From positions 4,201-68,200 of the forward strand of contig JAGVNC010000084.1 in NCBI GenBank assembly GCA_020053475.1: a stretch of 64,000 nt of DNA. Direction: 5' to 3'. A model generated the notes under the pieces. The model searched no databases and was not told the DNA's origin. It saw nothing but the letters and a program-made list of their open reading frames with translations. How positions within the stretch are numbered: position 1 is the first letter of the stretch; every line of letters starts with the position of its first letter. Shown here in pieces: positions 1 through 64,000 of the stretch. Source of the stretch: Candidatus Omnitrophota bacterium (lineage in GTDB: Bacteria > Omnitrophota > Gorgyraeia > Zapsychrales > Zapsychraceae). Position numbers and translations under genes: made by a program.

Positions 1-931
1 TCTCCGACAACGCCCTCGAGATTTCATCAAATGGCGGTTGCCCCTGATAATACAAGGCTGAGGTTACCTTGTATTCTTGCTCATAAAGTTTTCTTAATTG
101 TTCATCTTTCAGCAAGAAAGCCTCTTGTTGGGCAATAGGAATTTTCTGATCTGCGGCAGGGAATCTTTTCTTTTTATGTTGCTGATATTTTTCTGTTCCT
201 ATAAATTCTTGAACGGTCTTATTCTTTAAAAGGCATGCGACATCATAATAATGCCTGATAAAGTTAGCAGGCATTATTCCCGTTTCTTGCTGTTTGCGAA
301 ACTTCGTTGCGATCGTTTGCAATTTTTCAACAAATGTATAACCCGGATGGTAGCACAAAACACCACGAGCTCTATTATCCTTAACCTTCAGTCCATTCTG
401 CAACGCAAAATCAAGCGCCCAAGAACTAATATCCATCGGACTGTTGGGTGTCACCTCATCAAATCCAACTTCGAACAATACGCCCTCTTTTATGCCCCCA
501 GCAACAGGAAAAGCGGATTTGTAAAAAAGTCGGATACCGCCGCTAAAATATTTCTCATTGTCAAATTCCGTGTCACGAACAATTCTTTGTATCCCGTCAA
601 TTTTAATTTTCTTCGCTAACCAATCATAATATTGCTTGCGGCTCGCGCAATGATCCGGTTTTATATGATTCGGGCCAGTTTTCACGTCCCTATCGTTGGG
701 TGGCTCGATACAAATATCAATATCTTCTGAAAACCGATGAACAATGTCATATCCTTTAGAAAGCGACGTACCGCCCTTGAGTTCAAATTTGAATCCCTCT
801 TGTTGAAGGCCATATAAGACATGCATCATCCAGTAATCTTTTTCAACCAAACTGCGTTCAATTTTTTTGTCACGCTCTACCGCCAGCAGAAGCTTTCTAA
901 ATTCTGGATGATTGTGAAGATAATCAGACAT
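1..931 (-). CDS. AbiEii/AbiGii-family nucleotidyltransferase toxin (type IV TA), C-terminus runs off window start
   Basis: Minus-strand translation from ATG at 931-929 reads MSDYLHNHPEFRKLLLAVE...ELKGGTSLSKGYDIVHRFSEDIDI, the GG-T...RFSEDID nucleotidyltransferase motif of DUF1814/AbiEii. The start overlaps the upstream AbiEi stop (ATGTCTGA). Not in the ORF track because no stop lies inside the window. Confidence 0.6.
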   Translation of the reverse strand, partial: MSDYLHNHPEFRKLLLAVERDKKIERSLVEKDYWMMHVLYGLQQEGFKFELKGGTSLSKGYDIVHRFSEDIDICIEPPNDRDVKTGPNHIKPDHCASRKQYYDWLAKKIKIDGIQRIVRDTEFDNEKYFSGGIRLFYKSAFPVAGGIKEGVLFEVGFDEVTPNSPMDISSWALDFALQNGLKVKDNRARGVLCYHPGYTFVEKLQTIATKFRKQQETGIMPANFIRHYYDVACLLKNKTVQEFIGTEKYQQHKKKRFPAADQKIPIAQQEAFLLKDEQLRKLYEQEYKVTSALYYQGQPPFDEISRALSE

Positions 932-1559
932 GAGCTAAAGATTCCCCTGAGATCCACTGATTAAATAAAGTTTTCGTTCTTTCACCTGCATACGCATTGA
1001 CCGCACGCTTCATTTGCGATTCTGGTTCCTTCAGCACTTTTTCTTTAACGCTTTGCAAAACATCTTCCCGATCTTCCGCTAATTCATTTAAATTATTCAA
1101 CAAATCAACCAATAAAAACGCTTCGGAAAGCTCTTTAGGAAATTTATGTTTTAAACGAAAATCAAACTCCTTGCCCCCAAGCACAAACAAACCATGCCGT
1201 TTATGATTATAAACAATCCGCTTGTTGTACAATTGCGTTGTTCCCACCCCTAATGAATTATAAAGATTAGGCGACGTTAAAAGAAAATCATCGCTTTTCA
1301 AGAAAGCCCGCACCAACTTTTCATCTTCCGGTGGCACAGGACCAAAAGAGGCTTTTGCGGGATAATAATACACCCCTTGCGCCATTTTTTGCAGAGTCCC
1401 CTCCTCAACCAGTTGCTTTAAATGCCGGTCAACCGCAGTCGACCATTGCTCAAGATCAACCCTACGGTAAACCTGCCCTGGTCTTAGATATTTTTTTAGC
1501 CCTTCAAGTGCGTTCATTTTGACCACCTCCCACACTTCAAGTATAAAAGATTTCCTCAA
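924..1559 (-). CDS. AbiEi-family antitoxin / transcriptional regulator (type IV TA)
   Basis: 211 aa protein immediately upstream of, and overlapping, the AbiEii-like gene. Size and position are typical of AbiEi; no strong motif check possible by eye. Confidence 0.5.
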   Translation of the reverse strand: MRKSFILEVWEVVKMNALEGLKKYLRPGQVYRRVDLEQWSTAVDRHLKQLVEEGTLQKMAQGVYYYPAKASFGPVPPEDEKLVRAFLKSDDFLLTSPNLYNSLGVGTTQLYNKRIVYNHKRHGLFVLGGKEFDFRLKHKFPKELSEAFLLVDLLNNLNELAEDREDVLQSVKEKVLKEPESQMKRAVNAYAGERTKTLFNQWISGESLAHV

Positions 1560-1732
1560 AATTGCAAGTATTTTTATTTAAATTTCATGCAAATTATGCG
1601 GAGAATATATGCTGTATTCTCCGCTTTTAATTTTGTATCCATGGTAATCTCCTCCCCTAAAAATAGAAGACCCGCTCTCTTCCCGTGGGGGATGAGAGCG
1701 GGTCCTATTTTCCTTATCCGGAAATAAGGAAT

Positions 1733-1809
<77 letters not shown>

Positions 1810-1817
1810 ATATTCAT

Positions 1818-1926
1818 TTAAACTCAAAACTCTAAACTCTAAATAAATTCAAAATTCAAAACCCAAATGTTTGAGTTTGATCCTTTGAGTTTATTTAGGA
1901 TTTTGGATTTAGGGTTTGGAGTTTTC
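1818..1926. repeat. Family-A intergenic hairpin repeat (degenerate YTAAA/CAAAA units, imperfect inverted repeat), copy 1
   Basis: aaactcaaaactctaaactctaaataaattcaaaattcaaaacccaaatg is followed by its approximate reverse complement tttgagttt...atttaggattttggatttagggtttggagtttt. The same architecture recurs at 3772, 6529 and 24736. Confidence 0.6.
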
Positions 1927-2187
1927 TGTGTTATCCATCTTCATGATCATCTCGCCTTCTTTGGCGAGGCCCATCTTTTCACGGGCGACCTTCTCTAAAT
2001 ACACAGGATCATCTTCTAAGCGACGCTTTTCTTCATGCAAGGCTAGATTCTCTTCTTTCAATTCAACGATCTTCTGCCTATATTCTTCGTTCCTGCGATT
2101 CAAGTCCCGCTTCTGGGAATACGACGGAACAAAAATGAACAACAAAAAAACTCCAAAGACAATCAGCCAGAAATATTGTTTGAACAT
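1909..2187 (-). CDS. ftsB: cell division protein FtsB/DivIC family (septum formation initiator)
   Basis: 92 aa with an N-terminal TM helix followed by a coiled coil (EEYRQKIVELKEENLALHEEKRRLEDDPVYLEKVAREKMGL), located directly downstream of eno as in many bacteria. Confidence 0.55.
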   Translation of the reverse strand: MFKQYFWLIVFGVFLLFIFVPSYSQKRDLNRRNEEYRQKIVELKEENLALHEEKRRLEDDPVYLEKVAREKMGLAKEGEMIMKMDNTENSKP

Positions 2188-2253
2188 GTTAAGTCTACAC
2201 CCTCACTCTGGTTCGGGTGTAAAATTTTTTGGTCTTTGACAGATCAAAAAATT

Positions 2254-3652
<1,399 letters not shown>

Positions 3653-3771
3653 TGCCAAATTATCACAGTTTGTTATCAAAGTCAAGCCCGCTATAGGCCC
3701 TGCAGATGGCCCGGGAATAGAGAATTCCTGCCTTTTGCGTTCCTGGGGTTTGTGGTATACTTAAGCAAATG

Positions 3772-3893
3772 AAATCCAAAATCCTAAACTCTAAATTCCA
3801 AATAAACTCAAAATTCAAAATACAAAACATCATTTGTCTTTTGGATTTTAGATTTATTTAGGATTTAATGTTTTGAGTTTAGGGTTTTATTAA
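3772..3893. repeat. Family-A intergenic hairpin repeat, copy 2 (divergent eno / ftsH-like spacer)
   Basis: aaatccaaaatcctaaactctaaattccaaataaactcaaaattcaaaatacaaaacatcatttg / tcttttggattttagatttatttaggatttaatgttttgagtttagggtttt. Confidence 0.6.
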
Positions 3894-3919
3894 ATATTTC
3901 TTTAGAAAGGCCACGGGAC

Positions 3920-5608
3920 ATGAAAAAATTCATCGTTTTTCTTAAACTGAACTGGTTAAAAATCATTCTAGGAATCCTCCTCCTCGCTACGATCGTCGGC
4001 TGTTTTTACTTCATCCGTTATTGTTTCATCAGTTTCTCCGGCCTCGAAAATTTCAGCAAAAAAACCATTGCCGGGCAAATGGCCCTTCTGTTGCCGATGT
4101 TTGCCCTTGTTCAGCTCATCACCCTGCCAATCATGTTGGGAATGCAATATTACTTTATGCAAGGCGGCGGATTAGGCAAAGTGGGCACCGAAAAACTTTC
4201 CAAAGCCGAAGTTAATGTGAAATGGGACGAAGTGATCGGGATGGAAGGCGCGAAACGTGAAGCCTGGGAAATCGTCAAACTTTTGAAGGATCGTTCGCTT
4301 CTCAAAGCCATTGGCGGAAAAATCGTCAAAGGGACGCTCATGATCGGCCCGCCGGGATGCGGGAAAACGTATCTGGCCAAGGCCATTGCTACCGAATGCG
4401 GGTTACCGATGATCTCCGCGGTGGGAAGCGAATTTGTCGGGATGTTCGTCGGCCAAGGCACGGCGCGCATGAAATCTCTTTTTAAACAAGCGCGCGGCAT
4501 GGCATCCCTGGAAGGCGGCTGCATTATTTTCATCGATGAGATTGATTCCTTTGCCAGGCCCCGTGGGGCCGATATGGGATTTGGCGGCGGACGCTTAGAC
4601 ATGAACGCCACAATCAATCAGTTCTTGACCGAAATGGATGGGTTACGCCGTCATGAAAACAACATCATCGTGATCGCAGCCACCAACGTCGCGGAAAATG
4701 AACTAGATTCCGCGATTACCCGCGCCGGACGCTTTGACCGCAAAATCCACATTTCCAAACCTAATCTTGAAGAGCGCAAAGATCTTTTCAAATTCTATTT
4801 ATCCCGCGTGAATGCCGACTCAAACTGTGATGCTGATTTGCTGGCGCGTAAGGCTTTGGGATTCTCCCCTTCCGATATCGACAGCATGGTCCGCGAATCC
4901 GGCTTGATCGCCCTGCGCGAAAAAACGGATAAAATTACGATGAAATTTTTAAACGAAGCGTATGACAGGGTGAGCTTTGGCCTGAAATCCAACATCACAT
5001 TAACCAAAGAAGAAAAAGTCTGGACCGCGTATCACGAAGCCGGCCATGCGGTGATTGCTTATCTCACGCATCCAACCAACGACGTCATCAAAGCCACCAT
5101 CATTCCGCATAAGGGAGCGTTGGGATTTGTATCACAGCGGCCCGTTGAAGAACTGCATTCGTCCAATCGTGAACACTTATTGGCCAACATCAAAGTGAAT
5201 GTGGCCAGTTACGTAGCTGAACAATTAAAATTTAATACAACATCGAGCGGTGTCGGCGGCGGACGCGGGAGTGACTTTGACAGCGCCATGCGCATCGCCC
5301 GCGCCATGGCCTACAGCTTTGGCATGGGAAAATCGGGATTGATCGGTGATTTTGCCGCAACCGCCGATGGGCATGGGAATTTACAAATTTCGGAAAAGAC
5401 CAAAGAAATGCTCGATAACGACGTGCAGGAAATCCTCCAAGATTGCATCAAAGAAGTCCGTCAAATCCTAACGGATAAAAAAGATTTACTAGAATACTTT
5501 GCCCAAGAACTATTACGCAAAGAAGAACTCGAATACGATGACATTGTCGCGATCTTCGATAAATTCAATCTTAAATCCGCCGCTCGTACGCAGATCAAAA
5601 TTTCATGA
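3920..5608 (+). CDS. FtsH-family ATP-dependent zinc metalloprotease paralog (AAA+ plus M41 peptidase) without a periplasmic domain
   Basis: Two N-terminal TM helices about 25 aa apart. Walker A GPPGCGKT, Walker B IIFIDEIDS, second region of homology ATN...RAGRFDR, and HEAGHA zinc motif followed by M41-type C-terminal blocks. 562 aa. Confidence 0.75.
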   Translation: MKKFIVFLKLNWLKIILGILLLATIVGCFYFIRYCFISFSGLENFSKKTIAGQMALLLPMFALVQLITLPIMLGMQYYFMQGGGLGKVGTEKLSKAEVNVKWDEVIGMEGAKREAWEIVKLLKDRSLLKAIGGKIVKGTLMIGPPGCGKTYLAKAIATECGLPMISAVGSEFVGMFVGQGTARMKSLFKQARGMASLEGGCIIFIDEIDSFARPRGADMGFGGGRLDMNATINQFLTEMDGLRRHENNIIVIAATNVAENELDSAITRAGRFDRKIHISKPNLEERKDLFKFYLSRVNADSNCDADLLARKALGFSPSDIDSMVRESGLIALREKTDKITMKFLNEAYDRVSFGLKSNITLTKEEKVWTAYHEAGHAVIAYLTHPTNDVIKATIIPHKGALGFVSQRPVEELHSSNREHLLANIKVNVASYVAEQLKFNTTSSGVGGGRGSDFDSAMRIARAMAYSFGMGKSGLIGDFAATADGHGNLQISEKTKEMLDNDVQEILQDCIKEVRQILTDKKDLLEYFAQELLRKEELEYDDIVAIFDKFNLKSAARTQIKIS

Positions 5609-6525
5609 ACGCCCGGACGTTCGTCTTAGCTCTCCTCGGCCTTAGTATTTTCATCACCGGCTGCGGCCCGTCTCCCGTAAACGAAAAGAAAATCGCTTCG
5701 TCCGAGGCTTACACAAAATTCCTGCAAATCGCTAAAGAAGACTACAATCTTGAGCCCGTCACTCACTGGGTGAAAAATACACTGTGGATTTATTTACCGA
5801 TCACGGAAAGTTTGTTCGATTTAAAAGCCAAGGATGCCTCTCCAACCAACGACCAACCATCGGAGAAATATAATATTCAATTTATTGATGGAGCCTATCA
5901 GGATCGACGGTTTGTGATTACTTACGACATTGCCAAAGCACGGGTTTATCCCAAAGATTACGGCTACGGCACATCCTATTCCCAAGAGTATCAGCATAAG
6001 CAGCGCAATCTCATGACAGCCATCACACGCGCTTTTGAAAATGCTCAAGAAAAACCGGAATTCCTTGTCATCGTCATCGCTGACATCAACAAAGGCATTG
6101 AGCTCAAAATGACCGTGGCTTATCAGGATTTAGACCGCGCGTCAAAAGATCAGACATTTTATGAAGAGTACGCTTATCGCGCTGTCTTGACGCCTCCTCA
6201 AGGCAACACGGCCATCATTGATGACAAGACAGGAACGCATCTTGATTACAAACCGGTGGCGTGGCCGGATTTTCTCGCCAAACAAATCGTCTATCGGATC
6301 CAGTTCAAATACCAGCAAAGCTCGTTCCCTCCGACGGATACGCCCGAGCAAACAATCCTCTCGGCCGTGGCCCAAACGCTTAAGGCGTACAATTTCACGG
6401 ATTATGCTGGGGTTGTCTTAAGAAATTTGGCTTCCGATGAGACGAAGGTCGTCGATCAAGCGGCCATCGCTGCGTTGCCTACCGAAGAATCAAAGGGAAG
6501 GTTGATTGAGATTAAATTTCGTTAA
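5605..6525 (+). CDS. lipoprotein of unknown function, co-translated with the FtsH-like protease
   Basis: ATGA start/stop overlap with the upstream gene. Signal peptide with lipobox LSIFITGCG. No recognisable catalytic motif. Confidence 0.5.
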   Translation: MNARTFVLALLGLSIFITGCGPSPVNEKKIASSEAYTKFLQIAKEDYNLEPVTHWVKNTLWIYLPITESLFDLKAKDASPTNDQPSEKYNIQFIDGAYQDRRFVITYDIAKARVYPKDYGYGTSYSQEYQHKQRNLMTAITRAFENAQEKPEFLVIVIADINKGIELKMTVAYQDLDRASKDQTFYEEYAYRAVLTPPQGNTAIIDDKTGTHLDYKPVAWPDFLAKQIVYRIQFKYQQSSFPPTDTPEQTILSAVAQTLKAYNFTDYAGVVLRNLASDETKVVDQAAIAALPTEESKGRLIEIKFR

Positions 6526-6528
6526 AGC

Positions 6529-6659
6529 AAACTCAAAACTCTAAATCCTAAACAAATCCAAAACTCAAAATCCTAAACCCAAAATAAACTCAAAACATAA
6601 AATCCAAAAAATTTGGATTTTGTATTTTGGGTTTGTTTAGAGTTTAGGATTTAGGGTTT
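6529..6659. repeat. Family-A intergenic hairpin repeat, copy 3 (convergent lipoprotein / purN spacer)
   Basis: aaactcaaaactctaaatcctaaacaaatccaaaactcaaaatcctaaacccaaaataaactcaaaacataaaatccaaaaaa / tttggattttgtattttgggtttgtttagagtttaggatttagggtttc. Confidence 0.6.
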
Positions 6660-7259
6660 CTCAACAATTTCCACCCTTCTCCCCTTCATTGTCAATCTTC
6701 CCTCGACAAAGAGCTGGATCGCTTTCGGATAGATGCGGTGTTCGATTTTGTGAATTTTTTCGGTAAGAGTTTCGATCGTATCGCTTTCAGCGATCTTGAT
6801 CGCGTCCTGCAGGATAATGGGGCCGTGGTCCATTTTCTCGTCGACAAAATGGACCGTTGCACCGGTCACTTTAGCGCCGTAGGTAAACGCATCTTTGATG
6901 CCGTCAAGGCCTTTAAATGATGGCAACAACGACGGATGGATGTTTAGGATTTTACGCGCATAAGTTTTTACAAAAAATGCCGATACTAACCGCATATACC
7001 CGGCCAGGACGATAAAATCAATCTGTTCCTGCTTCAAATGGATGGTGAGTTGCCGGTCATAGCTCGTCGGGGTCGCGTAGTCCTGGGGATTCAAAAACAA
7101 TGTTTTGATGCCGGCGTCTTGGGCCCGCTTAAGGGCAGGGGCTTTACGGTTGTTGGACACGACTAACGCCAATTCTCCGGTAATCGTTCCGGCCTTGACC
7201 GCATCGATAATGGCCTGCAGATTAGATCCATGCCCGGAAGCAAAGACTGCGAATTTCAT
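6651..7259 (-). CDS. purN: phosphoribosylglycinamide formyltransferase
   Basis: MKFAVFASGHGSNLQAIIDA...NIHPSLLPSFKGLD...HFVDEKMDHGPII, the classic PurN blocks; 202 aa. Confidence 0.85.
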   Translation of the reverse strand: MKFAVFASGHGSNLQAIIDAVKAGTITGELALVVSNNRKAPALKRAQDAGIKTLFLNPQDYATPTSYDRQLTIHLKQEQIDFIVLAGYMRLVSAFFVKTYARKILNIHPSLLPSFKGLDGIKDAFTYGAKVTGATVHFVDEKMDHGPIILQDAIKIAESDTIETLTEKIHKIEHRIYPKAIQLFVEGRLTMKGRRVEIVEKP

Positions 7260-7267
7260 TTTAAATT

Positions 7268-7316
7268 ATCCTTTTTTAAAAGTCACTCGTCGCTAGTCTC
7301 TCGTTGCTAGAGACGA
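7268..7316. repeat. Family-D palindromic repeat (tctcgtctct ... agagacgaga core)
   Basis: cactcgtcgctagtctctcgttgctagagacgagaggcgagc. A second copy with the same core lies at 53036-53088. Confidence 0.4.
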
Positions 7317-7356
7317 GAGGCGAGCACCGAGAGACTGATGACTCTTTACTCAACAA

Positions 7357-8643
7357 TTATGCCATGCCGACCCCAGCAACCGCAAGGGTCGATTTGCGGG
7401 TCTTCCATAATCCCACTCCTCCATACACAGCGCAACCCATCCCGACGACCGATAGAATCCAACCCTTGTCGACAAACTCCGACACCCAGGAACTAATGAG
7501 CATCGCCACCAGAAAAGCAAAATGGATGACAATTTCCATCGAGCTAAAGACCTTGCCGCGCATTTCCTCATTACTGACCAAATGGATAATTGTATTCGAC
7601 GCCACAAAGACCGGCCCGATCGTGAATCCCCAAACACAGGCTAAAATCATCCCTAAGAAAATATTGGGGTATTGATAGATCAACATCGCAAATGTCAGAA
7701 GCATCAATCCTCCGGCCATTAAACACGCGCCGATGGTCCTTTGCCAAGAGATATTTTTCCCCCACTTGCCATAGGCCATGACACCGCTAAAAAGGCCGAT
7801 CACCAAAAATACAGCCAAAATCCCCAAGTCTTTGGTGACGCTATGAAACCTCTCCTGGATAAAGACAATCATGACGACATAAATCGAACCCGCTGCGGCC
7901 AAAAGGACAAAAAATGTATTCATCACAAAACGAATTTCAGATTGTTTAAATAGATACATGACCCCTTCGCGCATTTCATCCCACAGGGACTTTTTGATGG
8001 TAACGGCAATTTCTTTAGTGCGCTGGAGAATCATGGTCCGCGTCGGCCGGTACGATAATAACCTCCAGGGAAGGCGCATATTAAATAAAAGGAACGCGGA
8101 AATAAAAAATGTAATGGAATCGATGAGAAAGCCGTTGCGGGCGCCAAAATATTCGATGAGGAAAGCCCCCACCATCCCCCCTAAGCCCGCGGCAATCATT
8201 CCCGTCGTGGTGACCAACGAATTGGCCTTCAATAAACTCTCCGAGCCAACAACGTCAGGGATGATCGACATTTTGGCCGGAACATAAAAACGGCTGCAAC
8301 AAAAACTTAAAAAAACCACAATATAAATAGGAATCATCGACTCCCAGAAAATAAAAACGAACGGAATGGTCAAGATCAACATCCCGCGGATCAAATCACA
8401 GATCAATAACGTTGTGCGTTTGTCCCAGCGGTCCACAAGCACCCCGGCAAACGGCTGCACCAAAAAAACAGGAATGATCGTAAACGCAAGCAGCTTGGCC
8501 AACCCAAGGGTGGATGATCCTGAAGAGCGTTCGGCAATGAGCCCGATCAGCGCCAATTGATGAACGCGGTCCCCAAACTGGGAAATCAATTGGGCCAACC
8601 ACAGATGTGAAAAATTACGATTTTTGATCAGAAATCCTATCAT
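7357..8643 (-). CDS. MFS transporter
   Basis: 428 aa, about 12 TM segments, and an N-terminal FGDR-type motif typical of major facilitator proteins. Confidence 0.7.
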   Translation of the reverse strand: MIGFLIKNRNFSHLWLAQLISQFGDRVHQLALIGLIAERSSGSSTLGLAKLLAFTIIPVFLVQPFAGVLVDRWDKRTTLLICDLIRGMLILTIPFVFIFWESMIPIYIVVFLSFCCSRFYVPAKMSIIPDVVGSESLLKANSLVTTTGMIAAGLGGMVGAFLIEYFGARNGFLIDSITFFISAFLLFNMRLPWRLLSYRPTRTMILQRTKEIAVTIKKSLWDEMREGVMYLFKQSEIRFVMNTFFVLLAAAGSIYVVMIVFIQERFHSVTKDLGILAVFLVIGLFSGVMAYGKWGKNISWQRTIGACLMAGGLMLLTFAMLIYQYPNIFLGMILACVWGFTIGPVFVASNTIIHLVSNEEMRGKVFSSMEIVIHFAFLVAMLISSWVSEFVDKGWILSVVGMGCAVYGGVGLWKTRKSTLAVAGVGMA

Positions 8644-10670
8644 AATCCTAACTTTGTTAAAGCCTGCCGGCCTTCTTGCGCCAAAGGATGAGTGGCATTG
8701 TGCGACAACACATAATCAAACATTTGCCTGGCTTTCCCGACGTCCCCTTTGCTCAAATACGCCCATCCTAACACGGCCTGCGCCTGGTCTTCCTGGACCA
8801 ATGATGGTTGATTTGTTTCAACCAAATAAATGGCCTGATCATAAAATCGATGGGCATAAAGCTCTTCGGCAAAAAACACCAAAATACGTTTCATATTATA
8901 CCGTTTCTTAAAAAGAGTATCCATCACTTGCTGATATTTATCCTTTTGATGGTCCAGAAGATAGCTCATGGCCAAATATTGCAGGATAGAAACGTCGAAG
9001 GGGCTTAGATAAACGGCCTTTTCAAGATATTGAATGGCTTTAGAGTATTCCCCCTGCCGATAATGGGCCTCGCCCAACAGCCGATATCCGTCGATGTTTT
9101 CAGGGTCGTGTGTGACGACGTCCTCAAGCCCCTTTAACCCTTCATCAATTTTGCCTGTTTCCAATTCACAAACAGCTAACTCAACACGCGCCTCGAAATT
9201 TTCGGGATTGAACTCCACTGCCTGTTCTAAATATTTGTTGGCTTGAATGTAATCGCCTTGGGCGTGATAAATATTCCCTAACCGTTTGATCCACAAACTC
9301 TTTTTAGCGGGTGATTGCTGACGATCAATCATGGATTGGACGGCGTCACGGTCGTCATTATATTTCATTAATAGCTGCTCGAAGGCGATGGATGGCCGGC
9401 TCTCTTTCTGGGCCACCCGGCCCAACAGATGCTGTTCCGTCGTCCAGTGGGCATTGCTCCATACGGTAGCACCGGTAAAATAAATCAGGAGTAAACTGAA
9501 AAATATTTTTTGCCAACGGGATTGCAGATGGACCAGAATGGTCGCTAGGATTAACACAAGCCCTAATGAAGAAAAATAAAGAAAATGCTCCGACAGATAG
9601 GGGCCGATCTTCATCAACATCCGTCGCGTAATGAATAAAGATAATGACCCAATCATTAACCACAGCCAGCCCAAGATTAACGCTTTTCTAGCATCCGTAA
9701 GTGTTGGCTTGATGGCCCACACCCGATAACTCCCGGCGCCCAAGAGTGTCAATCCGATCAAAATCAGAACATGATGGACCCCGGGTATTTGCCACGCGAG
9801 AGAGAACATTGTCCACGGGAAAAGAAATCGCATGTTATATTCGAGGCTTAAAAGAAGCCAATCGGCCAGGGCCTTCAAAGATAAATGGTGTAATTGCGGG
9901 TCACGGATGATCGGATAAAAATTTAAGCGAAAGAGATAATAACTCAATGCCAACAAAAAAAGAGCGATGAGCCCCAGCTTTATCCGCCGATGATTGATTG
10001 TTGCAGGATGAACCATGCTTAAACAACCTGCGAATAAAGGCAATAAAAGGCTCGCTTCTCTTGATAAAAGAGCGGCCGTGAATCCCAGGATGATGAATAG
10101 AAACCAGGCAGGATTAGTTCCTGCTGATCCATAGCGCCAGAATCCGATCAAGCAAGCTAAAGAAAAGAATGTTTGCAATAAATCGGCGCGGCCGGAGATG
10201 TAATTCACGGCCCATTCGTTAGTGGGCAGCACGCTAAATAATAAGCCTGCGATCAACGCTAACGAGCGTTGCTGAAATATCAGCCACAATAAATAATAAA
10301 TCAGCCAGGCATTCGCCGCGTGAATGAGCACATTGACCACTCGAAATCCCCAGGGGGCCAGCCCGGTCAATTGGGCATTGAGTGCCAAGGATAAATGCAC
10401 GAGCGGCCGGTAATATCCTAAATTTTCGGCGGTGGCACCCGATGCTGGGTCCGATCCTTTAGCGGCCGACGCTTTAAAAGCATCAAAAAAATCCCGCGAC
10501 CAAACGGTCTTGATTAATTCAGGCTGTTGAATGACAGGGTTTTGTTCGACCACCACATGCGCGTCGAGAATGTATTCACTGTTCAAGCCCAATGAGTAGA
10601 TGATGCAATTAAGCAAAACGAAAAAAACGAACGTGGCAGCAGGAGAAGACGTTAGGCGTGGGGGAATCAA
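8640..10670 (-). CDS. TMTC/PMT-like GT-C family membrane protein with C-terminal TPR repeats
   Basis: N-terminal polytopic region with a YYRPLVHLS loop motif shared with the adjacent paralog. C-terminal about 250 aa of TPR-like repeats. TTG start with a 4-nt overlap to the upstream gene. Confidence 0.55.
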   Translation of the reverse strand: MIPPRLTSSPAATFVFFVLLNCIIYSLGLNSEYILDAHVVVEQNPVIQQPELIKTVWSRDFFDAFKASAAKGSDPASGATAENLGYYRPLVHLSLALNAQLTGLAPWGFRVVNVLIHAANAWLIYYLLWLIFQQRSLALIAGLLFSVLPTNEWAVNYISGRADLLQTFFSLACLIGFWRYGSAGTNPAWFLFIILGFTAALLSREASLLLPLFAGCLSMVHPATINHRRIKLGLIALFLLALSYYLFRLNFYPIIRDPQLHHLSLKALADWLLLSLEYNMRFLFPWTMFSLAWQIPGVHHVLILIGLTLLGAGSYRVWAIKPTLTDARKALILGWLWLMIGSLSLFITRRMLMKIGPYLSEHFLYFSSLGLVLILATILVHLQSRWQKIFFSLLLIYFTGATVWSNAHWTTEQHLLGRVAQKESRPSIAFEQLLMKYNDDRDAVQSMIDRQQSPAKKSLWIKRLGNIYHAQGDYIQANKYLEQAVEFNPENFEARVELAVCELETGKIDEGLKGLEDVVTHDPENIDGYRLLGEAHYRQGEYSKAIQYLEKAVYLSPFDVSILQYLAMSYLLDHQKDKYQQVMDTLFKKRYNMKRILVFFAEELYAHRFYDQAIYLVETNQPSLVQEDQAQAVLGWAYLSKGDVGKARQMFDYVLSHNATHPLAQEGRQALTKLGL

Positions 10671-12493
10671 GGATGTTCCTCAAAAAATTTAAGCCGTTGG
10701 TGGGCGACGCGGTCTAATCTCTCGTCTGATCCGGCAGCCAACGAACGATCAAAGTACTCTTTGGCCAGCCCGTGCTTTTCTTGCATATCATAAATAACGG
10801 CCAAGTTGTGAAGGGCGCCTTTGTATTGCGGATTAAACTCAATGGCCCGTTGAAAGGCGGCGACGGCGTTGTCCCATTGTTCAATCATAAAATACATCAC
10901 CCCTAAGCTATAAAATAATTGGGCGTTTTGGGCGTCGGTTTGGGAACGGGTGTTGTAATAAGCGATGATCTTATTGCACAGGATTTTTAAATTGCCTTTA
11001 TAAAGTTCTTTTAAATTTCCCGGGTCTCTGACTTGAGCATATTGTTCAAAACTCTCCCACACTTTATCCTGGGCTGCCAATGCTGTTGCCAATCCGATCC
11101 TGTATTTGGCATTCCAGGGTTCTTCGTCGGCCAATTGCCTAAATTCCTTCTCCGCCTTTTCCGGAAGATTAGAGATCCCGTAAGCCGTGGCCAATGTTGA
11201 GCGCACCCTGTTATTGTTCGGATTGTGCTTCAATGATTCTTTGTACATCGCGAGTTGTTGGCGGTTATAAAAATTCTGCTGCAGCCCCATCAAAAAAATA
11301 AACAAATAAAAAGCCGCGCCTAAAATTTTGGCCGAAGATGATTGAAGGACTCCGCGCTGCTGCAGATGATGCATTGACCAGCGGAAAAACAACACAAACA
11401 CCGTAAACACGGCCAGAGAGGGAATATACATAAAATGGTCGGCGGCAGAGATGTAATCGCGGGACACGCGGATGGGAACAAATTGGGCAACCGGGAAAAA
11501 ATTAATCACAACCCAGCTCACAAGGAAAATATTTTTCCCGTCGCGCAGGGCTTCTTTGATCGGCCGGTAACATAAAGCCGCCGTGATGAACCCTGCCCAA
11601 ATCATCAATGTGATCCAAACACCCGGAGACATCAAATGCTCAAACACTCGAGCTGAACGATCATAGTAGAGCTCTAAAGGACAAAGCGCGTGCCACAGAT
11701 AAATCAGGAACTCTTGCAGGAATGTGAGAACGGCCAGGATATTTTCCGTCAACGGATACCACTGGAAAGCGCTGGTGAGGCCTAACTTCTGGCGGATCAC
11801 CGCATAGAGGACAAGGGCGGCATAATAAGGAACAATTTCTTTCGCCCCAAGACAGCGAATCAACGGCTTTTTCTCCACAAACAATAAATAACTGATCAAA
11901 ACAAACGGAAGCATCGCGCCCGATTCTTTGCTTAAGAGGCTAAGCACAAAGAACACAAGCGATCCTGCGTAGACTAACGTTTTCCGTTGATTCTCCTGAC
12001 GGGAAAGCAAAAACCAATAAAAACTCCAGAAGAAAAAGACGGCGCACAAAAGGATCGACCGGCCCGGGATATTCGCCACCGCTTCCGCGTGGATTGGATG
12101 AATGACAAAAAGGGCCGCGACACAAAGGGCCAACATTGTGTTGTTCCATAATTGGCGGATGACCCAATAGATGCCTAAGGCGGACAAGACATGCAACAGA
12201 AGATTGGTGAAATTGTAAACAAAGGGGTTAAGCCCGAAGAGATGATATTCGATCATGAAGCTAACAGCCACCAACGGCCGATAAAAGACGTTGGCGTCAA
12301 AGAAACATTTGGTAAAGATATTCTTAAGCCCGGAGAGGTGCCGAATGTCTTGGTTGTGAACGATGGAGACGTAATCATCCATTGTTTTAAAGGGCGTGAA
12401 TAGCGTCAAGCGATAAAGGGATAAGCCTAAAACGAATAAAAGAAGGAAAACGCACAAAGACGACTGATGGAATGGGACAGAATGTTTATTCAT
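10667..12493 (-). CDS. TMTC/PMT-like GT-C family membrane protein with C-terminal TPR repeats (tandem paralog)
   Basis: DD motif in the first loop (FKTMDDYVS), FYRPLVAVSF, HPIHAEAVANI, and a C-terminal TPR region. 608 aa. Confidence 0.55.
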   Translation of the reverse strand: MNKHSVPFHQSSLCVFLLLFVLGLSLYRLTLFTPFKTMDDYVSIVHNQDIRHLSGLKNIFTKCFFDANVFYRPLVAVSFMIEYHLFGLNPFVYNFTNLLLHVLSALGIYWVIRQLWNNTMLALCVAALFVIHPIHAEAVANIPGRSILLCAVFFFWSFYWFLLSRQENQRKTLVYAGSLVFFVLSLLSKESGAMLPFVLISYLLFVEKKPLIRCLGAKEIVPYYAALVLYAVIRQKLGLTSAFQWYPLTENILAVLTFLQEFLIYLWHALCPLELYYDRSARVFEHLMSPGVWITLMIWAGFITAALCYRPIKEALRDGKNIFLVSWVVINFFPVAQFVPIRVSRDYISAADHFMYIPSLAVFTVFVLFFRWSMHHLQQRGVLQSSSAKILGAAFYLFIFLMGLQQNFYNRQQLAMYKESLKHNPNNNRVRSTLATAYGISNLPEKAEKEFRQLADEEPWNAKYRIGLATALAAQDKVWESFEQYAQVRDPGNLKELYKGNLKILCNKIIAYYNTRSQTDAQNAQLFYSLGVMYFMIEQWDNAVAAFQRAIEFNPQYKGALHNLAVIYDMQEKHGLAKEYFDRSLAAGSDERLDRVAHQRLKFFEEHP

Positions 12494-12500
12494 GAGTAAA

Positions 12501-12573
12501 AGCTGGCGACCAGAGTTGAACTGGTGACCCGCGCATTACGAATGCGCTGCTCTACCAACTGAGCTACGCCAGC
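12501..12573 (-). tRNA. tRNA-Thr (CGT)
   Basis: Reverse complement GCTGGCGTAGCTCAGTTGGTAGAGCAGCGCATTCGTAATGCGCGGGTCACCAGTTCAACTCTGGTCGCCAGCT folds as a cloverleaf with anticodon loop TTCGTAA. No encoded CCA. Confidence 0.8.
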
Positions 12574-12751
12574 AAATTTCTTTAATGATCTAAGAAAGAT
12601 TTGCTGAAGTCCCTTTAGGGACGCCAGCAAAGATCATTCCCAAAAACTGAATTATTGTCCTACCTCCGCCAAACATCTTGGCGGACTCGCCACGCGTTGT
12701 GCCTGCCTGCCGGCAGGCAGGGCGGAAGCATGGCCTTTATTTTATTTCGAT

Positions 12752-13567
12752 TCAATTCTGTTGTACAGAAAAAACTGGAGAAGATATTTTTGCACGTAAG
12801 GTATCAAAAAGAATATTGGCGATGATTTGATGCCCCAGAATGGTGGGGTGAAAATAATCCATCAAGATATCCTCAGGCGGATATTTCTGTAAACCTGACA
12901 AATCAATTGCTCCTGGACGGACGTAATCGTCAGGCCCAAGATTCTTAATGATGGTTTGGTCCTTCCCTGCCAAAAATCGGACATCTTTGACATTCATCAA
13001 CAAATCCTGGGGGCGTTCATAATATCGGGAAAAGTCCGTGTAAAGAGGATTGATCGCCATAAATTCTCCCCCCTGTTCTTTAGTTATCCTTTCTATCTCT
13101 TGGATGTTGAATGCAAACTCATCCGGCAACACTCTCAATGTTTTCCCTTCGGCAGCGGACAACGCCTTAACCAAACGGACCATTTGAACAACCTGTGTCT
13201 TTTCTAAAAAAGAAACGGGCTGTTGAACGAAACGTTTCTTCTTATCCGTATCTCGCCAATAGTTTCCTTCATTCCAGCAGTCATTGGCCCCTAAATAAGT
13301 GATCACAAATGACGGATGGAGATTGTTGACGATTTGCTTAAAATAAAGCAATGCCTGATAACTGCTATAAGCCGGAACGCCTGCATTAACGACCCAGTAT
13401 CGGGCAGGATAAACTTCGTCCAACTTCGTTTGAAGCAAATGAGCAAACGTCTGTTCATCCGTGACACCCCATCCGTAAACCGTTGAATCTCCTAAAAGAA
13501 GAATAATTTCTCTTTGCTTGATATCGGGAGGGAATGTCGGACCTCTAAAACCCTGCATTGATACCAC
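12752..13567 (-). CDS. SGNH/GDSL-family hydrolase
   Basis: GDS block LLLGDSTVYGWG near the N-terminus and GANDCW further on; 271 aa. Confidence 0.65.
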   Translation of the reverse strand: MVSMQGFRGPTFPPDIKQREIILLLGDSTVYGWGVTDEQTFAHLLQTKLDEVYPARYWVVNAGVPAYSSYQALLYFKQIVNNLHPSFVITYLGANDCWNEGNYWRDTDKKKRFVQQPVSFLEKTQVVQMVRLVKALSAAEGKTLRVLPDEFAFNIQEIERITKEQGGEFMAINPLYTDFSRYYERPQDLLMNVKDVRFLAGKDQTIIKNLGPDDYVRPGAIDLSGLQKYPPEDILMDYFHPTILGHQIIANILFDTLRAKISSPVFSVQQN

Positions 13568-13766
13568 GATGGTTTCTTTTTAGACGCCAAAACAAATAAT
13601 GATCAGGTTCAGCTATGTCGGACAAATAGTCATGAACAAATCTTTCTGTCCAGAATACCTTCGGCTTTAAAAAAACGGTATTGAAGAAATAACATGTACT
13701 CTCAATGAAGACTAACAGCAGGCAAATGATCAAGACGGTAAAAATTTTTAAGAAAGAATCGTTCAT
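13545..13766 (-). CDS. small TM segment ORF upstream of and overlapping the SGNH hydrolase, possibly its frameshifted N-terminal anchor
   Basis: 73 aa with one hydrophobic helix. Ends 22 nt inside the SGNH ORF in another frame. Confidence 0.25.
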   Translation of the reverse strand: MNDSFLKIFTVLIICLLLVFIESTCYFFNTVFLKPKVFWTERFVHDYLSDIAEPDHYLFWRLKRNHRGINAGF

Positions 13767-13782
13767 GGGTCAAATGAAAGAG

Positions 13783-13855
13783 TGCCGAGGGCCAGAATTG
13801 AACTGGCGACACAAGGCTTTTCAGGCCTCTGCTCTACCGACTGAGCTACCTCGGC
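13783..13855 (-). tRNA. tRNA-Phe (GAA)
   Basis: Reverse complement GCCGAGGTAGCTCAGTCGGTAGAGCAGAGGCCTGAAAAGCCTTGTGTCGCCAGTTCAATTCTGGCCCTCGGCA, anticodon loop CTGAAAA, no encoded CCA. Confidence 0.85.
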
Positions 13856-13896
13856 ACAGATCAACAAAAATGAAACGCTATTTTAACCAAGAGTCG

Positions 13897-14012
13897 ACGT
13901 GTTGTCAACTCCTTCGCGGTGCTCAGGACTAGGCCATTCGACTTCGCTCAGTCCTTCGGCATTACGCAGGACTGAGCCCTGAGCAAAGTCGAATGGGCTC
14001 AGGGTTGACACT
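13897..14012. repeat. Family-E nested stem-loop element (ccattcgacttcgct / agcaaagtcgaatgg outer stem, ctcagtcc / ggactgag inner stem, gtgtcaac flanks)
   Basis: Read directly: about 115 nt with two nested inverted repeats and GTGTCAAC / GTTGACAC motifs at both ends and again at 14081. A condensed half-copy occurs at 25970-26003. Confidence 0.45.
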
Positions 14013-14106
14013 GTCCCTCGCTTTTTGCTCGGGATCCTGAGCGAACAGTGAAGGAAGCGGTCTAAACTTGTCGCCGAAGTGTCAACACCCCCCTGGACCG
14101 ACGAAA

Positions 14107-14559
14107 TCACTCCATCAAATTACTCATGATTTTAACGAAAATATCTTGGGCCAGAGAGATTTTGGGAAGAAAGGCCTTACGGGCCTTGACGGTGAGCTTA
14201 GTCGCGGAGTCATTGATCGGGACGATTTTGATGGTCACTTTAGCGCCGTTGACCTTAGCCAGGATAATCCCTCCCCCACTCGCCCCGCCTTCGGTGGGGC
14301 TCGCCTCTTCTTGAATCGTTCCCATCATCGAAATCACTTCATGGGCCATCTCCCACACAGCCTGTTCATCGCTGGAAGTGACCCCCTCAACAGTATCCGG
14401 GCTAACCACATATCCACCGACGGCCCCGAGGCCTCCGACCACCAAATAAACACACCCGGATAAAGGGAGCAACGCGATTAACATAAAGGAAAGGACGGAT
14501 GTTCTCATGATTGGCTTAATTTTATCATAGTCATTAATGATGTTAATCATTTTTTTCAT
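14107..14559 (-). CDS. small lipoprotein, unknown function
   Basis: Signal peptide with lipobox LPLSGC, a Gly-rich segment, 150 aa. 4-nt overlap with the hppA stop. Confidence 0.45.
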
Positions 14560-16661
14560 TTTCCTACCAACGTATATTGCAAGACAAAGGCAGCAAAAAC
14601 AATGGAAACCATGGACATGAGCTTAATCAGGATATTGATGCTGGGGCCGGCGGTATCTTTAAACGGGTCACCAACGGTGTCCCCGACCACGCTGGCTTTG
14701 TGAGCGACAGAGCCTTTGCCTCCGTAGGCTCCGGCTTCAATGTATTTTTTAGCATTGTCCCAAGCTCCCCCGGCATTGGCCATCATGACGGCTAAGGCAA
14801 ATCCCGAAGCGGTGGCGCCCACCAAAAAACCACCAACGCTATTCACCCCTAAACATAATCCGACGGCCACGGGTGTCACAATAGCGGACACGGCGGGCAA
14901 ACGCATTTCTCTTAACGCCGACGTGGTGACGATATCGACGCACCGCGCATAATCCGGCTTGGCCTTCCCTTCCATTAATCCTTGAATGTCTTTAAATTGC
15001 CTTCTTACCTCAATGACAACCTGGCTGGCCGTCCGGCCCACGGCGCTCATCGTCAACGCCGAAAATAAATACGGCATCATGGTCCCGATAAAAATCCCGA
15101 TTAAAACAAAGGGGTCCGTCAAATCTAAATCCAACAATCCCCCTTTGAGCATAATACGTTCTTTATACGCGGCAATCAACGCCAAGGCGGTAAGGGCCGC
15201 CGACCCGATCGCAAACCCCTTCCCTGTCGCGGCGGTTGTATTCCCCAACGAATCCAGCGCGTCCGTGCGTTCGCGCACATTAGGGTCCAGCCCCGACATC
15301 TGGGCGTTCCCGCCGGCATTATCAGCCACCGGCCCGTAAGCATCCGTTGCCAGCGTGATCCCCAGCGTGCTTAACATCCCGACGGCGGCGATCCCGATCC
15401 CATACAACCCGAGATTAAAATTCTGAAACCCTCCCGCAAACCCGAAGCTGGCGGCAATCGCCACACAAACAACAAAGATAGGAAAGAACGTCGATAACAT
15501 CCCGACAGCAATGCCTTCGATAATGATCGTCGCCGGCCCTGTCGGAGCGGCACCGGCAATTCTTTTGGTCGGGGGATACAAGGAAGACGTAAAGAATTCT
15601 GTTCCCAACCCAATCAATATCCCGGCGATTAAGCCGGCAATGATCGCCCACGCAATGCCGATATAAGAAGGCCCAAGGACAAAGCGAACCACACAATAAG
15701 AAGCGATAATAATAATCAACGATGAAACAAACACGCCTTTACGCAGGGCGAATAACAACGCCGCTTGCGACGCATCTTCTCGGGTACGCACAAAAAACAT
15801 GCCGATCATCGACGCCAAAATGCCGACCGCGGCGATCATCATCGGAACGGTTGTGCCTAAAACACCCAAGCCCGCCGCCACTCCCAACGCCCCGGCCGCG
15901 ACAATCGCGCCCACATAAGATTCATAAAGATCCGCCCCCATGCCCGCCACATCGCCGACGTTATCTCCCACATTATCCGCGATGACCGCCGGGTTACGGG
16001 CATCGTCTTCCGGGATCCCTGCTTCGACTTTCCCAACTAAATCGGCACCCACATCAGCGGCCTTGGTAAAAATCCCTCCGCCGACACGCGCAAAAAGAGC
16101 TTGAAAACTGGCGCCCATCCCGAATGTGAGCATTGTGCTCGTAATCGCGGTAATTTTATCCGTATCGGCAGGAAGAGGAAAATGATCGTAATACCAATCA
16201 AGGCTGTAATACCACATACTCAAATCTAAAAGACCTAATCCCACCACCAAAAATCCCATGACGGACCCGGAAGAAAAAGCCAAACGCAACCCCGCGTTAA
16301 GGCTTGTCCGGCAAGCGTTGGCTGTCCGCGCCGAAGATTGGGTGGCGATTTGCATCCCGCAATACCCCGTCAGCCCTGAGAAAAGCCCGCCTGTCAAAAA
16401 CGCAAACGGAACAAAGATGACAAGGTACCCTTGAGAGGCCAACCATAACAGCAACACAAAAATAAAAATAAAAAATCCTGCCACTCCTTTGTATTGGCGT
16501 TTCAAATAAGCTTGAGATCCTTCACGAACGGCTGCGGCCACCTCGCGCATTCTAGGCGTCCCTTCATCATGCTTGAGAATATAAAAAACCAACCATAAGC
16601 AAAATCCCAAAGCTACAATAGAGCTCAGCGGCACTAGAAAGAAAATATCAACCATAACCAT
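14556..16661 (-). CDS. hppA: membrane-bound proton/sodium-translocating pyrophosphatase
   Basis: [29 protein letters not shown], and the general polytopic layout of H+-PPases; 701 aa. Confidence 0.9.
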
Positions 16662-16871
16662 CCCCTCTTACGAACGATCCCATGTTAAATGACAAATTGG
16701 ATAACGATGATTATCCTCGGCCTGGTTTACGCCCTTTATTCGCTTTTTTTGAACGCCAGCTTAACTTTGCCCTTCTTTTTCTTTTCCCCATGAGTGTTTC
16801 CTTTCTTGAATGTGTTATGAAAACATACTATTTATACAGAAAATCCTCTTTGTTAGCAATAAAACAATTTC

Positions 16872-17528
16872 TTATTCTCCGAAGTCCTCGATGATCGGGA
16901 GAATATCCCTTATTTGAACAACGACGTTAAATGGCTTGAGCGCGGCCAATTCTTCCCGCGTACTCGAACCTGTTGCCACCGCGACGGTCCTGATGTTCGC
17001 CCGTTGCCCGGTTTCGACGTCAATGATCATATCTCCAACGTACAAGGCCTGCTGAGGCATTAACGATAATTGTCTTAAGATATGGTTCAACATATCCGGT
17101 TGTGGTTTAGGACGAGCCACTTGATCGGCACAAACCACTTGTGCGAAATAAGAACGAATCGCTAAATTGTCTAAAATGATTTCTGTAAATATCGATGGAC
17201 GGTTACTGGCAATGGCCATTAAAAAATTTTTGCGCTTAAGATCCCGCAGTAACTCCGGGACTCCCGGCAAAAATTTCGTCCCGGATTTTAAGGCCTGCCC
17301 GTGATGTCCCCGATAAATCGCCAGTGTCTGTTCGACTAAATTCGGCGGAGCAAATTGTTCGATCAGGTGACTGTCTCCCCAGCCCACATTTCGTTGCACC
17401 GTCATGTCATCAATCAGCGGAAGCCCCATTGTATTAAACGCATAATTGAGGCTCTTGGAGACAGCCCTGTACGCGTCTACCAGTGTTCCATCCAAATCGA
17501 AAATAATGAGTTTTAGGGGCTCAGTCAC
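16872..17528 (-). CDS. HAD-superfamily hydrolase (phosphoglycolate phosphatase-like)
   Basis: IIFDLDGTLVDA motif I, SN motif II, and a C-terminal GD..D block. Confidence 0.7.
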   Translation of the reverse strand: MTEPLKLIIFDLDGTLVDAYRAVSKSLNYAFNTMGLPLIDDMTVQRNVGWGDSHLIEQFAPPNLVEQTLAIYRGHHGQALKSGTKFLPGVPELLRDLKRKNFLMAIASNRPSIFTEIILDNLAIRSYFAQVVCADQVARPKPQPDMLNHILRQLSLMPQQALYVGDMIIDVETGQRANIRTVAVATGSSTREELAALKPFNVVVQIRDILPIIEDFGE

Positions 17529-17707
17529 TTTTTTAAGGAATAGAGGACAAATAATCCGGATAATGCCAAGCCTAAGCCAATAACACCTTTAAAAAACGTG
17601 ATGACATCCGGCCACCAAAGTAAAATCAATGTGATGCCTAAAATCAGCGTAAAACTGCCAACAACGTAAAGTAAAAAAGTGCGATAATCAGAAGAGGGAT
17701 TACTCAT
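17525..17707 (-). CDS. small two-TM membrane protein (ORF track reports a longer 17525-17821 frame; likely start is the ATG at 17707)
   Basis: MSNPSSDYRTFLLYVVGSFTLILGITLILLWWPDVITFFKGVIGLGLALSGLFVLYSLKK. Overlaps the acyltransferase stop by 8 nt. Confidence 0.3.
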   Translation of the reverse strand: MSNPSSDYRTFLLYVVGSFTLILGITLILLWWPDVITFFKGVIGLGLALSGLFVLYSLKK

Positions 17708-18662
17708 TGATGGCTCCTTCTGTTGATGGTGGTGCCACAACCGACGATTCCGTCGGACGGCTTTTCCAGCGTCGGTGCATCCATCCCCATTCTTGGGGAT
17801 AGCGGCGAATATATAATTCAATGAGTTGGGTCATTTTCGCTGTATTGATCAGGATTGTCTCCTGCTCATCGCGGCCTTCCTCCAGTATCAAGGGGGGCTC
17901 GACGATAATCTTATGGGTATCATCCGGTTGGCGGATCATAAACATCGGGACTAAAGGCGCCCCCGTTCGTTTGGCAAAAATGACGGGGCCCGTCGCGGTG
18001 GCCGCTTTTTGTCCGAAAAAATCAACAAACACGCCCCCCCGGCTTCCAAAATTTTGATCCAAAAGGACCAAAAGCAGTTCGTTATTACGCAACACTTTTA
18101 GAGACGTATCGACACATTCTTTGCGCGGCTGGCTATAAATTGTATTCAAGCCTAATTTTGTCCTCTGGGCGACAAAATATTTCTCGATATTTTCATCTCT
18201 GGCCGGGCGCATGATGGCGTTTGTTTGATAGCCTTCTTGAACGCAGCGTAACAGCATCAAGGGGAAATTGCCAAAGTGGCCGCTCACCGCGATGACGCCT
18301 TTCCCCTGCCGAAAAGCCTCATCTAAATAATGTTTTCCTTCAAAGGAGACTCGCTCTTTGATCATCGGTGTATGTTCCAAAAAATAAATCAATTCCACTA
18401 AGCCTTTGCCCACGTTCTGAAAACAGTTCCTGGCGACTTGGCGGATTTCTTCGTCCGATTTCTCCTTCCCAAAAGCAATGTGTAAACTTTCAAAGGCGAT
18501 TTTTCTTTGTCGAATGAGGAGGGGATAGGCCAAGGCCATCATTCCCTGGGAAATGGCTTGGACAACACGGTAGGGCAACATTGTAAAAATCCCCGTAAAG
18601 AAAAAAAGAGCGTTACGGGCTAACGCCCTTTTCATTTTTTTTATCTCATCGTTGATGTTCAT
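17700..18662 (-). CDS. lysophospholipid acyltransferase family protein (LpxL/HtrB-like lipid A late acyltransferase)
   Basis: N-terminal TM anchor, HFGNFP block, and overall LPLAT-like layout; 320 aa. Confidence 0.6.
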   Translation of the reverse strand: MNINDEIKKMKRALARNALFFFTGIFTMLPYRVVQAISQGMMALAYPLLIRQRKIAFESLHIAFGKEKSDEEIRQVARNCFQNVGKGLVELIYFLEHTPMIKERVSFEGKHYLDEAFRQGKGVIAVSGHFGNFPLMLLRCVQEGYQTNAIMRPARDENIEKYFVAQRTKLGLNTIYSQPRKECVDTSLKVLRNNELLLVLLDQNFGSRGGVFVDFFGQKAATATGPVIFAKRTGAPLVPMFMIRQPDDTHKIIVEPPLILEEGRDEQETILINTAKMTQLIELYIRRYPQEWGWMHRRWKSRPTESSVVAPPSTEGAINE

Positions 18663-18709
18663 GGCAAAACCAGAAACCTCGAAAGCAGATGCGGTGGGAA
18701 GAATTATAT

Positions 18710-19492
18710 TTATTTGTTGAAAACATCTCGTACCGTCGAAAGAAGCATCTTGGGATCAACGGGTTTTGTTAAATGGGCGATCGCCCCCATCGCGATTTCA
18801 GCATTAATATCGTCTGGCGAATCTTTGGCCGTCAAAAAAATGATGGGAATATGTTTTGTTTGGCTATTCTGCTTTAAATTTTTGCACACATCTCTCCCCT
18901 TAATCCCCGGTAAAATAACGTCCAGAATAATCAGATCCGGCAATTGCGATGTCGCCACCTGAATCCCATCTTCCCCGGATTCAGCTGTTAACACAGAATA
19001 ACCGCTTGAAATAAGAATAGGCCGCACAGTCTTTAAAAGCATTGCATCATCGTCAACAATTAAAATAGATTGCCGTTTCTGTTGTTCCATGCGCCCTCCC
19101 TGCCCCGCCTTGGCGGGGATTGTAAAAAAGATAACGCCTAATGTTATTCCTGTCGACAGCAACGCAGGGATCAAATCGACAAAGCTTGGTGTATTCTCTG
19201 AAGCAATCACATTCCCTACCCAAGCGATGGTCAAAATCCATGTTAATACGCTAGAGGCATACTGCAACACCGTCCCCAGCTTCTTTCCTAAAATAGAAAA
19301 GATGGCTGCTAAAAAATGAGCCCCGGCAATCACGGCCAGATAAAGGATCAACGTCGATGGATAACTCACGCTGGAGATTTGTTGTTCGGCATACGCACTA
19401 ATGATCACAGGCAGGGTAAAAAGCAAAACGCGGGCAGAAACAATCATTTGCACCCACAATAAAATCATTCGGCTGATCAATTTCTTCTCCAT
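18710..19492 (-). CDS. membrane-anchored receiver-domain protein (4 TM helices fused to a CheY-like REC domain; no output domain)
   Basis: C-terminal MEQQKRQSILIVDDD...LILDVILPG...FLTAKD is a canonical REC domain. The N-terminal 125 aa are four hydrophobic helices. A hairpin-plus-SD module sits exactly before the internal Met. Confidence 0.6.
   Translation of the reverse strand: MEKKLISRMILLWVQMIVSARVLLFTLPVIISAYAEQQISSVSYPSTLILYLAVIAGAHFLAAIFSILGKKLGTVLQYASSVLTWILTIAWVGNVIASENTPSFVDLIPALLSTGITLGVIFFTIPAKAGQGGRMEQQKRQSILIVDDDAMLLKTVRPILISSGYSVLTAESGEDGIQVATSQLPDLIILDVILPGIKGRDVCKNLKQNSQTKHIPIIFLTAKDSPDDINAEIAMGAIAHLTKPVDPKMLLSTVRDVFNK
19094..19118 (-). promoter_or_regulatory. Family-C hairpin-plus-SD module (CCCCGCCAAGGCGGGG-CA-GGGAGG) 4 nt upstream of the internal ATG at 19090
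   Basis: Seen directly. Same composite at 19500-19523 and 44552-44576, each time followed by ATG after 4-8 nt. Confidence 0.4.
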
Positions 19493-19499
19493 GCGGCAG

Positions 19500-19523
19500 C
19501 TCCCTGCCCCGCCCTGGCGGGGC
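19500..19523 (-). promoter_or_regulatory. Family-C hairpin-plus-SD module upstream of the receiver-protein start codon (19492)
   Basis: Minus strand reads GCCCCGCCAGGGCGGGGCAGGGAGCTGCCGC-ATG. Confidence 0.4.
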
Positions 19524-19564
19524 TTTTACTGAGTTGAGACTACATTATAGTAAAATTTAATCAG

Positions 19565-21154
19565 TTAACAAATCGAATTTTTTGTTCTTTTCCAAGACGT
19601 GAAGAACCCCCCTAAAATACAGAGAAAACATAGATAGATAAAAATATCCCCAAATGCCGTATAGAGGCTTTGGGAAGAATTCAACACCACATCTTCTTTT
19701 TTAAAGCCGGCCACATACGTCATTTTCCCTTGATTGTTTTGAACCCCGCTCGTCAGTCTTCCATACGGATCAATAAAAACACTGACGCCGGTATTGGCAG
19801 AACGGACAAAACTTCGGCGGTTTTCAACGCTCCGGAACACCGTCGACTGCACATGCATCCACGGCGCATTGGAATCCTTAAACCATCCGTCATTGGTGAT
19901 GTTCACTAAAAATTGAGCCCCCTTCTGAGTCAAGCGGCGGGAAAGTTCGGGGACCGCATCTTCAAAACAAATCAAAATCCCCATCACATAAGGGCTCCCC
20001 TGGGTCGATTTGACGGGATCTAGCGATAACGTGTTCAATTCAGCCCCACGGGTAAAATCATCTACCGGGATAATATTTTGCAGAGGCTTAGGGATGCCCC
20101 ATCGGCCCGGCAGATATTCTCCAAAAGGGACCAAATGCACCTTATCATAACGCTGCATGGTTTTCGCGTCGCTTAAAAAAAGAATCGCCGAATTATAATA
20201 TTGGCCCCCTTTTTGTGTCACAGAACCGAAAACAATAGGGATTTTGACCTTTTGCATCATCTGTTTAACCTTCATGAGCAAATTTAAATCCTGCGGCAAA
20301 AATCCCGGGAATGACGTTTCCGGCCAAATCATCAACATCGGCTTTTCTTGGGCCGCTGTTTTAGTCAACGCAATATGTTGATCCAAATTGTCTTCCCAGG
20401 ATTCCGGGCGCCATTTTGATTCCTGAGAAATGTTTGGCTGGATTGTTGTCACGCTGATAATCGGGTTAACGGACCGATCAGACAAACGATAAAATCCATA
20501 CATCAAGACCAGCCCAACAGCAATAACTGTAATCAACAAGCTCTTGAGCAATTCCCGATAAAAAACATTGTCCCGGCGCAAAATCTTCTGGACAATCTCC
20601 TTGAACACATAATTGACCATCACAATCAAAAAAGAGACTCCATACATCCCCGTCACATCGGCAACTTGAATCAACGCTAAATTCTGATATTGGGCATACG
20701 CCAACGATCCCCAATTAAATCCCGTTAAAAAATGTCCGCGAATAAATTCTAATGTCACCCATAAGCTGGGAATCATCATCAATTTGAACGAAATGGACCG
20801 ATGGCCCACCAACGCATAGGACAAACCGAATAAACCAAAATACAAAGACAAATAAAGGATGAATAAGACGACAGCAACGCCGGCCAAGAAAGAAAACCAT
20901 GTGGTCAGATGAAATAACCAATAAAAAACAATCGAACAGAACACAATCCCAAAAACGTATCCCGCTCCGAAAGCCTGGCGCAATGATCGTTCTTCCAAAA
21001 CCCAAAATAGAGGGGCAAGGCCGACCCATGTCAAAATCCACAATCGGGGGGAAAAAAACGGCAGGGCCATCAAGAGAGCCGAAGCGAAGATAAGGATAAT
21101 ATCCCTTCGTCTAAATCCATATCGATTCACGGCGTTTTTGATCGACAACAACAT
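19565..21154 (-). CDS. lnt: apolipoprotein N-acyltransferase
   Basis: Polytopic N-terminus plus C-terminal CN-hydrolase domain (VVFGSVTQ...YDKVHLVPFGEYLP); 529 aa. Confidence 0.8.
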   Translation of the reverse strand: MLLSIKNAVNRYGFRRRDIILIFASALLMALPFFSPRLWILTWVGLAPLFWVLEERSLRQAFGAGYVFGIVFCSIVFYWLFHLTTWFSFLAGVAVVLFILYLSLYFGLFGLSYALVGHRSISFKLMMIPSLWVTLEFIRGHFLTGFNWGSLAYAQYQNLALIQVADVTGMYGVSFLIVMVNYVFKEIVQKILRRDNVFYRELLKSLLITVIAVGLVLMYGFYRLSDRSVNPIISVTTIQPNISQESKWRPESWEDNLDQHIALTKTAAQEKPMLMIWPETSFPGFLPQDLNLLMKVKQMMQKVKIPIVFGSVTQKGGQYYNSAILFLSDAKTMQRYDKVHLVPFGEYLPGRWGIPKPLQNIIPVDDFTRGAELNTLSLDPVKSTQGSPYVMGILICFEDAVPELSRRLTQKGAQFLVNITNDGWFKDSNAPWMHVQSTVFRSVENRRSFVRSANTGVSVFIDPYGRLTSGVQNNQGKMTYVAGFKKEDVVLNSSQSLYTAFGDIFIYLCFLCILGGFFTSWKRTKNSIC

Positions 21155-21155
21155 T

Positions 21156-21713
21156 TTATTGAAAGGCCTCTTTAACCCGCGGGCGGGTAAAATAGAACAT
21201 AAGGGTTAAGGAAAAGACAATATCCAACCCTGTATAAAAAGCAAATGAGATCACCGGGAATAAAGGGAATTTTAACAAAGATGTCCCAATCTGTTCAGGA
21301 AACACTGGGTAAGAATTTTGATCAAATGTCGTGCCGGGGGGGAACATCGTCATGAAAAACTGTTGTTCCTGGAGAAGAGCGATATTTTGAAAAATAAAAA
21401 AAGGGTGTTTCCAGTAAAGGCCGATAAGCGACAAGGCGCACATCACCAATAGGGACTTGCGCGCAACTTCTAAATGCTTTAATAATCCGACAGCGATCGC
21501 GATCGCCATTAATCTCCAGAAGATGGAGATGGCGTAACGGAAAGGAATGATCGCGGCGGGCAATTGCTGAAACATAAATTGATAGTAAGGATAGTTCAAC
21601 AGGCCCAGCAACTTATATGCAGCCGCGAAGATCAGTAACGAGGCGAAAATGGTTATTCCTGAAAGTTTTTTCTTTTCTTCGATGGATGTTGGCCGTATCA
21701 TCGACCGCAACAT
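21156..21713 (-). CDS. membrane protein of unknown function, translationally coupled to secA (ATGA at 21698-21701)
   Basis: About 5 TM helices. Alternative ATG at 21701 overlaps the secA TGA. Confidence 0.4.
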   Translation of the reverse strand: MLRSMIRPTSIEEKKKLSGITIFASLLIFAAAYKLLGLLNYPYYQFMFQQLPAAIIPFRYAISIFWRLMAIAIAVGLLKHLEVARKSLLVMCALSLIGLYWKHPFFIFQNIALLQEQQFFMTMFPPGTTFDQNSYPVFPEQIGTSLLKFPLFPVISFAFYTGLDIVFSLTLMFYFTRPRVKEAFQ

Positions 21714-24697
21714 TTTTTATATTTCTTTCCACTGCCGCAAGGGCAAGGATCGTTACGCCCCACTTTAGGGCCGCTTTTATGGGAAGATGCGACATTCGCC
21801 GCTTCCAAAGAAGCGGCAGGCATCGGTGGCGGGCTTCCCATCTGGCGCTGCTCAGCCATTTGAGCGACTGCTTGCGATAATCCTGAAGCTTCATTGTGAA
21901 TTGTGTGCTGTGGGATGGAGCTAAAAACACCTTTCAACCGCATTGACCGTTGGGCCGGCTGAAGTTTAAAGACCATTTCGACGATTTCTTCATCCATCAT
22001 GTCGTACATGCGCTGGAACATGGCAAAGGCTTCTTTTTTATATTCAATAAGTGGGTCCCGTTGGCCGTAAGAACGTAACCCAATGCCTTCTTTAACTTGG
22101 TCCATCGTATACAGATGGTCTTTCCATTTCAAATCAATCGTGTGCAAAAAGAGCATCCTCTCCATTTGGCGTATTGATTCAGACGAAATCTCTTGCTCCT
22201 TGGCTTGATATTGCGCTTTTAATCCTTCAAGAATCGTGGTGCGAATTTCCTCTGCCGTTTTTTGTTGTAATGTTTCTTTGGATTCATTCAAGGCAAAATT
22301 CAATTTTGACTTAAGGTACAGGTCTAATCCCTCGGAATCAAATCCATCCCCGTGAATGGAAGAATACGTTGCGATGGCCCGATCAATGGTGATTGTCAAT
22401 GAATCAAAGATCAAGTTTTTGATATCCTGGCTGTCTAAAATAAACCGGCGCAGGCTATAAATCACTTCCCGCTGTTTATTCATGACATTGTCGTATTCCA
22501 ACAGATGCTTGCGGATCTCAAAATTGTGCGTTTCCACTTTCTTTTGGGCATTCTCGATGGCATTGGTGAGCCAAGGATGTTCCAGCACCTGGCCCTCTTC
22601 CATTCCTAATCGGTCCATAATGGACATAATCCTGTCCGAGGCGAACAGCCGCATCAAATCGTCCTGCAAAGAAATAAAAAAACGCGAGGATCCCGGATCT
22701 CCCTGACGGCCTTGGCGGCCGCGCAGCTGATTATCGATCCGGCGGGATTCGTGGCGTTCGGTGCCTAACACATGCAACCCTCCGACGCTGACAACTTGAT
22801 CATGCTCTTCTTTGACTTTATCGCGGAACTGCTCCACAAACTTCTTTAATAGTTCTTGTTTCTGTTGATCGCCTTCATCACCTTGTAATTTCTGGGCCAG
22901 CAAACTTTGCGCCAAATGTTCCGCGTTGCCTCCTAAGACAATGTCGGTCCCGCGCCCCGCCATGTTGGTGGCGATCGTGACGGCTTGATAACGTCCGGCC
23001 TGGGCGATAATGTGCGCTTCCATTTCATGAAATTTCGCGTTTAAGACCTGGTGGGCAATCCCCTTTTGCTTGAGCAGGCGGGAGAGCATTTCGGATTTTT
23101 CGATCGAGATGGTCCCGACCAACACCGGTTGGCCGCGCTGATGACAATCGTCGATTTCTTTCACAACGGCGTCGAATTTTTCCTTGAGTGTTTTATAAAC
23201 ACAATCGGAATGATTGACTCTTTGCAATTTTTTGTTGGTGGGGATCACAATAACATCCAAATCGTAGATCTCTTTAAACTCCATCGCTTCCGTATAAGCC
23301 GTCCCCGTCATCCCTGATAATTTTTCGTATAATCGAAAATAATTCTGAAACGTGATCGTCGCCAACGTCTGATTTTCCCGTTCAATTTTAATGCCTTCTT
23401 TGGCCTCGACCGCTTGATGCAACCCATCCGACCAGCGCCGGCCCGGCATCAAACGGCCGGTAAATTCATCGACAATAATGACTTGGCCGTCGCGCAGGAC
23501 ATAATCCACGTCCAAGGCGAAGAACTCTTTAGCCTTGAGCGCCTGAAGAACGTGATGCCGGTATTCGATCGTGTCCATGTCATGGATGTTAGCGACCCCA
23601 AACAATTGGGCCGCCTTTTCCTCTCCGATCTCAGTCAGGGAAATTGATTTCGCTTTTTCATCAGCCAAATACTCAAATCCTTCACCAAGGTTGATTTCTT
23701 GATGTTTAGCATCAATTTCATCTTTTTCCGTAATGCGCCGGCCTTTGAGCTGCTGAGTGATTTGAAAGGCTCTGTAATATTTATCCGTCGATTCCTCCGC
23801 CGGACCGGAAATGATGAGCGGTGTACGGGCCTCGTCAATCAAAATGCTGTCGACTTCGTCCACGATGGCGAAATGATGGCCGCGCTGGACCATCTCTTCC
23901 TTAAAATTGACCATGTTATCGCGCAGATAATCAAACCCAAATTCATTATTCGTTCCATACGTAATATCGCAATTGTAGGCTTGCTGACGGGAGCGCGGGT
24001 CAATATCGTGTTGAATGACCCCGACGGTCAGGCCGAGAAATTCATACAGCGGCCCCATCCACTCCCTGTCGCGTTTGGCCAAATAATCGTTAACGGTGAC
24101 GACGTGGACGCCTTCGCCGGTCAACGCGTTAAGATACGCCGCTAATGTGGCCACAAGCGTCTTTCCTTCCCCGGTCGTCATTTCCGCGATGCTCCCCTGA
24201 TGCAGGACCATCCCGCCGATCAATTGCACGTCGAAATGGCGCATCCGTAAAACGCGTTTGCCCGTCTCGCGCACAACGGCAAAGGCTTCCGGCAAAATTT
24301 CCTCAAGGATTTTCTTTTTCTCTTTGCGATAATCTTCATGGGCCTTATCAATCTGTAAATTTAAATCTTCTTTCTCTTCTTTGTCCGTGTTGCCTTGAAA
24401 ATCTTTTTCCAATTTTTCCAAGGCCTGACGCTTGCCTTGGATGGCCTGCCGGTATTGTTGTTTAAAAATTTGTGCCTTGGCTTTTAATTCGCCGTCACTT
24501 AATTTAGACATGGATTCTTCTAATCCATTGATTTTAGAGACCGTCACGCACATTTTCTTTAATAGGGAAATAGACGGCAGAGGGAGATCCTGATGCAAAA
24601 GCACTTGCACTTTAGGGTTTAAACCGTCAATAAACCGCTGAGTATTCTTTAAAGCAGATTTTTTAATAAAAAAATCAAACATAATATTTACCATCAA
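21698..24697 (-). CDS. secA: preprotein translocase ATPase SecA
   Basis: 999 aa with DEAD-motor blocks and a C-terminal zinc finger CPCGSGKKYKKCCG. The track start is TTG; ATG at 24694 or 24682 more likely. Confidence 0.95.
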   Translation of the reverse strand: MMVNIMFDFFIKKSALKNTQRFIDGLNPKVQVLLHQDLPLPSISLLKKMCVTVSKINGLEESMSKLSDGELKAKAQIFKQQYRQAIQGKRQALEKLEKDFQGNTDKEEKEDLNLQIDKAHEDYRKEKKKILEEILPEAFAVVRETGKRVLRMRHFDVQLIGGMVLHQGSIAEMTTGEGKTLVATLAAYLNALTGEGVHVVTVNDYLAKRDREWMGPLYEFLGLTVGVIQHDIDPRSRQQAYNCDITYGTNNEFGFDYLRDNMVNFKEEMVQRGHHFAIVDEVDSILIDEARTPLIISGPAEESTDKYYRAFQITQQLKGRRITEKDEIDAKHQEINLGEGFEYLADEKAKSISLTEIGEEKAAQLFGVANIHDMDTIEYRHHVLQALKAKEFFALDVDYVLRDGQVIIVDEFTGRLMPGRRWSDGLHQAVEAKEGIKIERENQTLATITFQNYFRLYEKLSGMTGTAYTEAMEFKEIYDLDVIVIPTNKKLQRVNHSDCVYKTLKEKFDAVVKEIDDCHQRGQPVLVGTISIEKSEMLSRLLKQKGIAHQVLNAKFHEMEAHIIAQAGRYQAVTIATNMAGRGTDIVLGGNAEHLAQSLLAQKLQGDEGDQQKQELLKKFVEQFRDKVKEEHDQVVSVGGLHVLGTERHESRRIDNQLRGRQGRQGDPGSSRFFISLQDDLMRLFASDRIMSIMDRLGMEEGQVLEHPWLTNAIENAQKKVETHNFEIRKHLLEYDNVMNKQREVIYSLRRFILDSQDIKNLIFDSLTITIDRAIATYSSIHGDGFDSEGLDLYLKSKLNFALNESKETLQQKTAEEIRTTILEGLKAQYQAKEQEISSESIRQMERMLFLHTIDLKWKDHLYTMDQVKEGIGLRSYGQRDPLIEYKKEAFAMFQRMYDMMDEEIVEMVFKLQPAQRSMRLKGVFSSIPQHTIHNEASGLSQAVAQMAEQRQMGSPPPMPAASLEAANVASSHKSGPKVGRNDPCPCGSGKKYKKCCGR

Positions 24698-24735
24698 ATC
24701 CTAAATCCCCCGTGCCGTCCCGGCAGGGACGGTGC

Positions 24736-24842
24736 AAAACTCTAAACTCTAAATAAATACAAAACTCAAAATCTAAAATATTTTGATCATTTGAATTTTG
24801 GGTTTACTTTGGATTTAGGATTTTGAGTTTAGAGTTTTATTT
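24736..24842. repeat. Family-A intergenic hairpin repeat, copy 4 (prfB / secA spacer)
   Basis: aaaactctaaactctaaataaatacaaaactcaaaatctaaaatatttt / gatcatttgaattttgggtttactttggatttaggattttgagtttagagtttt. Confidence 0.6.
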
Positions 24843-24850
24843 TAACGTTT

Positions 24851-25952
24851 TTACTCTTTCTTATTTGCCTTCATCCTCAAATACGCCTCAATAAACATAT
24901 CGATGTCCCCATCCATGACTTTCTGCACATTGCCTGTTTCGACATCGGTACGATGGTCTTTGACCATGGTGTAAGGATGCATGACGTACGAACGGATCTG
25001 GCTGCCCCATTCGATTTTTTGCTTTTCTCCTCGTTCCTTAGAGACCAGGGCTTCTTGATCTTTGATTTTTTGTTCATAAAGCCGGGCGCGTAAAATGCGC
25101 ATGGCCACCTGGCGGTTCTGCAACTGCGAGCGCTCGTTCTGGCATTGGACGATGATTCCCGTCGGAATATGTTTAATGCGTACCGCCGATTCCGTCGTAT
25201 TAACGCTCTGTCCACCCGGGCCTGACGAACGAAAAATATCAATCCTTAAATCTTCCGACTTGATCTCAATGTCGATGTCATCCTCAATTTCGGGAATGAT
25301 ATCCACGGATGCAAACGACGTGTGGCGGCGTTTATTGGAATCAAAAGGAGAGATCCGCACCAGCCGGTGGACCCCTTTTTCACTTTTCAGCAGGCCGTAG
25401 GCCATCGGCCCGGTGATCGATAACATGACATTTTTGATGCCCGCTTCTTCTCCCGCGAGAATGTCCAGCGCTTTTAGTTCAAATCCTTTATTCTGCGTCC
25501 ACCGTGTATACAACCGCAAAAGCATGTTGGCCCAATCACATGACTCTGTCCCCCCGGCCCCGGAATTAATGCTAAGGATCGCATTATTTTTATCAAATGG
25601 CCCGCCTAAAATCGTTTGGATTTCGGTCGCACTCGCTTCTTTCTCCAATGCCTGGAGTTCCGATTGGATTTGCGCCGTCATTGCCGCGTCCCCCTCGGCT
25701 AATGTCAGAAATTCTTTTAGATCACTGGCGCGCTTGACGCTATTCTCAAATGGCTCGACGCAACCTTTCAAATACTTTAATTCCCGCATCAATTTGTTGG
25801 CTTGCGCAGAATTGTCCCAGAAGTTCGGCTGGTTCATCTCCTGTTGAATAACGGCAATGGCTTGTTGCTTCTTAGGAAGGTCAAAGAAACCCCCTTAACG
25901 ATTGGAGTTTCCTTTCTAGCACATCAATTCTTTGCTTAATGTCGTCAATCAT
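24851..25952 (-). CDS. prfB: peptide chain release factor 2 with programmed +1 ribosomal frameshift
   Basis: Frame 0 starts ATG 25952 (MIDDIKQRIDVLERKLQSLRGFL) and ends at CTT TGA C (25886-25880), preceded by the internal SD AGGGGG. The +1 frame continues DLPKKQQAIAVIQQEMNQPNFWDN... into the 328-aa ORF 24851-25837, which contains SPFDS and GGQ (SGPGGQSVN) motifs. Confidence 0.85.
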
Positions 25953-25969
25953 TGGTTACAGGTTGCCCC

Positions 25970-26003
25970 TTCGTCAACCCATTCGACTTCGCTCCGTGTC
26001 AAC
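25970..26003. repeat. Family-E half-copy (gtcaacccattcgacttcgctc cgtgtcaac) upstream of prfB
   Basis: Matches the reverse complement of the right half of the 13897-14012 element, with a 6-nt deletion. Confidence 0.35.
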
Positions 26004-26063
26004 AAAAAGTTCATTATAACACAAGCCTTCATTCTCTCAATCAATAACAACTTTACAGCACTG

Positions 26064-27143
26064 TTATTGGAAACTATTCTTAAGCCCCTTCAGGGCCAAA
26101 TCAAATTCATCTTTACTGTCCGCCATGGCCCTCGCGGCCCCAGGATCGACAAACCCGTCTTTGACTAGCCGCACGAGCGATTGCTTGAAGGATTGCATGC
26201 CGAACAGCTCCCCCTCATCGATAAACCCCTGGATCTCCCGGATCCGCCCCTCACGGATCAAGCGCGCGATCATCGGTGTCACGACCATCGTTTCATAGGC
26301 AGGAATACGGCCTCGGCCATCTTTGCGCGGCAGAAGCCTCAACGAAATGGTCCCTCGTAAAATCAGCGATAGTTGGGTGCGCACCTCATCATGCAAATGC
26401 GGGGGGAAAAAATTCACAATGCGCATGATCGTTTGCACGGCATTAATCGTATGAAATGTCGTCATGACAAATGTCCCTAGCTCTGTCGCTGTAATGGCGG
26501 CCTGCATGGTTTCCTGGTCGCGGATATTGCCGATATAAATGATGTCCGGGCTTTGTTGGGTGACATATTTAAGCGCCTGCGGATAGGAGTGAACGTCTAA
26601 CCCCAATTCCCGCTGGTTAATCAGGCTCTTTTTATCAATAAATAAGAATTCAACCGGATCTTCAATCGTAATAATGTGTTTGTTGCAGAGATTATTGATG
26701 TATTCGATCATACTGGCGATCGTCGTGGATTTTCCGTTTCCCGCCGGGCCACAACAGAGAAACAAGCCCTTGCTTTCCTCGCAAAACAGCTTACACACCT
26801 TGGCAGGCAAATAAAGATCTTCAAAATCCTTGATATGGCTATGGACGTAGCGCGCGACCACAACAGGGGTCCCCCGCTGCATAAACACATTGACGCGAAA
26901 GCGGCCAACCCCGGGCTCTTCATGAATAAAGTCAATATCAAAATTCTCCTTGAATTGTTTACGGCGTTGCTCGTTAGACAATAGCAAATTGGTGGCGGCC
27001 AGCATCTCGTCCCGGCCGATCTCGTTATCGCCAACGAGCTGTAATTGGCCGTCGATCCGGACCCGGGGATAAGAACGTATCCGCAAGTAGAGGTCCGAGG
27101 CCCCTTTGTCCACCATCACTTGAAAAAGTTCCCGCAAATTCAT
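26064..27143 (-). CDS. pilT: type IV pilus retraction ATPase PilT/PilU family
   Basis: Walker A GPAGNGKST, Asp box, His box and overall PilT length (359 aa). Confidence 0.8.
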   Translation of the reverse strand: MNLRELFQVMVDKGASDLYLRIRSYPRVRIDGQLQLVGDNEIGRDEMLAATNLLLSNEQRRKQFKENFDIDFIHEEPGVGRFRVNVFMQRGTPVVVARYVHSHIKDFEDLYLPAKVCKLFCEESKGLFLCCGPAGNGKSTTIASMIEYINNLCNKHIITIEDPVEFLFIDKKSLINQRELGLDVHSYPQALKYVTQQSPDIIYIGNIRDQETMQAAITATELGTFVMTTFHTINAVQTIMRIVNFFPPHLHDEVRTQLSLILRGTISLRLLPRKDGRGRIPAYETMVVTPMIARLIREGRIREIQGFIDEGELFGMQSFKQSLVRLVKDGFVDPGAARAMADSKDEFDLALKGLKNSFQ

Positions 27144-27225
27144 GGCGTTGATCCTTTCAGGGGTTCAAAAGAGAATTATTCTAACACGATTTTTTCATCT
27201 TCCCAAGAGTTTCTCTCTCGACCGT

Positions 27226-27277
27226 GTTTTAGGGTTTAAGGTTTAAGGTTTAAGGTTTAAGGTTTAAGATTTAGGGG
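27226..27277. repeat. tandem heptamer array (GGTTTAA) x5 flanked by TTTAGGG-like units
   Basis: ttttagggtttaaggtttaaggtttaaggtttaaggtttaagatttagggg, read directly. Confidence 0.85.
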
Positions 27278-27575
27278 CGAGGATGACCATATATTTTAAA
27301 ACATACAAATACAAAATCATTAGAAATAAATACGTGATCAAAACCAGGCTAAAAGCCCGATTTAGAAAAAAGACGGATCCAAAGATCGAACAGATAAACA
27401 ACACAACCGCAAACCCTAATGCAAAAGGTACAGACAACCGGCCGGATGCAATCGCGCGCATTTTCTTCAAAGGATGATTTTTATCTTGTTCCCTATCGGG
27501 GATATCATTGAGGATATAAATACTGGAAGCCCCCAGGCAGAAAATAATAAACGCCTGACCAAACCTTACAACCAT
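27264..27575 (-). pseudogene. 3-prime-truncated UbiA-family prenyltransferase fragment (103 codons; stop supplied by the GGTTTAA array)
   Basis: GGAGG SD 5 nt before ATG 27575. YILNDIPDREQDKNHPLKKMRAIASGRLS is the UbiA/DPPR-synthase Asp-rich motif, followed by only two more TM helices where family members have about six. The ORF track's longer frame (to 27680) overlaps uvrC. Confidence 0.5.
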
Positions 27576-27603
27576 CTTCGCCTCCAAACCTTTGCCCCTG
27601 TTC

Positions 27604-29007
27604 CTATTTTGCTCTTCGTTTAAAAACATCTTTCCCTCGCAAAAGCCGATGATAGTTGACCGCAAACCGATGCGCCTCATTGCGAACCCTCTGAAGAAGC
27701 TGGAGGCCTAACGAATCTTCGTTAAGCCGCACCGGAATTCTGCGGTGAGGCAAGAAGATTTCTTCTTCTCTTTTGGCTAAGGCAATCATCGGGATATCGA
27801 TCCCTAATTTTTCTAAGGCCTGACAAGCGCTGGATAATTGCCCTTTCCCTCCGTCGATGACAATCAAATCAGGATAAGATGATCCTTCGTCGCGCAGTCG
27901 TCGGTAGCGTCGTGTCACAATCTCGGCAATCATTCCAAAATCGTCGATGCCCTCAACACTTTTGATGCGAAATCTTCGATAATGGTTCTTATCCGGCTTG
28001 CCGTTTAAAAACGACACCATCGACCCTGTGGCCTGTTGGCCCATGATGTTGGAGATGTCGAATGCTTCGATTCGTTCCGGTGGACGCGGGAGCCCCAAAA
28101 CCATTTTCAGCTGTTCCGCTTCTTTGGTATAATTGATGTCCTTTGTTCCCGAATAAAGAGCCCCGATCGCCCGCAATTGATCACGAATTTTAGCGGCTTT
28201 TTCATAGTGCTGTGCTTTGGTCATTGTTTCCATTTGTTGCCTAAGAGAACGATAAAGCTCATCTTTCTTCCCTTCCAAAATCAAACACACATTGTTGATG
28301 TTTCGACGATATTCTTCTTGAGACATTTTGCCTAAACAAGGCCCTTCACATAAACCGATATGAAAGTCCAAACATTCCTTCTCCGGCAAAGGATGACAAG
28401 TGCGGAAATTAAAAATTTTGCGGATGATCGTCAACGCCTCACGGACCAAACGCGGGGTCACATACGGGCCATAATAACGATTCCCTTCCTGTTTGACGCG
28501 GGGACGCTCAACACTAATGCGCGGGAACGGCTCGTTAGTGATCACAATGTAGGGATAACTTTTGTCATCCCGTAATTCCACATTGTATTTTGGTTTATAT
28601 TCCTTAACGAGGCTGGCCTCCAATAGGAGCGCTTCGGCTTCACTGGCGGTTTCCTGATAGTCAATATCATCGATCTCCCCGACAAGATGGTCGGTTTTGG
28701 TCAACGTTTTGGTCAGCCGAAAATAAGACTGGACACGCTTACGTAAAGAAATGGCCTTCCCTACGTAAATGACCCGGCCTTTAGCATTTTTCATTAAATA
28801 AACGCCGCTTGTCAGGGGAAGCATTCTAATTTTTTCTTTAAGGATCATCATAGAAGAAGTGAATCGTGAAGAGTGAATTGTCCCGTGGAAGGCAAAGCCT
28901 TCCCGGAATTTTAAATCCCCGAAATCGCGTTGCGATTTCAGGGGATATCTAGCAAGCCTCGAGATACTCTTCACTAGATACTCTTCACTCTTCGTATCCA
29001 TTCCCAA
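27604..29007 (-). CDS. uvrC: excinuclease ABC subunit C, short form lacking the C-terminal (HhH)2 domain
   Basis: GIY-YIG block (GVYLMKNAKGRVIYVGKA), UvrB-interacting region and RNase-H-like endonuclease domain (DGGKGQL...AKREEEIF). The protein ends after that. The 29007 start is TTG; ATG at 29001 or 28851 are alternatives. Confidence 0.7.
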   Translation of the reverse strand: MGMDTKSEEYLVKSISRLARYPLKSQRDFGDLKFREGFAFHGTIHSSRFTSSMMILKEKIRMLPLTSGVYLMKNAKGRVIYVGKAISLRKRVQSYFRLTKTLTKTDHLVGEIDDIDYQETASEAEALLLEASLVKEYKPKYNVELRDDKSYPYIVITNEPFPRISVERPRVKQEGNRYYGPYVTPRLVREALTIIRKIFNFRTCHPLPEKECLDFHIGLCEGPCLGKMSQEEYRRNINNVCLILEGKKDELYRSLRQQMETMTKAQHYEKAAKIRDQLRAIGALYSGTKDINYTKEAEQLKMVLGLPRPPERIEAFDISNIMGQQATGSMVSFLNGKPDKNHYRRFRIKSVEGIDDFGMIAEIVTRRYRRLRDEGSSYPDLIVIDGGKGQLSSACQALEKLGIDIPMIALAKREEEIFLPHRRIPVRLNEDSLGLQLLQRVRNEAHRFAVNYHRLLRGKDVFKRRAK

Positions 29008-30581
29008 ATCTTCTGGGCCTGCTCAACCTTAAGGCCTAAACAGATGATTTCATAGAGGACAAACCCTAATCCCCCGATACAAAACAGCTTAACAACTTCA
29101 TTGGAAAAAAACCAGTGATTCCAGCTCCAGAACTCAAACACGCCGATCAACCCGGCAGCGGAGGTGACTTTAAGAAAATAACTTAACAAGTCGGAATTCA
29201 ATCCCCCCAAGCGTTTTTCCATGATGTACAACAAAACCAAAAAATCAATGGTCCCGGCAATCGAACTGGCCAAGGCAATCCCCCCGACTTTTAATGGGAA
29301 CATTAAAACAAAATTTAACGCCACATTAATCAGAAGGCAGGCTCCCGCGACTTTCACCGGAGTCTTCGTATCTTGAAGCGCGTAAAAACTCGTGACTAAA
29401 ATTTTAATGCCGCCAAAACTAAACAATCCAATTGAATAAAATGCCAAGGCCGAAGCGGTGATCGTCGTCGAATGTAAATCAAATTCTCCGCGCTGAAACA
29501 AAACGCGGATGATCGGGTTCGATAAAAAAAGAATAATCACCGTTGTGGGGCACATGATAAAGAAAATATTCTCCAGCGAAAAAACAATCATCTTCTTGAG
29601 GGCAGCCATGTCTTTACGGCTGGCGAGCCCCGACAATGAAGGCAAAACCGCCGAGGCTAACGCAACGCTAAAAATGCCCATGGGAAATTGAATAATCCTG
29701 TTGGAATAATAAATGGCTGAAATCCCCCCCGGGCCAACGATAAACGCCAACGATGCGCAGAAAGAATCAATAAAAACCGTCAATTGATAAATCCCGCTGC
29801 CGAACATGCGGGGAATCAGCAATCTGCCGATTTGCATGGCCCCGGGATGCTTAAGGCTTTTCGGTTTCTTAAGCCGAAACCCTATCTTAAACATCGGGGG
29901 AATCTGGACAGCCAATTGCAATACTCCTCCGACAAGGACACTGATGGCCAACCAATAAACGGGTTCGAGAGAAGTATAAAAAGAAATGCAGGCGCCGGCA
30001 ATCATGGCTAAATTAAGAAGGCAAGGGCTAAAAGCGGAGATGGCGAATGATTTAAATGTAAACAAAATCCCGACGCTATACGCGGTCAATCCGATGAGAA
30101 TCACATAAGGGAACATCAATTTTGTCAATTGGATCGTCATGGACAGCTTCTGAGGTTCGGCAATAAATCCGGGAGCCATCACCCGAACGATCCAAGGAGC
30201 GAACAAAATTCCTATCAATGTCAAGACACTCAGAATCATTAAGGCCAGGATTAAAATAACGTTCATAAATTCCCAAAGAGCGTTTTTATCGTATTTCTGT
30301 TTATATTCTGAAAAAACCGGCACAATGGCGGCTTGAGTCGCCCCCTCTCCCACTAAATCCCTCAATAGATTGGGGATCTTCTGGGCCAAGAAAAACGCAT
30401 CGGCCTTCCAACCGGTTCCCAATAACTTGGCGAGGATAACATCTCGGATAAACCCCAAGACGCGGGAGGCCAGCGTCCCCGAAGAGATAATGGACGTTGA
30501 GTGGATGATGGAGCGATGGGAATCCCCAATATCTGGGGTTAAAGTTCGCTCTGGGGCAGGTTGTGATTTATTAGTTGACAT
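28974..30581 (-). CDS. murJ: lipid II flippase MurJ/MviN
   Basis: 535 aa, 14 TM helices, RDVILAKLLGTG...AFF...AQKIPN N-terminal signature. Confidence 0.85.
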   Translation of the reverse strand: MSTNKSQPAPERTLTPDIGDSHRSIIHSTSIISSGTLASRVLGFIRDVILAKLLGTGWKADAFFLAQKIPNLLRDLVGEGATQAAIVPVFSEYKQKYDKNALWEFMNVILILALMILSVLTLIGILFAPWIVRVMAPGFIAEPQKLSMTIQLTKLMFPYVILIGLTAYSVGILFTFKSFAISAFSPCLLNLAMIAGACISFYTSLEPVYWLAISVLVGGVLQLAVQIPPMFKIGFRLKKPKSLKHPGAMQIGRLLIPRMFGSGIYQLTVFIDSFCASLAFIVGPGGISAIYYSNRIIQFPMGIFSVALASAVLPSLSGLASRKDMAALKKMIVFSLENIFFIMCPTTVIILFLSNPIIRVLFQRGEFDLHSTTITASALAFYSIGLFSFGGIKILVTSFYALQDTKTPVKVAGACLLINVALNFVLMFPLKVGGIALASSIAGTIDFLVLLYIMEKRLGGLNSDLLSYFLKVTSAAGLIGVFEFWSWNHWFFSNEVVKLFCIGGLGFVLYEIICLGLKVEQAQKIWEWIRRVKSI

Positions 30582-30660
30582 CTGAAAACCTATTTGTTAA
30601 TATTAATCCTCTTTTGGAATCGGAATCGACAATCGTTATTCATTAAAGGAGTTTTAGGCT

Positions 30661-30924
30661 GTGCCACAACGTAGGACTCAAATCAAAGATTTGCGTAAAA
30701 GCCAGAAAAAGCATTTACATAATTTGGACATTAAAACGGATTTAAGAAAAACAATTAAACATTTTCTATCTTCCGTCAATACCAAAAACAAGCAAGAAGC
30801 TTCCGATCAATTAAAAATTGTTTATAAAAAATTAGACAAGGCCGTGAAACGCCGCATTCTCCCCTTCAATACCGCGTCCCGACGTAAATCAAAATTTACG
30901 AAGTTAATAGCGAACTTAGCTTAA
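30661..30924 (+). CDS. rpsT: 30S ribosomal protein S20
   Basis: 87 aa, basic, MPQRRTQIKDLRKSQKKHLHN... matching the S20 N-terminus. Divergent from murJ. Confidence 0.85.
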   Translation: MPQRRTQIKDLRKSQKKHLHNLDIKTDLRKTIKHFLSSVNTKNKQEASDQLKIVYKKLDKAVKRRILPFNTASRRKSKFTKLIANLA

Positions 30925-31549
30925 CAACAGCCACTTCTAGCGCATATTCCGGTTGAAGAAGACTGCGCTTAATCTGCAGGTCCGCTTCCTGTAAATGCTT
31001 CAATCCTTGATGAAATTTCTGTGCGGGCAATCGTTGCTTGGATTTGCCCCAAAACCAAACTAACCCTCCCATGATTTGCAACGGATGGTCCCCATTTTCC
31101 AAAAGGCCCGACAAAATTTTTAACGCGTCTTGGGGCTGCCGGCTGGCCATCGCCCGCGTCATGTCAAAAACGTTTTGCGACACTTCTTGAGTCGTTGTCC
31201 GCAGTACTTGGGCCTTGGCGGGAAGCATTTTCAAAAAACTTTGAGGAAAGCCCTCATCCGTGTCCAAAATCAAGACGGTCGTTGGATTCTGCATTGCTAA
31301 AGATTCCAGGATTAACTTGCGATGGTGATCCGTTAATTTGTGGGCTTCCCGGATCATCACAAGCCGTTGAGAAGCGACAGCCGGTAAAGCCAGGAGAGAT
31401 TTCTTTAATGTGGCGGGATCTAAATCGATGGCGTGAAGCACTTCATAATCAAAATCGGGTGATTCTAGCGGCTGAAAAACTTTTTTTTTAATCGCCGCAA
31501 TCTTTTCGTCTTTGGCTGATCTGTCTTCGCCGAGTAGGATATAAATCAT
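30896..31549 (-). CDS. holA: DNA polymerase III delta subunit-like protein (short)
   Basis: N-terminus MIYILLGEDRSAKDEKIAAI resembles HolA. Sits immediately downstream of an LptE-like gene, the conserved lptE-holA order. Only 217 aa versus about 330. Confidence 0.4.
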   Translation of the reverse strand: MIYILLGEDRSAKDEKIAAIKKKVFQPLESPDFDYEVLHAIDLDPATLKKSLLALPAVASQRLVMIREAHKLTDHHRKLILESLAMQNPTTVLILDTDEGFPQSFLKMLPAKAQVLRTTTQEVSQNVFDMTRAMASRQPQDALKILSGLLENGDHPLQIMGGLVWFWGKSKQRLPAQKFHQGLKHLQEADLQIKRSLLQPEYALEVAVVKLSSLLTS

Positions 31550-31616
31550 AACTAAAGTTACATGTCACAAGTAAAAGCATTTTCTTGTGATTTGTGTCGT
31601 GTGTCTTGTGACTCCT

Positions 31617-32147
31617 TTACCAATCCTCTAATGTCCGCTCGACAATGCGACGGCCCAAATCTTCCACCGCTTCTTCCAAGGCGTCTTGCTCTGAGATCGC
31701 GCCCGGCCCGGAAACCAAATAGGTAGCTTCTCCCGTAAACCCCGATTCCACCCAAGAAATTTCCTGTTTGGTTGCGTCCCACATTTCCAAATTAACACCA
31801 ACATGGACGCGGTATTCTTGCACATCGTCATTATCCGTAAAACGCAACGCGGTTTTGTCATAGCTGGCAAGCTCTCCTCGTAGGACGAGATCCGCTGTTT
31901 CAGGAGTCGTGATTTTCAAATACCCGTTAAATAAAAATCGGTCAATGATGGACTTGCGCACTTCGACTTCCAGCAAAGGAAAGTAAACGTTACGCTTGTT
32001 CTCTTTGGTATAATCAATTTTATTCTTAAAAGGCTCGATATAAATCGTTTTGATGTGGCTGGGGAGAGTCGATCTTGTCGTATACCCACAACTGAAAAAG
32101 ACAACGGGGGCAATAGCCAGAACTATTAAACAGAGATATTTTTTCAT
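31617..32147 (-). CDS. lptE: LptE/RlpB-like LPS-assembly lipoprotein
   Basis: Lipobox VFFSCG, 176 aa, and position upstream of holA as in E. coli. Confidence 0.45.
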   Translation of the reverse strand: MKKYLCLIVLAIAPVVFFSCGYTTRSTLPSHIKTIYIEPFKNKIDYTKENKRNVYFPLLEVEVRKSIIDRFLFNGYLKITTPETADLVLRGELASYDKTALRFTDNDDVQEYRVHVGVNLEMWDATKQEISWVESGFTGEATYLVSGPGAISEQDALEEAVEDLGRRIVERTLEDW

Positions 32148-33103
32148 TGAATTTTTTGATTAAGCTGTTGGATTTTTTCCAAAGCCTTGGCAGCCCAGAC
32201 TGTGTTCTCAAAGCCATCCACAACGGCTTGATAATAAACTTTGGCCGCTTGATAGGATTTTTGTTTTTCATAAAATTGGGCGATGAGAAAAGCGTTTTGG
32301 GCCTCTTTATCGTTGAGGTGCTGGATGTTGACCTTGGCTTCGTCTGAAAACTCGGCATCCGGATAAATCGACACAAACTCTTTAAATTCCTTTGCAGCTG
32401 CCTGAGTGACTTTCTGGTCGTATTGCGCGTCTGTAGACCGCTTCGCGTCGGCAACGGCAATTTGATATTTGGCGGCTTTGACCCATTCGCTATCCGGATA
32501 ATCGTTGATTAATTTTTCAAATTCGTCACGCGACTCCTGATACATCCCTTTTTCCAGGAAAAACAGACCAACCTTATATTGGGACGGTGCGGCCAATTCC
32601 CCGTACGGGGCATTTTTAATCACCGTTCGAAAGACATCGATGACATTATAATCGCCTCCGACAACGGCATTCACAAATTTATTTTGGCTGTTATTCCCCT
32701 CTAAAAGCTTAATGCCGATATCGTATTCTTTTTTGATAATATCCCGGGCACGCTCACTAAAGGGATACCGATCGATCACCAGTTGATATTGTTTAAAGGC
32801 CTGGGATAAATCACCTTGCTCCTCGGAAATAAGGGCAATGTAATATTGAGCTTCGGGGGCCTCGCGGGCGCGGGGATAATGCTTGATGAGCTTATTCAAT
32901 TCGCGGGTGGCCTCTTGATACTGCTTGGACTTATAAAAATCTAACGCCAACTCAAGCTGTTCGCCCGGGGTGTCCTTAACGGAGAATTTGGGGTTTTCCC
33001 ATTTATTGGTTTCCGGCGTCCACATCCAAAACGCGAAAACATTGTTTGTGGGGACCAATAAAAAGACTACTAATAAATATATAAATATTATCTTACGTAT
33101 CAT
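32144..33103 (-). CDS. secreted TPR-repeat protein (BamD/YbgF-like)
   Basis: Signal peptide, then repeated A..Y..A.....G....A...Y TPR-like units; 319 aa. Confidence 0.4.
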   Translation of the reverse strand: MIRKIIFIYLLVVFLLVPTNNVFAFWMWTPETNKWENPKFSVKDTPGEQLELALDFYKSKQYQEATRELNKLIKHYPRAREAPEAQYYIALISEEQGDLSQAFKQYQLVIDRYPFSERARDIIKKEYDIGIKLLEGNNSQNKFVNAVVGGDYNVIDVFRTVIKNAPYGELAAPSQYKVGLFFLEKGMYQESRDEFEKLINDYPDSEWVKAAKYQIAVADAKRSTDAQYDQKVTQAAAKEFKEFVSIYPDAEFSDEAKVNIQHLNDKEAQNAFLIAQFYEKQKSYQAAKVYYQAVVDGFENTVWAAKALEKIQQLNQKIQ

Positions 33104-33258
33104 TCCGCAAATTTAGCACACTCTCTTGGCTTTGTCAAATCCATAAAAAAGCTCCTATCCTCTTGCCATAGAATATTTAAGTTTAATTTACCCCACTTTA
33201 TTATGCGATCATCCCTGATCAATTAAATTTTCAGCCCCGGCTACCTACAACTGTAGAT

Positions 33259-33513
33259 CTACTCGACACGCTCGCAAGAAACCAAATCCCCACTCTCCCA
33301 TGGAGACAGGGGAGTGCCCTCCCCCAACTCTAACTTTTTTGCGGCCATATGAAACTCTTTTGTAGCCTTACAACGAGCTTCGGCTTCATTAGCGGCTTCC
33401 ACTTCATATATCCCTTTGTAACTGCTAGATCTCCAGTGAGGGGATTGTTCATCTATAGATTCTCCTTTTGCGAATTGCTGGAAGCGTTCCGAATATGCCA
33501 GCCTACCAATCAT
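33259..33513 (-). CDS. hypothetical small protein downstream of the giant gene (GC-shifted)
   Basis: 84-aa ORF in the GC-rich block; no recognisable motif. Confidence 0.2.
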   Translation of the reverse strand: MIGRLAYSERFQQFAKGESIDEQSPHWRSSSYKGIYEVEAANEAEARCKATKEFHMAAKKLELGEGTPLSPWESGDLVSCERVE

Positions 33514-33693
33514 TAGGTGTTACCATTCGGAACGCCTCCGAATTTCCCTCCGGATTTCCCAACCTCTCCCACAGGCACGGAACAGATCAGGTGAAGCAAC
33601 GTGGTGTCATCCAAGGGTTTGAAACAGATGGTAGTCTGCGGAACGCGAAACGGCTCATGGTTCTCAAGGTTAAAGGCGTTTCTGTTGCTTTCG

Positions 33694-36600
33694 TCACAGT
33701 CTGGTTTTCGTTGGGATGGGGGGGGACTTAGGCGTGATGGTGCTGGGTGTGACGGTGATGGGTGTGTCATGGGTATAATAGGGGGAAGCGGCTCCCACCG
33801 TATCGATGGCTCGGCAGCGGAGAAGCGCCTGGGCTTTCTCTGACAGGGTGTTCAAATTCCACACGACCGCCTCCCCTGCAGAATGCGTGCCAATGAGATT
33901 CCAGTCTCCTCCGTACACCTCGTACACCTCCTCCCCGATCTCGATGGCAGGAGGAACCGCAGCGGCCAGTGCGCGCTCAAATGCAGGAGCCGGCGTATCG
34001 AGTTGGAAGGTAGGGAAATCTTCGAGGAACAAGGTCAAGGTCTCTCCTGGCAACATGGTGATTGCCGTACTATTCGTTAAGGCATAGTTACAACTGCTCG
34101 CCGGGCCGCTCAGGCAGAACCCTTTCGCGGTGTGATCGAGCTTCGCCGCGGTATCTGGGCCGGGAAGAAAGAGGAGGGCTTCTCCGGTTGTCGAACTCCA
34201 ATACCCGCTCAACGGCGGCCATCCGACCTGCATCGTCGCGAAGCCTGGGATGAGAACAGAAGCGAGGGTTCCATCCATCGACGTGGAGATCCACGTATCG
34301 AAGGAAGGATTGTAGTAACGCGTGTCAAAGAAGCGTACTTCATTGAGCGTAATGGGCGGACCGGTCCGGATGATGCGCAGGAGCGGGCTCTTGGCATTCG
34401 ACCATGCGTGGATCTCGGCCGCCCATCCTGTCCCTTGCTTGGCCACGGCACGCCAGAACGCATAGGTGGCGCTACTCTCTTGGAGCGTGAAGTCGAAAGT
34501 ATGCCATCCGTCTGCGTAGAAGGAGAGCGCCACCGCTGGGCCAGCCGCCCCTGGATACGCAGTATTGAAGACATAGCCCGTGGGATACTGATGGTTGCAC
34601 GTGACTCGTCCAATCGAAGCTGAGAGTTCACAATTAAGACTGATGTCCGTCTGCGGAGCCCAGGACAGATAATTATCATTGGCGATGATGGATCCTGGGT
34701 ACGTTGGCAATGAAGCACCGCTGTTACCATAATAAATAGCATAGTTGGTTTTGCCTTGAATATCTGCAAGAAACGTGATGGTTCCCTGGAGAAGACTGGC
34801 ATAACTGGGCACTTCATTTCCACCCTGGCCACAGGGCGCATCGATGACGCGTATGGCATTGGCCTGACCACCAAACATCGATAAATCCAGGAACACCGGC
34901 GTGGCAGGCCGTGGAATCGGCTGAGGAAGTGGATCGGTGAATGTCACGGTTCGACACGACTGCCATGTCCCTAACGACGCCTCGACGTCATACATCAGCA
35001 AGTCACCTGGAGAATCGGAAGACCCGGAGCAGGCGAGCGCAACCGATTCAAAAAACGTGCCCTTGCAGACGGCACCATTGCAAGAGAGCGACGTGGGAAT
35101 CGTCGGGGGGGTGTTGAGCGTAAAGGTCACCGACGTGAAAGCGGGATGGCCCACCGCATCGTTGGCGAACAGGGTCAGCGAATGGGGGCCGGCAGTGACT
35201 TGCAGGGTGGTCGGCGCACAGGACGGCAGGGCCTGCGGCGGACTCTCGTCGAGCGTGTACCAACATGACGCGACCCCACTGAACGCATCCGTCACGGTAT
35301 AGCTGAGGGGAATCGGGAGCGCGGCATACGTGATGTCCTTTGGCGACTCCAAGGTGATGGCCGGCGGTGTGATATCGAGCGCGATGCTCGCGACCTGGAT
35401 GGTTTCGCTATTGTTCACGATGTCCTGGGAGTGGAATCTGAGGTAGTTCGTCCCCTCTGTCGAGATGAAAAACGGCGCAGAATACGTTAGGAACGGGACA
35501 CACGAATTGTTTTGATCAAGACAATAGAGAGTCGTCGCGCACCCGGCGCCCCCGGCATCGGTACACGTCAACGTCACCAGCGCATCCGTACTCTGCCAGC
35601 CTTGGGGCACGCTGGCGGAAGTCACGGGCGGCAGGTTATCAATGGTAAAGGCCACGGTGGTTGCGGTTTCATGCCCCAGGACATCGCTCGCCCCAATCGT
35701 CAGGTTATGGGGGCCGGGGGAGAGTTGTTGAAGGATGGTGTGCTCACACGCCGGGAGCGTCTGCGCCATGCCGTCATCCAGCGTGTACCAACAACTCTGG
35801 ATGCCACTCAATGCATCGGCCGCTTCGTAGACCACTGGAAGATCAGCCAGCGGGTAGACACTGTTGTTGGTGGGGGACTCGATGACAAGTGACGGGGGTG
35901 TTTTATCGAGCAAGACAATGTGCGACTGGATGGTTTCCAGATTACCGGCGTTATCTTTGGCTTGGATGCGGAGATAATGTGTTCCCTCATTGGAAATCAG
36001 CACGGGGGCTTGATACGGCGTCAGAGGAAGACAGGCATTCTCTTGATCGACGCAATAGTCTATCGTCGCGCACCCGGCACCCCCACTATCGGTACACGTC
36101 AAGGTCACCAGCGCATCCATACTCTGCCAACCTTGGGGAAAGACGCCGGAGGTCACGGGAGGAAGATTATCAATCGTCAGCGTGCCGGATGACACAAGCG
36201 GTTGGCTCTGCTGTCCTTCCGCAGACGCCACACAACGCAAATGCACATTCTCTATTGCATCAAATGCCGACGTATCCCAGAGCACGGAACCGCCAGCCGG
36301 GTGCGTACCGATCGGCGTCCAGGCCTTGAAGGTCGGCACGAGGGGCGCGACAAAGCGATCATACGCTTCCACACTTTGTGGCCCCATCGCCTGCTCCAAC
36401 GAGCCGGTCGTGAAGATCAGCCGCCAGGGATGGATGGTGCCAGACGGGAACGGCTGCACCGACAGCGGATACCAGGTGCCGCCAAAGCTCGGTTGGCCGC
36501 CATTGTTACTGACCCCCAGGGGGTGCGGCAGTTGCGAGGCATAGGTCATCGCGAGCACTTGTTCCAGAGAAAGATTAGATTCGGATTTCGAGATCGCCAC

Positions 36601-39600
36601 GCGCGTCCGCTCCTGGTCGCCAAAGGTAAGCACCGGCGCACTGGCCGAGGCCGTGTAGACACTGGGATTGCTGCCGTAACTGTAAGAGAACGGCGTGGGG
36701 CCGGTTGAGCCGCCGGTGTAGAAGGCCACCGTATCCCCCCACGCCGTGCCTCCATTAAAGGAGGAGCGTACATCAATCCAGGGGCTGCCACGGTAGAATC
36801 GGAACGCCTGCCACGCGAGCCCTCCGGGCTTGGCGCAAGTGACCTCCACGACGACTGGTCCACTGGCCGTCACCGAACAGGCGGCATCGGTGACGGTGCG
36901 ATCAAAGATGGCGGTGCCAGGCCCTGTCCATGTGGTATTGGTCAACATGCCCAGCGACCCATCCGAATCCGGAGCGTTTTCATAATCCCACCCGATGAGC
37001 CCTTGCGTGAGGGAAAACGGTTTGTACACGAGTTCGTGGATGACGCCGCCGGCATGGTCTAGCCAAGCTTTCACCACCGCATTTTCGATGGTACAGTCTG
37101 CGCTGACACAATCGCCGGTGTGCACCAGATCGGAACTGTACGTCGGGGCGCCTTGATCGGTGGTGGCGTAGTAGATCCCGTACGCCACCGGCGTGCCAGC
37201 GGGACGCGTGGCCAGGAAGACCAGGCGGGTGCTCTGATACGTCGTGCCGACCAGCGTCGACTCATACGTTTGCGAAGGAATTTCTTGGCCGCCGGCGCCA
37301 CAGGCCGCATCGACGACCCGTAAGGAATCTTTGAAGGGCGCCTCGGTCCAGACCGAGGCATCCAACATGAGGTCCACCGGTTCCGACTCATAGGCCAGGG
37401 GGGAGGCCGTATCTAATGTCACTGTGAAACACTTCGGAAACGCCGGATTCCACCAGCCGGGTTGTTGCACATCTTGTTCATCTTCATGCCATTCTTCGGC
37501 GGTATACACGAGCGGGTCCTGCTGTGCGTCCGTGGCGCCGCTGCAAACCACATCGATGGTCCCGGAAAACAGCCCGGTGCAATTGCCGTCATTACACTGC
37601 ATCGCGGTCGGCGGTGTCGGGGGGGTGTTCTGTTGGCACGCCAACGTACAGTCTTGCGTGCCGGCCATCACGCCTTCACAGGCAGGGTCAGCTGTACAAC
37701 CCGCAGCATACAGCGACGACCGACAGATCGGCGCGTTGTCTTCTCCGGTACAGATGGCGGAACACGTATCGCTAAAGTAGGTCTTCCCGACGGCGCATCC
37801 CGGAAGATCGCTGCCAGGAAACACCTGATCGCAGGACGCATCCGCACCGCACGCTGCGGCACAAATTTCCGCCACATCATCTCCGCTACCTCCCTGCCAG
37901 TCGCATTGGAAGATTGCAAGCGATGAGCACGCGTCCTGTTCTTTTTCATCACAGTATTGCGGAGCCCCACAGGTGCTCTCGGCCGACAGGACACAATCCG
38001 TACCGGTCACTTCGCAGGCCCGTTCGTTGAACGAGCCGCCGTGTTCACACGCATCTTCATGCGGCGTGGTTTCATCGCACGACGGGGGAGCCCCGAATGC
38101 CTCTTCGCAACTGCCGCCACCGCTACACGTCATCGTGGTGCCAGCACATTGCAGTGACGATTCGAGTTCGCCATTGCGGCAGGCTTCCCCATACGTGTTG
38201 CACGACCCATCCGAGCATGTCTGTCCTGTCGGAGATGCCTCCACGCAATTGCCACCATTGACAGAGCACGCGGCTCCGCAACAGAATCCATTTTTCGCAG
38301 GAACCCCAAGACCGCAGTCGCCGTCGTTGCAATCCACAAATCCATCACAATCATTGTCAACACCGTCGTTGCACAGTTCTGCTTGGAGACAGGAGACGCA
38401 CACGTTACTCAGCGGATTGCTGTCTGGTTTCTTGCAGTAATTGCCCGGGCCGCAGTCCGCGTCCGCCCCGCAGTTCAGCACCAGATAGTTCTCACTATGC
38501 TCGCCAACGTCGAACTGGCCGTTCTCGTTCGTGTCCCAGTACTCCCACAGCTTGCCCCCGTAGAACCCGTACCCGTAGGGATTCCCGGCCGGGTAATTGG
38601 AGAGGCACAGGATGTCGGGGAAGCCGATCTCGTTCACGGGGCCCGTGTACGTCTTCGTGACCGTCACCGCGTTCTCGACCTTCTCGTCGCAGTCCCCGTC
38701 GTAGCAGCCGTAGGACATGGTCTGGGCGAAGTTCACCATGTCGCTCACGAGGTAGCCTGATTTCACCTCGCAGCGGAACCACACCTTGTACGTGTCGCCT
38801 GCGAGCATGTAGTGCTCCAGATAGCCGTCGTTGTCCACGTCCGCATGCTTCCACTGGTAATTGTTCGCGCAGTACGGGCCGTACTTTATGGTGTCGACGT
38901 ACCCGGAGTATGGCGGCTCGTTTACGACGATCGTCCAGTTGTAGCATTCGTTCTCATCGCCGCCGCAGATGTTCTCGTCGGTCTGCCCGTCGCAGTTGTT
39001 ATCCACACCGTCGTGCGGACACACTTCCGTTGTTGGACCCTGCCCTCCGGTGCACGGGCCCCACTGGCCGCTTACGCATGTCTGCGTGCCGAAGGAGCAT
39101 GCTCCTACATCTGTTCCACAGGGCTTGGTCTGACCGTTCACACAACTGCACCCTTCATCCGTGATCCCGTCACAATTATCATCGATGCCGTTGCAGAGTT
39201 CCTGCGCGCCGGGGGTGCCGGTGCTGCAGCTGGATTTGCATTGGGACGTCGTCGGATTGCACCCGTAGGCGCAGTCTTGGACCAATGTTTCCTGAAGAAT
39301 CGTGTCCTGAAGGGCGCAAATACCTTCCATTGGAATGGTCGAGCTGCAGCCATACTGGTACTGGGTGGTGAGCACATAGACATCGTCATTTTTGCAGTAC
39401 GGTGATGAGGAAAAACTGTAGTTTTGCGCTTCACACACTGTTTCGCAAGGATAATAGCCGCATGGGTTCAGTTGGCATGCCAGCCATCCTCCACTGATTT
39501 CACCGATTGCAAGAGCAGAGCAAAAGCCACAATTCAGGAGATCAAAGAACACTTTTAATCCGATCCCTTCTAACAGCATCGTCCCGTAAATCTTAAACGC

Positions 39601-40608
39601 CTTGGCTTTGTTAAGAAGGTCCGGAATCTGCTTGACGAGTTCGCCCAGATCTGCGGCATTTTGAATGAGGCTGGCCGCATCATAAATGTCGGTCCCTTGC
39701 CCACACTTCCCTAAGATGTTTTGCTCGACGAAATCGCTTAGTGTTTGAGAAAAATCTGCAGCCGTGTCGTAATCAACCACCGCGTTGAGTTGATATTGAA
39801 AATTTTGTAACCCATTCAAAATATCCTGTTTACTTTCGCAGACTGTCAGTGCGGCATCTTGCACTAATCCAGTCATATCTCCGAGTAAATACGTAATCGT
39901 ATGCACGGCAGGATTATAGGAAGGATCGGCTTGACCGTTGAACCACTGCGTAAGTGAGATGAACAGATCATACAGTTCATTCGATCCGGCGCCGCACGCA
40001 AAGGAGCAGGGATTGTGGCTATTAAACCAGTCAACGAAATAGCCAAAACACACCGCGCTATTGCAGTCCACTTGGCTTTTCTGGGTGCCAGCATCGGGCG
40101 GGGGGGTAACAACCCGTCGGCTTTTGATGTCCACATCAACTCGTCCCTGTGGTGAATACAATCGCAACAGCAGCGTGCCCTTGTCATCTTTGACCACATC
40201 ACACAAGGCGACCCCTGAGGTGCCTTGCGCCTTATTGTGATGCTGGATCAGATACATGCCGGAGAGTTGTTCTGAAAAGAAGAGCGCGACCGTCATGGTT
40301 GCTTCTGGCGTGTCGAGCTGCACCGCGCGTTGGGTAGGGCGGAATCCTAACTCTTGGGCATAGCGATAGGCATCGCGAACTTGCGGATCTTCGCGAAGGA
40401 ACGTCGTCACTTCATCTGCCGTGAGATGACGAACTGTTGCACCAGAGAGTGTCTGTGATGGAAAGGCCGTGGTGCCGCGGGGTGCCGGTTCTGTGTCAGA
40501 AGCCGCGAGTCGAGGAGAGGCCATAAGAAAAATGGCCACGACGAGCGTCACTGCGAGACACCGTGTTGAGGTAGGACATCGTGCTCCAGCTTGACAAATG
40601 GGGAGCAT
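33694..40608 (-). CDS. giant secreted cysteine-rich repeat protein (2304 aa). It has tandem chitobiase-C/Ig-like modules plus MopE-type C-x-DG-x-DNDCDG repeats
   Basis: Uninterrupted 6.9 kb ORF with ATG at 40608 and an N-terminal signal peptide. Two or more tandem ~190-aa repeats (NLPPVTS..QGWQS.DALVTLTCTD.GGAGCAT..YC.DQ.N.C.P...Y.AP..IS.EGT.YLR). Repeated ELCNDGVDNDCDG / CNGIDDNCDGITDEGC / HDGVDNNCDGQTDEN motifs and dense Cys. GC and third-position GC are markedly higher than neighbouring genes. Confidence 0.8.
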   Translation of the reverse strand: MLPICQAGARCPTSTRCLAVTLVVAIFLMASPRLAASDTEPAPRGTTAFPSQTLSGATVRHLTADEVTTFLREDPQVRDAYRYAQELGFRPTQRAVQLDTPEATMTVALFFSEQLSGMYLIQHHNKAQGTSGVALCDVVKDDKGTLLLRLYSPQGRVDVDIKSRRVVTPPPDAGTQKSQVDCNSAVCFGYFVDWFNSHNPCSFACGAGSNELYDLFISLTQWFNGQADPSYNPAVHTITYLLGDMTGLVQDAALTVCESKQDILNGLQNFQYQLNAVVDYDTAADFSQTLSDFVEQNILGKCGQGTDIYDAASLIQNAADLGELVKQIPDLLNKAKAFKIYGTMLLEGIGLKVFFDLLNCGFCSALAIGEISGGWLACQLNPCGYYPCETVCEAQNYSFSSSPYCKNDDVYVLTTQYQYGCSSTIPMEGICALQDTILQETLVQDCAYGCNPTTSQCKSSCSTGTPGAQELCNGIDDNCDGITDEGCSCVNGQTKPCGTDVGACSFGTQTCVSGQWGPCTGGQGPTTEVCPHDGVDNNCDGQTDENICGGDENECYNWTIVVNEPPYSGYVDTIKYGPYCANNYQWKHADVDNDGYLEHYMLAGDTYKVWFRCEVKSGYLVSDMVNFAQTMSYGCYDGDCDEKVENAVTVTKTYTGPVNEIGFPDILCLSNYPAGNPYGYGFYGGKLWEYWDTNENGQFDVGEHSENYLVLNCGADADCGPGNYCKKPDSNPLSNVCVSCLQAELCNDGVDNDCDGFVDCNDGDCGLGVPAKNGFCCGAACSVNGGNCVEASPTGQTCSDGSCNTYGEACRNGELESSLQCAGTTMTCSGGGSCEEAFGAPPSCDETTPHEDACEHGGSFNERACEVTGTDCVLSAESTCGAPQYCDEKEQDACSSLAIFQCDWQGGSGDDVAEICAAACGADASCDQVFPGSDLPGCAVGKTYFSDTCSAICTGEDNAPICRSSLYAAGCTADPACEGVMAGTQDCTLACQQNTPPTPPTAMQCNDGNCTGLFSGTIDVVCSGATDAQQDPLVYTAEEWHEDEQDVQQPGWWNPAFPKCFTVTLDTASPLAYESEPVDLMLDASVWTEAPFKDSLRVVDAACGAGGQEIPSQTYESTLVGTTYQSTRLVFLATRPAGTPVAYGIYYATTDQGAPTYSSDLVHTGDCVSADCTIENAVVKAWLDHAGGVIHELVYKPFSLTQGLIGWDYENAPDSDGSLGMLTNTTWTGPGTAIFDRTVTDAACSVTASGPVVVEVTCAKPGGLAWQAFRFYRGSPWIDVRSSFNGGTAWGDTVAFYTGGSTGPTPFSYSYGSNPSVYTASASAPVLTFGDQERTRVAISKSESNLSLEQVLAMTYASQLPHPLGVSNNGGQPSFGGTWYPLSVQPFPSGTIHPWRLIFTTGSLEQAMGPQSVEAYDRFVAPLVPTFKAWTPIGTHPAGGSVLWDTSAFDAIENVHLRCVASAEGQQSQPLVSSGTLTIDNLPPVTSGVFPQGWQSMDALVTLTCTDSGGAGCATIDYCVDQENACLPLTPYQAPVLISNEGTHYLRIQAKDNAGNLETIQSHIVLLDKTPPSLVIESPTNNSVYPLADLPVVYEAADALSGIQSCWYTLDDGMAQTLPACEHTILQQLSPGPHNLTIGASDVLGHETATTVAFTIDNLPPVTSASVPQGWQSTDALVTLTCTDAGGAGCATTLYCLDQNNSCVPFLTYSAPFFISTEGTNYLRFHSQDIVNNSETIQVASIALDITPPAITLESPKDITYAALPIPLSYTVTDAFSGVASCWYTLDESPPQALPSCAPTTLQVTAGPHSLTLFANDAVGHPAFTSVTFTLNTPPTIPTSLSCNGAVCKGTFFESVALACSGSSDSPGDLLMYDVEASLGTWQSCRTVTFTDPLPQPIPRPATPVFLDLSMFGGQANAIRVIDAPCGQGGNEVPSYASLLQGTITFLADIQGKTNYAIYYGNSGASLPTYPGSIIANDNYLSWAPQTDISLNCELSASIGRVTCNHQYPTGYVFNTAYPGAAGPAVALSFYADGWHTFDFTLQESSATYAFWRAVAKQGTGWAAEIHAWSNAKSPLLRIIRTGPPITLNEVRFFDTRYYNPSFDTWISTSMDGTLASVLIPGFATMQVGWPPLSGYWSSTTGEALLFLPGPDTAAKLDHTAKGFCLSGPASSCNYALTNSTAITMLPGETLTLFLEDFPTFQLDTPAPAFERALAAAVPPAIEIGEEVYEVYGGDWNLIGTHSAGEAVVWNLNTLSEKAQALLRCRAIDTVGAASPYYTHDTPITVTPSTITPKSPPIPTKTRL

Positions 40609-40740
40609 TACAACGCCTCTAAATCTTTGGGGTTAATCCGCCACTTCCCAATCTTAGTAGCGCGGATGTGTTTTTCCCGAATAAGTTTACGAACTCTGTA
40701 TTCAGTTAACCCAATCTGTTTAGCAACCTGCTCTCTACAG
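40609..40740 (-). pseudogene. start-less excisionase/HTH_17-like DNA-binding ORF abutting the giant gene (TAATG stop/start overlap)
   Basis: Minus-strand translation between an in-frame TAG and TAA reads GIFNCREQVAKQIGLTEYRVRKLIREKHIRATKIGKWRINPKDLEAL. This has the Xis/MerR-type helix-turn-helix-wing pattern. There is no ATG/GTG/TTG in frame. Confidence 0.4.
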
Positions 40741-40970
40741 TTAAATATCCCCTAAGCAATATAATATAGCCTTTATTTTAGATTGTTTAACATGATTTCA
40801 CATCATACCACATTTAAAATTTTATTAACAATCAATTCTTCCCTGGCATCATGGAATGGTTTTTCTTTATTTCCTATCTACTCAATCCATTCCGGCTTAA
40901 TTTTCCAATCGCCTGTTGGGAAAACTTTTTCCGTTGTCAACCATATCATTTGGGGATCCTTTCGACAGCG

Positions 40971-41489
40971 CTATAGCCCTACTTTCAACCCATACATCTT
41001 AATCAATTCCAGAAAGGCTTCGGCGTTGCCCTTGGCGTCGTCAACCGGATTGTGTGTGTGCTTGGTTTTGCGTAAATGCTTAAAATTTTTGGAGGTATCC
41101 CTTACCAACCCTTTATAAAGCGAACCTAAATTCATCGATGAATGGCCAAAAGGGTTCTTGCCAAGAAAATGATGGAAATACCAATTAATAAACTGCCAGT
41201 CAAAACCATTATTGTCGGATATGAATATCGGCCGCCCTTTTATATTGTCAGCCAGCCATTTATCGAAAGATTCCATGACAGTTTTGGAGTTGTCGAAGTT
41301 CAATGTTTCTTCCCGGCTGAATCCCGAAACCTTTAATGCCTCCGGCTCCCATTTTCCCGAAATCGGTTTTAACTTTTTATAGAAAGTCCTTGATAGCGAC
41401 GGCTCAACAATAATTGCTCCAAAGCAAACCATCGAATAATCGCCCGGGATAGGGCCGTCGGCTTCAATATCGACAATGACGTAGCTCAT
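40971..41489 (-). CDS. stand-alone DEDDh 3-prime-5-prime exonuclease (DnaQ-like fold)
   Basis: Exo I VIVDIEADG, Exo II FISDNNGFDWQF, Exo III HTHNPVDDAKGNAEAF; 172 aa. Confidence 0.65.
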   Translation of the reverse strand: MSYVIVDIEADGPIPGDYSMVCFGAIIVEPSLSRTFYKKLKPISGKWEPEALKVSGFSREETLNFDNSKTVMESFDKWLADNIKGRPIFISDNNGFDWQFINWYFHHFLGKNPFGHSSMNLGSLYKGLVRDTSKNFKHLRKTKHTHNPVDDAKGNAEAFLELIKMYGLKVGL

Positions 41490-41595
41490 AATATCTCAGT
41501 TCAAGTTATGTAAGTTTCTTGTAGCCGTTACCATACATAAAAATGCACGAATGTTACAGAAAATGGAATGTTCATGCGTTGAAGGCTGTGTTTCC

Positions 41596-42534
41596 TTATC
41601 CCCACGGTCCCGGGGCTTTCCATTCGCCTGGTATGTTGGCTTTATCGTTGATGGCCAATATGACCGGCTCAAGAAACTCGTTTATTTTCTGCATGATCGC
41701 GGGAAAATGATCGGTGATCTTTTTTTCCCTGATTTTGCGCAGGTAGGCCTGCCATTGTTTCTGCCTGTTTTTATCTTCGAAAAACTCCCCCGTAAAAACC
41801 ACCGGATTTTCCGGCAATGGTGTTTCGCGCCTTGAAAACGCAGCCTGCACGGCCTTAAAGAGAACTTTCCCGGTGAAATTATCGGAAAGAGCAAGGGAAT
41901 AAATATCGTAGAAATCCTTCATGCGGCTGTTCACGAAACTTAATTTGATCATGGCCTCGAACTTTTCCGCGATCATGCTTTCCAGCGAGTAGACCTTTAA
42001 CCGGGGATGCCGGTCCTCCAGGATAGTCGGGAAATCCATCTCAAGCGGTTGAGGAACAATGTCGTCTCCGAAGCCCACATCGATTTGTAATATTTTTCGC
42101 GCCTTTCCTAGAGTTGCCTTGATTTTCAGCCTTATGCCATGATACTCTGCTCCTTCTTTTATGTCTTCTGAATGTACGGATCCGGGATCAAAGATTATCC
42201 CGTCAGCGTATTCAATGCGGGCGATGTCCTGAATGATCGCTTCCAGGCCACGGTGTGAATTCTTAATGCGCTGCGCCAGGAAATCAATGTCGATGGTGGG
42301 CCGTGAATGAGGAACGTCATGACAGACCAGCAGAAGCCCTCCTTTGAGCACAAAAGAGCCGGAATGCTTGCTGACAGACAGACGGTATAAAAACCTCTCC
42401 TGCATGTAGCGTAATAAAAGGGCATCAAAGTCGATGCCCTGGGATCTGGCCAGATTCAATAATTTTGCCTTTATGGAGGCCGGTTTATTTTTGATGTTTT
42501 CTATCATCGTTGTTAAATCATGGCGTTCAGCCAC
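41596..42534 (-). CDS. AbiEii/AbiGii-family nucleotidyltransferase toxin (type IV TA)
   Basis: FLYRLS...FVLKGGLLLVCHDVPHSRPTIDIDFL GG-NTase motif; 312 aa. Paralogous to the partial gene at 1-931. Confidence 0.7.
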   Translation of the reverse strand: MAERHDLTTMIENIKNKPASIKAKLLNLARSQGIDFDALLLRYMQERFLYRLSVSKHSGSFVLKGGLLLVCHDVPHSRPTIDIDFLAQRIKNSHRGLEAIIQDIARIEYADGIIFDPGSVHSEDIKEGAEYHGIRLKIKATLGKARKILQIDVGFGDDIVPQPLEMDFPTILEDRHPRLKVYSLESMIAEKFEAMIKLSFVNSRMKDFYDIYSLALSDNFTGKVLFKAVQAAFSRRETPLPENPVVFTGEFFEDKNRQKQWQAYLRKIREKKITDHFPAIMQKINEFLEPVILAINDKANIPGEWKAPGPWG

Positions 42535-43118
42535 GTCTGAAGCACCGGTTTGACGCGGCAGACGGCGGCAAGTTCCAGGAGTTTTTCAATATTGCGGTTC
42601 TTCCGTTTCAGGTATTCCGTCAGGGCCTCTTTGGCCGTGTCCACTCCAAGTTTGTTTCGATAGCGAAAGCAGTCGCAGATCGTTTTCTCCGGAGAATAAA
42701 TCCTGATCTTCTGATTTTTGACCATGATGGTCTCTACACCGGCATGAAACTGTTTTTCGGAAAAATAGTAGAATTCAACCGGCGGGTATTTAATTTTGGG
42801 ACGCCAGGCTTTCCGATGAATGGCCACAGAAACAACCGAAGGATTGAACGTTGTCAGCTGGTAATAGGAAAGCGCGGAAAGCAGGCAAATAACCCCTTCC
42901 GGAACGGCCTGTGCAATGTCAATAAAACTTTGGTGAGAAACAACAGAAACTTCACTCAGTCTGTAAAGTCCAGTTTTGACTTTATTGATAATCCCTTCGT
43001 CAACCATGGCTCGGATATCTCGCGGGTGCACTCCTTTGGCAAGAAGTTCGCCTGTTCGCGCGTAGCCTTTATGGGCATTGAATATTTGTCGGATTTTCTG
43101 ATATTTCTGATTTGTCAT
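42513..43118 (-). CDS. AbiEi-family antitoxin
   Basis: 201 aa, immediately upstream of and overlapping AbiEii by 22 nt. N-terminal wHTH-like region. Confidence 0.6.
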   Translation of the reverse strand: MTNQKYQKIRQIFNAHKGYARTGELLAKGVHPRDIRAMVDEGIINKVKTGLYRLSEVSVVSHQSFIDIAQAVPEGVICLLSALSYYQLTTFNPSVVSVAIHRKAWRPKIKYPPVEFYYFSEKQFHAGVETIMVKNQKIRIYSPEKTICDCFRYRNKLGVDTAKEALTEYLKRKNRNIEKLLELAAVCRVKPVLQTWLNAMI

Positions 43119-43221
43119 GACATTTTTATATGGATAAACTAATAGGCGGATTATAACATATGCCTATGAAACTATCCAGTGTAAATTTTTGTTTGGGGCC
43201 CGATAACGCAACCCTCTCTCT

Positions 43222-44547
43222 TTACTTAACCTCCCAAAGGTGTTTGCGGGTTTCTTCCACAACAACCCCGCTTAAGACAAGCAAGGAGATCAAATTGGGA
43301 ATGGCCATGCAGGCATTGGTAATATCCGCCAACGACCAGACAATCGGCAATGACAAAACCGATCCGGCCATGACCGCCCCCACCCAAAGATAGCGGTAAG
43401 GCTTAATGGCTTTGCTGCCAAAGAGATATTCACAGGCCTTTTCGCCGTAATACGACCATCCCAAAATCGTGGCAATCACAAACGTAAAAAGGCTCACGCT
43501 TAAGACAATAGGCCCGATGACAGGGATGTCATCAAACGCCGCTTTGGCCAAACCAGCCCCATTTAAGCCTAATGTCCAGGCCCCGGAATTCACATACACC
43601 AAACCTGTCAGGGCACACATGACGACCGTGTCCCAAAACGTCCCCGTCGATGAAACGAGCGCTTGACGCACAGGGTTTTTGGTCTGGGCCGCTGCCGCCA
43701 CAATCGCGCCACTTCCCATCCCTGATTCGTTGGAGAAAAGTCCACGGGCGACACCATAACGGACGGCTTCCTTCATCGTGGCCCCCAAAAATCCGCCGAT
43801 CGCGGCCTGGCCCGTAAAAGCGCTTTGAAAAATCAACACAATGGCTTGGGGAAGCGTATCAAATTTTAAAACCAAGAGAATCAGGCATCCTAAAATATTA
43901 AAGATGGCCATGAAAGGAACCAGCGTTTCACACGCTCGGGAAATCGATTTGATGCCTCCCAAAATCACAGCGCCCGTTAACACCATGATGACTAGGCCCG
44001 TGATCCAATGGGGGATATGAAACGTTTCATACACTAGCACAGCCGCCGAATTGGCTTGGACCATATTGCCGATGCCGATGGCTGTGATGGCCGTAAAAAC
44101 CGCAAACAAAACACCCAGCCATTTGCAATTCATCCCCTTCTCCAACACGTACATGGGGCCCCCGGCCATGGCTCCATCCTTGGTCTTTACGCGATATTTC
44201 GATGATAATAAAGCTTCGGCGTATTTCGTCGAGATGCCAAACACGCCTGTAATCCATAACCAAAAAATGGCACCCGGCCCGCCGGAAGCCACCGCAGTGG
44301 CCACACCGACAATATTCCCTGCGCCAATCGTCGCCGCCAACGCCGTCGTCAATGCCCCGAATTGGCTGACATCCCCTTCCCCTTCTTTGGATCGTTCGAA
44401 GGAAATCTTAATGGCCTTGCCGATGTAACGTTGAATAAATCTTAAACGAAATGTTAAAAAAAGATGTGTCCCGCATAAAATCGCCAACGTCCAGGGTCCC
44501 CAAACCCAATTGCTTAGTTCCCCTAGAAATTTTTCCAACTCATGCAT
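43222..44547 (-). CDS. alanine/glycine:cation symporter (AGCS family)
   Basis: ATG at 44547 is preceded by GGGAGG. MHELEKFLGELSNWVWGPWTLAILCGTHLFLTFRL is the family N-terminus. The ORF track's longer frame (to 44634) reads through the upstream hairpin module. Confidence 0.8.
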   Translation of the reverse strand: MHELEKFLGELSNWVWGPWTLAILCGTHLFLTFRLRFIQRYIGKAIKISFERSKEGEGDVSQFGALTTALAATIGAGNIVGVATAVASGGPGAIFWLWITGVFGISTKYAEALLSSKYRVKTKDGAMAGGPMYVLEKGMNCKWLGVLFAVFTAITAIGIGNMVQANSAAVLVYETFHIPHWITGLVIMVLTGAVILGGIKSISRACETLVPFMAIFNILGCLILLVLKFDTLPQAIVLIFQSAFTGQAAIGGFLGATMKEAVRYGVARGLFSNESGMGSGAIVAAAAQTKNPVRQALVSSTGTFWDTVVMCALTGLVYVNSGAWTLGLNGAGLAKAAFDDIPVIGPIVLSVSLFTFVIATILGWSYYGEKACEYLFGSKAIKPYRYLWVGAVMAGSVLSLPIVWSLADITNACMAIPNLISLLVLSGVVVEETRKHLWEVK

Positions 44548-46141
44548 AGGGCCTCCCTGTCCCGCCAAGGCGGGACTTAAATGATCCGTCATTGATCTTA
44601 AAAATGGATGCAGGTTTATTATACCAAGAGCCAAAAAATCTTTTGAGGAATAATATCAAAATTAATAGCCCTGTCCCACCCAGATAATAAATGACCACTT
44701 GCCAAAAATTGACACTCTTAATCAAGAAGTAGGCCCCGGGGAGTTGATCCATCAAATAGATGCTGGCGACAACCACGTTTAACAGTAATTTGAGGCAAAG
44801 GGCAAACATCTGAGCACAATATCCCGAGATAAAGGCGAACGCTAACAGTCCTAATCCTAACGCCACGACCGCACTCATCAGAGGAATCACAATTAAATTG
44901 GCCACAAAAATGATGGGAGTAACGATTTGAAAATAATAGGCAATGAATCCCGCTAACCCTAACCACACGGATAAAGAAATGCCCAAGGCATTGATCAGCC
45001 ATTTGGCATATTGACTGGAAAAGGAAGACGCAATCAATTCGAGCCGGGGCCCTACTAAAATAATAATCAGAACAGCCAAAAAAGATAACTGAAACCCAAT
45101 ATCAAACAAATGAAAAGGATTGATCAATAATAACAGCAGTCCGGCTAATCCTAATGTATTGAACGAATCCGTTGGCCTCTCTAGCAGAAACCCCAAGAGA
45201 AAAACAATGATCATGATTGTCGCCCGTACCACCGAAGGCGGCGATCCTGTTAAGACACAATAAACAATCAATAATCCAATGGCCAGCCAAAGCTGTGTTT
45301 TGCGGCCGATCGGGAATATTTTGAGAATCAACAGGAATAATCCCGCGACAATGCCGACATTAAATCCGCTGATGGCCAAGACATGCACGGTCCCTGTATG
45401 TTCAAACAAGTCCATAATATGCGTCGGGATGGCCGCCCTGTCTCCCAAAATCATCGCACTCATCAAGCCCGCCTCGGCAGGAGACAGATATTGGTCAAAA
45501 ACGCTTGTCAGATGATCCCTCCAGCGAAAAATAGCGGCCAGCCATTGATATTGATATCCCGTTTTCAAAATTTCGACCGACGCTTGGCGCCCGACGCTTA
45601 AAATCCAATAGACGCCCTTCATTTCCAAATAATCCGTGTAGGAAAAATTCCCATCGGAGAAATTATACGGGCGGTGCAACTTGCCTTCGATACGCAAAAG
45701 GTCACCGCAGTGAATCTCTTTGTCCTGAAACACATTGACCAACACTTTTCCGCTCTTTGGGCGCCAGCCCCAGGGCGTTTTAATTTCTTCAACCTGCAGC
45801 GTAAACACTTTTTTCTTCTTGTTAAAAAAAGACCGTGTTTCGACGTCCGTGGCCACCGTGCCTTTGAGCGTTGTTAATTTTCCTGAATAATATCGCGCCA
45901 CGTGATGAATATGGTCTCGCGGGAGAACCTCAACATTTTGTGCATAAAGAAAACTCACGCCGATCAAGGCTGCGCCCAGGCAAACATTCCAACAAATGGG
46001 CCGATGCCGGCCCAACATGGCAACGAAAAGAAACAAACAGCTTAACGCCACGACGCCGGAGAATGAGGCAGAAATGTAACGATGACAAATAATCCCAATC
46101 GCCCAAAACATAAAAATTCCGACAAAAGGCCGTTGGGTCAT
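44540..46141 (-). CDS. comEC: ComEC/Rec2-family DNA internalisation channel (competence domain only, no metallo-beta-lactamase domain)
   Basis: DUF4131-like N-terminus, then the competence domain with HVLAISGFNVGIV; 533 aa. ATGA overlap with comEA. Confidence 0.75.
   Translation of the reverse strand: MTQRPFVGIFMFWAIGIICHRYISASFSGVVALSCLFLFVAMLGRHRPICWNVCLGAALIGVSFLYAQNVEVLPRDHIHHVARYYSGKLTTLKGTVATDVETRSFFNKKKKVFTLQVEEIKTPWGWRPKSGKVLVNVFQDKEIHCGDLLRIEGKLHRPYNFSDGNFSYTDYLEMKGVYWILSVGRQASVEILKTGYQYQWLAAIFRWRDHLTSVFDQYLSPAEAGLMSAMILGDRAAIPTHIMDLFEHTGTVHVLAISGFNVGIVAGLFLLILKIFPIGRKTQLWLAIGLLIVYCVLTGSPPSVVRATIMIIVFLLGFLLERPTDSFNTLGLAGLLLLLINPFHLFDIGFQLSFLAVLIIILVGPRLELIASSFSSQYAKWLINALGISLSVWLGLAGFIAYYFQIVTPIIFVANLIVIPLMSAVVALGLGLLAFAFISGYCAQMFALCLKLLLNVVVASIYLMDQLPGAYFLIKSVNFWQVVIYYLGGTGLLILILFLKRFFGSWYNKPASIFKINDGSFKSRLGGTGRPYA
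44552..44576 (-). promoter_or_regulatory. Family-C hairpin-plus-SD module upstream of the AGCS symporter start
   Basis: Minus strand reads GTCCCGCCTTGGCGGGACAGGGAGGCCCT-ATG. Confidence 0.4.
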
Positions 46142-46494
46142 GGCACTTTCCTCTTTTGGGAAATTTTTAAATAGGGAGCGAATCGTTGAAAATTCTTAGA
46201 CTTGATTCCTTTGATCGATTTGAGTTCTTCTAAGGACGTTAACGGGCCGTGGTCTTGGCGGTAACGAATGATTTGTTGGGCGCTGGAATCCCCGATAAAG
46301 GGAAGCGCGACCAACTCTTCCTGGGTGGCGCGGTTAATATCCACTTTTGGGTACAGGTGGTTGCCTTCAATGACACTAACAATGTTGCTCAGAAAAGGGT
46401 ATTTCTGCAGGGCATAGTGGAAGACCGATCCCGCGAGAACCACGGAGAGGAAAATCAACAACACTTTCTTTTCTTGGGACGTTAAATGAAACAT
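46138..46494 (-). CDS. comEA: ComEA-like helix-hairpin-helix DNA-binding protein
   Basis: N-terminal TM, then VDINRATQEELVALPFIGDSSAQQIIRYRQDHGPLTSLEELKSIKGI (tandem HhH). Confidence 0.75.
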   Translation of the reverse strand: MFHLTSQEKKVLLIFLSVVLAGSVFHYALQKYPFLSNIVSVIEGNHLYPKVDINRATQEELVALPFIGDSSAQQIIRYRQDHGPLTSLEELKSIKGIKSKNFQRFAPYLKISQKRKVP

Positions 46495-46607
46495 TCGCTT
46501 AAAGGCGAATGGGGAATCGGGGGATTAACGCGAAAGCGTTACACGTAGTATATCCAAGATCAGAGAAAATGCAAAATATTTTATCGGCTGAGGGAATAGC
46601 TCCAAAC

Positions 46608-46700
46608 GTGTCCGGCCGGACACTTTTACACTACAATTGGGGCCGCGCGGCCCCAATTGTAGTGTAAACGTTGCCCGCCGGCGAGAATTGTAGTGTAAAT
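46608..46700. promoter_or_regulatory. operator-like palindrome cluster upstream of comEA: a 16-bp and a perfect 40-bp palindrome plus a third AATTGTAGTGTAAA half-site
   Basis: gtgtccggccggacac, then tacactacaattggggccgcgcggccccaattgtagtgta (perfect), then gagaattgtagtgtaaatt. Located 110-190 nt upstream of the comEA ATG. Confidence 0.4.
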
Positions 46701-46735
46701 TATTTTTCATATGCTCCTTAACTTGCATTGATTTT

Positions 46736-48376
46736 TCATCTCTCTCCATTTTTAAGGACGACAAGGCCTTCCTTATTGGTATAAGCAAGAAAATACTTTG
46801 AATCTTTCGCCTTAAGATATTTTCTGAAGAGGAACTCTTCTGCTAAGCCCTTCTTAATATTTTCATCTTTAGCCTGACCAATATAAATCTGCACGGGACG
46901 CTTAGCTTCATTTTCAACGATATCAAAGGAAAAATCCGGTTCCTTCTTATGCTGATTCTTAAAGCGTTCCAATTGGGAAACCAATTGTCCCCAAGAACGG
47001 TATTTTGCAGACATCTCACGATTAAACTGAAAACTCATCCAAGCATTTAAAATGATACTCATAAGTAAGATAGTAAAAAGAAGGCTTTTCTGATGATCAA
47101 ATCTCTTGATCTCTATATTTTTGTAGGAAGATGTAAAAGTGATTAAAAACATGGTTAAAAAAAGAGCTAAAGGATAAAAATGATGCAATTGATACGTCAA
47201 ATAAACGAAAGACCTATCAGATACTCTCCCCAATAAAACAAATAAAAGGTAACACCAAAAAAGGATAAAACTTAATGACCGAATGGGATAAAGAGGACCC
47301 TTCTTGAAGGTCTCTAATTCTGAATTCTTGTTGAGTAAACTAAAACGTACTATTCTATAAAGACCTATCAAACAAAGACAAACCAACAAAAGATTAAGGC
47401 TGCTCAAAAAAGGATTGGCAATCAGGTCATATACAAATTTTTCCCGCGTCGGCAAATAAAGCATTGGTTTGTCACCGGAATTGATTTGAATAAAAACAGG
47501 GAAAATAAGCGATTGAATAAAGAAATTTAACGTAGCGAATAGCTGCTTTATCAGAATAAACCCGTCAAACTTTATCGCCTTGCTAAAAATTTCAACACGC
47601 GAATGAACAAAATAATCCATAAAATTGGCAACAAAATAACTGACCGCAGGGATACAGAGTAGGGAAACGGATTTTCGCAGGCCATGCCCTCTACTCTCCT
47701 CTTTGCTTACACTTTTCAACAGAAACATGACAAACACAATGTTGACCAAAATAGAAAATTCATAAGTCAAACACCCCAATGTAAGGAATAAAACCGCTAA
47801 CGATAAATGCCGTTGAGCATTTTGGGGGAAGTGCAGAAAAGAAATAAAATGCTGCAAAGATTGAAGAATAAGAATCAAAGCCAGAAGATATCCGTTTACA
47901 TGATGCCAAATGACCATCTCTTGGCTTAGAGCCGTGACCGAAAAATTTAATAAAAATAGCACCAAGATAAGATTTGGAGCTATAGCCTTAAATAAACGTA
48001 ACAGCTGGCCAATCAAAATCAGATGAAAGATTATCCCCAGCATCTGCCAATAGATAAAGTTATAACCAAAAAATAATTCTTCAAGGCTTAACAACAAAAA
48101 GAAAATAGGCCGGAAAAGAAGTTGGTCACCACCCGACAAAAACATGTTGCGATTGTAGGAGAGACTGAAGGCAAGTTTATCGAAAAAATGATCGAAAGCT
48201 GACGTTTGGATAAGATAAGTAAGCTGATCTGCCCGAGCGACATGAAACAAAGAAGGGAAGTAAACCACGCAATTGGCTAACAGAAGAATTACAAGACCAA
48301 TCCAATATTTATTTTGGGACTCACTATTATCTTTGTCAGAATTTATTTGTATCTTATCTCCTCCCATAAGCTCCAT
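46736..48376 (-). CDS. polytopic membrane protein, third divergent TMTC/PMT-like GT-C paralog (no TPR tail), AT-rich
   Basis: 546 aa, about 12 TM helices, and loop motifs ARADQ and GGDQLLFRPIFFLL echoing the YRPL motif of the 8640 and 10667 paralogs. Codon usage is visibly more AT-rich than neighbours. Confidence 0.35.
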   Translation of the reverse strand: MELMGGDKIQINSDKDNSESQNKYWIGLVILLLANCVVYFPSLFHVARADQLTYLIQTSAFDHFFDKLAFSLSYNRNMFLSGGDQLLFRPIFFLLLSLEELFFGYNFIYWQMLGIIFHLILIGQLLRLFKAIAPNLILVLFLLNFSVTALSQEMVIWHHVNGYLLALILILQSLQHFISFLHFPQNAQRHLSLAVLFLTLGCLTYEFSILVNIVFVMFLLKSVSKEESRGHGLRKSVSLLCIPAVSYFVANFMDYFVHSRVEIFSKAIKFDGFILIKQLFATLNFFIQSLIFPVFIQINSGDKPMLYLPTREKFVYDLIANPFLSSLNLLLVCLCLIGLYRIVRFSLLNKNSELETFKKGPLYPIRSLSFILFWCYLLFVLLGRVSDRSFVYLTYQLHHFYPLALFLTMFLITFTSSYKNIEIKRFDHQKSLLFTILLMSIILNAWMSFQFNREMSAKYRSWGQLVSQLERFKNQHKKEPDFSFDIVENEAKRPVQIYIGQAKDENIKKGLAEEFLFRKYLKAKDSKYFLAYTNKEGLVVLKNGER

Positions 48377-48647
48377 ATGATGGTTATATTAGCCTTGATG
48401 ATATAGGGATTGCCGACAGTTGTCCAAGTGGTAGGCGTTGTAATATTCGTAGTAACATCGGTGGCGAGAGCTAATGGACAAAAGATAAAGAGAAAAAAGG
48501 TTAAAAGTCCGAAAACAATCTCGCGCTTTCGCTCAAAACCTTTTCTAATTGAATTAAGGAATGAATACATAGTTTTCCGCAAAAATAAAGCCAAAGAAAG
48601 GAATATTGTGGCTATATTCCGAAGAACCTGAATGGGGTAGTTTAAGT

Positions 48648-48760
48648 TTACCCTAGAATCACAAAGTTAATCAGCTTCCCGGGGACATAAATAAACTTTT
48701 TGACGGGCTTATGCTGAACAAATTCCTGGATCTTGGCATCCCCCAAGGCGAAATAAACGG
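48648..48760 (-). repeat. ghost copy of the leuS 3-prime end (direct repeat / att-like scar)
   Basis: Encodes [36 protein letters not shown] versus the LeuS C-terminus ...[32 protein letters not shown]. About 80 percent nucleotide identity with 49524-49636. Confidence 0.6.
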
Positions 48761-48842
48761 GTCAACTCCCTTTCCCTCGCTCTTCATTATACAATATACC
48801 CCAAGTCATGAGGGTTGGCAAAAAAATAAATGGGCCCCAGGC

Positions 48843-49358
48843 TTACGCATGGAACCCAATCCTGCCCTTGGGCTTCTCATCTTCAGCCATCAGCCGGCGG
48901 ATGGCGTCGAAGATACGCTGGACCTCTTCATCTTTTTCATCCATCCTTCTTTCGAGCTGGCCTAATTTCTTGGCCAAGGCATTGTGGCCGCTTAAAATCT
49001 TCCTTAATTTCACAAACGCCCTCATAATGGCGATGTTGACCTGCACCGCGCGCTCACTGTTCAAAACACTGGAAAGCATGAGGATCCCGTGTTCCGTGAA
49101 AGCGAAAGGATCTTTCCGCAACCCCATCTTCTCCTTATTGGATATAACAATTTGTGATATCCAATTTTGAGTCTCTGCCTTGGTGAGCTGGAACATAAAA
49201 TCACACGGGAACCTGTTCTTATTTCTTTTCACAGCCTGATTGAGCGCCCCTGTCTCCACCCCATACAATTCGGCCAGATCTCTATCAAGCATGACCTTTT
49301 GCCCACGGATCAGAAAGATCTTTTGCTGGATCACCTGTACGTCGACGCCTGTACGCAT
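48843..49358 (-). CDS. ORF6N/KilA-N-like domain protein (phage antirepressor-type)
   Basis: IRGQKVMLDRDLAELYGVETGALNQAVKRNKNRFPCDFMFQLTKAE is the ORF6N signature, followed by a coiled-coil tail; 171 aa. Confidence 0.6.
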   Translation of the reverse strand: MRTGVDVQVIQQKIFLIRGQKVMLDRDLAELYGVETGALNQAVKRNKNRFPCDFMFQLTKAETQNWISQIVISNKEKMGLRKDPFAFTEHGILMLSSVLNSERAVQVNIAIMRAFVKLRKILSGHNALAKKLGQLERRMDEKDEEVQRIFDAIRRLMAEDEKPKGRIGFHA

Positions 49359-49523
49359 AAAAAATCCCCCTTCAGTTTATAGAACTTAACCAAGGGGGAT
49401 GAAATTGAACGACGCTATCTTATGATTTAGCGATTAATTTGTCAACCGGAGAATCTTCCCGTGTCAAACCAAAATTAAAATGTCCTAATTTTTTAGAGGA
49501 GTTGGGACACGTAACTTTATTTA

Positions 49524-52010
49524 CTAAACAACCAGATTGATCAGCTTCCCTGGGACGTAGATGAATTTCTTGACGGGCTTATGCTGGACAAATTCCTGGA
49601 TTTTGGCGTCGTTGAGGGCGAGTGTTTTTAATTCTTCCTCTTGAATGTCGACGGAAACATCGAATTTTCCGCGCAGCTTCCCGTTGACCTGGACAACCAC
49701 CAGGATCTTGTCTTGCTTAAGGGCACTCTCTTCGTATGTCGGCCAGGCCGCGCGTACAATACTCTCCTCTTTCCCGCCGATTGTTTGCCACAATTCCTCG
49801 GCTAAATGCGGAGCGATCGGGGAAAGCAATCGAACAATGGTTTGAATGGTTCGATTGATCAAAATTTTCTTTTCTGTCCCTTTCTGATTCACGGCGCGGT
49901 ATCGGTCGGCGCTGTTCATCAAGATCATTAAGTTACTCACAACGGTATTGAATTTATAATTATCAAAATCTTCCGAAATCTTTTTAATCATCGAGTTACG
50001 TTCCCGCTCAATCGTTTTATCAGCCTCTGTTAACTGATAAGCGTGATCCAATTTTTCTCCAAGGGAAGGATTATATTCGCCGGTGAAATGAGAGACACGA
50101 TTTAAGAACCTCCACGCCCCATCAAGCCCATCGTCATTCCATTCCAATTGATCTTCCGGCGGTGCCGCAAACAAAATAAATAAACGCAACACATCCGCCC
50201 CATATTTCTCGATAATTTCATCCGGATCAACCGTGTTCCCCTTTGATTTCGACATGACTTCTCCATTTTTTAAGACCATGCCTTGGGTCAACAGCCGGAC
50301 AAACGGTTCGTCGACGTTGACCAATCCGATGTCTTTAAGAAATTTGGTAAAAAAGCGTGAATACAAAAGATGCAGGATCGCGTGCTCGATCCCGCCGACA
50401 TATTGATCGACGGGCATCCAATAGGCCGCTTCTTGTTTGTCGAAAATTTTGGCTGCATCCTTCGGCGAACAAAACCGCAAATAATACCACGAAGAATCAA
50501 AGAACGTGGCCATGGTGTCCGTTTCGCGCCGGGCTTTTCCTTTGCACTTAGGACAATTCACGTTGACGAATTCGGCGCAATGCTTAAGCGGGCTTCCTCC
50601 TTCACCGGTGATTTTGATCTTCTGCGGTAAAACGACCGGCAGATCTTTCTCGGGCACCGGCACTGTCCCGCATTTGGGGCAATCAATCATCGGGATCGGT
50701 GTTCCCCAATAACGTTGACGGGAAATCAACCAATCACGTAAACGCCAATAGGTTGTAATTTTGCCGATTGTTGTTTGTTCCATCCATTCGGCGATCTTTT
50801 GTTTGGCCTCTTCATTAGGCAAACCATTAAACTGGGCGGAATTAACCAGCGGCCCCTGATCTTCATATGCTCTTTGAAGATCCTCGACGCACAGATTAGG
50901 GGTTTGCGGATTTTGGATGACGATTCGCATCGGCAAATTGTTTTCTTTCGCAAAAAGAAAATCACGTTGATCGTGGGCCGGGACAGCCATAATAGCGCCC
51001 GTTCCGTAGTCCATCAGCACATAATCGGCGATCCAAATAGGAATCGTTTCCTTATTGACCGGATTGATCGCATATGCGCCGCTAAACATCCCTTCTTTCT
51101 TCAAATCGCCGGACATCCGTAAACTTTTAGGCCGCGCCATTGTCCTTTCAACAAACGCTCTCACTGTTTTTTCCTGCAGTGTCCCCTTGATGAGTTTTTC
51201 CACCAGAGGATGTTCCGGAGCCAACACTACATACGTCGCCCCAAAAATCGTGTCCGGCCTCGTTGTAAAAACCGTGATGACATCCTTAGAATTGTTGACG
51301 TTAAAATAAATTTCCGCGCCGAAACTTTTTCCGATCCAGTTTTCCTGCATCGCTTTGACGCGGCTCGGCCAGTGACTCAATGTTGTTAAGTCTTTCAATA
51401 ATGCGTCGTTGTAATGGGTGATCTTTAAATACCATTGATCCAAATCTTTTTGCACGACGGTCGTTTTGCACCGCCAGCATTCGCCTTGAATGACCTCTTC
51501 GTTGGCGAGTGTCGTTTCACAGTTGGGGCACCAATTCACCGATGAAATTTTTTTATAGGCCAGGCCTTTCTCGAACATCTTCAAAAAAATCCATTGGTTC
51601 CATTTGTAATATTCTTGGCCGCATGTGGCGATCTCGCGGCCCCAGTCGTAGGAAAACCCCATTCTCTTTAACCCTGTCCGCATTTCCTCAATACAAGCAT
51701 ACGTCCATTGGGCGGGATCGATGTCACGCTTGATGGCGGCATTTTCGGCGGGTTGGCCAAAGGCGTCATAGCCCATGGGATGAAGCACATTAAAGCCTTG
51801 CATCATTTTGAAACGGGCGATGACGTCGGCGATCGTGTAATTGCGGACATGCCCCATGTGAATTTTTCCGGAAGGATAAGGGAACATTTCCAAGACGTAA
51901 TATTTTTTCTTATCCTTGCGCATCGTGGCTTTAAAGATGTGCTTATTGTGCCAAATCTTCTGCCACTTCTCTTCGATCTCTTTGATATTTTCGATATGGT
52001 AGGCCATCAA
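49524..52010 (-). CDS. leuS: leucyl-tRNA synthetase
   Basis: 828 aa with HMGH, KMSKS (VMSKSKGN) and an editing domain. Confidence 0.95.
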
Positions 52011-52085
52011 GTTCCCCTAAAATTCAAAAGGGAATAACCTTGCGCTGCAGGTATTCCCTTTCGGTATTGTACTATAAAACGTTAT

Positions 52086-52580
52086 TTACGCGAGAAGCTT
52101 TTCTTTCTTGCGGATGACGACATCCGGCGCGTTTAAGGAACCTTGTTCCACCGTCATCGTGTGATAGGTCGTATCCAACTTGTAATAATCAGCACCTCGT
52201 TCAATATATTGAGCGTCGATGCGTTTGGGTCCGAAGAACCGGCGGCAGAAATTTTGGGCTTCTTGTGAGTCGAAACAACGGCAGCAATAAACATCGATTG
52301 TGATAAAATTCTTAGGAGAAAGCGTGTGAATGACAACCGAACTTTCAATCAATGGCACCCATCCGGAAAGGCCGGCTTTGTCGGGAAAACGAATTTCGTC
52401 GCTGCGGAAAATATTCGGTGGGGCCTGTTTTTCCATGCCTAACGCGTTGACAATCTCGTCGAGAAACTGGTAATTTAATGTCAGATCGTCACAGACGCCC
52501 GGCTTGCAATCATACAGGTCTAACAACAGTTGGTAACCAAAAACTTGCTTGGTTGGGGGTTTATACATTTTGTTTAGCAT
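52086..52580 (-). CDS. S-adenosylmethionine decarboxylase-family proenzyme (SpeH-like, pyruvoyl-dependent)
   Basis: GYQLLLDLYDC ... LIESSVVIHTLSPKN ... IDVYCC parallels the SpeH self-processing region. Confidence 0.45.
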   Translation of the reverse strand: MLNKMYKPPTKQVFGYQLLLDLYDCKPGVCDDLTLNYQFLDEIVNALGMEKQAPPNIFRSDEIRFPDKAGLSGWVPLIESSVVIHTLSPKNFITIDVYCCRCFDSQEAQNFCRRFFGPKRIDAQYIERGADYYKLDTTYHTMTVEQGSLNAPDVVIRKKEKLLA

Positions 52581-52822
52581 CCTTCGTTAAATTGTTAATT
52601 TTCCCTTTATACTACAAATTGTATAAGAAATCCACAAAATATTTTGCTCCCGGCACGGACCTCCCTGCCTACCGGCAGTCTTTTGAATGAATTATTACAT
52701 CAATATTTTTCGCAGTCAAAGTAAATATCATATATTTTCGTTAACGGATTTTGTTTCTAAATGATTATTTGCAAAAAAATGGGAAATATCCTAAAATGAA
52801 TGCCGAATCAGAAGGAAACACG

Positions 52823-53023
52823 ATGAACATTCTTGTCAATGGCCACCCAAAAGACTTCCCCGAAGCCCACAATTTAAAAAACATCATTGAACAATTGTGC
52901 GCCCAGACGTCGCGTGTCATGGCCGAGGTCAATGGAAAGATTATCCGTAGTCCGCAATGGGAATCAACGCCTCTTAAAGACGGCGATAAAATTGAATTAG
53001 TGAGCTTTGTGGGCGGGGGATGA
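52823..53023 (+). CDS. thiS: sulfur-carrier protein ThiS
   Basis: MNILVNG...IELVSFVGGG, C-terminal GG; 66 aa from the internal ATG (the track ORF starts earlier at 52751). Confidence 0.75.
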   Translation: MNILVNGHPKDFPEAHNLKNIIEQLCAQTSRVMAEVNGKIIRSPQWESTPLKDGDKIELVSFVGGG

Positions 53024-53035
53024 ATTAGTCGCTCA

Positions 53036-53088
53036 TCACTAGACTCTCGTCTCTCCAGCGACCAGAGACGAGAGACAAGCGACATTGA
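53036..53088. repeat. Family-D palindromic repeat, copy 2 (thiS / thiG spacer)
   Basis: catcactagactctcgtctctccagcgaccagagacgagagacaagcgac. Confidence 0.4.
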
Positions 53089-53092
53089 ATAT

Positions 53093-53905
53093 ATGTCAAC
53101 AACACAAACCGACCAATCTGAAACTCTTCAAGATACGCCTCTGGTGATCGCCAAGAAATCATTCACCAATCGCTTTCTTTTAGGCACAGGAAAATTCAAA
53201 AATAAGATCGACCTGCGCGACAGTATCTTGGCCTCACAGACACAGCTGGTAACCGTGGCCCTGCGCCGCATTGATCTCGAACGTCACGAAGAAAATATTC
53301 TGGAATATATCCCTGAAAATGTGACGCTCATGACCAATACATCCGGCGCGCGCAATGCCAAAGAGGCCATCCGCATCGCCCATTTAGCCCGCGAATCAGG
53401 TTGCGGATTGTGGATCAAAATCGAGGTGATTAACGACAGCAAATATCTTTTGCCCGATAACGAAGAAACCGTTAAAGCCACCGAAACCCTGGCCAAGGAG
53501 GGCTTTATTGTCCTTCCCTATATGTATCCTGACCTGTATGTCGCTCGGGCATTGGTCAAGGCCGGAGCCGCGGCCGTGATGCCATTAGGCTCGTTAATTG
53601 GCAGCAACCAGGGATTAAAAGCCAAAGAGTTTATCAAAATCCTCATTCAGGAAATTGACGAAGTCCCCATTATCGTGGACGCCGGGATCGGCGCCCCTTC
53701 GCAAGCTGCCGAAGCCATGGAAATGGGCGCCGATGCCATTCTAGCCAACACTGCTGTGGCGGCCGCTGGACATCCGGCCGAGTTGGCCCAAGCGTTCCAC
53801 TTAGCGGTCCAGGCAGGCCGTTTGGCTTATCTAAGCCAAATGCCTCTCCCCCAAGATATCGCCAGCGCTTCTTCTCCCCTCACGGGATTTTTATATGAGT
53901 CGTAA
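53093..53905 (+). CDS. thiG: thiazole synthase
   Basis: 270 aa ThiG TIM barrel with KIEVI and VMPLGS blocks. Confidence 0.9.
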
Positions 53906-53919
53906 CCCAAAAACAAAAG

Positions 53920-54055
53920 CTCGGGTGACGTCCCGAGAAATGTTGAACATTTCTCGGGATCAATCCCTGAAATCGTTTCACGATTTCAAGGGACCGGAGG
54001 CGAGGCCTCCGTTCGCCCGCAGTCAAACGAGGACGAACGGAGTGCCGCAGGCGGC
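53920..54055. repeat. array of five to six consecutive short GC-stem hairpins in the thiG / thiH spacer
   Basis: ctcgggtgacgtcccgag; gagaaatgttgaacatttctc (perfect 21-bp palindrome); ccctgaaatcgtttcacgatttcaaggg; ggaggcgaggcctcc; ccgttcgcccgcagtcaaacgaggacgaacgg; gccgcaggcggc. A CCCYGAAATCG...CGATTTCARGGG hairpin also occurs at 28915-28945. Confidence 0.4.
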
Positions 54056-54067
54056 AGGACCCGAGCG

Positions 54068-55090
54068 ATGATTACCTTATCTGAAATTAAAGGAATTCTC
54101 AACAATCCCAGCCCGGAATTCTTAGAAGATCTCGCGCAACAATCAAAACAGATCACCCAGCAATATTTCGGCCGGACGATTTCATTGTACGCCCCTTTAT
54201 ACTTATCCAATTTCTGTTCAAGCCACTGCACCTATTGCGGGTTCCACAGCCACAATCGAATTAAACGATTCAAATTAACCGACAAAGAAATGCATCAAGA
54301 AATGAAATTCGTGGCGGGCCAAGGAATCGAGAACATTTTGCTTTTAACTGGCGAATCATACAACGTCACTCCTCTTTCCTATTTAAAACAAGCCGCCGGG
54401 GCCGCGAAACATTACTTCCCTAGTATCGCCATTGAAGTGCACCCGATGGAAACACAAGAATACCAAGAGCTCTTTGAACACGGGGTCGACGGTGTGACCG
54501 TGTATCAGGAAACGTACGATCGTTCCCGTTACGCTCAAGTGCACTTAAGTGGAACCAAGGCTGATTACGATTATCGTTACGCCACGGCCCAACGCGCCGC
54601 ACAAGGAGGCATACGCAGTATTTCGTTAGGCATCCTATTGGGCCTCGCGGACGTGGCCGAAGATCTTTTGGCCCTTTATCAACACGTCCATGCCCTGGAG
54701 AAAAATTTCCCAGGAGTAGAATATAGCGTTTCGTTCCCGAGATTAAAACCGATCAAGGGCGAAAATTTTGCGAAATGCTACGTTGACGATCGGATATTCA
54801 TCAAAATTATTTGCCTCACCCGGATTTTATTCCCGCGTGTGGGCATCAATTTATCAACGCGCGAAAAACCGCAATTGCGGGATCGCGCCCTCGAGTTAGG
54901 CATTACACGCATGTCGGCCGGGTCCAACACATCGGTGGGCGGATATACGTTAAAATCAAGCGAAGAACAAGACCCTCAATTCGACATCGAAGATCACCGT
55001 TCGGTCAAAGACATTATTACGCTTCTCAAACAACGGAATTTCGATCCTGTCTTGACCGACTGGCGACGGATCGAGAATAAAATCCCATGA
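54068..55090 (+). CDS. thiH: 2-iminoacetate synthase (radical SAM)
   Basis: CSSHCTYCGF radical-SAM cysteine triad; 340 aa. Confidence 0.85.
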   Translation: MITLSEIKGILNNPSPEFLEDLAQQSKQITQQYFGRTISLYAPLYLSNFCSSHCTYCGFHSHNRIKRFKLTDKEMHQEMKFVAGQGIENILLLTGESYNVTPLSYLKQAAGAAKHYFPSIAIEVHPMETQEYQELFEHGVDGVTVYQETYDRSRYAQVHLSGTKADYDYRYATAQRAAQGGIRSISLGILLGLADVAEDLLALYQHVHALEKNFPGVEYSVSFPRLKPIKGENFAKCYVDDRIFIKIICLTRILFPRVGINLSTREKPQLRDRALELGITRMSAGSNTSVGGYTLKSSEEQDPQFDIEDHRSVKDIITLLKQRNFDPVLTDWRRIENKIP

Positions 55091-55719
55091 CCATTAAACA
55101 ATTAAATGCCCTCGAACAAGGGCTTTTACGTTACTTAAGCCAAGAGCAGCTCAAAAAAATCCAATCTGTTAACGTCGGTATTGGCGGGGCCGGTGGACTT
55201 GGCTCAAACGTGGCGATGATGCTCGTGCGGACAGGATTTAAACAGATTGAAATCATTGACCACGATGTGATCGAACCTTCCAATCTAAATCGTCAGCAAT
55301 ATTTCGCCGATGAAGTGGGATTCCCCAAAGTGGACGTTTTGCAGAAACGGCTGTTGGCGATTAATCCCGATGCGCAGATTACCATTCACCGTATTAAATG
55401 GGCGCCGCAAGAGGCACAAAAATATTTTCAAGGATGTGATTTTATTGTGGAAGCCTTTGATCAGGTGGACGGGAAACACACATTTGTGGATACTTATCAC
55501 GACAAAGTGAAATTTATGGTCAGCGGTGTCGGGATGGCCGGCTTGACGCAGAAAAAATCAATGACATTACGCAAAATCGGCAATGTCTATATCGCCGGCG
55601 ATACCCAAACCTGTTCCCACCAAGGCCACCCTCCGATGGCGCCGCGCGTGACCCAATGCGCTGCCATGATGGCCGAAGTCGTCCTCGATTTGACGCTAGG
55701 GATCAATCCCCTTAAATAA
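55087..55719 (+). CDS. thiF: ThiF/MoeB-family E1-like adenylyltransferase
   Basis: GIGGAGGLGSNVAMMLVRTG nucleotide-binding loop; 210 aa; ATGA overlap with thiH. Confidence 0.75.
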   Translation: MTIKQLNALEQGLLRYLSQEQLKKIQSVNVGIGGAGGLGSNVAMMLVRTGFKQIEIIDHDVIEPSNLNRQQYFADEVGFPKVDVLQKRLLAINPDAQITIHRIKWAPQEAQKYFQGCDFIVEAFDQVDGKHTFVDTYHDKVKFMVSGVGMAGLTQKKSMTLRKIGNVYIAGDTQTCSHQGHPPMAPRVTQCAAMMAEVVLDLTLGINPLK

Positions 55720-55721
55720 AT

Positions 55722-55770
55722 AGGGACAGACACTATTTTTCAGAAAAATAGTGTCTGTCCCTATTTTAAT
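55722..55770. terminator. bidirectional rho-independent terminator (19-bp perfect stem) between convergent thiF and cysK
   Basis: agggacagacactattttt cag aaaaatagtgtctgtccct, followed by attttaattt. Then the direct repeat tgtccctattttaatt x2. Confidence 0.7.
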
Positions 55771-55801
55771 TTGTCCCTATTTTAATTAAGATAAACCAAA
55801 A

Positions 55802-56764
55802 TTAACTACGATATTCGGCAAAAAGATCCGTGCTCAAATACCGTTCGCCGGTACTGGGGAGAATCACCACAATGAGCTTCCCCTTATTTTCCGGACGTTT
55901 GGCCACTTGCAGCGCGGCACAGACGGCGGCACCAGACGAAATCCCGCAAAGGATGCCTTCTTCACGAATCAGCCGTTTTGCATAGGTCATGGCCTCATCG
56001 TTATCGACTTGAATGATCTCATCGATCATTTTTGTATTTAATATTTTGGGAACAAAACCAGCGCCGATCCCTTGAATTTTATGCGGGCCGGGTTGGCCAC
56101 CGGAAAGAACCGGAGACCCTTTGGGTTCGACGGCAACACATTTGAATGACGGTTTTCGTTTCTTAATGACTTCTCCGACACCGGTAATAGTCCCGCCGGT
56201 CCCGACCCCTGAAATAAGAATATCCGCCTTGCCATCGGTATCGTTCCAGATCTCCTCGGCCGTTGTCTTACGATGGGTTTCCACATTAGCAGGATTCTCA
56301 AATTGCTGAGGAACAAAATAATTCGAATCAGAGGCCGCCAATTCTTGGGCCTTACGAATCGCGCCCTTCATGCCTTCGGCCCCCGGCGTCAATACTAAAT
56401 TCGCCCCCAACCCTCGTAACAACGCCCGGCGTTCCAAACTCATCGTTTCCGGCATCGTTAATGTGCATTTATATCCTTTGTAGGCGCAGACAAACGCTAA
56501 CGCAATCCCGGTGTTCCCGGATGTCGGCTCCAAAATCACCGTTTTGTCTTTATTGATTTTCCCCGCTTTCTCAGCCGCTTCAATCATGGCCAAACCGATG
56601 CGGTCTTTGACCGATCCTAGCGGGTTAAAAAATTCCAATTTTAAAACGATATCAGCCACGCAACCTTGGCTGACTTTATTGAGTCTGACGAGCGGCGTTC
56701 TTCCGACCAGTTCACCGATATTGTTGGCAATTTTCATTTTACTGTCTGTGGCTGTTGGTCCCAT
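55802..56764 (-). CDS. cysK: cysteine synthase A (O-acetylserine sulfhydrylase)
   Basis: PLP lysine block [14 protein letters not shown], and [10 protein letters not shown]; 320 aa. Confidence 0.9.
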
Positions 56765-56833
56765 AACGAAACCTCCGTCCTTATCAGGATTGATGGGTTA
56801 ATGATAAATAATGCGTGATTATAACACTCATCT

Positions 56834-58750
56834 CTAAAATGTGTCAACCGAATTTTCCGGCGGGGTGAGTTGTTGTGCGGCCTTCAACGCGTAATATTTC
56901 CTTAAATAGACCATCAAAATCGAAATGGCTGCGGGAGTGACCCCGGGAATGCGGTTCGCCTGGCCTAAATTGGCCGGAGAAAACCGCTTCAACTTTTGGC
57001 GGATTTCGGTCGAAAGGCTGTGAACCTGCTCATAGTCTAATTCTTGCGGGATTTTAATATTTTCAATATGCCGGAAACGCTCCACATCTTTACGCTGACG
57101 ATTGATAAAGCCTTCATATTTGATTTCATATTCAACCTGGTCGATGACCTCGGGCGGGAAACTCTTCAACAATCCGTCATAGTCCGCAATCATGGCATAA
57201 CGGACTTCCGGCCGTTTCAATAAATCGCTTAATAATATCGGCTGGCGCAGCGGAGAACTTCCTGCATCCCTTAAAATGTCGTTCAGAACTTTTTGGGGCG
57301 CAACGCGTGTTGAACGTAAATGCTTCACCTCTTGATCGATCAAGGCGTATTTGGTTCCAACGGCGCGATAATCATCTTCCTTTAAAAGCCCCAACGTGTA
57401 TCCATGATGCGCCAGGCGACGATCCGCATTATCTTCGCGGATAATCAATCGATATTCCACACGTGAAGTGAACATGCGATATGGTTCATCCGTTCCTTTG
57501 GTGGTTAAATCATCGATCAGGACGCCAATGTAGGCTTCGTGGCGGCCCAGGACAAAAGGATCTTTCTCTTTGGCTGATAAACCGGCATTGATGCCAGCGA
57601 TAATCCCTTGCGCGCCGGCTTCTTCGTAACCGGTTGTCCCATTAATCTGGCCGGCTAAAAATAGTCCCTTGATTTTTTTGGTTTCCAGCGTGTGGTTAAG
57701 TTCGGTGGCCGGGACAACGCCGTGTTCAATCGAATAGCCGGGGCGGTTGATGTTGACGTTTTCCAATCCGGGAATCGTGCGGACATATTGCTCCTGCACG
57801 TCCACCGGCAATCCCGTGGAAATGCCGTTAGGATAATATTCATCCGTATCCAGCCCTTCGGGCTCTAAGAAAATCTGATGGCTTTGTTTGTTGGCAAATT
57901 TTTTAATTTTATCTTCAATGGACGGACAATAACGCACACCCGTGGCCTGGATCTGCCCCGAATACATCGGCGAAAGATGCATATTCGCCCGGATGATCTC
58001 GTGGGTTTTTTCTGTCGTGTGTGTAATATGGCAGGGCAATAATTGTTGATCGGCCGGAATAAAAGGCGTACGAAACGAAAATGGGATCGGGCGTTCGTCG
58101 GAATGCTGCGGTTCTAAACGTGAAAAATCAATTGTTTTCCCATCGAGGCGGGGAGGCGTGCCTGTTTTGAACAACAATATTTCAAACCCTAGATCTTTAA
58201 TGTTATCCGCCAAACGCGTGGAATTAGGCTCACCGATTCTTCCGCCGGGAGTAATTTGCCGGCCGATATGGATGCGCCCTTTAAGAAATGTGCCGGTGGT
58301 GATCACAACACAACGGCAAGCGATATCCCTTCCTTCTTCAGTGCGAATCCCAACAATCCGGCCTTGCTTGACAAGAAGCTCACCGACTTTAGTTTCCAAG
58401 ACATCTAAATTTTCTTGGCGACGAACAACATCCTGCATGTAAAGTTTGTAGCGTTTGCGATCGGATTGACAGCGGGACGACCGCACCGCTTGCCCTTTGG
58501 AAGCATTTAATTGGCGGAATTGAATGGCTGTCCGGTCAGCGGCCAGCCCCATCTCGCCGCCTAAGGCATCGATCTCTTTGACGAGCTGGCCTTTGCCTAC
58601 GCCACCGATGGCCGGGTTACAGCTCATTTGACCAATCGTGTCAAAAAAAAGCGTGGCCATGAGGGTTTTGCAGCCCATCCTGGCGGAGGCTAAAGCCGCT
58701 TCACAGCCGGCATGACCGGCCCCAATGATAATACAATCATATATTTTCAT
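56834..58750 (-). CDS. mnmG: tRNA uridine 5-carboxymethylaminomethyl modification enzyme
   Basis: MKIYDCIIIGAGHAGCEAA FAD-binding start; 638 aa. Confidence 0.95.
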   Translation of the reverse strand: MKIYDCIIIGAGHAGCEAALASARMGCKTLMATLFFDTIGQMSCNPAIGGVGKGQLVKEIDALGGEMGLAADRTAIQFRQLNASKGQAVRSSRCQSDRKRYKLYMQDVVRRQENLDVLETKVGELLVKQGRIVGIRTEEGRDIACRCVVITTGTFLKGRIHIGRQITPGGRIGEPNSTRLADNIKDLGFEILLFKTGTPPRLDGKTIDFSRLEPQHSDERPIPFSFRTPFIPADQQLLPCHITHTTEKTHEIIRANMHLSPMYSGQIQATGVRYCPSIEDKIKKFANKQSHQIFLEPEGLDTDEYYPNGISTGLPVDVQEQYVRTIPGLENVNINRPGYSIEHGVVPATELNHTLETKKIKGLFLAGQINGTTGYEEAGAQGIIAGINAGLSAKEKDPFVLGRHEAYIGVLIDDLTTKGTDEPYRMFTSRVEYRLIIREDNADRRLAHHGYTLGLLKEDDYRAVGTKYALIDQEVKHLRSTRVAPQKVLNDILRDAGSSPLRQPILLSDLLKRPEVRYAMIADYDGLLKSFPPEVIDQVEYEIKYEGFINRQRKDVERFRHIENIKIPQELDYEQVHSLSTEIRQKLKRFSPANLGQANRIPGVTPAAISILMVYLRKYYALKAAQQLTPPENSVDTF

Positions 58751-58761
58751 AATAAGTTCTC

Positions 58762-58838
58762 AGTTCACGGTTCATAGTTCACGGTTCTATAACTTAATGT
58801 TTTTCTGCGAACTATGAACTCCGAACGATGAACTTCAT
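58762..58838. repeat. GTTCA-unit direct-repeat arrays in inverted orientation immediately upstream of mnmG
   Basis: agttcacggttcatagttcacggttc ... gaactatgaactccgaacgatgaac. Confidence 0.4.
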
Positions 58839-58888
58839 TATCGAGGAAATTGTCTTTTTGTCAAGACTTGCATTCGGAAGGGAAAACT

Positions 58889-59902
58889 CTACTTCTTCGG
58901 GGAGGCGCAAGATTCGCGGACAATCAACTCGGGCGTTAATAGCGACTTTTTGGCGGTGTCTGGTTTCCCATGCATAATTCCATTCACCACACGCACCGCT
59001 TCTTCCGCCATTTGAAAGAGAGGTTGTTTAATGGTCGTGAGCGCGACCGAGCTATACAAACAGGCAGGATTATCATCAAAACCAATCAAGGAAATATCTT
59101 CCGGGACATTGAGGCCTTTTTCAAATAACGCAGCCATGATTTCCAGGGCCATATCGTCGCTGGCCGCAAAGATCGCGGTGGGGCGTTTCTCCAACCCTAG
59201 GAATTGTTCGGTAGCGGTCCGCGCACAGCGTCGGGAATAATCGCCCTCGTAGACATATTCTTTGGGCAACTCGAGATTATTTTTTTCGATAATTTTTTTA
59301 AATCCCTGGTAACGATGCAACCCGGATTGTGTCGTCAGGTTCCCCGTAACGGTTGCGATCCTTTTGTGCCCTAAACTCACCAAATAATCGGCAGCAATTT
59401 CCCCGCCCAACACATTATCGACAGCGATATAATTGACCTCCAAGTCCGTTACCTTATTATTAATCACCAGGCAAGGCGTTCCGACCGCCAAGGCCGCTTC
59501 GACTTGTTTTCGATTTTCAATGATATCAGCAAAAATGATCCCGCCAACGTTATTGGAATTAAGAGGATTCGTCCCATTAGAAATATGAAACACTAAATCC
59601 AGGCGCAATGTTTCACAAGCATGCCCCACGCCGCGGATAATCTCCATGGCATAAAAGGAATGAAAAATACCCGGGTATCCGGGAATGACGAGGCCAATGG
59701 CATTGGTAAACCCTCGCGCCAATCGCTGGGCACTCACATTAGGCTTAAACTTAAGGGCCGCGACCGCTTCTTCAACTTTAGCGCGATTCTTGCTAGACAC
59801 GGTGGACACATTATTAATGACACGGGAAACCGTGGTAATCGAAACCTTCGCACGACGAGCGACATCCTCGATGCTCATTTTTTTATTGGATTTTTCGGCC
59901 AT
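58889..59902 (-). CDS. LacI-family transcriptional regulator
   Basis: N-terminal HTH SIEDVARRAKVSITTVSRVIN plus a periplasmic-binding-fold C-terminal domain; 337 aa. Confidence 0.8.
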   Translation of the reverse strand: MAEKSNKKMSIEDVARRAKVSITTVSRVINNVSTVSSKNRAKVEEAVAALKFKPNVSAQRLARGFTNAIGLVIPGYPGIFHSFYAMEIIRGVGHACETLRLDLVFHISNGTNPLNSNNVGGIIFADIIENRKQVEAALAVGTPCLVINNKVTDLEVNYIAVDNVLGGEIAADYLVSLGHKRIATVTGNLTTQSGLHRYQGFKKIIEKNNLELPKEYVYEGDYSRRCARTATEQFLGLEKRPTAIFAASDDMALEIMAALFEKGLNVPEDISLIGFDDNPACLYSSVALTTIKQPLFQMAEEAVRVVNGIMHGKPDTAKKSLLTPELIVRESCASPKK

Positions 59903-61167
59903 TACCGTACCACATCCCCTACTTTAATTTTGGACCATTGTTCTTTAATGTCAGCGGCAGAGATATCACTTCTGACTTGGATCACTTCGAGGCGGGCAAG
60001 ATATTGTGCATCGCGGTAAACGCTTAAGGCGTCTCCTAAACGGACCCCTTCCTGCTGTCCGATATCGACAATAATAAAATTATTTTCTTCATTGATACTG
60101 ACAACTTTCCCATTAAACCCGGGCTTCGACTTCATTGTCTCAACAGCCTCATTTTGTCCTTGCGAGGTGACAACAATCGGCGGCAATTCAATGTCTTTCC
60201 CGGGGGCAGATGCTGACTTCGCCCCTTCAAAACTTTTATCGACATTTTCCTTGATGTCCCAAATCTCGTCAATATTTGTCTGGACCATCGTCTCGGCTTC
60301 GTTGAGTTTTCTTTCAATGTTCGATTTATCTTCTTGCAAACGCACGTACGATTTTTCTAACGCACCCTTGGTTGTATTCAATTGTTTGAGCTGATCGCGT
60401 AATTGCGTATTTTCTTTGGATAACTTGTCGACATGATCAGAAACAAATTTACGATCATTTTTCGCACGGGCCAATTCTAACGAAAGATTATGAACCAACT
60501 CCTCTTTACTCTGGATTTCGCGGTCAACCGATTCCTTGTCTTGTTTAAGCCCATCTAATTCGATTTGTAAATTGGCGTTCGTTTGTTTAAGATTGACGAT
60601 CTCAACCGCATTCTTGGCCAAATCATCTTTCATGTTGGCCAACAGCACTTCTAATTCCGCTCGCTGACGCAAAACGGAAGCCCAATATTCTTCATCTCCC
60701 GCGGGAGCCATTTGAGATGGAACAGGAGCGGCAGGAGCTGCCGGTTGGGCAAAATTGGGGGGCGCTGGCTTTTCTTCCTCTGGCTGAGGCTCGGGACGCT
60801 CTTGTAACTTCACAACCAGCTCGTCACGTTCTCGCTGAATCGTCTCAACGCGGCGTTGCAATTCATTGCGTGAATCCGTCAGTTCGCCGACTTTGGCTTG
60901 AAGCTCTTCGGAGAGTTGTTCGGCTTTTTTAACTTTCTTTTCAATCTTATCTTTTTCGTCTTTGATTTGAACGCTTTCATCTTCGAGTTGTTTGATCTTC
61001 AGGAGGGATTTTTTTTCACGGTCTTGAGAGGCGAGTAATTCCTTGTCAACTTGCTGCTTAGCCTTTTCCAATTCTTGTTTTTGAAGCAACGTGTATCCGG
61101 CAAACCCAACGCTGGCAACTAATAGGACAGTCAGAATAAGAAGGCTTTGTTTTGCAGCTTTGGACAT
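59902..61167 (-). CDS. membrane-anchored long coiled-coil protein with a small C-terminal beta domain
   Basis: N-terminal TM, about 300 aa of heptad-rich E/K/Q sequence, a Pro/Ala linker, and C-terminus KVVSINEENNFIIVDIGQQEGVRLGD. Stop overlaps the lacI-family start. Confidence 0.4.
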   Translation of the reverse strand: MSKAAKQSLLILTVLLVASVGFAGYTLLQKQELEKAKQQVDKELLASQDREKKSLLKIKQLEDESVQIKDEKDKIEKKVKKAEQLSEELQAKVGELTDSRNELQRRVETIQRERDELVVKLQERPEPQPEEEKPAPPNFAQPAAPAAPVPSQMAPAGDEEYWASVLRQRAELEVLLANMKDDLAKNAVEIVNLKQTNANLQIELDGLKQDKESVDREIQSKEELVHNLSLELARAKNDRKFVSDHVDKLSKENTQLRDQLKQLNTTKGALEKSYVRLQEDKSNIERKLNEAETMVQTNIDEIWDIKENVDKSFEGAKSASAPGKDIELPPIVVTSQGQNEAVETMKSKPGFNGKVVSINEENNFIIVDIGQQEGVRLGDALSVYRDAQYLARLEVIQVRSDISAADIKEQWSKIKVGDVVR

Positions 61168-61299
61168 AAATTCTCCCTGTTGAGATATAAAGACTATAAT
61201 GAATATAACAAACTATTAATTTTTATACAAGAATAATTCAACAATTTTTAGCACAATCATGCCTCAGCGGTCAAATTTTTTCCTGGCCCGCGGCAGGGT

Positions 61300-61336
61300 G
61301 ACAAATAAAAACGGGACACCCAAAAGGATGTCCCGT
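61300..61336 (-). terminator. rho-independent terminator for the lipoprotein gene
   Basis: Minus strand reads acgggaca tccttttggg tgtcccgt ttttatttgt. Confidence 0.5.
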
Positions 61337-61371
61337 CCGCATTCGCTGAAATGTCAAGATACTATTAGATA

Positions 61372-62067
61372 CTATTCAAACCGGATATCGTCTAAGTAAA
61401 AAACATTTTGATCGGGGACCACATCCTCGCTGGTGGTCCAGGCAAATCCCCCGCTAATGTAAGAAAGATCTTTGCCTCTTAAATCTAGAGTGTATTGTTT
61501 CCATTCCGGAGAAAGAATCACGGGCCCCATCACCACAACGTCGGAATCAGGATAATTGCCCGTAATGCCCCCAATCGTAAATTCTTGGATTTGTTCGCCT
61601 CCCTTTTCGCCTTTGGCCCAGAACGTAAGTCTTTGAGCCCCTTCAAGATTAAACCCGCCTTTTCGTTGTCCCCAATTATTCGCCGGATTTAACCAATAAA
61701 TTCCAGCCCATTTTTGGTCTGTCCGAGAACATTGAGCGTCAAAAACGATCTTCATGCACGTCGACCCCTGGTAACAATTTTTTTGCCAAGTATCATCCAA
61801 CGAAACACACCGCACGCTGCCCATAAATCCTGACGGGACATAATGATTCTCACGCGCCCCTTTATTGGCATAAATATAAAATGGCTTGAAACCTGTTGGG
61901 GCACTTGGAGATTCGTCTTTGTTGAAAGAAACATCCGCCACAGGAATTTTTGTTTGCGTTAACGCGGATGCGTCCCTGGTTTCTTGATTTTTACAGCCAA
62001 CTAGACAACAAATTAATCCGATGAATAAAATCTTGGCCGGTCTCATGAATTCCTTTCTTCCGATCAT
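61372..62067 (-). CDS. lipoprotein, unknown function
   Basis: Lipobox CLVGCK; 231 aa; Cys-containing beta-rich sequence. Confidence 0.4.
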   Translation of the reverse strand: MIGRKEFMRPAKILFIGLICCLVGCKNQETRDASALTQTKIPVADVSFNKDESPSAPTGFKPFYIYANKGARENHYVPSGFMGSVRCVSLDDTWQKNCYQGSTCMKIVFDAQCSRTDQKWAGIYWLNPANNWGQRKGGFNLEGAQRLTFWAKGEKGGEQIQEFTIGGITGNYPDSDVVVMGPVILSPEWKQYTLDLRGKDLSYISGGFAWTTSEDVVPDQNVFYLDDIRFE

Positions 62068-62172
62068 TTCTTATCCAAAGACAATTATCGAAGGGTATGG
62101 TGAAGGTTGATGAGGAAAGTTGCAGGGATGCCTCGTTAAGAGACATCCCCGTAGACACACAAATTGAATGGA

Positions 62173-63048
62173 TTAAATTTCCCCTAATTCCATTAATGCT
62201 TCTTGAGCGGCTTCTTTAGGTTTCCAGAACCATCCCTGCGGGTCCCAGCACTGGGCATAAGAAAATTCATCCACCACTTGTTTATAAGCGGCTTGAGCTT
62301 CTTTGCTTTTCCCTTCTTTTTTCAACGCCTCTGCTTTGATAAAAAGGCCGGTCCCGACGTCATTCAGGGCCCAATAAGCAAATATTTTTTCTTTGGATTC
62401 CCACGGATACTCGGTCAATGCAGATTGCATTTCTTTGGCTCGATCACTGTAAAGCTCGACTAATTTGTCGACATACGCAACGGCGGACTTGCTATCATTG
62501 CCATTAAGTGCCGTCCAGGCTTTAGCAGTCAATGTCGAAGACGAATAATCACCAAAGTCGATGGTTGACCCTGTCGTGATCATCGCTATTTTTTCTTTGG
62601 CCGCGTCGGCGGGCTTCCAGAACCATCCCTGCGGATCCCAGCATTGCCCATAGCTATATTCATCGACAATCTTTTGATAAACCTGTTTGGCTTCATCTTG
62701 CATGTTCGCTTTACGATAAGCTTCACCCTGGATAAACAGAGCTGTCGCTACGTCATTAATCGCCCAATAAGCAAAAACTTCTTCTTTTTTCCCTTGAGGA
62801 TACGACGTTAACGCTGCCTGCATTTTTTGGGCTTCGCCGGTATACAACTCAAGGACTTTGTTCGTGTAGGCTAAAACAGCTTCCGTATCGCCGCGCGCTA
62901 AAGCTCCCCACGCTTTGGTCACCAATGTTTCCGAACGGAAATCGCCAAAATCATATTCGGCTGCCACCGGTGATGGGACCATGGCCCCTACACTGATTCC
63001 TAAGAATAAGACCGTTAATAAGACTCCGACTCTGTTGACTAAACGCAT
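62173..63048 (-). CDS. secreted protein made of two tandem ~135-aa repeats (internal duplication)
   Basis: DFGDFRSETLVTKAWGAL...YSYGQCWDPQGWFWKP is repeated as DFGDYSSSTLTAKAWTAL...FSYAQCWDPQGWFWKP. Signal peptide present. Confidence 0.45.
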   Translation of the reverse strand: MRLVNRVGVLLTVLFLGISVGAMVPSPVAAEYDFGDFRSETLVTKAWGALARGDTEAVLAYTNKVLELYTGEAQKMQAALTSYPQGKKEEVFAYWAINDVATALFIQGEAYRKANMQDEAKQVYQKIVDEYSYGQCWDPQGWFWKPADAAKEKIAMITTGSTIDFGDYSSSTLTAKAWTALNGNDSKSAVAYVDKLVELYSDRAKEMQSALTEYPWESKEKIFAYWALNDVGTGLFIKAEALKKEGKSKEAQAAYKQVVDEFSYAQCWDPQGWFWKPKEAAQEALMELGEI

Positions 63049-63156
63049 ACTTATCCTCCTACTTTTGTTGATTGAATGTTAGACTTTAATCCTAAAAAAT
63101 TGGGGACAAACACAAGTATACATCATTTTAACTATTTGTGCAATTTTATTCTAGGC

Positions 63157-63984
63157 CTATAAACCATTGTGCCACAAGTCTTTATAAAGAAAATAAACTT
63201 TTTTTAGCTGCCGCATAAAAGGACTTTGCTGGCCATTGCCTTGACTGGTGACCCCAAACCATTCTTCAAAATAGTACCCACCCGGGAAAGGCCCGATGGC
63301 ATCGGATTTACGGTCATGCATGTAAGGCTCATAATTTTTCCACCATTCATCCATCCACTCAAAGACAACGCCGCCCAACGCATTGCCCGTGCCCCGGGCA
63401 CGGCCTGCTAAATTTTCTTCAATATCCAACCAATTCCCAAAATGGTATTGCGCTTGGGCTTGCTCGCCTTCTTCCAATGTCAGATGCGGCGCATAGGCGG
63501 GGCATCCATACTCGGAGATCAACGCTGGTTTCCCCGTCGCCTCAAAGACCTGCTCCCAGAAAGACCCAAAGCCGTAATTGCCGCGATACACATTCGCCGA
63601 GAAGACATCAATATGCGCCGCATGTTTGGCAAAAATATCTAAATAAAGAGTGTCCCCATTACTGACGGCGACAGGATGTTTTTGATCGACGGATTTGATC
63701 CATTGGGCCACCTCATCGACAAATTCATAAAATGCTTCCGGCTTTTTATCCGCGTTGGAAGCTACCCCATAGTTGTTTTCATTTCCCAAAACCCACATCA
63801 ATATATAAGGCTCGTCCTTAAATTCCATCACCATCTTTTTGACCGAGGACAGCATGTTGTTCCGATGTTCGGGATTTTCATAATCCGTCCCTTGCGCCCA
63901 TGTCGCTCCTGAACCGGTCGCGTATTTCCCTAAAAAATCACCCATGATGACCCGGAAGCCATATTTGTTAAACATCTGGCGCAA
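63157..63984 (-). CDS. clan GH-A TIM-barrel glycoside hydrolase (GH2/GH5-like), N-terminus may extend beyond the window
   Basis: MWVLGNENNYG (acid/base NE) and ISEYGCPAY (nucleophile E) blocks. Confidence 0.45.
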   Translation of the reverse strand: MRQMFNKYGFRVIMGDFLGKYATGSGATWAQGTDYENPEHRNNMLSSVKKMVMEFKDEPYILMWVLGNENNYGVASNADKKPEAFYEFVDEVAQWIKSVDQKHPVAVSNGDTLYLDIFAKHAAHIDVFSANVYRGNYGFGSFWEQVFEATGKPALISEYGCPAYAPHLTLEEGEQAQAQYHFGNWLDIEENLAGRARGTGNALGGVVFEWMDEWWKNYEPYMHDRKSDAIGPFPGGYYFEEWFGVTSQGNGQQSPFMRQLKKVYFLYKDLWHNGL

Positions 63985-64000
63985 GAGTTCTTTATTAGGC

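Follow-up and report, generated by a model that had tools for sequence, protein, structure and literature searches.

Excisionases, the recombination directionality factors of mobile elements, share a small winged-helix fold with regulators that have no part in recombination, such as BldC and MerR. Head-to-tail binding to direct repeats in phase is a property of both lambda-type Xis and BldC. Structurally solved excisionases of this kind, which come under the profile HTH_17 (PF12728)/TIGR01764, are Pukovnik Xis (4j2n), Tn916 Xis (1y6u) and RdfS (8dgl). BldC of Streptomyces (PDB 6ama), which like the N-terminal domain of MerR has this fold, is a small stand-alone protein that acts in development.

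Small regulators also stand at the head of anti-phage defence genes. Defence systems and islands of various kinds are preceded by genes for the autoregulating repressors BrxR and CapW (PMC9122601, PMC9122589); these proteins are wHTH-WYL dimers on inverted repeats. The controller (C) proteins of restriction-modification (RM) systems, which are of the XRE type, follow the same concept, a regulator gene placed ahead of defence. Another case is MAD1, a helix-turn-helix (HTH) protein of ~50-60 amino acids that is encoded by the first gene of the methylation-based MADS operon and is described as an accessory 'widespread regulator', the deletion of which has a limited effect on defence (10.1101/2023.03.30.534895).

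Here, we describe a computational analysis of a short HTH frame that abuts a giant gene in a 64,000-nucleotide stretch of an Omnitrophota contig, referred to below as the window. Giant genes are a known trait of Omnitrophota (10.1101/2023.11.21.568195). The frame is very probably a dead copy of a small HTH gene that heads defence operons elsewhere, a judgement that extends to the proposed regulator and promoter. The intact family matches the excisionase profile, and the model of one of its members resembles the three solved excisionases (TM 0.68-0.76); the family differs from excisionases in heading defence operons, with neither a recurring integrase partner nor a position at island ends observed, and the window copy is a pseudogene. 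From BldC the family differs in sequence (12% identity) and in context, which is development for BldC and defence operons here. With BrxR/CapW and the C proteins it would share the placement of a regulator ahead of defence, but its proteins are 57-residue HTH_17 proteins with a putative direct-repeat operator.

A start-less frame and its lesions

The start-less frame begins after an in-frame TAG at 40754..40752 (-) and runs for 47 sense codons, 40751..40611 (-), specifying the peptide GIFNCREQVAKQIGLTEYRVRKLIREKHIRATKIGKWRINPKDLEAL. ATG, GTG and TTG are absent from it except for the last codon, a TTG. Its TAA, 40610..40608 (-), shares the last A with the giant-gene ATG, 40608..40606, to give TAATG at 40610..40606. 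Both the frame and its joint to the giant gene had been recorded by the first-pass annotation, a reading of the letters without database searches, which put the length at 46 codons, one fewer than we count. A profile search confirmed the predicted domain: the match to Pfam HTH_17 (34.9 bits against a cut-off of 27, E 1.9e-8) is far above chance. It covers profile positions 5-45 of 51; what had been missed is the N-terminus of the domain, which lies in the adjacent frame. The features that bear on this region are as follows.

40611..40751, reverse strand: the start-less frame of 47 codons, equivalent to family residues 10-49 after 7 out-of-frame codons
40733..40762, reverse strand: N-terminal fragment ILLRGYLTVE (ATA TTG CTT AGG GGA TAT TTA ACT GTA GAG) in the adjacent frame, located by tblastn and DNA alignment
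40731..40736, reverse strand: (AG)3 run with a 2-nt insertion, GTAGAGAGCAG here and GTAGAGCAG with (AG)2 in intact homologues
40606..40619, reverse strand: junction with the giant gene; GAGG at 40619..40616 lies inside the HTH codons D-L-E, 7 nt before the giant-gene ATG
33694..40608, reverse strand: giant gene encoding a Cys-rich protein of 2304 aa with a signal-peptide-like N-terminus, MopE-type motifs and Ig-like domains

Read from its TTG, the adjacent frame runs TTG CTT AGG GGA TAT TTA ACT GTA GAG AGC (M L R G Y L T V E S), in which YLTVE is the usual beginning of an HTH_17 domain. Deletion of one AG from GTAGAGAGCAG fuses the two frames into MLRGYLTVEQVAKQIGLTEYRVRKLIREKHIRATKIGKWRINPKDLEAL (MLRGYLTVEQVAKQ...), which scores 44.8 bits with HTH_17 where the start-less frame scores 34.9, and whose match runs over positions 1-45 of the profile in place of 5-45. 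The repaired peptide scores 39.5 bits with TIGR01764 (cut-off 28.8), in keeping with its earlier assignment to an excisionase-family domain. In a database of 5.8 billion sequences the repaired 49-mer matches 71 proteins, nearly all 57 aa long, with E-values down to 4e-19; nearly all of these matches show 67-86% identity across residues 1-49, the full query. The closest proteins read MLLRGYLTVEQVAKQIGLTEYRVRELIREK.IRATKIGKWWIKPKDLEEFIKARTNK, and the family sequence at the repair point, LLRGYLTVEQVAKQ (VEQVA), is exactly that predicted by removal of AG. When the family consensus was compared with the window by tblastn, residues 1-10 matched 40762..40733 and residues 10-50 matched 40733..40611, in different frames. 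A wing-like peptide further upstream, GDWKIKPEWIE at 40913..40881 (-), was also considered as a homologous segment; with an E-value of 0.44 and no Pfam match, it was taken as chance.

An intact homologue with a start codon, which the first-pass annotation had proposed to look for in related genomes, is found: intact homologues begin with an ordinary ATG and stay in one frame. Their identity to the window copy is as high as 86% in protein and 94% in DNA, the closest locus (L017) having 93.8% DNA identity over 227 nt by blastn. We aligned window positions 40880..40540 (-) with nine sequences from loci with intact genes, and this DNA alignment reveals three disabling changes, which upholds the earlier suggestion of a decayed remnant. 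First, the family ATG start has become ATA at 40762..40760 (-). Second, a 2-nt AG insertion, absent from all nine homologue sequences, causes a +2 frameshift after codon 10 and splits the gene across two frames. Third, the 3' end has been lost: where intact copies have their last 8 codons (FIKARTNK) and stop, the window has G-TAA-TG and the giant gene, which is richer in GC. The missing codons encode most of a conserved helix (residues 44-55 in the model described below) with the invariant residues F50, R54 and N56, and the window copy is not an ATG-started, single-frame ORF carrying that helix. As judged by sequence comparison, the start-less frame is an ordinary pseudogene that derives from a tight HTH_17 family of 57-aa proteins.

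We weighed two rival explanations of the split frame and its surroundings. According to one, the frame encodes a regulator translated by an unusual mechanism, as the first-pass annotation had offered as an option, either through a -1/+2 programmed frameshift from the TTG frame or through initiation at ATA or ATT. A 44-nt overlap of the frames makes a shift geometrically possible, the product of such a shift would reach 36 bits with HTH_17, and the window copy has kept both its promoter and the overlap of its stop with the start of the next gene. However, every intact homologue starts with ATG and is read in a single frame, which makes the split peculiar to the window copy; the exceptions to this nearly uniform single-frame pattern (e.g. 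L067) are other decayed copies, and plainly decayed copies of the HTH gene occur at other loci as well. The 44-nt overlap (GGA TAT TTA ACT GTA GAG AGC AGG TTG CTA AAC AGA TTG GGT) contains no slippery heptamer of the form X XXY YYZ, and the site is unlike the textbook prfB site that the window does contain (CTT TGA C with AGGGGG upstream). Moreover, any product would be without the invariant F50, R54 and N56. We regard this explanation as exceedingly improbable; special translation need not be invoked and is not likely, and a peptide of at most 17 aa could be made from the TTG at 40759 (-).

The other explanation is an artefact, consisting of a 2-nt error in a functional, truncated gene that starts at the TTG, or of a chimeric join at a repeat. 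The source is indeed a 77.8-kb metagenomic contig, the indel sits in a dinucleotide run, and the module to which the HTH gene belongs is a multi-genome repeat (70-94% DNA identity) that could mislead assemblers. Nevertheless, three independent lesions are needed, of which an error explains at most one, and the GC-rich segment is bordered on both sides by ~45% GC DNA with syntenic housekeeping genes, so that two chimeric joins would be required; furthermore, two annotation sources record the same gene products for the contig. We consider such an artefact very improbable. The AG insertion taken alone could be a metagenome-assembly error, and the other two lesions would remain.

The intact family and its neighbours

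The family is found in 55 loci of GTDB genomes, mostly of Omnitrophota. The other hosts belong to Planctomycetota, Elusimicrobiota, Nitrospinota and Thermodesulfovibrionia, to the CPR lineages Saccharibacteria and Jorgensenbacteria, and to the DPANN lineages Aenigmatarchaeota and Pacearchaeota. Most of the 55 loci are 60-86% identical to the repaired window peptide. Similarity at this level across phyla implies horizontal spread; of the link to mobile DNA drawn by the first-pass annotation, what is supported is that the HTH gene family is horizontally mobile. The tight family is rare in IMG/VR (5 contigs) and absent from cultured phage and plasmid collections, where there are only relatives of less than 50% identity. 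Copies binned with DPANN and CPR genomes occur in L039 (Aenigmatarchaeota), L071 (Pacearchaeota), L018 (Saccharibacteria) and L033 (Jorgensenbacteria); three of these have 71-86% identity to the repaired peptide and the decayed Pacearchaeota copy has 52%. They could reflect inter-domain transfer or the mis-binning of a mobile island.

Throughout the surveyed family loci, the HTH gene is closely followed by a gene on the same strand. In ~12 loci its stop codon overlaps the next start (ATGA or TAATG), and in most others the gap is less than 40 nt. The neighbouring genes are of the following kinds.

First gene downstream: methyltransferases N6_N4 and HsdM; RadC; ResIII/DEAD helicases; HATPase_c_3; SNF2
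First gene downstream, further kinds: AAA_15/23, DUF4062, AIPR, GmrSD; PADLOC mad2; type I/II methyltransferases
Further downstream, to 7 kb: HsdS, HsdM, RadC, SIR2, C5 methylases, BrxC/D, AlwI, GmrSD
Upstream, within 4.5 kb: housekeeping genes, for the most part unrelated
Decayed copies of the HTH gene: L038b, L039, L058, L060, L063, L065, L067, L070, L071

The intact family heads anti-phage defence genes, namely methyltransferases, RadC, BREX, type I RM and helicase-nucleases. A likeness to MADS is evident in 10 of the 55 downstream cargo genes, which match PADLOC mad2, but the cargo of the family is far more varied. The family scores only 19.7 bits with the MAD1 model NF047737 against a cut-off of 80, and is therefore not a MAD1 equivalog; with PADLOC mad1 (PDLC04133) it scores 21.7 bits (E 4.5e-5).

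This neighbourhood bears on the first-pass annotation's other option, that the frame is the decayed excisionase, or recombination directionality factor, of a mobile element by which the giant gene was brought in. The domain does belong to the excisionase family, with TIGR01764 scores of 39.5-48.7 bits, and at the homologous locus L001 a serine recombinase is encoded ~4 kb upstream of the HTH gene. A linkage to recombinases is nevertheless not found: no recombinase or integrase family recurs near the HTH genes among 90 ORFs upstream (within 4.5 kb) and 89 downstream (within 7 kb), a survey of the most frequent families among 179 ORFs in which only families common to several loci would show. The HTH gene is instead closely joined to the first defence gene. 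The attribution to the giant gene's element thus conflicts with ~55 intact loci at which the gene heads defence genes.

Several loci carry two modules in tandem, each with its own cargo: L027 (at 1421 and 5432), L038 (1132 and 2985) and L057 (8001 and 13002). About 10 loci have decayed copies, mostly 5'-truncated yet still attached to cargo, which makes decay of the HTH gene commonplace. Together, tandem and decayed modules suggest cassette arrays with recombination within the module; tandem and 5'-truncated copies would, on this proposal, mark the swapping of cassettes.

A shared motif, its probable promoter role and the proposed regulator

Of 45 family genes, 38 are preceded by a 25-nt motif, ATGTG-GTATA-ATGTG-AAATA-ATGTT, which is all but confined to these sites in the 1.48 Mb of fetched loci. 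It comprises three ATGTK units in 10-bp phase, with a consensus TG-extended -10 element (TATAAT) between the first two, and usually ends 24-27 nt before the HTH ATG. The motif is probably a combined promoter and putative operator. The window retains it, together with two associated features:

40789..40813, reverse strand: promoter/operator motif ATGTGGTATGATGTGAAATCATGTT with 2 mismatches; -10 element TATGAT at 40807..40802, TG-extended
40826..40831, reverse strand: -35-like TTGTTA; promoter-like site 40831..40802
40773..40793, reverse strand: mini-ORF MLNNLK* of six codons, ATG to TAA, between the -10 element and the HTH gene, kept in the closest homologues

The mini-ORF stop overlaps the Shine-Dalgarno position, which reads AAGG in the window and GAGG in the closest homologues; its ATG is conserved because it is part of the third repeat, ATGTT. 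The -10 element TATGAT and the Shine-Dalgarno AAGG were considered as extra lesions and rejected: both are present in intact copies (L027a, L001-8) and are therefore not counted as decay.

An AF2/AlphaFold model of the intact homologue P0001 (pLDDT 83.9) combines a helix-turn-helix with a wing of two strands and a helix at the C-terminus. No meaningful match came from searching PDB sequences with the family profile. By structure, a Foldseek search with the P0001 model retrieved Pukovnik Xis (TM 0.76) and BldC (TM 0.74), and also RacA, RdfS, Tn916 Xis and a MerR-type N-terminal domain. The intact homologue is thus predicted to have the winged-helix Xis/MerR-type fold. The presence of Pukovnik Xis, Tn916 Xis and RdfS among the best structural matches could be read in favour of an excisionase, but the same fold is common to the non-recombination regulators BldC and MerR. 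The fold fits both an excisionase and a regulator, and genomic context favours the regulator.

In the best-supported model, which draws on context and fold, the intact members are small transcription regulators. Direct-repeat binding by BldC would match the three 10-bp-phased ATGTK repeats as a putative operator. By analogy, the intact protein may be an autorepressor that acts on its own promoter, with the ATGTK repeats as the likely operator and head-to-tail binding, and that would also control the defence genes tightly or translationally coupled behind the HTH gene. Promoter, operator and HTH gene would together constitute a portable 5' module of defence cassettes, moving between phyla. Such a module is apparently undescribed as such in the searchable literature.

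The junction with the giant gene and the surrounding DNA

Module homology extends through GAGGCGTT and breaks off between 40612 and 40611 (-), 4 nt short of the giant-gene ATG. All blastn matches of the region to 75 fetched loci lie inside 40844..40612 and end at 40612-40641. This end of module homology so close to the ATG marks a rearrangement junction. The event may have been an insertion of the giant gene that displaced the module's cargo, or a deletion of former cargo that joined the module with a giant gene already in place. Two further possibilities were rejected. A simple insertion of the giant gene with a leftover HTH 3' end found no support, as a search of the window for that end gave no match at up to 3 mismatches. 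An apparent similarity past the junction in the MAFFT alignment, which implied a 15-nt insertion, was not significant in local alignment (the best score was reached by 101 of 2000 shuffles).

With just 4 nt between the end of module homology and the ATG, the promoter of the giant gene must lie in or upstream of the pseudogene, where the candidate promoter TTGTTA-18-TATGAT with its TG is kept at 40831..40802 (-). The near-consensus promoter of the dead module would probably transcribe the giant gene, and the GAGG in the module's 3' end would supply ribosome binding; we infer from these positions that both probably now serve the giant gene. As the giant-gene start abuts the rearrangement junction, its expression signals have probably been borrowed from a dead defence-regulator module. 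Expression from this module would be unregulated, its putative repressor having been lost; should the genome encode an intact HTH paralogue at another site, that protein might still control the retained operator. The giant-gene start differs between NCBI and JGI (2304 and 2285 aa); the ATG start gives the better signal-peptide n-region.

What stands directly downstream of the HTH remnant in the window is not a defence-type gene but one for a secreted, Cys-rich giant protein, which is unrelated to the cargo of L009 and to the cargo families of the other loci; none of 55 cargo genes resembles it. The giant gene merely abuts the HTH module and is not part of it. Its GC3 of 0.655 lies above the 0.49-0.61 of its neighbours, but over the first 1.2 kb it is host-like (0.49-0.55), rising thereafter to 0.62-0.77; its high GC2 reflects amino-acid composition. 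A foreign origin of the giant gene is possible on compositional grounds. A word-indexed search for relatives of the N-terminal 460 aa found none among the 8000 candidates at which it was capped, a weak result in that the protein's own cluster was also missed, and a metagenome scan with the N-terminus gave only three distant matches, to residues 402-453. The protein carries MopE motifs of the CNGIDDNCDG type and near-repeated blocks, LTIDNLPPVTS...TLTCTD.GGAGCAT at residues ~1475 and ~1690 and two 'TVTxD...' blocks at residues ~1060 and ~1890.

Upstream of the HTH remnant lies a small defence islet, 40971..43118, with three genes.

42513..43118, reverse strand: AbiEi (AbiEi_4), by Pfam
41596..42534, reverse strand: AbiEii, by Pfam
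40971..41489, reverse strand: stand-alone DEDDh exonuclease (RNase_T) of 172 aa, PADLOC 'Effector Exonuclease', E 9e-40

At L008 the gene order is AbiEi-like - AbiEii - HTH_17 - RadC - type I RM, with the AbiE and HTH genes ordered as in the window, and the remnant accordingly belongs to this islet. The module may have come with the AbiE/exonuclease islet, its cargo then being lost or replaced as the module decayed. Adjacency of exonuclease and module is not conserved, as shown by L073-75, where a gene with 85.9% DNA identity to the window exonuclease gene is not followed by the module. The exonuclease neighbours at L073-75 are defence-like: DUF6088-AbiEii, a metallophosphatase and NTP_transf_8.

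Past the islet on the upstream side are genes for a Na/Ala symporter, ComEC and LeuRS; the downstream side has genes for a BamD-like protein, LptE, HolA, MurJ, UvrC, PilT and RF2. In many bacteria leuS, comEC, lptE and holA are neighbours. In the window, leuS/comEC (44540-52010) and lptE-holA (30896-33103) are parted by ~12 kb containing the symporter gene, the AbiE pair, the exonuclease gene, the HTH remnant, the giant gene and the BamD-like gene, and the interval may be a variable insertion hotspot. A 546-aa ORF between ComEC and LeuRS (46736-48376 (-); GC 0.36, GC3 0.38), with no PDB sequence relatives, is a compositional outlier that may be another acquired gene. The 590 nt that separate the giant gene from the BamD-like gene contain an 84-aa ORF, 33259-33513 (-), for which Pfam gave no match. 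A search of the window with Rfam found three tRNAs only. The prfB (RF2) +1 frameshift site at 25880-25950 (-), ATG...AGG GGG TTT CTT TGA C, precedes the ORF 24851-25837; the main prfB ORF matches RF2 only from ~residue 35 on, which is classical known biology.

Two features of the locus speak for delivery by a mobile element with its own excisionase: the raised GC3 of the giant gene, and a setting amid housekeeping genes (leuS/comEC on one side, lptE-holA on the other) whose synteny recurs in other bacteria. No recombinase is present among the annotated window genes from ~24.8 to 52 kb, however, all of which are housekeeping or defence genes, and the cargo of the family, at 0 of 55, and the host-like GC3 at the start of the giant gene also argue against it. 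That the frame is the remnant of such an excisionase is, in our judgement, highly unlikely. The claim that the frame ties the giant gene to mobile DNA likewise loses its footing, the link being one of position only, with module homology ending short of the giant-gene ATG. An excision factor and an unusual translation are both unsupported, given the three lesions and an intact gene that heads defence genes, with its own promoter and without a recurring recombinase; for the window, an exotic translation and an excisionase tie between the giant gene and a mobile element are both removed. The preferred reading remains that of a dead defence-regulator gene.

A broader proposal, which we hold only tentatively and think somewhat doubtful, is that the HTH_17 gene with its invariant promoter and ATGTK operator constitutes an undescribed, portable head module, spread horizontally across Omnitrophota, Planctomycetota, Elusimicrobiota, Nitrospinota, CPR bacteria and DPANN archaea, that regulates whatever defence cassette recombines behind it, a dead example of which has been co-opted by the giant gene. 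The window finding itself is ordinary; the intact family and its conserved promoter-operator module are modestly interesting, as a compact, very conserved promoter-operator-regulator unit ahead of RM, BREX and other defence systems in poorly studied phyla. Should it be confirmed, the module would help to locate defence cassettes in genomes of Omnitrophota, CPR and DPANN, and would stand as a counterpart to the regulators BrxR/CapW.

Follow-up and report, generated by a model that had tools for sequence, protein, structure and literature searches.

A Cap18-like DEDDh exonuclease gene downstream of an AbiE toxin-antitoxin pair in an Omnitrophota bacterium: a candidate third component

AbiE and MenT proteins form a major family of nucleotidyltransferase toxins, and the ways in which cells escape this toxicity, or recover after it, are only partly understood. 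The known control routes are auto-phosphorylation of the toxin induced by the antitoxin and incidental trimming by RNase PH. The AbiE systems of Lactococcus lactis pNP40 and Streptococcus agalactiae and the MenAT systems of Mycobacterium tuberculosis are bicistronic with the antitoxin gene first. In S. agalactiae, AbiEi autoregulates via promoter repeats, and R180 of AbiEii sets the preference between UTP and CTP. The cytidines that MenT3 adds to tRNA are trimmed by RNase PH (bioRxiv 10.1101/2024.03.07.583660). In addition, an exonuclease of the Cap18 clade, Exo, holds back a nucleotidyltransferase through hydrolysis of the product intermediate; Cap18/Exo cleaves 2'-5' phosphodiester bonds, and enzymes of the Cap18 type are inactive on ordinary RNA or DNA in vitro (bioRxiv 10.1101/2025.03.04.641389).

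Here, we analysed a 64,000-nucleotide stretch of an Omnitrophota contig (the window), in which abiEi, abiEii and a gene for a 172-aa DEDDh exonuclease follow each other co-directionally on the minus strand from 43118 to 40971 (Table 1), as originally predicted. Like the described AbiE and MenAT systems, the locus encodes the antitoxin ahead of the toxin; unlike these two-gene systems, it has a third co-directional, Cap18-like gene after the toxin gene. No description of such a trio was found in a full-text literature search. We propose that the exonuclease may be an undescribed AbiE accessory which undoes or limits the action of the toxin.

Gene content of the window

Table 1. Coordinates of the AbiE and exonuclease features in the window
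Feature	Position	Strand	Description
abiEi-1, antitoxin/regulator	42513..43118	-	201 aa; N-terminal wHTH and C-terminal antitoxin domain
abiEii-1, DUF1814 nucleotidyltransferase toxin	41596..42534	-	312-aa ORF from GTG 42534
Spacer between abiEii and exonuclease gene	41490..41595	-	106 nt
Cap18-like DEDDh exonuclease/phosphodiesterase, orphan (non-CBASS) clade	40971..41489	-	172 aa
AbiE cassette promoter/operator (predicted)	43131..43178	-	-35-like, extended -10, imperfect inverted repeat
abiEi-2, different subfamily from abiEi-1	924..1559	-	211 aa
abiEii-2	1..931	-	310 codons visible; C-terminus beyond window start

HMM searches with Pfam and PADLOC identified both AbiE loci as bona fide AbiEi/AbiEii pairs, and both are bicistronic, co-directional and tightly spaced with the antitoxin gene first. 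AbiEi-1 matched Pfam AbiEi_4 (PF13338, 5.5e-7) and, over its full length (residues 5-200), the PADLOC AbiEi model PDLC02265 (3.4e-70), and it shares the wHTH and antitoxin domains with the AbiE and MenAT antitoxins. AbiEii-1 matched PF08843 (1.6e-45) and PADLOC (5e-97), and its alignment with S. agalactiae AbiEii (PDB 9HLO_B, 4.6e-36) bore out the predicted intactness of the nucleotidyltransferase site, the catalytic and phosphoacceptor residues being kept. The DUF1814-fold residues of AbiE and MenAT toxins are found as KGG, R78, T80 and D82-x-D84 (R-x-T-x-D-x-D), R135, D210, R236 and K267, with K49, R63, T65, D67/D69, R117, D192, R220 and K252 as their counterparts in S. agalactiae AbiEii, whose residue roles have been reported, T65 being the phosphoacceptor (bioRxiv 10.64898/2026.01.19.700257). 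The two toxins differ at the position of R180 in the S. agalactiae protein, which is L198 in AbiEii-1. AbiEii had been described as overlapping AbiEi. The overlap of 22 nt arises only from the upstream GTG start; the closest homologues (303 aa, 88-90% identical) begin at M10 of this ORF (ATG 42507), and their loci have the same 5-nt gap between the two genes that this ATG leaves here. Judging from these homologues, ATG 42507 is the probable true start, giving a protein of 303 aa, and the overlap holds only for the longer ORF.

Upstream of abiEi-1, a promoter was predicted (scan score 10/12) that consists of a -35-like TGGATA (43178-43173) and an extended -10, TGTTATAAT, which ends at 43150 and includes the TG extension. 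An imperfect inverted repeat with 17-nt arms (43131-43147 and 43162-43178, 76% complementary) brackets the extended -10 and overlaps the predicted promoter; it is a candidate counterpart of the autoregulatory promoter repeats of AbiE systems. Scanning the minus strand of the spacer between abiEii-1 and the exonuclease gene predicted neither a terminator-like nor a promoter-like site, and the spacer is conserved in none of the related loci. At Rfam gathering thresholds, the window contained three tRNAs only, and no riboswitch or leader was found near the exonuclease gene. Around the exonuclease gene lie abiEii, an HTH remnant and a giant gene.

The second AbiE pair was present at the start of the window as predicted, with its toxin cut by the window edge. 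AbiEi-2 matched PADLOC PDLC02234 (1.6e-84) and scored just below the cut-off for Pfam DUF6088 (24.3 bits). AbiEii-2, which lacks about 15 C-terminal residues at the edge, matched PF08843 (2.2e-27) and PADLOC PDLC02289 (2.1e-70); its motif KGG...RFSEDIDI retains R, S and D-x-D, and the start of its gene overlaps the abiEi-2 stop by 8 nt. The two pairs had been called paralogous, and this did not hold. Identity between the two AbiEii sequences is 24% over 178 aa (E 0.49), the two AbiEi sequences have only about 20 wHTH residues in common, and the pairs hit different PADLOC sub-models. Paralogy is not demonstrable, and by these comparisons the pairs are not recent paralogues. Between the two origins suggested for the copies, independent acquisitions are supported and specificity diversification is not.

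The giant gene, which had been linked to the AbiE/exonuclease block, is GC-rich (55-61% versus about 45%) and encodes a secreted Cys-rich surface protein. No similar gene lies next to the exonuclease in any related locus, and the link was not upheld. A larger composite defence island was not found either: among the best 25 of 99 matching families, a PADLOC scan of the 48 window proteins yielded nothing beyond the two AbiE pairs, the exonuclease, an IetA-like ATPase located 35 kb from the block, and a PDC-S05 candidate. An IetAS system at 3920-6525 was considered and rejected; the ATPase matches IetA, and the next gene has no IetS hit.

Identity and distribution of the exonuclease

The exonuclease matched Pfam RNase_T (4.2e-9) and, over its full length, the defence-database model PADLOC PDLC00753 (CBASS 'Effector/Exonuclease', 8.9e-40). 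A phmmer search of the PDB returned Cap18 of E. coli upec-117 (7T2S) with an E-value of 1.4e-26, the next hit being at 1.4e-3. The AF2 model (pLDDT 82) matched the same structure in Foldseek with an E-value of 3.5e-16, a TM of 0.84 and 36% identity, while the second-best structural match was RNase T (E 2e-9, 18% identity). The protein is 37-39% identical to Cap18 proteins encoded in CBASS operons, and its catalytic DEDDh residues (D7, E9, D97, H146, D151) are invariant across the family and align with those of Cap18. The motifs GPIPG, LKPIS, N-x-x-FDW and NPFG are common to both and include equivalents of residues reported to bind 2'-5' dinucleotides. The substrate-pocket residues reported for VcExo, P15, D49/E51, V55, N97 and F120 of the partner protomer (bioRxiv 10.1101/2025.03.04.641389), correspond to P13, E48/E50, V54, N93 and F114 (in NPFG), as mapped by the offset from the published VcExo numbering and an alignment with two CBASS-encoded Cap18 proteins. 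By sequence and modelled structure, the closest characterised relative of the window exonuclease is Cap18, the CBASS-associated "Exo".

Like Cap18/Exo of E. coli upec-117, V. cholerae and S. marcescens, the exonuclease is a single-domain protein of matching length (roughly 170-190 aa for this type) and has the DEDDh residues and a pol-beta-fold nucleotidyltransferase neighbour. Unlike in Cap18/Exo, the partner, if any, is AbiEii, NTP_transf_8 or RlaP and not a cyclase, and the activity is putative. No cyclase was among the best 25 of the 99 families matched in the PADLOC scan of the window, and no CD-NTase was among the best 25 recurrent neighbour families of 153 related exonuclease loci. Since neither a CD-NTase nor an effector or further CBASS gene came up at the locus among these families, we filed the exonuclease as Cap18-like and not as a CBASS component. 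It was also considered as Rv2179c/RNase AS and this was rejected; homologues have only faint precomputed PF16473 hits, and a PDB sequence search with E up to 1 returned no RNase AS chain.

The exonuclease belongs to an orphan clade that is separate from, and far more conserved than, CBASS Cap18. Members are 67-89% identical across phyla, with dN/dS of 0.03-0.07, and are found in Planctomycetota, Omnitrophota, Myxococcota, Verrucomicrobiota, cyanobacteria and proteobacteria. The clade occurs patchily among phyla, and one MAG has as many as three copies. Recent horizontal transfer was rejected as the source of the high identity, since synonymous sites are saturated and GC tracks each host. These substitution patterns mark the exonuclease as an old protein that strong purifying selection maintains. 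A mobile single-gene cassette was also rejected: across 175 loci, only the CDS is kept (beginning at the same ATG in 168) and no non-coding flank is conserved. Among 2.9 million viral contigs, no more than 6 had a relative (51-69% identity), as did 6 phage records, three of them uncultured jumbo phages (54-55%), and the exonuclease is not primarily a phage gene. About 90% of the relatives are solo in varied contexts, often among housekeeping genes such as gmk-rpoZ, PutA, PolA and enolase.

Recurrence of AbiE next to the exonuclease

Co-occurrence of the exonuclease with AbiE in other genomes was confirmed. AbiEii is the most frequent neighbour family among 153 distinct exonuclease relatives, and its gene immediately precedes the exonuclease gene, in the same direction, in 8 of the 128 distinct loci with enough upstream sequence; about 94% of the relatives have no AbiE neighbour. 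Ten AbiEii genes occur among the 1154 flanking genes, and eight of them occupy the single slot directly upstream (P about 3e-6 under uniform placement). No other toxin-antitoxin family recurs in this slot, and two downstream (+1) neighbours have a PIN domain. Within the subclade of the window exonuclease (82% identity or more, and monophyletic by NJ), four of the six upstream-informative loci are AbiE-linked and a fifth has an NTP_transf_8 nucleotidyltransferase. The closest relative of known context (87%) is preceded by a SWIM-domain gene.

Two loci, L008 and L095, have a common block of 2110 nt (89% identity) with unrelated flanks, which begins 59 nt ahead of abiEi and closes with the stop codon of the exonuclease gene. 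Three others (L001, L047 and L117) have in common only AbiEi (51%), AbiEii (55-56%) and the exonuclease (75-78%). What is conserved between unrelated flanks in two AbiE subfamilies is the whole abiEi-abiEii-exonuclease arrangement. The AbiE partners belong to at least four AbiEii subfamilies, and the exonucleases beside them stay 67-89% identical; the gaps between abiEii and the exonuclease gene are short, at -4 (overlap), -1, 11, 12, 86, 88, 105 and 106 nt. Other RNA-end enzymes of the pol-beta fold beside the clade are NTP_transf_8 at three loci (L008, L011, L035), RlaP pairs, accompanied or not by a Thg1-like gene, at two (L044, L063), and an RNA ligase at one (L092).

The abiEi and abiEii genes of the window form a self-contained 1.58-kb cassette, which is 88-89% identical over 1583 nt to copies that lack the exonuclease gene and which, like the AbiE and MenAT cassettes, behaves as a mobile unit. 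The predicted promoter/repeat element is kept in these copies (L176, L178) and the DNA homology starts exactly there. The homology ends exactly at the abiEii stop codon; the junction with the exonuclease gene in the window is therefore recent, and it could be fortuitous. None of the 5 contexts sampled for the AbiEii relatives closest in sequence (55-90% identity) has the exonuclease. A divergent exonuclease as the third gene of such relatives was rejected, since the 164-aa protein at L176 is unrelated (hhalign probability 0.7%). Because the window cassette matches exonuclease-less copies elsewhere, the link is recurrent but facultative, and both modules are also found alone.

Possible roles of the exonuclease

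With the identity, intactness and co-orientation of the three genes and the recurrence of their arrangement elsewhere established, we favour a reading in which AbiE is present here in a three-gene variant whose third product is a Cap18-like eraser or threshold enzyme (probability roughly 0.55). The abiEi-abiEii cassette would have its own promoter/operator and would probably read through into the Cap18-like gene in a common transcript. By homology, AbiEii would add pyrimidines to the 3'-CCA ends of tRNA and translation would stop, and AbiEi would bind AbiEii, leading to inactivating auto-phosphorylation. The exonuclease would most likely act as an eraser or threshold factor for the AbiEii nucleotidyltransferase, in parallel with the effect of Cap18/Exo on the CBASS cyclase. 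It would either strip nucleotides that leaky or recovering toxin has added or cut 2'-5'-linked products, with the outcome that the toxin would be harmless at basal level and growth arrest reversible. Loss of the exonuclease would then lead to autotoxicity or altered defence, as is reported for CBASS Exo. The lack of a terminator in the spacer supports this reading, as do the recurrence of AbiEii in the upstream slot, the conserved three-gene blocks, the other RNA-end enzymes beside the clade and the Cap18/Exo and RNase PH precedents. The length of the spacer, 106 nt, which is long for an operon, weakens it, as do the roughly 94% of relatives with no AbiE neighbour, the exonuclease-less contexts of close AbiEii relatives, the end of the cassette homology at the abiEii stop codon and the SWIM-domain gene before the closest exonuclease relative. 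Simple trimming of 3'-5'-linked tRNA extensions fits poorly because Cap18-type enzymes are inactive on ordinary RNA or DNA. RNase PH and MenT3 of M. tuberculosis offer a functional analogy, in which a 3' exoribonuclease removes tRNA 3' nucleotides added by a DUF1814 protein; RNase PH differs in being phosphorolytic, unrelated, and a housekeeping enzyme whose gene lies elsewhere in the genome, whereas the enzyme here is a hydrolytic DEDDh protein with its gene in the toxin cluster.

A real possibility, short of even odds, is that the exonuclease is an independent, strongly conserved stand-alone enzyme that serves nucleotide or RNA housekeeping in general, e.g. a 2'-5' phosphodiesterase or nano-RNase, and that a mobile AbiE cassette, working as an ordinary two-gene system, landed upstream of it by chance. 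The sharp borders of the window cassette against its exonuclease-less copies, with the promoter repeat on one side and the abiEii stop codon on the other, point this way, as do the 0 of 5 contexts of close AbiEii relatives, the mostly solo relatives near gmk-rpoZ, PutA, PolA and enolase, and the age of the gene that its low dN/dS, saturated synonymous sites and host-tracking GC indicate. Such a coincidence would leave unexplained why AbiEii is the top neighbour over much commoner toxin-antitoxin families, why 8 of 10 AbiEii genes sit in one co-directional upstream slot, why the three-gene block is conserved in two AbiE subfamilies, and why further nucleotidyltransferases are among the neighbours. 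If the adjacency is fortuitous, the window would hold two ordinary AbiE systems and an uncharacterised Cap18 homologue.

The composite anti-phage locus of the original prediction, in which AbiE would sense infection and a DEDDh effector or co-toxin would degrade phage or host nucleic acid, fits the PADLOC label 'Effector/Exonuclease' and the location of the gene behind an Abi toxin gene whose orientation it shares. We consider it very improbable. The family is carried alone, with no antidote, in about 90% of loci, which indicates that the exonuclease is not toxic by itself, and with AbiEii the locus already has a complete toxin. Those relatives that have been characterised act as negative regulators and lack DNA or RNA nuclease activity (bioRxiv 10.1101/2025.03.04.641389), and CBASS protection was unimpaired by catalytic-dead cap18 (bioRxiv 10.1101/2022.01.04.474952). 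By analogy, a regulator or eraser like Cap18 is more likely than a defence effector nuclease. That the exonuclease is a housekeeping orthologue of Orn, RNase T or DnaQ-epsilon, originally named as an outcome that would refute the defence-type reading, is itself effectively refuted. It shares with RNase T, oligoribonuclease and DnaQ the generic RNase_T (DEDDh) fold and the five catalytic residues, and RNase T is its second-best structural match; yet identity is below 20%, the RNase T match falls behind Cap18 in both E-value and identity, and NCBIfam equivalog scores of 27.3, 18.8, 17.1 and 13.9 bits miss the curated cut-offs of 247, 1043, 196 and 873. The patchy, sometimes multi-copy distribution also speaks against this assignment.

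In a wider reading, which we find rather doubtful, Cap18-clade enzymes would partner pol-beta-fold nucleotidyltransferases in general, beyond the CBASS cyclases, as erasers or checkpoints, so that the exonuclease would reverse the AbiEii modification and the clade would also serve RNA-repair operons of the RlaP/Thg1 type. The exonuclease would then trim tRNA 3' additions or cut a 2'-5' linkage made by the DUF1814 protein, and AbiE would become a writer, an inhibitor and an eraser with a built-in activation threshold and a way back from arrest. The identity of 67-89% across phyla in a clade of 172-aa proteins implies a universal, tightly constrained substrate. If the favoured three-gene reading is true, a dedicated eraser encoded in the operon would be a third layer of control on AbiE/MenT toxins, and the recently proposed threshold principle of Cap18, in which the product of a nucleotidyltransferase is degraded, would extend from CBASS to toxin-antitoxin systems and RNA repair.

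An AbiE pair followed by a Cap18-like exonuclease

Three genes run in one direction on the minus strand, from 43118 to 40971, and encode AbiEi, AbiEii and a DEDDh exonuclease. The closest solved structure to this AbiEii is that of S. agalactiae (Sa) AbiEii (PDB 9HLO_B, 4.6e-36), and in the alignment to it the window protein keeps K64-G65-G66, R78, T80, D82, D84, R135, D210, R236 and K267; the SaAbiEii counterparts are R63, T65 (the phosphoacceptor), D67/D69, R117, D192, R220 and K252, the roles of which have been described (bioRxiv 10.64898/2026.01.19.700257). With all motif residues retained, the toxin is catalytically intact, and the loss of nucleotidyltransferase residues that would have refuted the original prediction is not seen. 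The two genes are adjacent as had been claimed, but their 22-nt overlap arises from a GTG start; the likely start is ATG 42507, which gives a 5-nt gap. Alignment of the nearest AbiEii homologues (303 aa, 88-90% identity) begins at M10 of the window ORF, and the same gap is present in their loci. A promoter scan found a promoter-like TGGATA-17-TATAAT site with a TG extension 30-60 nt upstream of abiEi, within a 17-nt imperfect inverted repeat, and no terminator was predicted within the 106-nt spacer between abiEii and the exonuclease gene.

Features of the window, with the matches on which each rests
Feature	Position	Strand	Length and matches
abiEi (pair 1)	43118..42513	-	201 aa; Pfam AbiEi_4 5.5e-7; PADLOC AbiEi 3.4e-70, full length
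abiEii (pair 1)	ORF 42534..41596	-	PF08843 1.6e-45; PADLOC 5e-97
DEDDh exonuclease	41489..40971	-	172 aa; Pfam RNase_T 4.2e-9
abiEi-2	1559..924	-	PADLOC 1.6e-84
abiEii-2	starts 931, cut by window start	-	PF08843 2.2e-27; PADLOC 2.1e-70
tRNA-Met	1733-1809		
AAA+ ATPase and the gene after it	3920-6525	+	ATPase 562 aa, PADLOC IetA 2.1e-35, TRIP13 weaker; next gene 306 aa
Giant gene	33694-40608	-	2304 aa
HTH frame	40608-40750	-	47 codons; excisionase/HTH_17-like
546-aa ORF	46736-48376	-	no Pfam or PADLOC match
PDC-S05 candidate	48843-49358	-	171 aa; PADLOC 2.1e-58

The exonuclease is none of the housekeeping enzymes Orn, RNase T and DnaQ: its NCBIfam equivalog scores were 14-27 bits against cut-offs of 196-1043. 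Along its whole length it matched PDLC00753, a CBASS model of PADLOC labelled 'Effector/Exonuclease' (8.9e-40), and its top PDB sequence match was 7T2S (1.4e-26; the next, 1.4e-3). An AlphaFold model (pLDDT 82, pTM 0.82) had the same entry, 'E. coli upec-117 Cap18 3'-5' exonuclease', as its best Foldseek match (E 3.5e-16, TM 0.84, 36% identity), followed by RNase T (E 2e-9, 18% identity). A tblastn search of plasmids returned genes at 37-41% identity annotated as 3'-5' exonuclease, and both of the two whose surroundings were inspected lie within CBASS operons, one of type II on an Acinetobacter pittii plasmid (SAVED-Exo-nucleotidyltransferase-ThiF-JAB) and one of type III on a Klebsiella plasmid (purine phosphorylase-WYL-cyclase-HORMA-like-ATPase-Exo). 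The window protein has VD-E--GPIPG-Y, LKPIS, N--FDW-FI, G-NPFG and H----D in common with these two relatives. The CBASS-associated Exo is inactive on ordinary DNA or RNA, is selective for cleavage of 2'-5' phosphodiester bonds and destroys the linear intermediate of the cyclase, which sets an activation threshold, and its deletion leads to autotoxicity (bioRxiv 10.1101/2025.03.04.641389, 2026 preprint). The residues named there, P15, E51, V55, N97 and F120 (F120 from the partner protomer) in V. cholerae Exo, correspond to P13, E50, V54, N93 and F114 when mapped by offset from the paper's numbering. The Cap18-like DEDDh enzyme downstream of AbiE is intact.

Spread and recurrence of the exonuclease

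Over 7,900 relatives were recovered in a protein search, the best 120 of which are 72-87% identical, and 411 in a genome scan. Most of the best 80 from the scan belong to Planctomycetota; the others are from Omnitrophota, Myxococcota, Desulfuromonadales, Verrucomicrobiota, cyanobacteria, Alpha- and Gammaproteobacteria, Elusimicrobia and KSB1. Between the window gene and its relatives, synonymous sites are saturated (pS 0.61-0.98), dN/dS is 0.03-0.07 and GC tracks each host, and across the loci conservation is confined to the CDS while the flanks are not conserved. The saturation and host-like GC rule out recent transfer as the source of the high identity; the window protein thus belongs to an orphan clade of Cap18-like enzymes outside CBASS, on which constraint is unusually strong. 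One Thermoguttaceae MAG (BF2_50) carries three copies on three contigs (L033, L042 and L050, 72-73% identical to the window's), which is unusual for a housekeeping enzyme. Uncultured jumbo phages of 462-735 kb (LR756500, LR756501, LR756503) also encode a copy, 54-55% identical, which could have an anti-CBASS function because Cap18 acts on cGAS intermediates.

Genome, metagenome and viral loci were pooled into 153 distinct exonuclease loci. Their neighbours are extremely varied (about 130 Pfam families for the 132-138 proteins at each position, with many housekeeping families), yet AbiEii is the commonest single neighbour. The co-occurrence with AbiE that had been proposed as a check was found in other genomes: of the 128 loci in which the upstream sequence extends for 900 nt or more, AbiEii lies immediately upstream in the same direction in eight (L001, L008, L095, L117, L018, L047, L037, L039). 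One locus (L055) has it immediately downstream on the opposite strand, and only one other AbiEii was found in the flanks (L038); for 8 of 10 AbiEii genes to fall in one given slot of about 7.5, P is ~3e-6. The window exonuclease belongs to an eight-leaf NJ subclade (at least 82% identity), in which four of the six leaves with upstream information are AbiE-linked (the window, L001, L008, L095); in the other two it follows a SWIM-domain gene (L010) and, next to an IS30 element, a fragment of an NTP_transf_8 nucleotidyltransferase (L011). The partner toxins fall into at least four AbiEii subfamilies, between which identity does not exceed about 30%, whereas the exonucleases are 67-89% identical. 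The strongest evidence comes from the extent of what is conserved. L008 and L095 match in a single uninterrupted 2110-nt block (89% identity) that begins 59 nt before abiEi and ends with the stop codon of the exonuclease gene, with unrelated flanks outside it, and L001, L047 and L117 have in common only AbiEi (51-52%), AbiEii (55-56%) and the exonuclease (75-78%), which argues that in two AbiE subfamilies the three genes form a unit that persists or moves.

The window's own cassette speaks against the link. Positions 41597-43182 are 88-89% identical over 1583 nt to five metagenomic contigs (L176-L180), with sharp borders at the promoter inverted repeat and at the end of abiEii, where the match stops with its stop codon. 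There, abiEii is followed by an unrelated gene (for DUF4917 or for a protein of 164-176 aa and unknown function), and the flanks are entirely different (mercury resistance, DDE transposase, ArdA, Fic, type I R-M). Together with their promoter/operator, abiEi and abiEii make up a discrete, self-contained 1.58-kb cassette. Three more contexts of AbiEii at 55-58% identity also have no exonuclease, and about 94% of exonuclease loci have no AbiE; therefore, the partnership is facultative and the window junction is evolutionarily recent. Such a cassette could have been inserted beside the exonuclease by chance at the window locus; it is also plausible that an AbiE-associated exonuclease lineage had its toxin-antitoxin pair swapped for another AbiE cassette. 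In the Omnitrophica WOR_2 MAG L011 (4453-7941), the exonuclease (86% identical) lies between an IS30-family transposase with a truncated NTP_transf_8 nucleotidyltransferase and enolase, and thus its position differs even between related genomes. The window and this MAG both carry enolase (72% identical at the nucleotide level), tRNA-Met (91%), an FtsB-like gene and the gene at 3920-5608, a synteny from which the window is suggested to come from Omnitrophota.

The second AbiE pair and the surrounding genes

The second pair at the window start is real, although AbiEii-2 is incomplete at the window edge. No paralogy to pair 1 is recognizable: identity between the two AbiEii proteins is 24% over 178 aa (E 0.49), and only about 20 residues are common to the two AbiEi proteins. 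Of the two origins originally offered, the supported one is independent acquisition, from different AbiE subfamilies. The tRNA-Met gene directly adjoins pair 2. At the same site in L011 (8249-10845) another gene comes next, an ORF over 753 aa long that has a P-loop (GGSSSGKT) and whose N-terminus is PHP-like; the site (window 1-1809) looks like a variable integration hotspot.

When 48 window proteins were run through PADLOC, the best 25 of 99 matching families covered both AbiE pairs and the exonuclease, and beyond them only the IetA-like ATPase and the PDC-S05 'phage defence candidate'; a larger composite island is not supported. The ATPase is kept in L011; the 306-aa gene downstream of it has no match to IetS or any other PADLOC model, so a complete IetAS system is not recognizable. 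The flanks of the AbiE-exonuclease block are housekeeping genes (Na:alanine symporter and ComEC on one side; BamD-like, LptE and HolA on the other). The giant gene, which had been tied to the block, has no detectable relation to it. Its GC is 55-61% in a window of about 45%, and its product has an N-terminus resembling a signal peptide, Big_7/Big_3 domains and Cys-rich metal-binding motifs of the MopE type; it probably encodes a horizontally acquired, secreted surface protein. Its ATG is overlapped by the TAA stop (TAATG) of the HTH frame (…VAKQIGLTEYRVRKLIREKHIRATKIGKWRINPKDLEAL), which has no canonical start codon; this frame may encode a regulator coupled to the giant gene, either decayed or with non-canonical initiation. 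The 546-aa ORF, 3.6 kb away from abiEi, is located where GC is lowest in the window (34% at 47-48 kb), and this region may be foreign DNA.

A possible role beside RNA-end nucleotidyltransferases

AbiE pairs and Cap18 are already known. Neither an orphan Cap18-like clade this conserved nor its recurrent three-gene association with AbiE and other RNA-end nucleotidyltransferases turned up in full-text searches or in the discussion of the Cap18 preprint (bioRxiv 10.1101/2025.03.04.641389). The clade also occurs beside other pol-beta-fold RNA-end enzymes, including NTP_transf_8 in three loci (L008, L011, L035). One Phycisphaerae MAG has a tightly overlapping Thg1-like-RlaP-RlaP-exonuclease operon (L044, 3499-6522), another has exonuclease-RlaP-RlaP (L063, 6001-8426), and in L092 an RNA ligase (PHA02142 OB plus RNA_ligase) lies just downstream, which suggests a connection to RNA-end repair.

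The exonuclease is unlikely to be an effector nuclease, because in most genomes the gene is carried alone, without an antidote. A functional link to AbiE is somewhat better than an even bet (about 0.55). DUF1814 toxins add pyrimidines onto tRNA 3' ends, which blocks aminoacylation, and AbiEi brings about an inactivating auto-phosphorylation of the toxin (bioRxiv 10.64898/2026.01.19.700257); both are applied here by homology. There are precedents for removal of such products: RNase PH trims cytidines added by MenT3 (bioRxiv 10.1101/2024.03.07.583660), and Cap18-type Exo restrains its own nucleotidyltransferase by destroying the product intermediate (bioRxiv 10.1101/2025.03.04.641389). Cap18 enzymes are reported not to act on ordinary RNA, which sits poorly with simple 3'-5' trimming, and the candidate substrates include 2'-5'-linked species as well as 3'-extended tRNA. 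If the link to AbiE holds, the exonuclease would be co-transcribed with AbiE and would remove or cleave AbiEii products, which would buffer leaky toxin activity and permit recovery.

Follow-up and report, generated by a model that had tools for sequence, protein, structure and literature searches.

How does the 3' end of a housekeeping gene come to lie twice in a genome, once as the end of the gene itself and once more beyond a small neighbouring gene? The question is raised by leuS in the window, by which we mean the whole 64-kb stretch of Omnitrophota DNA that was analysed: the last ~95-110 nt of the gene recur 870 nt downstream (copies at 49527-49636 and 48648-48760), and an ORF6N gene stands between the two copies. 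We argue, with a probability that we put at about 75%, that a cassette was imported together with a foreign leuS end and that the copy now lying downstream, hereafter the ghost, is the native one. leuS is the anchor gene of the insertion, and the locus comprises the following features.

49524..52010, reverse strand: leuS, leucine--tRNA ligase of 828 aa (ORF list; homologues 65-71% identical in Omnitrophota are annotated leucine--tRNA ligase)
49527..49636, reverse strand: copy 1, the working leuS 3' end (direct repeat and codon comparison)
49359..49523, reverse strand: spacer from the leuS stop to the ORF6N start (promoter scan, sequence reading, RNA fold)
48843..49358, reverse strand: ORF6N gene, 171 aa (Pfam PF10543, PADLOC PDC-S05, PHROG anti-repressor)
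49137..49165, no strand assigned: 29-nt palindrome in the ORF6N coding sequence, in the codons for NWISQIVISN (inverted-repeat search)
48761..48842, reverse strand: spacer from the ORF6N stop to the ghost (promoter scan, motif search)
48648..48760, reverse strand: copy 2, the ghost leuS 3' end (repeat, tblastn, codon comparison)
46650..48640, reverse strand: low-GC block directly downstream of the ghost (GC profile, GC3, no family match)
48343-48594, reverse strand: 83-aa ORF fragment in the low-GC block
46736-48376, reverse strand: 546-aa multi-pass membrane ORF in the low-GC block
46138..46494, reverse strand: comEA (NCBIfam ComEA; synteny with loci L133, L134, L087, and L089)

The duplication of the leuS end, which an earlier note made from the sequence alone had placed 870 bp downstream, was recovered by repeat search, blastn-short, and tblastn. 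The only direct-repeat family here (49537-49621 and 48667-48751) aligns over 85 nt at 82% identity with a spacing of 870; one flank matches the other over 68 nt at 88% (blastn-short, E 5e-16, or E 2.8e-15 against the whole window); and the LeuS C-terminus matches the ghost over 32 aa at 87.5% (tblastn, E 8e-16). The search for further repeat copies that the note had called for found exactly two leuS ends in the 64-kb window, and a third, sought at the far edge of the low-GC block, was not found there. The note had also described the divergence of the copies as synonymous only, and this holds throughout the 25-codon core (DAKIQ..KLIN), where 11 nucleotide differences leave no amino-acid difference, an outcome reached in 0 of 300,000 random placements of 11 substitutions. 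The copies differ mostly by T/C and A/G exchanges at third codon positions, which are not adenine-specific. The purely synonymous nature of the 11 core differences shows that the two copies diverged while serving as leuS ends, i.e., under purifying selection, and both C-terminal tails are within the natural range among LeuS relatives. The ghost shows no visible decay and keeps an intact alternative C-terminus with its stop codon (48648-48650); it has neither a start codon nor a ribosome-binding site, and an in-frame stop lies 8 codons upstream.

Comparison with related genomes, as the note had proposed, reveals the empty site. In four syntenic relatives (L133, L134, L087, and L089), whose LeuS proteins are just 60-71% identical to that of the window, leuS is followed by comEA within 45-130 nt, and there is no ORF6N gene, no second leuS end, and no 546-aa ORF. 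The best match to LeuS in the protein database had 71% identity, and a metagenome scan with the LeuS C-terminus returned at most 60%. The divergence of both copies as functional ends and the empty site in the relatives together sustain the view that we are looking at an insertion scar and not at a local duplication. In the window, comEA marks the far edge of a 3-kb lineage-specific insert region that also includes the low-GC block. This block has a GC content of 0.31-0.39 and a GC3 of 0.38, versus 0.51-0.58 in other genes; its ORFs have no match in Pfam, PADLOC, PHROG, or NCBIfam. Missing in the relatives, it is probably a separate acquisition.

The ORF list and the Pfam match agree with the note that ORF6N is the sole gene between the copies. 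The protein matches PF10543 with 118.6 bits (gathering cut-off 27.8, E 1.5e-34) from residue 12 to 98, covering the whole 86-position profile, and also three PDC-S05 models of PADLOC (E 2.1e-58, 4.8e-58, and 1.8e-39), which makes it a candidate anti-phage gene of the PDC-S05 type. According to the available text of one study, a PDC-S05 representative, described as having a RhuM domain, lowered the plating of T7, T5, and T4 in E. coli (bioRxiv 10.1101/2024.09.26.614923). The window protein resembles it in matching the PDC-S05 models, but the RhuM domain belongs to the assayed representative and the 171-aa form encoded here is a candidate only. An N-terminal ORF6N DNA-binding domain, over which a PHROG anti-repressor matches (E 5e-28), is followed by a long C-terminal helix. 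The AlphaFold model (mean pLDDT 74) had no PDB match below E 0.26 in a fold search and no nuclease or recombinase fold among the results, the nearest folds being Ski/Dachshund and MarR winged-helix domains (none below E 0.26). Judging from this model, the protein probably does no more than bind DNA. Among 50,697 phage records, 4 contain a full-length homologue, as do 28 of 72,556 plasmid records. The available texts on ORF6N and PDC-S05 contain nothing on mobility, gene-end ghosts, or the palindrome. One identical ORF6N protein (P0078) was found in two contexts; these are the same DNA with different gene calls and give no evidence of mobility.

The gene is flanked by signals of its own. Upstream, the promoter scan found a promoter-like TTGACA-17-TAAGAT at 49417-49445 (10/12 matches), and a hairpin followed by a T-run (49364-49400) overlaps the ORF6N ribosome-binding site. 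Downstream, an outward promoter-like TTGCCA-17-TATATT at 48793-48821 reads into the ghost, whose 5' edge adjoins the hairpin motif GGGAAAGGGAGTTGACCCGTTTAT (48753-48776). Within 5 kb, the Omnitrophota locus L026 has six copies of this motif, and three of these flank the ORF6N gene of that locus; the idea that GGGAGTTGACCC at the ghost edge is a shared end of ORF6N cassettes was rejected, as the motif is a multicopy repeat of L026. No integrase, transposase, or other recombinase was found in the 64 kb, where all ORFs of at least 120 aa were inspected and 23, including all that could not be placed by eye, were scanned against Pfam; on this point, too, the earlier reading was right. The nearest tRNA gene is at least 35 kb from the locus, and Rfam gave nothing at or above the gathering score between 44 and 53 kb, with one sub-threshold chance match. 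An integron gene cassette was considered and set aside, since the repeat is a leuS coding end and not an attC site and no integrase was found.

Is this arrangement peculiar to leuS? Ghosts of the 3' end of the upstream gene flank ORF6N homologues at three other loci, after different genes and in different phyla: L065, from Limisphaerales, at the N-half of carB; L139, an independent event at the same gene; and L044, from Leptospiria, in a complete chromosome (record OZ241995.1), so that the architecture is present in independent assemblies. Direct repeats (at least 40 bits) flank ORF6N homologues at 6 of 62 positions, against 0 of 119 shifted control positions in the same loci, and a gene-end ghost occurs in only 3-4 of about 85 ORF6N loci. 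L065 can be read most closely. Its gene is 88-100% identical to those of L137, L138, and L139 until 420 nt before the stop, and then 70-83% identical with a low GC3; the foreign tract thus comprises the last 420 nt of the gene and ORF6N, begins about 300 nt upstream of the duplicated segment, and compares with a duplication of 126 nt. A tract longer than the repeat is to be expected if the left crossover was homologous. Only 6 nt and about 1 nt of non-coding DNA separate the ORF from the repeat copies. The junctions of the two independent carB-N insertions differ (ghosts of 126 and about 66 nt), and L138 keeps the spacer and ghost while lacking ORF6N. The L065 ghost is only 87% identical to the L137 gene end and not about 97%, so its history is not simple; of its three sub-segments, two are closer to L137 and the middle one is practically a tie. 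L065 could alternatively record two successive events, an att-type insertion and then an allelic replacement. The scar may also be a general consequence of horizontal insertion with no special tie to ORF6N, and L138 points that way.

Codon usage bears on which copy is native. In three of three tests, the ghost is closer to the resident codon usage than the working end is, with a log-likelihood difference that is weak in the window (1.7-2.4), moderate in L044 (4.0), and strong in L065 (18.9). GC3 in L065 is 0.79 for the gene body and 0.74 for the ghost, and 0.60 for the working end and 0.56 for ORF6N. The window ghost has a GC3 of about 0.62 (hand count from the printed codons), which is genome-like and unlike the adjacent low-GC block, and a rare-codon trace of the last 200 leuS codons of the window showed no break. 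By analogy with L065 and L044, we infer that the working leuS end of the window was imported with the cassette and that its ghost is the displaced native end. That incoming DNA carries its own copy of the 3' end had been part of the earlier reading; codon usage favours this part, at the strength given above for each locus.

The following history would account for these observations. First, the 870-bp unit would be a horizontally acquired one-gene cassette, ORF6N with its own promoter, that entered the leuS-comEA junction with a foreign orthologous leuS 3' end. Second, the imported end would now terminate leuS, and the resident end, pushed downstream, would survive as the ghost. Third, the donor may have been a related genome that already had ORF6N next to leuS, in which case the left crossover would have occurred by homology inside leuS. 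Fourth, the right end would have been attached within the resident leuS 3' end, about 110 nt short of its stop codon, either illegitimately, i.e., by homology-facilitated illegitimate recombination (HFIR) after DNA uptake, or by pairing of a donor-carried ghost with the resident leuS end. Once formed, the working end and the ghost would each offer the unit a homology arm to one and the same conserved gene, and ordinary RecA recombination could then suffice for its spread. For a homology-anchored route that dispenses with an integrase, argued by analogy, we consider the chances about even. The DNA-uptake genes comEA and comEC are present in the window (NCBIfam) and were counted for the import route. 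The case for the route is built on L065, the one well-resolved parallel, which belongs to another phylum.

Among the other explanations, site-specific integration retains the most, and we regard it as rather unlikely. Under it, a small non-autonomous element, or the remnant of an island or prophage, that carried its own leuS end entered the leuS 3' end through the action of a tyrosine or serine recombinase that worked in trans or was later lost, and the two copies are attL and attR. The direct repeats, one of them inside the target gene as attL/attR-like repeats should be, the imported working end, the native-looking ghost, and the empty site in the relatives all fit, as does the phage anti-repressor match over the N-terminal domain. 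Moreover, ORF6N adjoins a tyrosine recombinase at a plasmid locus of Legionella fallonii (L140), and the available text of another study places ORF6N beside a tyrosine recombinase in an integrative module (bioRxiv 10.64898/2026.05.20.726742). Against this, no recombinase lies between the repeats or was found in the 64 kb, and the unit is merely 870 bp. At L065, there is almost no non-coding DNA between the repeats and the ORF, and the foreign tract exceeds the repeat (420 versus 126 nt). The two carB-N insertions do not share a fixed crossover, and from locus to locus the targets vary while the cargo is always the same single gene. Full-length homologues are also scarce in the phage and plasmid records. 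The earlier note had favoured an element using an att site, and the long tract of L065, the variable junctions, the ghost without ORF6N at L138, and the near absence of full-length homologues from phages count against that proposal. It had also suggested a decayed island; a one-gene unit of this architecture is found again behind other genes in other phyla, which makes repeated decay to exactly ORF6N unlikely.

A Campbell-type insertion seems to us less probable again. Here recombination between flanking repeats would release from a related genome a circle consisting of one leuS-end copy and ORF6N, and this circle would enter the resident leuS end by a single RecA crossover. Such a structure is self-consistent and reversible, the repeats, at 85-126 nt, offer RecA sufficient length, and the product is exactly X-ORF6N-X' with copies of different lineage. 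On this explanation, foreign sequence should be confined to the repeat, contrary to what L065 shows, and the copies should be reciprocal hybrids, which are not seen there; nor does it account for the reaching of new target genes. We know of no circular form of the cassette.

That the ghost is functional (as the template repeat of a diversity-generating retroelement, a small ORF, or a regulatory RNA), or that the assembly has joined two strains, appears very improbable. The ghost shows no decay and a promoter-like site reads into it, but it lacks the signals to start translation, has a stop upstream in frame, and has no Rfam match at or above the gathering score. A k-mer misjoin gives one hybrid copy and not two with unique DNA between them, and the same architecture is found in independent assemblies, including the complete chromosome of L044. 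As for a diversity-generating retroelement in particular, no reverse transcriptase was found in the window and the mismatches are third-position transitions rather than changes specific to adenine. Least probable of all is an origin in situ, by a long target-site or tandem duplication at the ORF6N insertion with decay of the downstream copy, for although direct repeats do bracket the inserted gene, decay would have added non-synonymous changes where all 11 core differences are synonymous, the ghost has an intact alternative C-terminus and stop codon, and in L065 and L044 it is the working copy, not the ghost, that has the foreign codon usage. A transposon-type target-site duplication was rejected likewise, as neutral decay of a non-functional copy is not what the 11 synonymous differences show.

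The cassette bears a further mark inside its gene. The palindrome of the window has 13 of 14 arm positions paired and is the only one of its type there, and 80 of the 85 ORF6N genes examined have one with at least 11 of 14 paired. Covariation across the family indicates that it is maintained by compensatory changes, a strong clue to the regulation or action of this uncharacterised family. An mRNA hairpin is not favoured, given that G.T (22) and A.C (19) mismatches are equally frequent. We offer as a speculation, which we regard as rather unlikely, that ORF6N/PDC-S05 genes are self-targeting mobile defence cassettes that need no integrase: the working end and the ghost would serve as overlapping arms, homologous to the 3' end of a conserved host gene, by which RecA alone inserts the cassette into any related genome, whatever lies downstream, and the 29-bp palindrome, with its solo upstream copies, would be a cis element (an operator, or else a site of recombination or of replication stalling).

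Anti-phage systems made up of a single gene are very common, and how they move when they carry no mobility gene is poorly understood. The leuS locus and its parallels offer a readable scar, an imported gene end and a displaced native end, that points to recombination anchored in a conserved neighbour gene, and they suggest that the scar can itself turn into a portable pair of homology arms. If this is general, gene-end ghosts would be a cheap computational marker of recent defence-gene transfer by integrase-free means.

Several known systems share parts of this pattern. The streptococcal CIMEs and IMEs found at the 3' ends of protein genes are likewise short, have no integrase, and are bounded by direct repeats that include a gene 3' end; their ancestors are ICEs whose integrases are known and whose att sites are fixed, whereas here neither an integrase partner (in the 64-kb window) nor a fixed site (at the carB-N junctions) is seen. 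At icd of E. coli, e14 and phage 21 are elements of 15-40 kb that bring an integrase of their own and recombine at a fixed crossover core. There, as proposed for leuS, an incoming version replaces a housekeeping 3' end with mostly synonymous changes and the original end is left as a ghost on the far side; unlike them, the window insert has a single gene in its 870 bp and lacks a recombinase, and the foreign tract of L065 exceeds the duplication while the junctions vary. HFIR occurs in naturally transformable bacteria such as Acinetobacter baylyi and Streptococcus pneumoniae, where it is known mainly from laboratory assays. It adds foreign genes by a one-sided homologous anchor and an illegitimate join, with which the L065 tract and the comEA and comEC genes of the window are in keeping; what differs from HFIR as known is the recurrent natural scar beside the ORF6N family, and to our knowledge no such scar, preserving the resident gene end as a ghost beside one gene family, has been described before. 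Finally, the minimal mobile elements of Neisseria are, like the present unit, cassettes of one or a few genes, variably present between conserved housekeeping genes and with no recombinase of their own. They are moved by transformation and flanking homology and have no duplicated flanking gene end, whereas the two homology arms of the window cassette can derive from one and the same gene.

The final ~95-110 nt of leuS are present again 870 nt downstream, with a single gene, encoding an ORF6N protein (Pfam PF10543), between the working end that terminates leuS and the second copy, which we call the ghost. The features of the junction are:

49524..52010, minus strand: leuS (from the ORF list)
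48843..49358, minus strand: ORF6N gene, 171 aa, sole gene between the copies (Pfam ORF6N, E 1.5e-34)
46650-48640: low-GC block, 31-39% GC, ~2 kb, beginning directly after the ghost's stop

The duplication described in the earlier note is confirmed: a repeat search of the window aligned 49537-49621 with 48667-48751 as a direct repeat of 85 nt at 82% identity, and blastn-short over the whole window gave 68 nt at 88% (E 2.8e-15). Further copies were sought in the 64 kb, which hold exactly the two already known. Read in frame with leuS, the second copy still translates as the end of leuS: the two differ by 11 nucleotides and no amino acid in a 25-codon core, an all-synonymous outcome that 11 substitutions placed at random in that core never gave in 300,000 trials. 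This bears out the claim of the earlier note that both copies were selected as gene ends. Among LeuS relatives at ~70% identity, many of the end residues differ, and the proteins finish in NIVV, NLVI, NIVVK, NIVAG and similar, each directly before the stop; because relatives end in such varied tails, both tails of the window are natural-looking gene ends. The synonymous-only core and the natural-looking tails rule out a decaying local duplication and argue that the two copies are diverged working leuS ends from two lineages.

The ORF6N protein matches PADLOC PDC-S05 (E 2.1e-58) and, over its N-terminal domain, PHROG anti-repressors. Its AlphaFold model (mean pLDDT 74) combines a small alpha/beta domain with a long helix. 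It has no match among solved structures below E 0.26; winged-helix-like DNA binders come nearest in fold, and none of the structure matches has a nuclease- or recombinase-like fold. The gene has a promoter-like site (TTGACA-17-TAAGAT), and a second one, 3' of its stop, is directed at the ghost. A stem-loop (AUCCCCCUUGG...CUGAAGGGGGAU) with a U-run at 49364-49400 (minus strand) ends 2 nt before the ORF6N start and overlaps the ribosome-binding site, the Shine-Dalgarno sequence being sequestered; it may terminate leuS, control translation, or do both. In agreement with the earlier note, no integrase was found in the window, and neither was a transposase or another recombinase, when all ORFs of at least 120 aa were inspected and 23 were scanned with Pfam; no tRNA gene was found near the repeat. 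A hairpin motif, (A)AAGGGAGTTGACCC(N)TTT, lies at 48753-48776, exactly at the ghost's 5' edge. Six copies of it occur in 5 kb of another Omnitrophota locus, L026 (2130, 2716, and 2751 on the plus strand; 3611, 3714, and 3743 on the minus strand), three of them flanking the ORF6N gene of that locus, and the motif looks like a repeated palindromic element.

The closest LeuS sequences (65-71% identity) come from Omnitrophota. At one such locus, L133 (70% LeuS identity), the order is gidA, cysK, ..., thiH, thiG, thiS, speH, leuS, comEA, comEC, bamD, lptE, holA, rpsT, murJ, and the window has the same order plus two extra blocks. In L133 and the likewise syntenic L134, L087, and L089, comEA starts 45-130 nt past the leuS stop, and there is a single leuS end, with neither the ORF6N gene nor the 546-aa ORF of the window, in line with the insertion event proposed in the earlier note. 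Because syntenic relatives have 45-130 nt at this place, the 3 kb between leuS and comEA is lineage-specific. The low-GC block, missing from these relatives and distinct in composition from the ghost, was probably acquired at this junction earlier or separately. Its contents are a multi-pass membrane ORF of 546 aa (GC3 0.38 vs 0.51-0.58 elsewhere), for which no family match was found, and, overlapping it, an 83-aa ORF resembling an N-terminal fragment of a secreted protein of the beta-helix type. The second block that is lineage-specific by comparison with L133 lies at ~33694-44634, between bamD and comEC, and contains:

giant ORF, 2304 aa
40971-41489: RNase T-type exonuclease
41596-43118: AbiEii/AbiEi toxin-antitoxin defence pair
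43222-44634: sodium:alanine symporter

The 171-aa ORF6N family is very large, with at least 8,000 proteins at E 1e-10 or better, and a relative is encoded in 598 of the first 600 candidate stretches listed, which come from species-representative genomes of many phyla. We compared the 600 nt upstream of each homologue with the 600 nt downstream at a threshold of 40 bits, using positions moved by 1,750 nt within the same loci as control. Direct repeats reached the threshold at 6 of 62 ORF6N loci, one of them a tandem paralogue, vs 0 of 119 control positions (Fisher p ~0.001, our own arithmetic). Repeats around these genes are of three classes: 1) a ghost of the upstream gene's 3' end (the window, L065, L044, and, found later, L139); 2) a non-coding or promoter duplication (L001, L012, L031, L062); and 3) tandem ORF6N paralogues (L018, L053, L071, L130). 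In the first class, the ghost of the carB N-half end in L065 (Limisphaerales) starts 1 nt past the ORF6N stop and differs from the working end synonymously at 18 codons and by 3 amino acids, and in L044 (Leptospiria, complete chromosome) a stretch of 126 nt at 98% identity precedes a diverged tail of the same length. The leuS locus is one clear example of a scar that recurs around ORF6N genes. In the second class, the repeats of L001 (3899-3960 and 4563-4620) and L012 (337-377 and 1263-1303) are non-coding; because the downstream copy bears the promoter-like sequence that belongs to the next gene, what the insertion has duplicated is a promoter region and not a gene end. Two or three diverged paralogues often stand in tandem between housekeeping genes (L053, L071, L018, L130). 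Annotated records place one ORF6N gene inside a type I restriction system, between its methylase and specificity subunits (L141, Treponema saccharophilum pTS1), and another divergent from a tyrosine recombinase and adjoining an IS3 transposase (L140, Legionella fallonii plasmid II), so the family is found in defence as well as integrative contexts.

The route of insertion is best followed at L065, which we compared with the carB N-half loci L137 (99% amino-acid identity), L138, and L139. Between 840 and 420 nt before the stop, L065 is 88-100% identical in nucleotides to each relative; in the last 420 nt identity is 70-83%, its GC3 falls too, and rare codons increase from about codon -94. Because identity and GC3 drop at ~-420, the imported tract runs from about -420 nt through the ORF6N stop, so that within the gene it extends ~300 nt beyond the 126-nt duplication. 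L137, L138, and L139 are 83-95% identical among themselves up to the last ~120 nt, which are the most divergent part of the gene in all four loci; this suggests that the gene end has been repeatedly replaced. L137 has an empty site and a different downstream gene. L139 has an ORF6N gene only 72% nucleotide-identical to that of L065 and a shorter ghost, ~66 nt, preceded by a 32-nt spacer. L138 has spacer and ghost 45 nt past the carB N-half stop without ORF6N, and a homologue of this stretch (3823-3925) follows ORF6N in L139 (4922-5025). The pattern at these loci taken together fits homology-anchored recombination in a conserved gene with a non-homologous right-hand join, and it also fits later homologous swapping of content between working end and ghost. 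A donor of the form working end, cassette, ghost would have two arms homologous to the same gene, and could in principle enter any related genome by double crossover.

To ask which copy is native, codon usage of each was compared with the resident gene body or neighbouring genes, giving these log-likelihood differences in the ghost's favour:

Window: 1.7-2.4 (weak)
L044: 4.0; GC3 0.8 in the working-end tail, 0.3 in the ghost tail, 0.39 in the genome
L065: 18.9; GC3 0.79 in the body, 0.74 in the ghost, 0.60 in the working end, 0.56 in ORF6N

The ghost looks resident-like and the working end imported-like in all three, weakly so in the window. By analogy, 49527-49636 would have been imported with ORF6N and 48648-48760 would be the displaced resident end; the 82 nt from the ORF6N stop to the ghost would be donor DNA, and the join at ~48760 the right-hand junction. 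The DNA-uptake genes comEA and comEC are present in the window. A recombinase acting in trans could, with lower probability, have produced the leuS arrangement, as could a Campbell-type crossover; a recombinase working at a fixed core is at odds with the variable junctions, the tract longer than the repeat, and the ghost without cargo seen at the carB loci. These same features make the mechanism put forward in the earlier note, in which the copies are att sites left by an integrating element or a decayed one, less likely than homology-anchored import.

In nearly all ORF6N genes examined, a palindrome of 29 nt, with 14-nt arms around one central base, lies within the coding sequence where NW-x-SQ-[IF]-V-x-SN is encoded (49137-49165 in the window; same position in L001, L007-L086, L120, L130, L135, L136, and L140-L142). 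Of 85 genes, 83 have it in an identical codon phase and 80 have 11 or more of the 14 arm positions paired. In a gapless alignment of 83 distinct sequences tested for covariation, paired cells amount to 92.1% vs 74.2% in shuffles, with the observed value reached in 0 of 500; sliding the partner along left pairing at only 30-42%. Changes on both sides occur in 10 of 14 pairs, and one arm pair never mismatches, 41 sequences having GC, 35 TA, 4 CG, and 3 AT. Compensatory changes thus preserve the palindrome. Synonymous recoding of the same peptides gives 6.1-8.6 pairs of 14 vs 12.6 observed, and the encoded peptide, which falls in a low-confidence loop of the AlphaFold model, changes in step with the palindrome (NWISQIVISN, SLRSQIVTLE, NLMFHFGTSS, ELVANCDRFK). 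Because G.T (22) and A.C (19) mismatches are about equally frequent, the constraint appears to be on DNA symmetry rather than on an mRNA hairpin. The palindrome is retained in distant members (33-39% identity, other domain architectures), one of them located within a type I restriction system, between hsdM and hsdS. Solo palindromes of this kind, with a CA[AT][AT][AT]TG core and variable symmetric arms, lie in promoter regions 12-130 nt upstream of many ORF6N starts (L015, L024, L034, L038, L048, L058, L059, L061, L072, L076, L078, L139), and ~12 different ones fill the 620 nt upstream of the gene in L135 (1-620), the closest homologue; the window has the in-gene copy only, and no palindrome of this type outside the gene. 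The solo palindromes may be operators, and the simplest reading of the palindrome is an operator for an ORF6N dimer; a structure-dependent role is possible because the outer arms covary freely. No link was found between the palindrome and the repeat junctions.

Full-length ORF6N homologues are present in 4 of 50,697 phage records and 28 of 72,556 plasmid records, and because they are so rare there, "prophage antirepressor remnant" is a poor description of the gene. According to a preprint, one PDC-S05 representative protected E. coli from T7, T5, and T4 (bioRxiv 10.1101/2024.09.26.614923). We regard ORF6N as a very common, uncharacterised candidate defence gene; the portions consulted of the literature mentioning ORF6N or PDC-S05 contained nothing on ghosts, mobility, or the palindrome.

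The closest classical analogue of the leuS locus is the insertion of e14 and phage 21 at icd, where an imported 3' end replaces the original. As proposed for the window, these elements bring a 3' end with synonymous changes and leave the original as a ghost; both encode integrases. The favoured route, integrase-free and anchored by homology, corresponds to homology-facilitated illegitimate recombination, and also to the minimal mobile elements of Neisseria.
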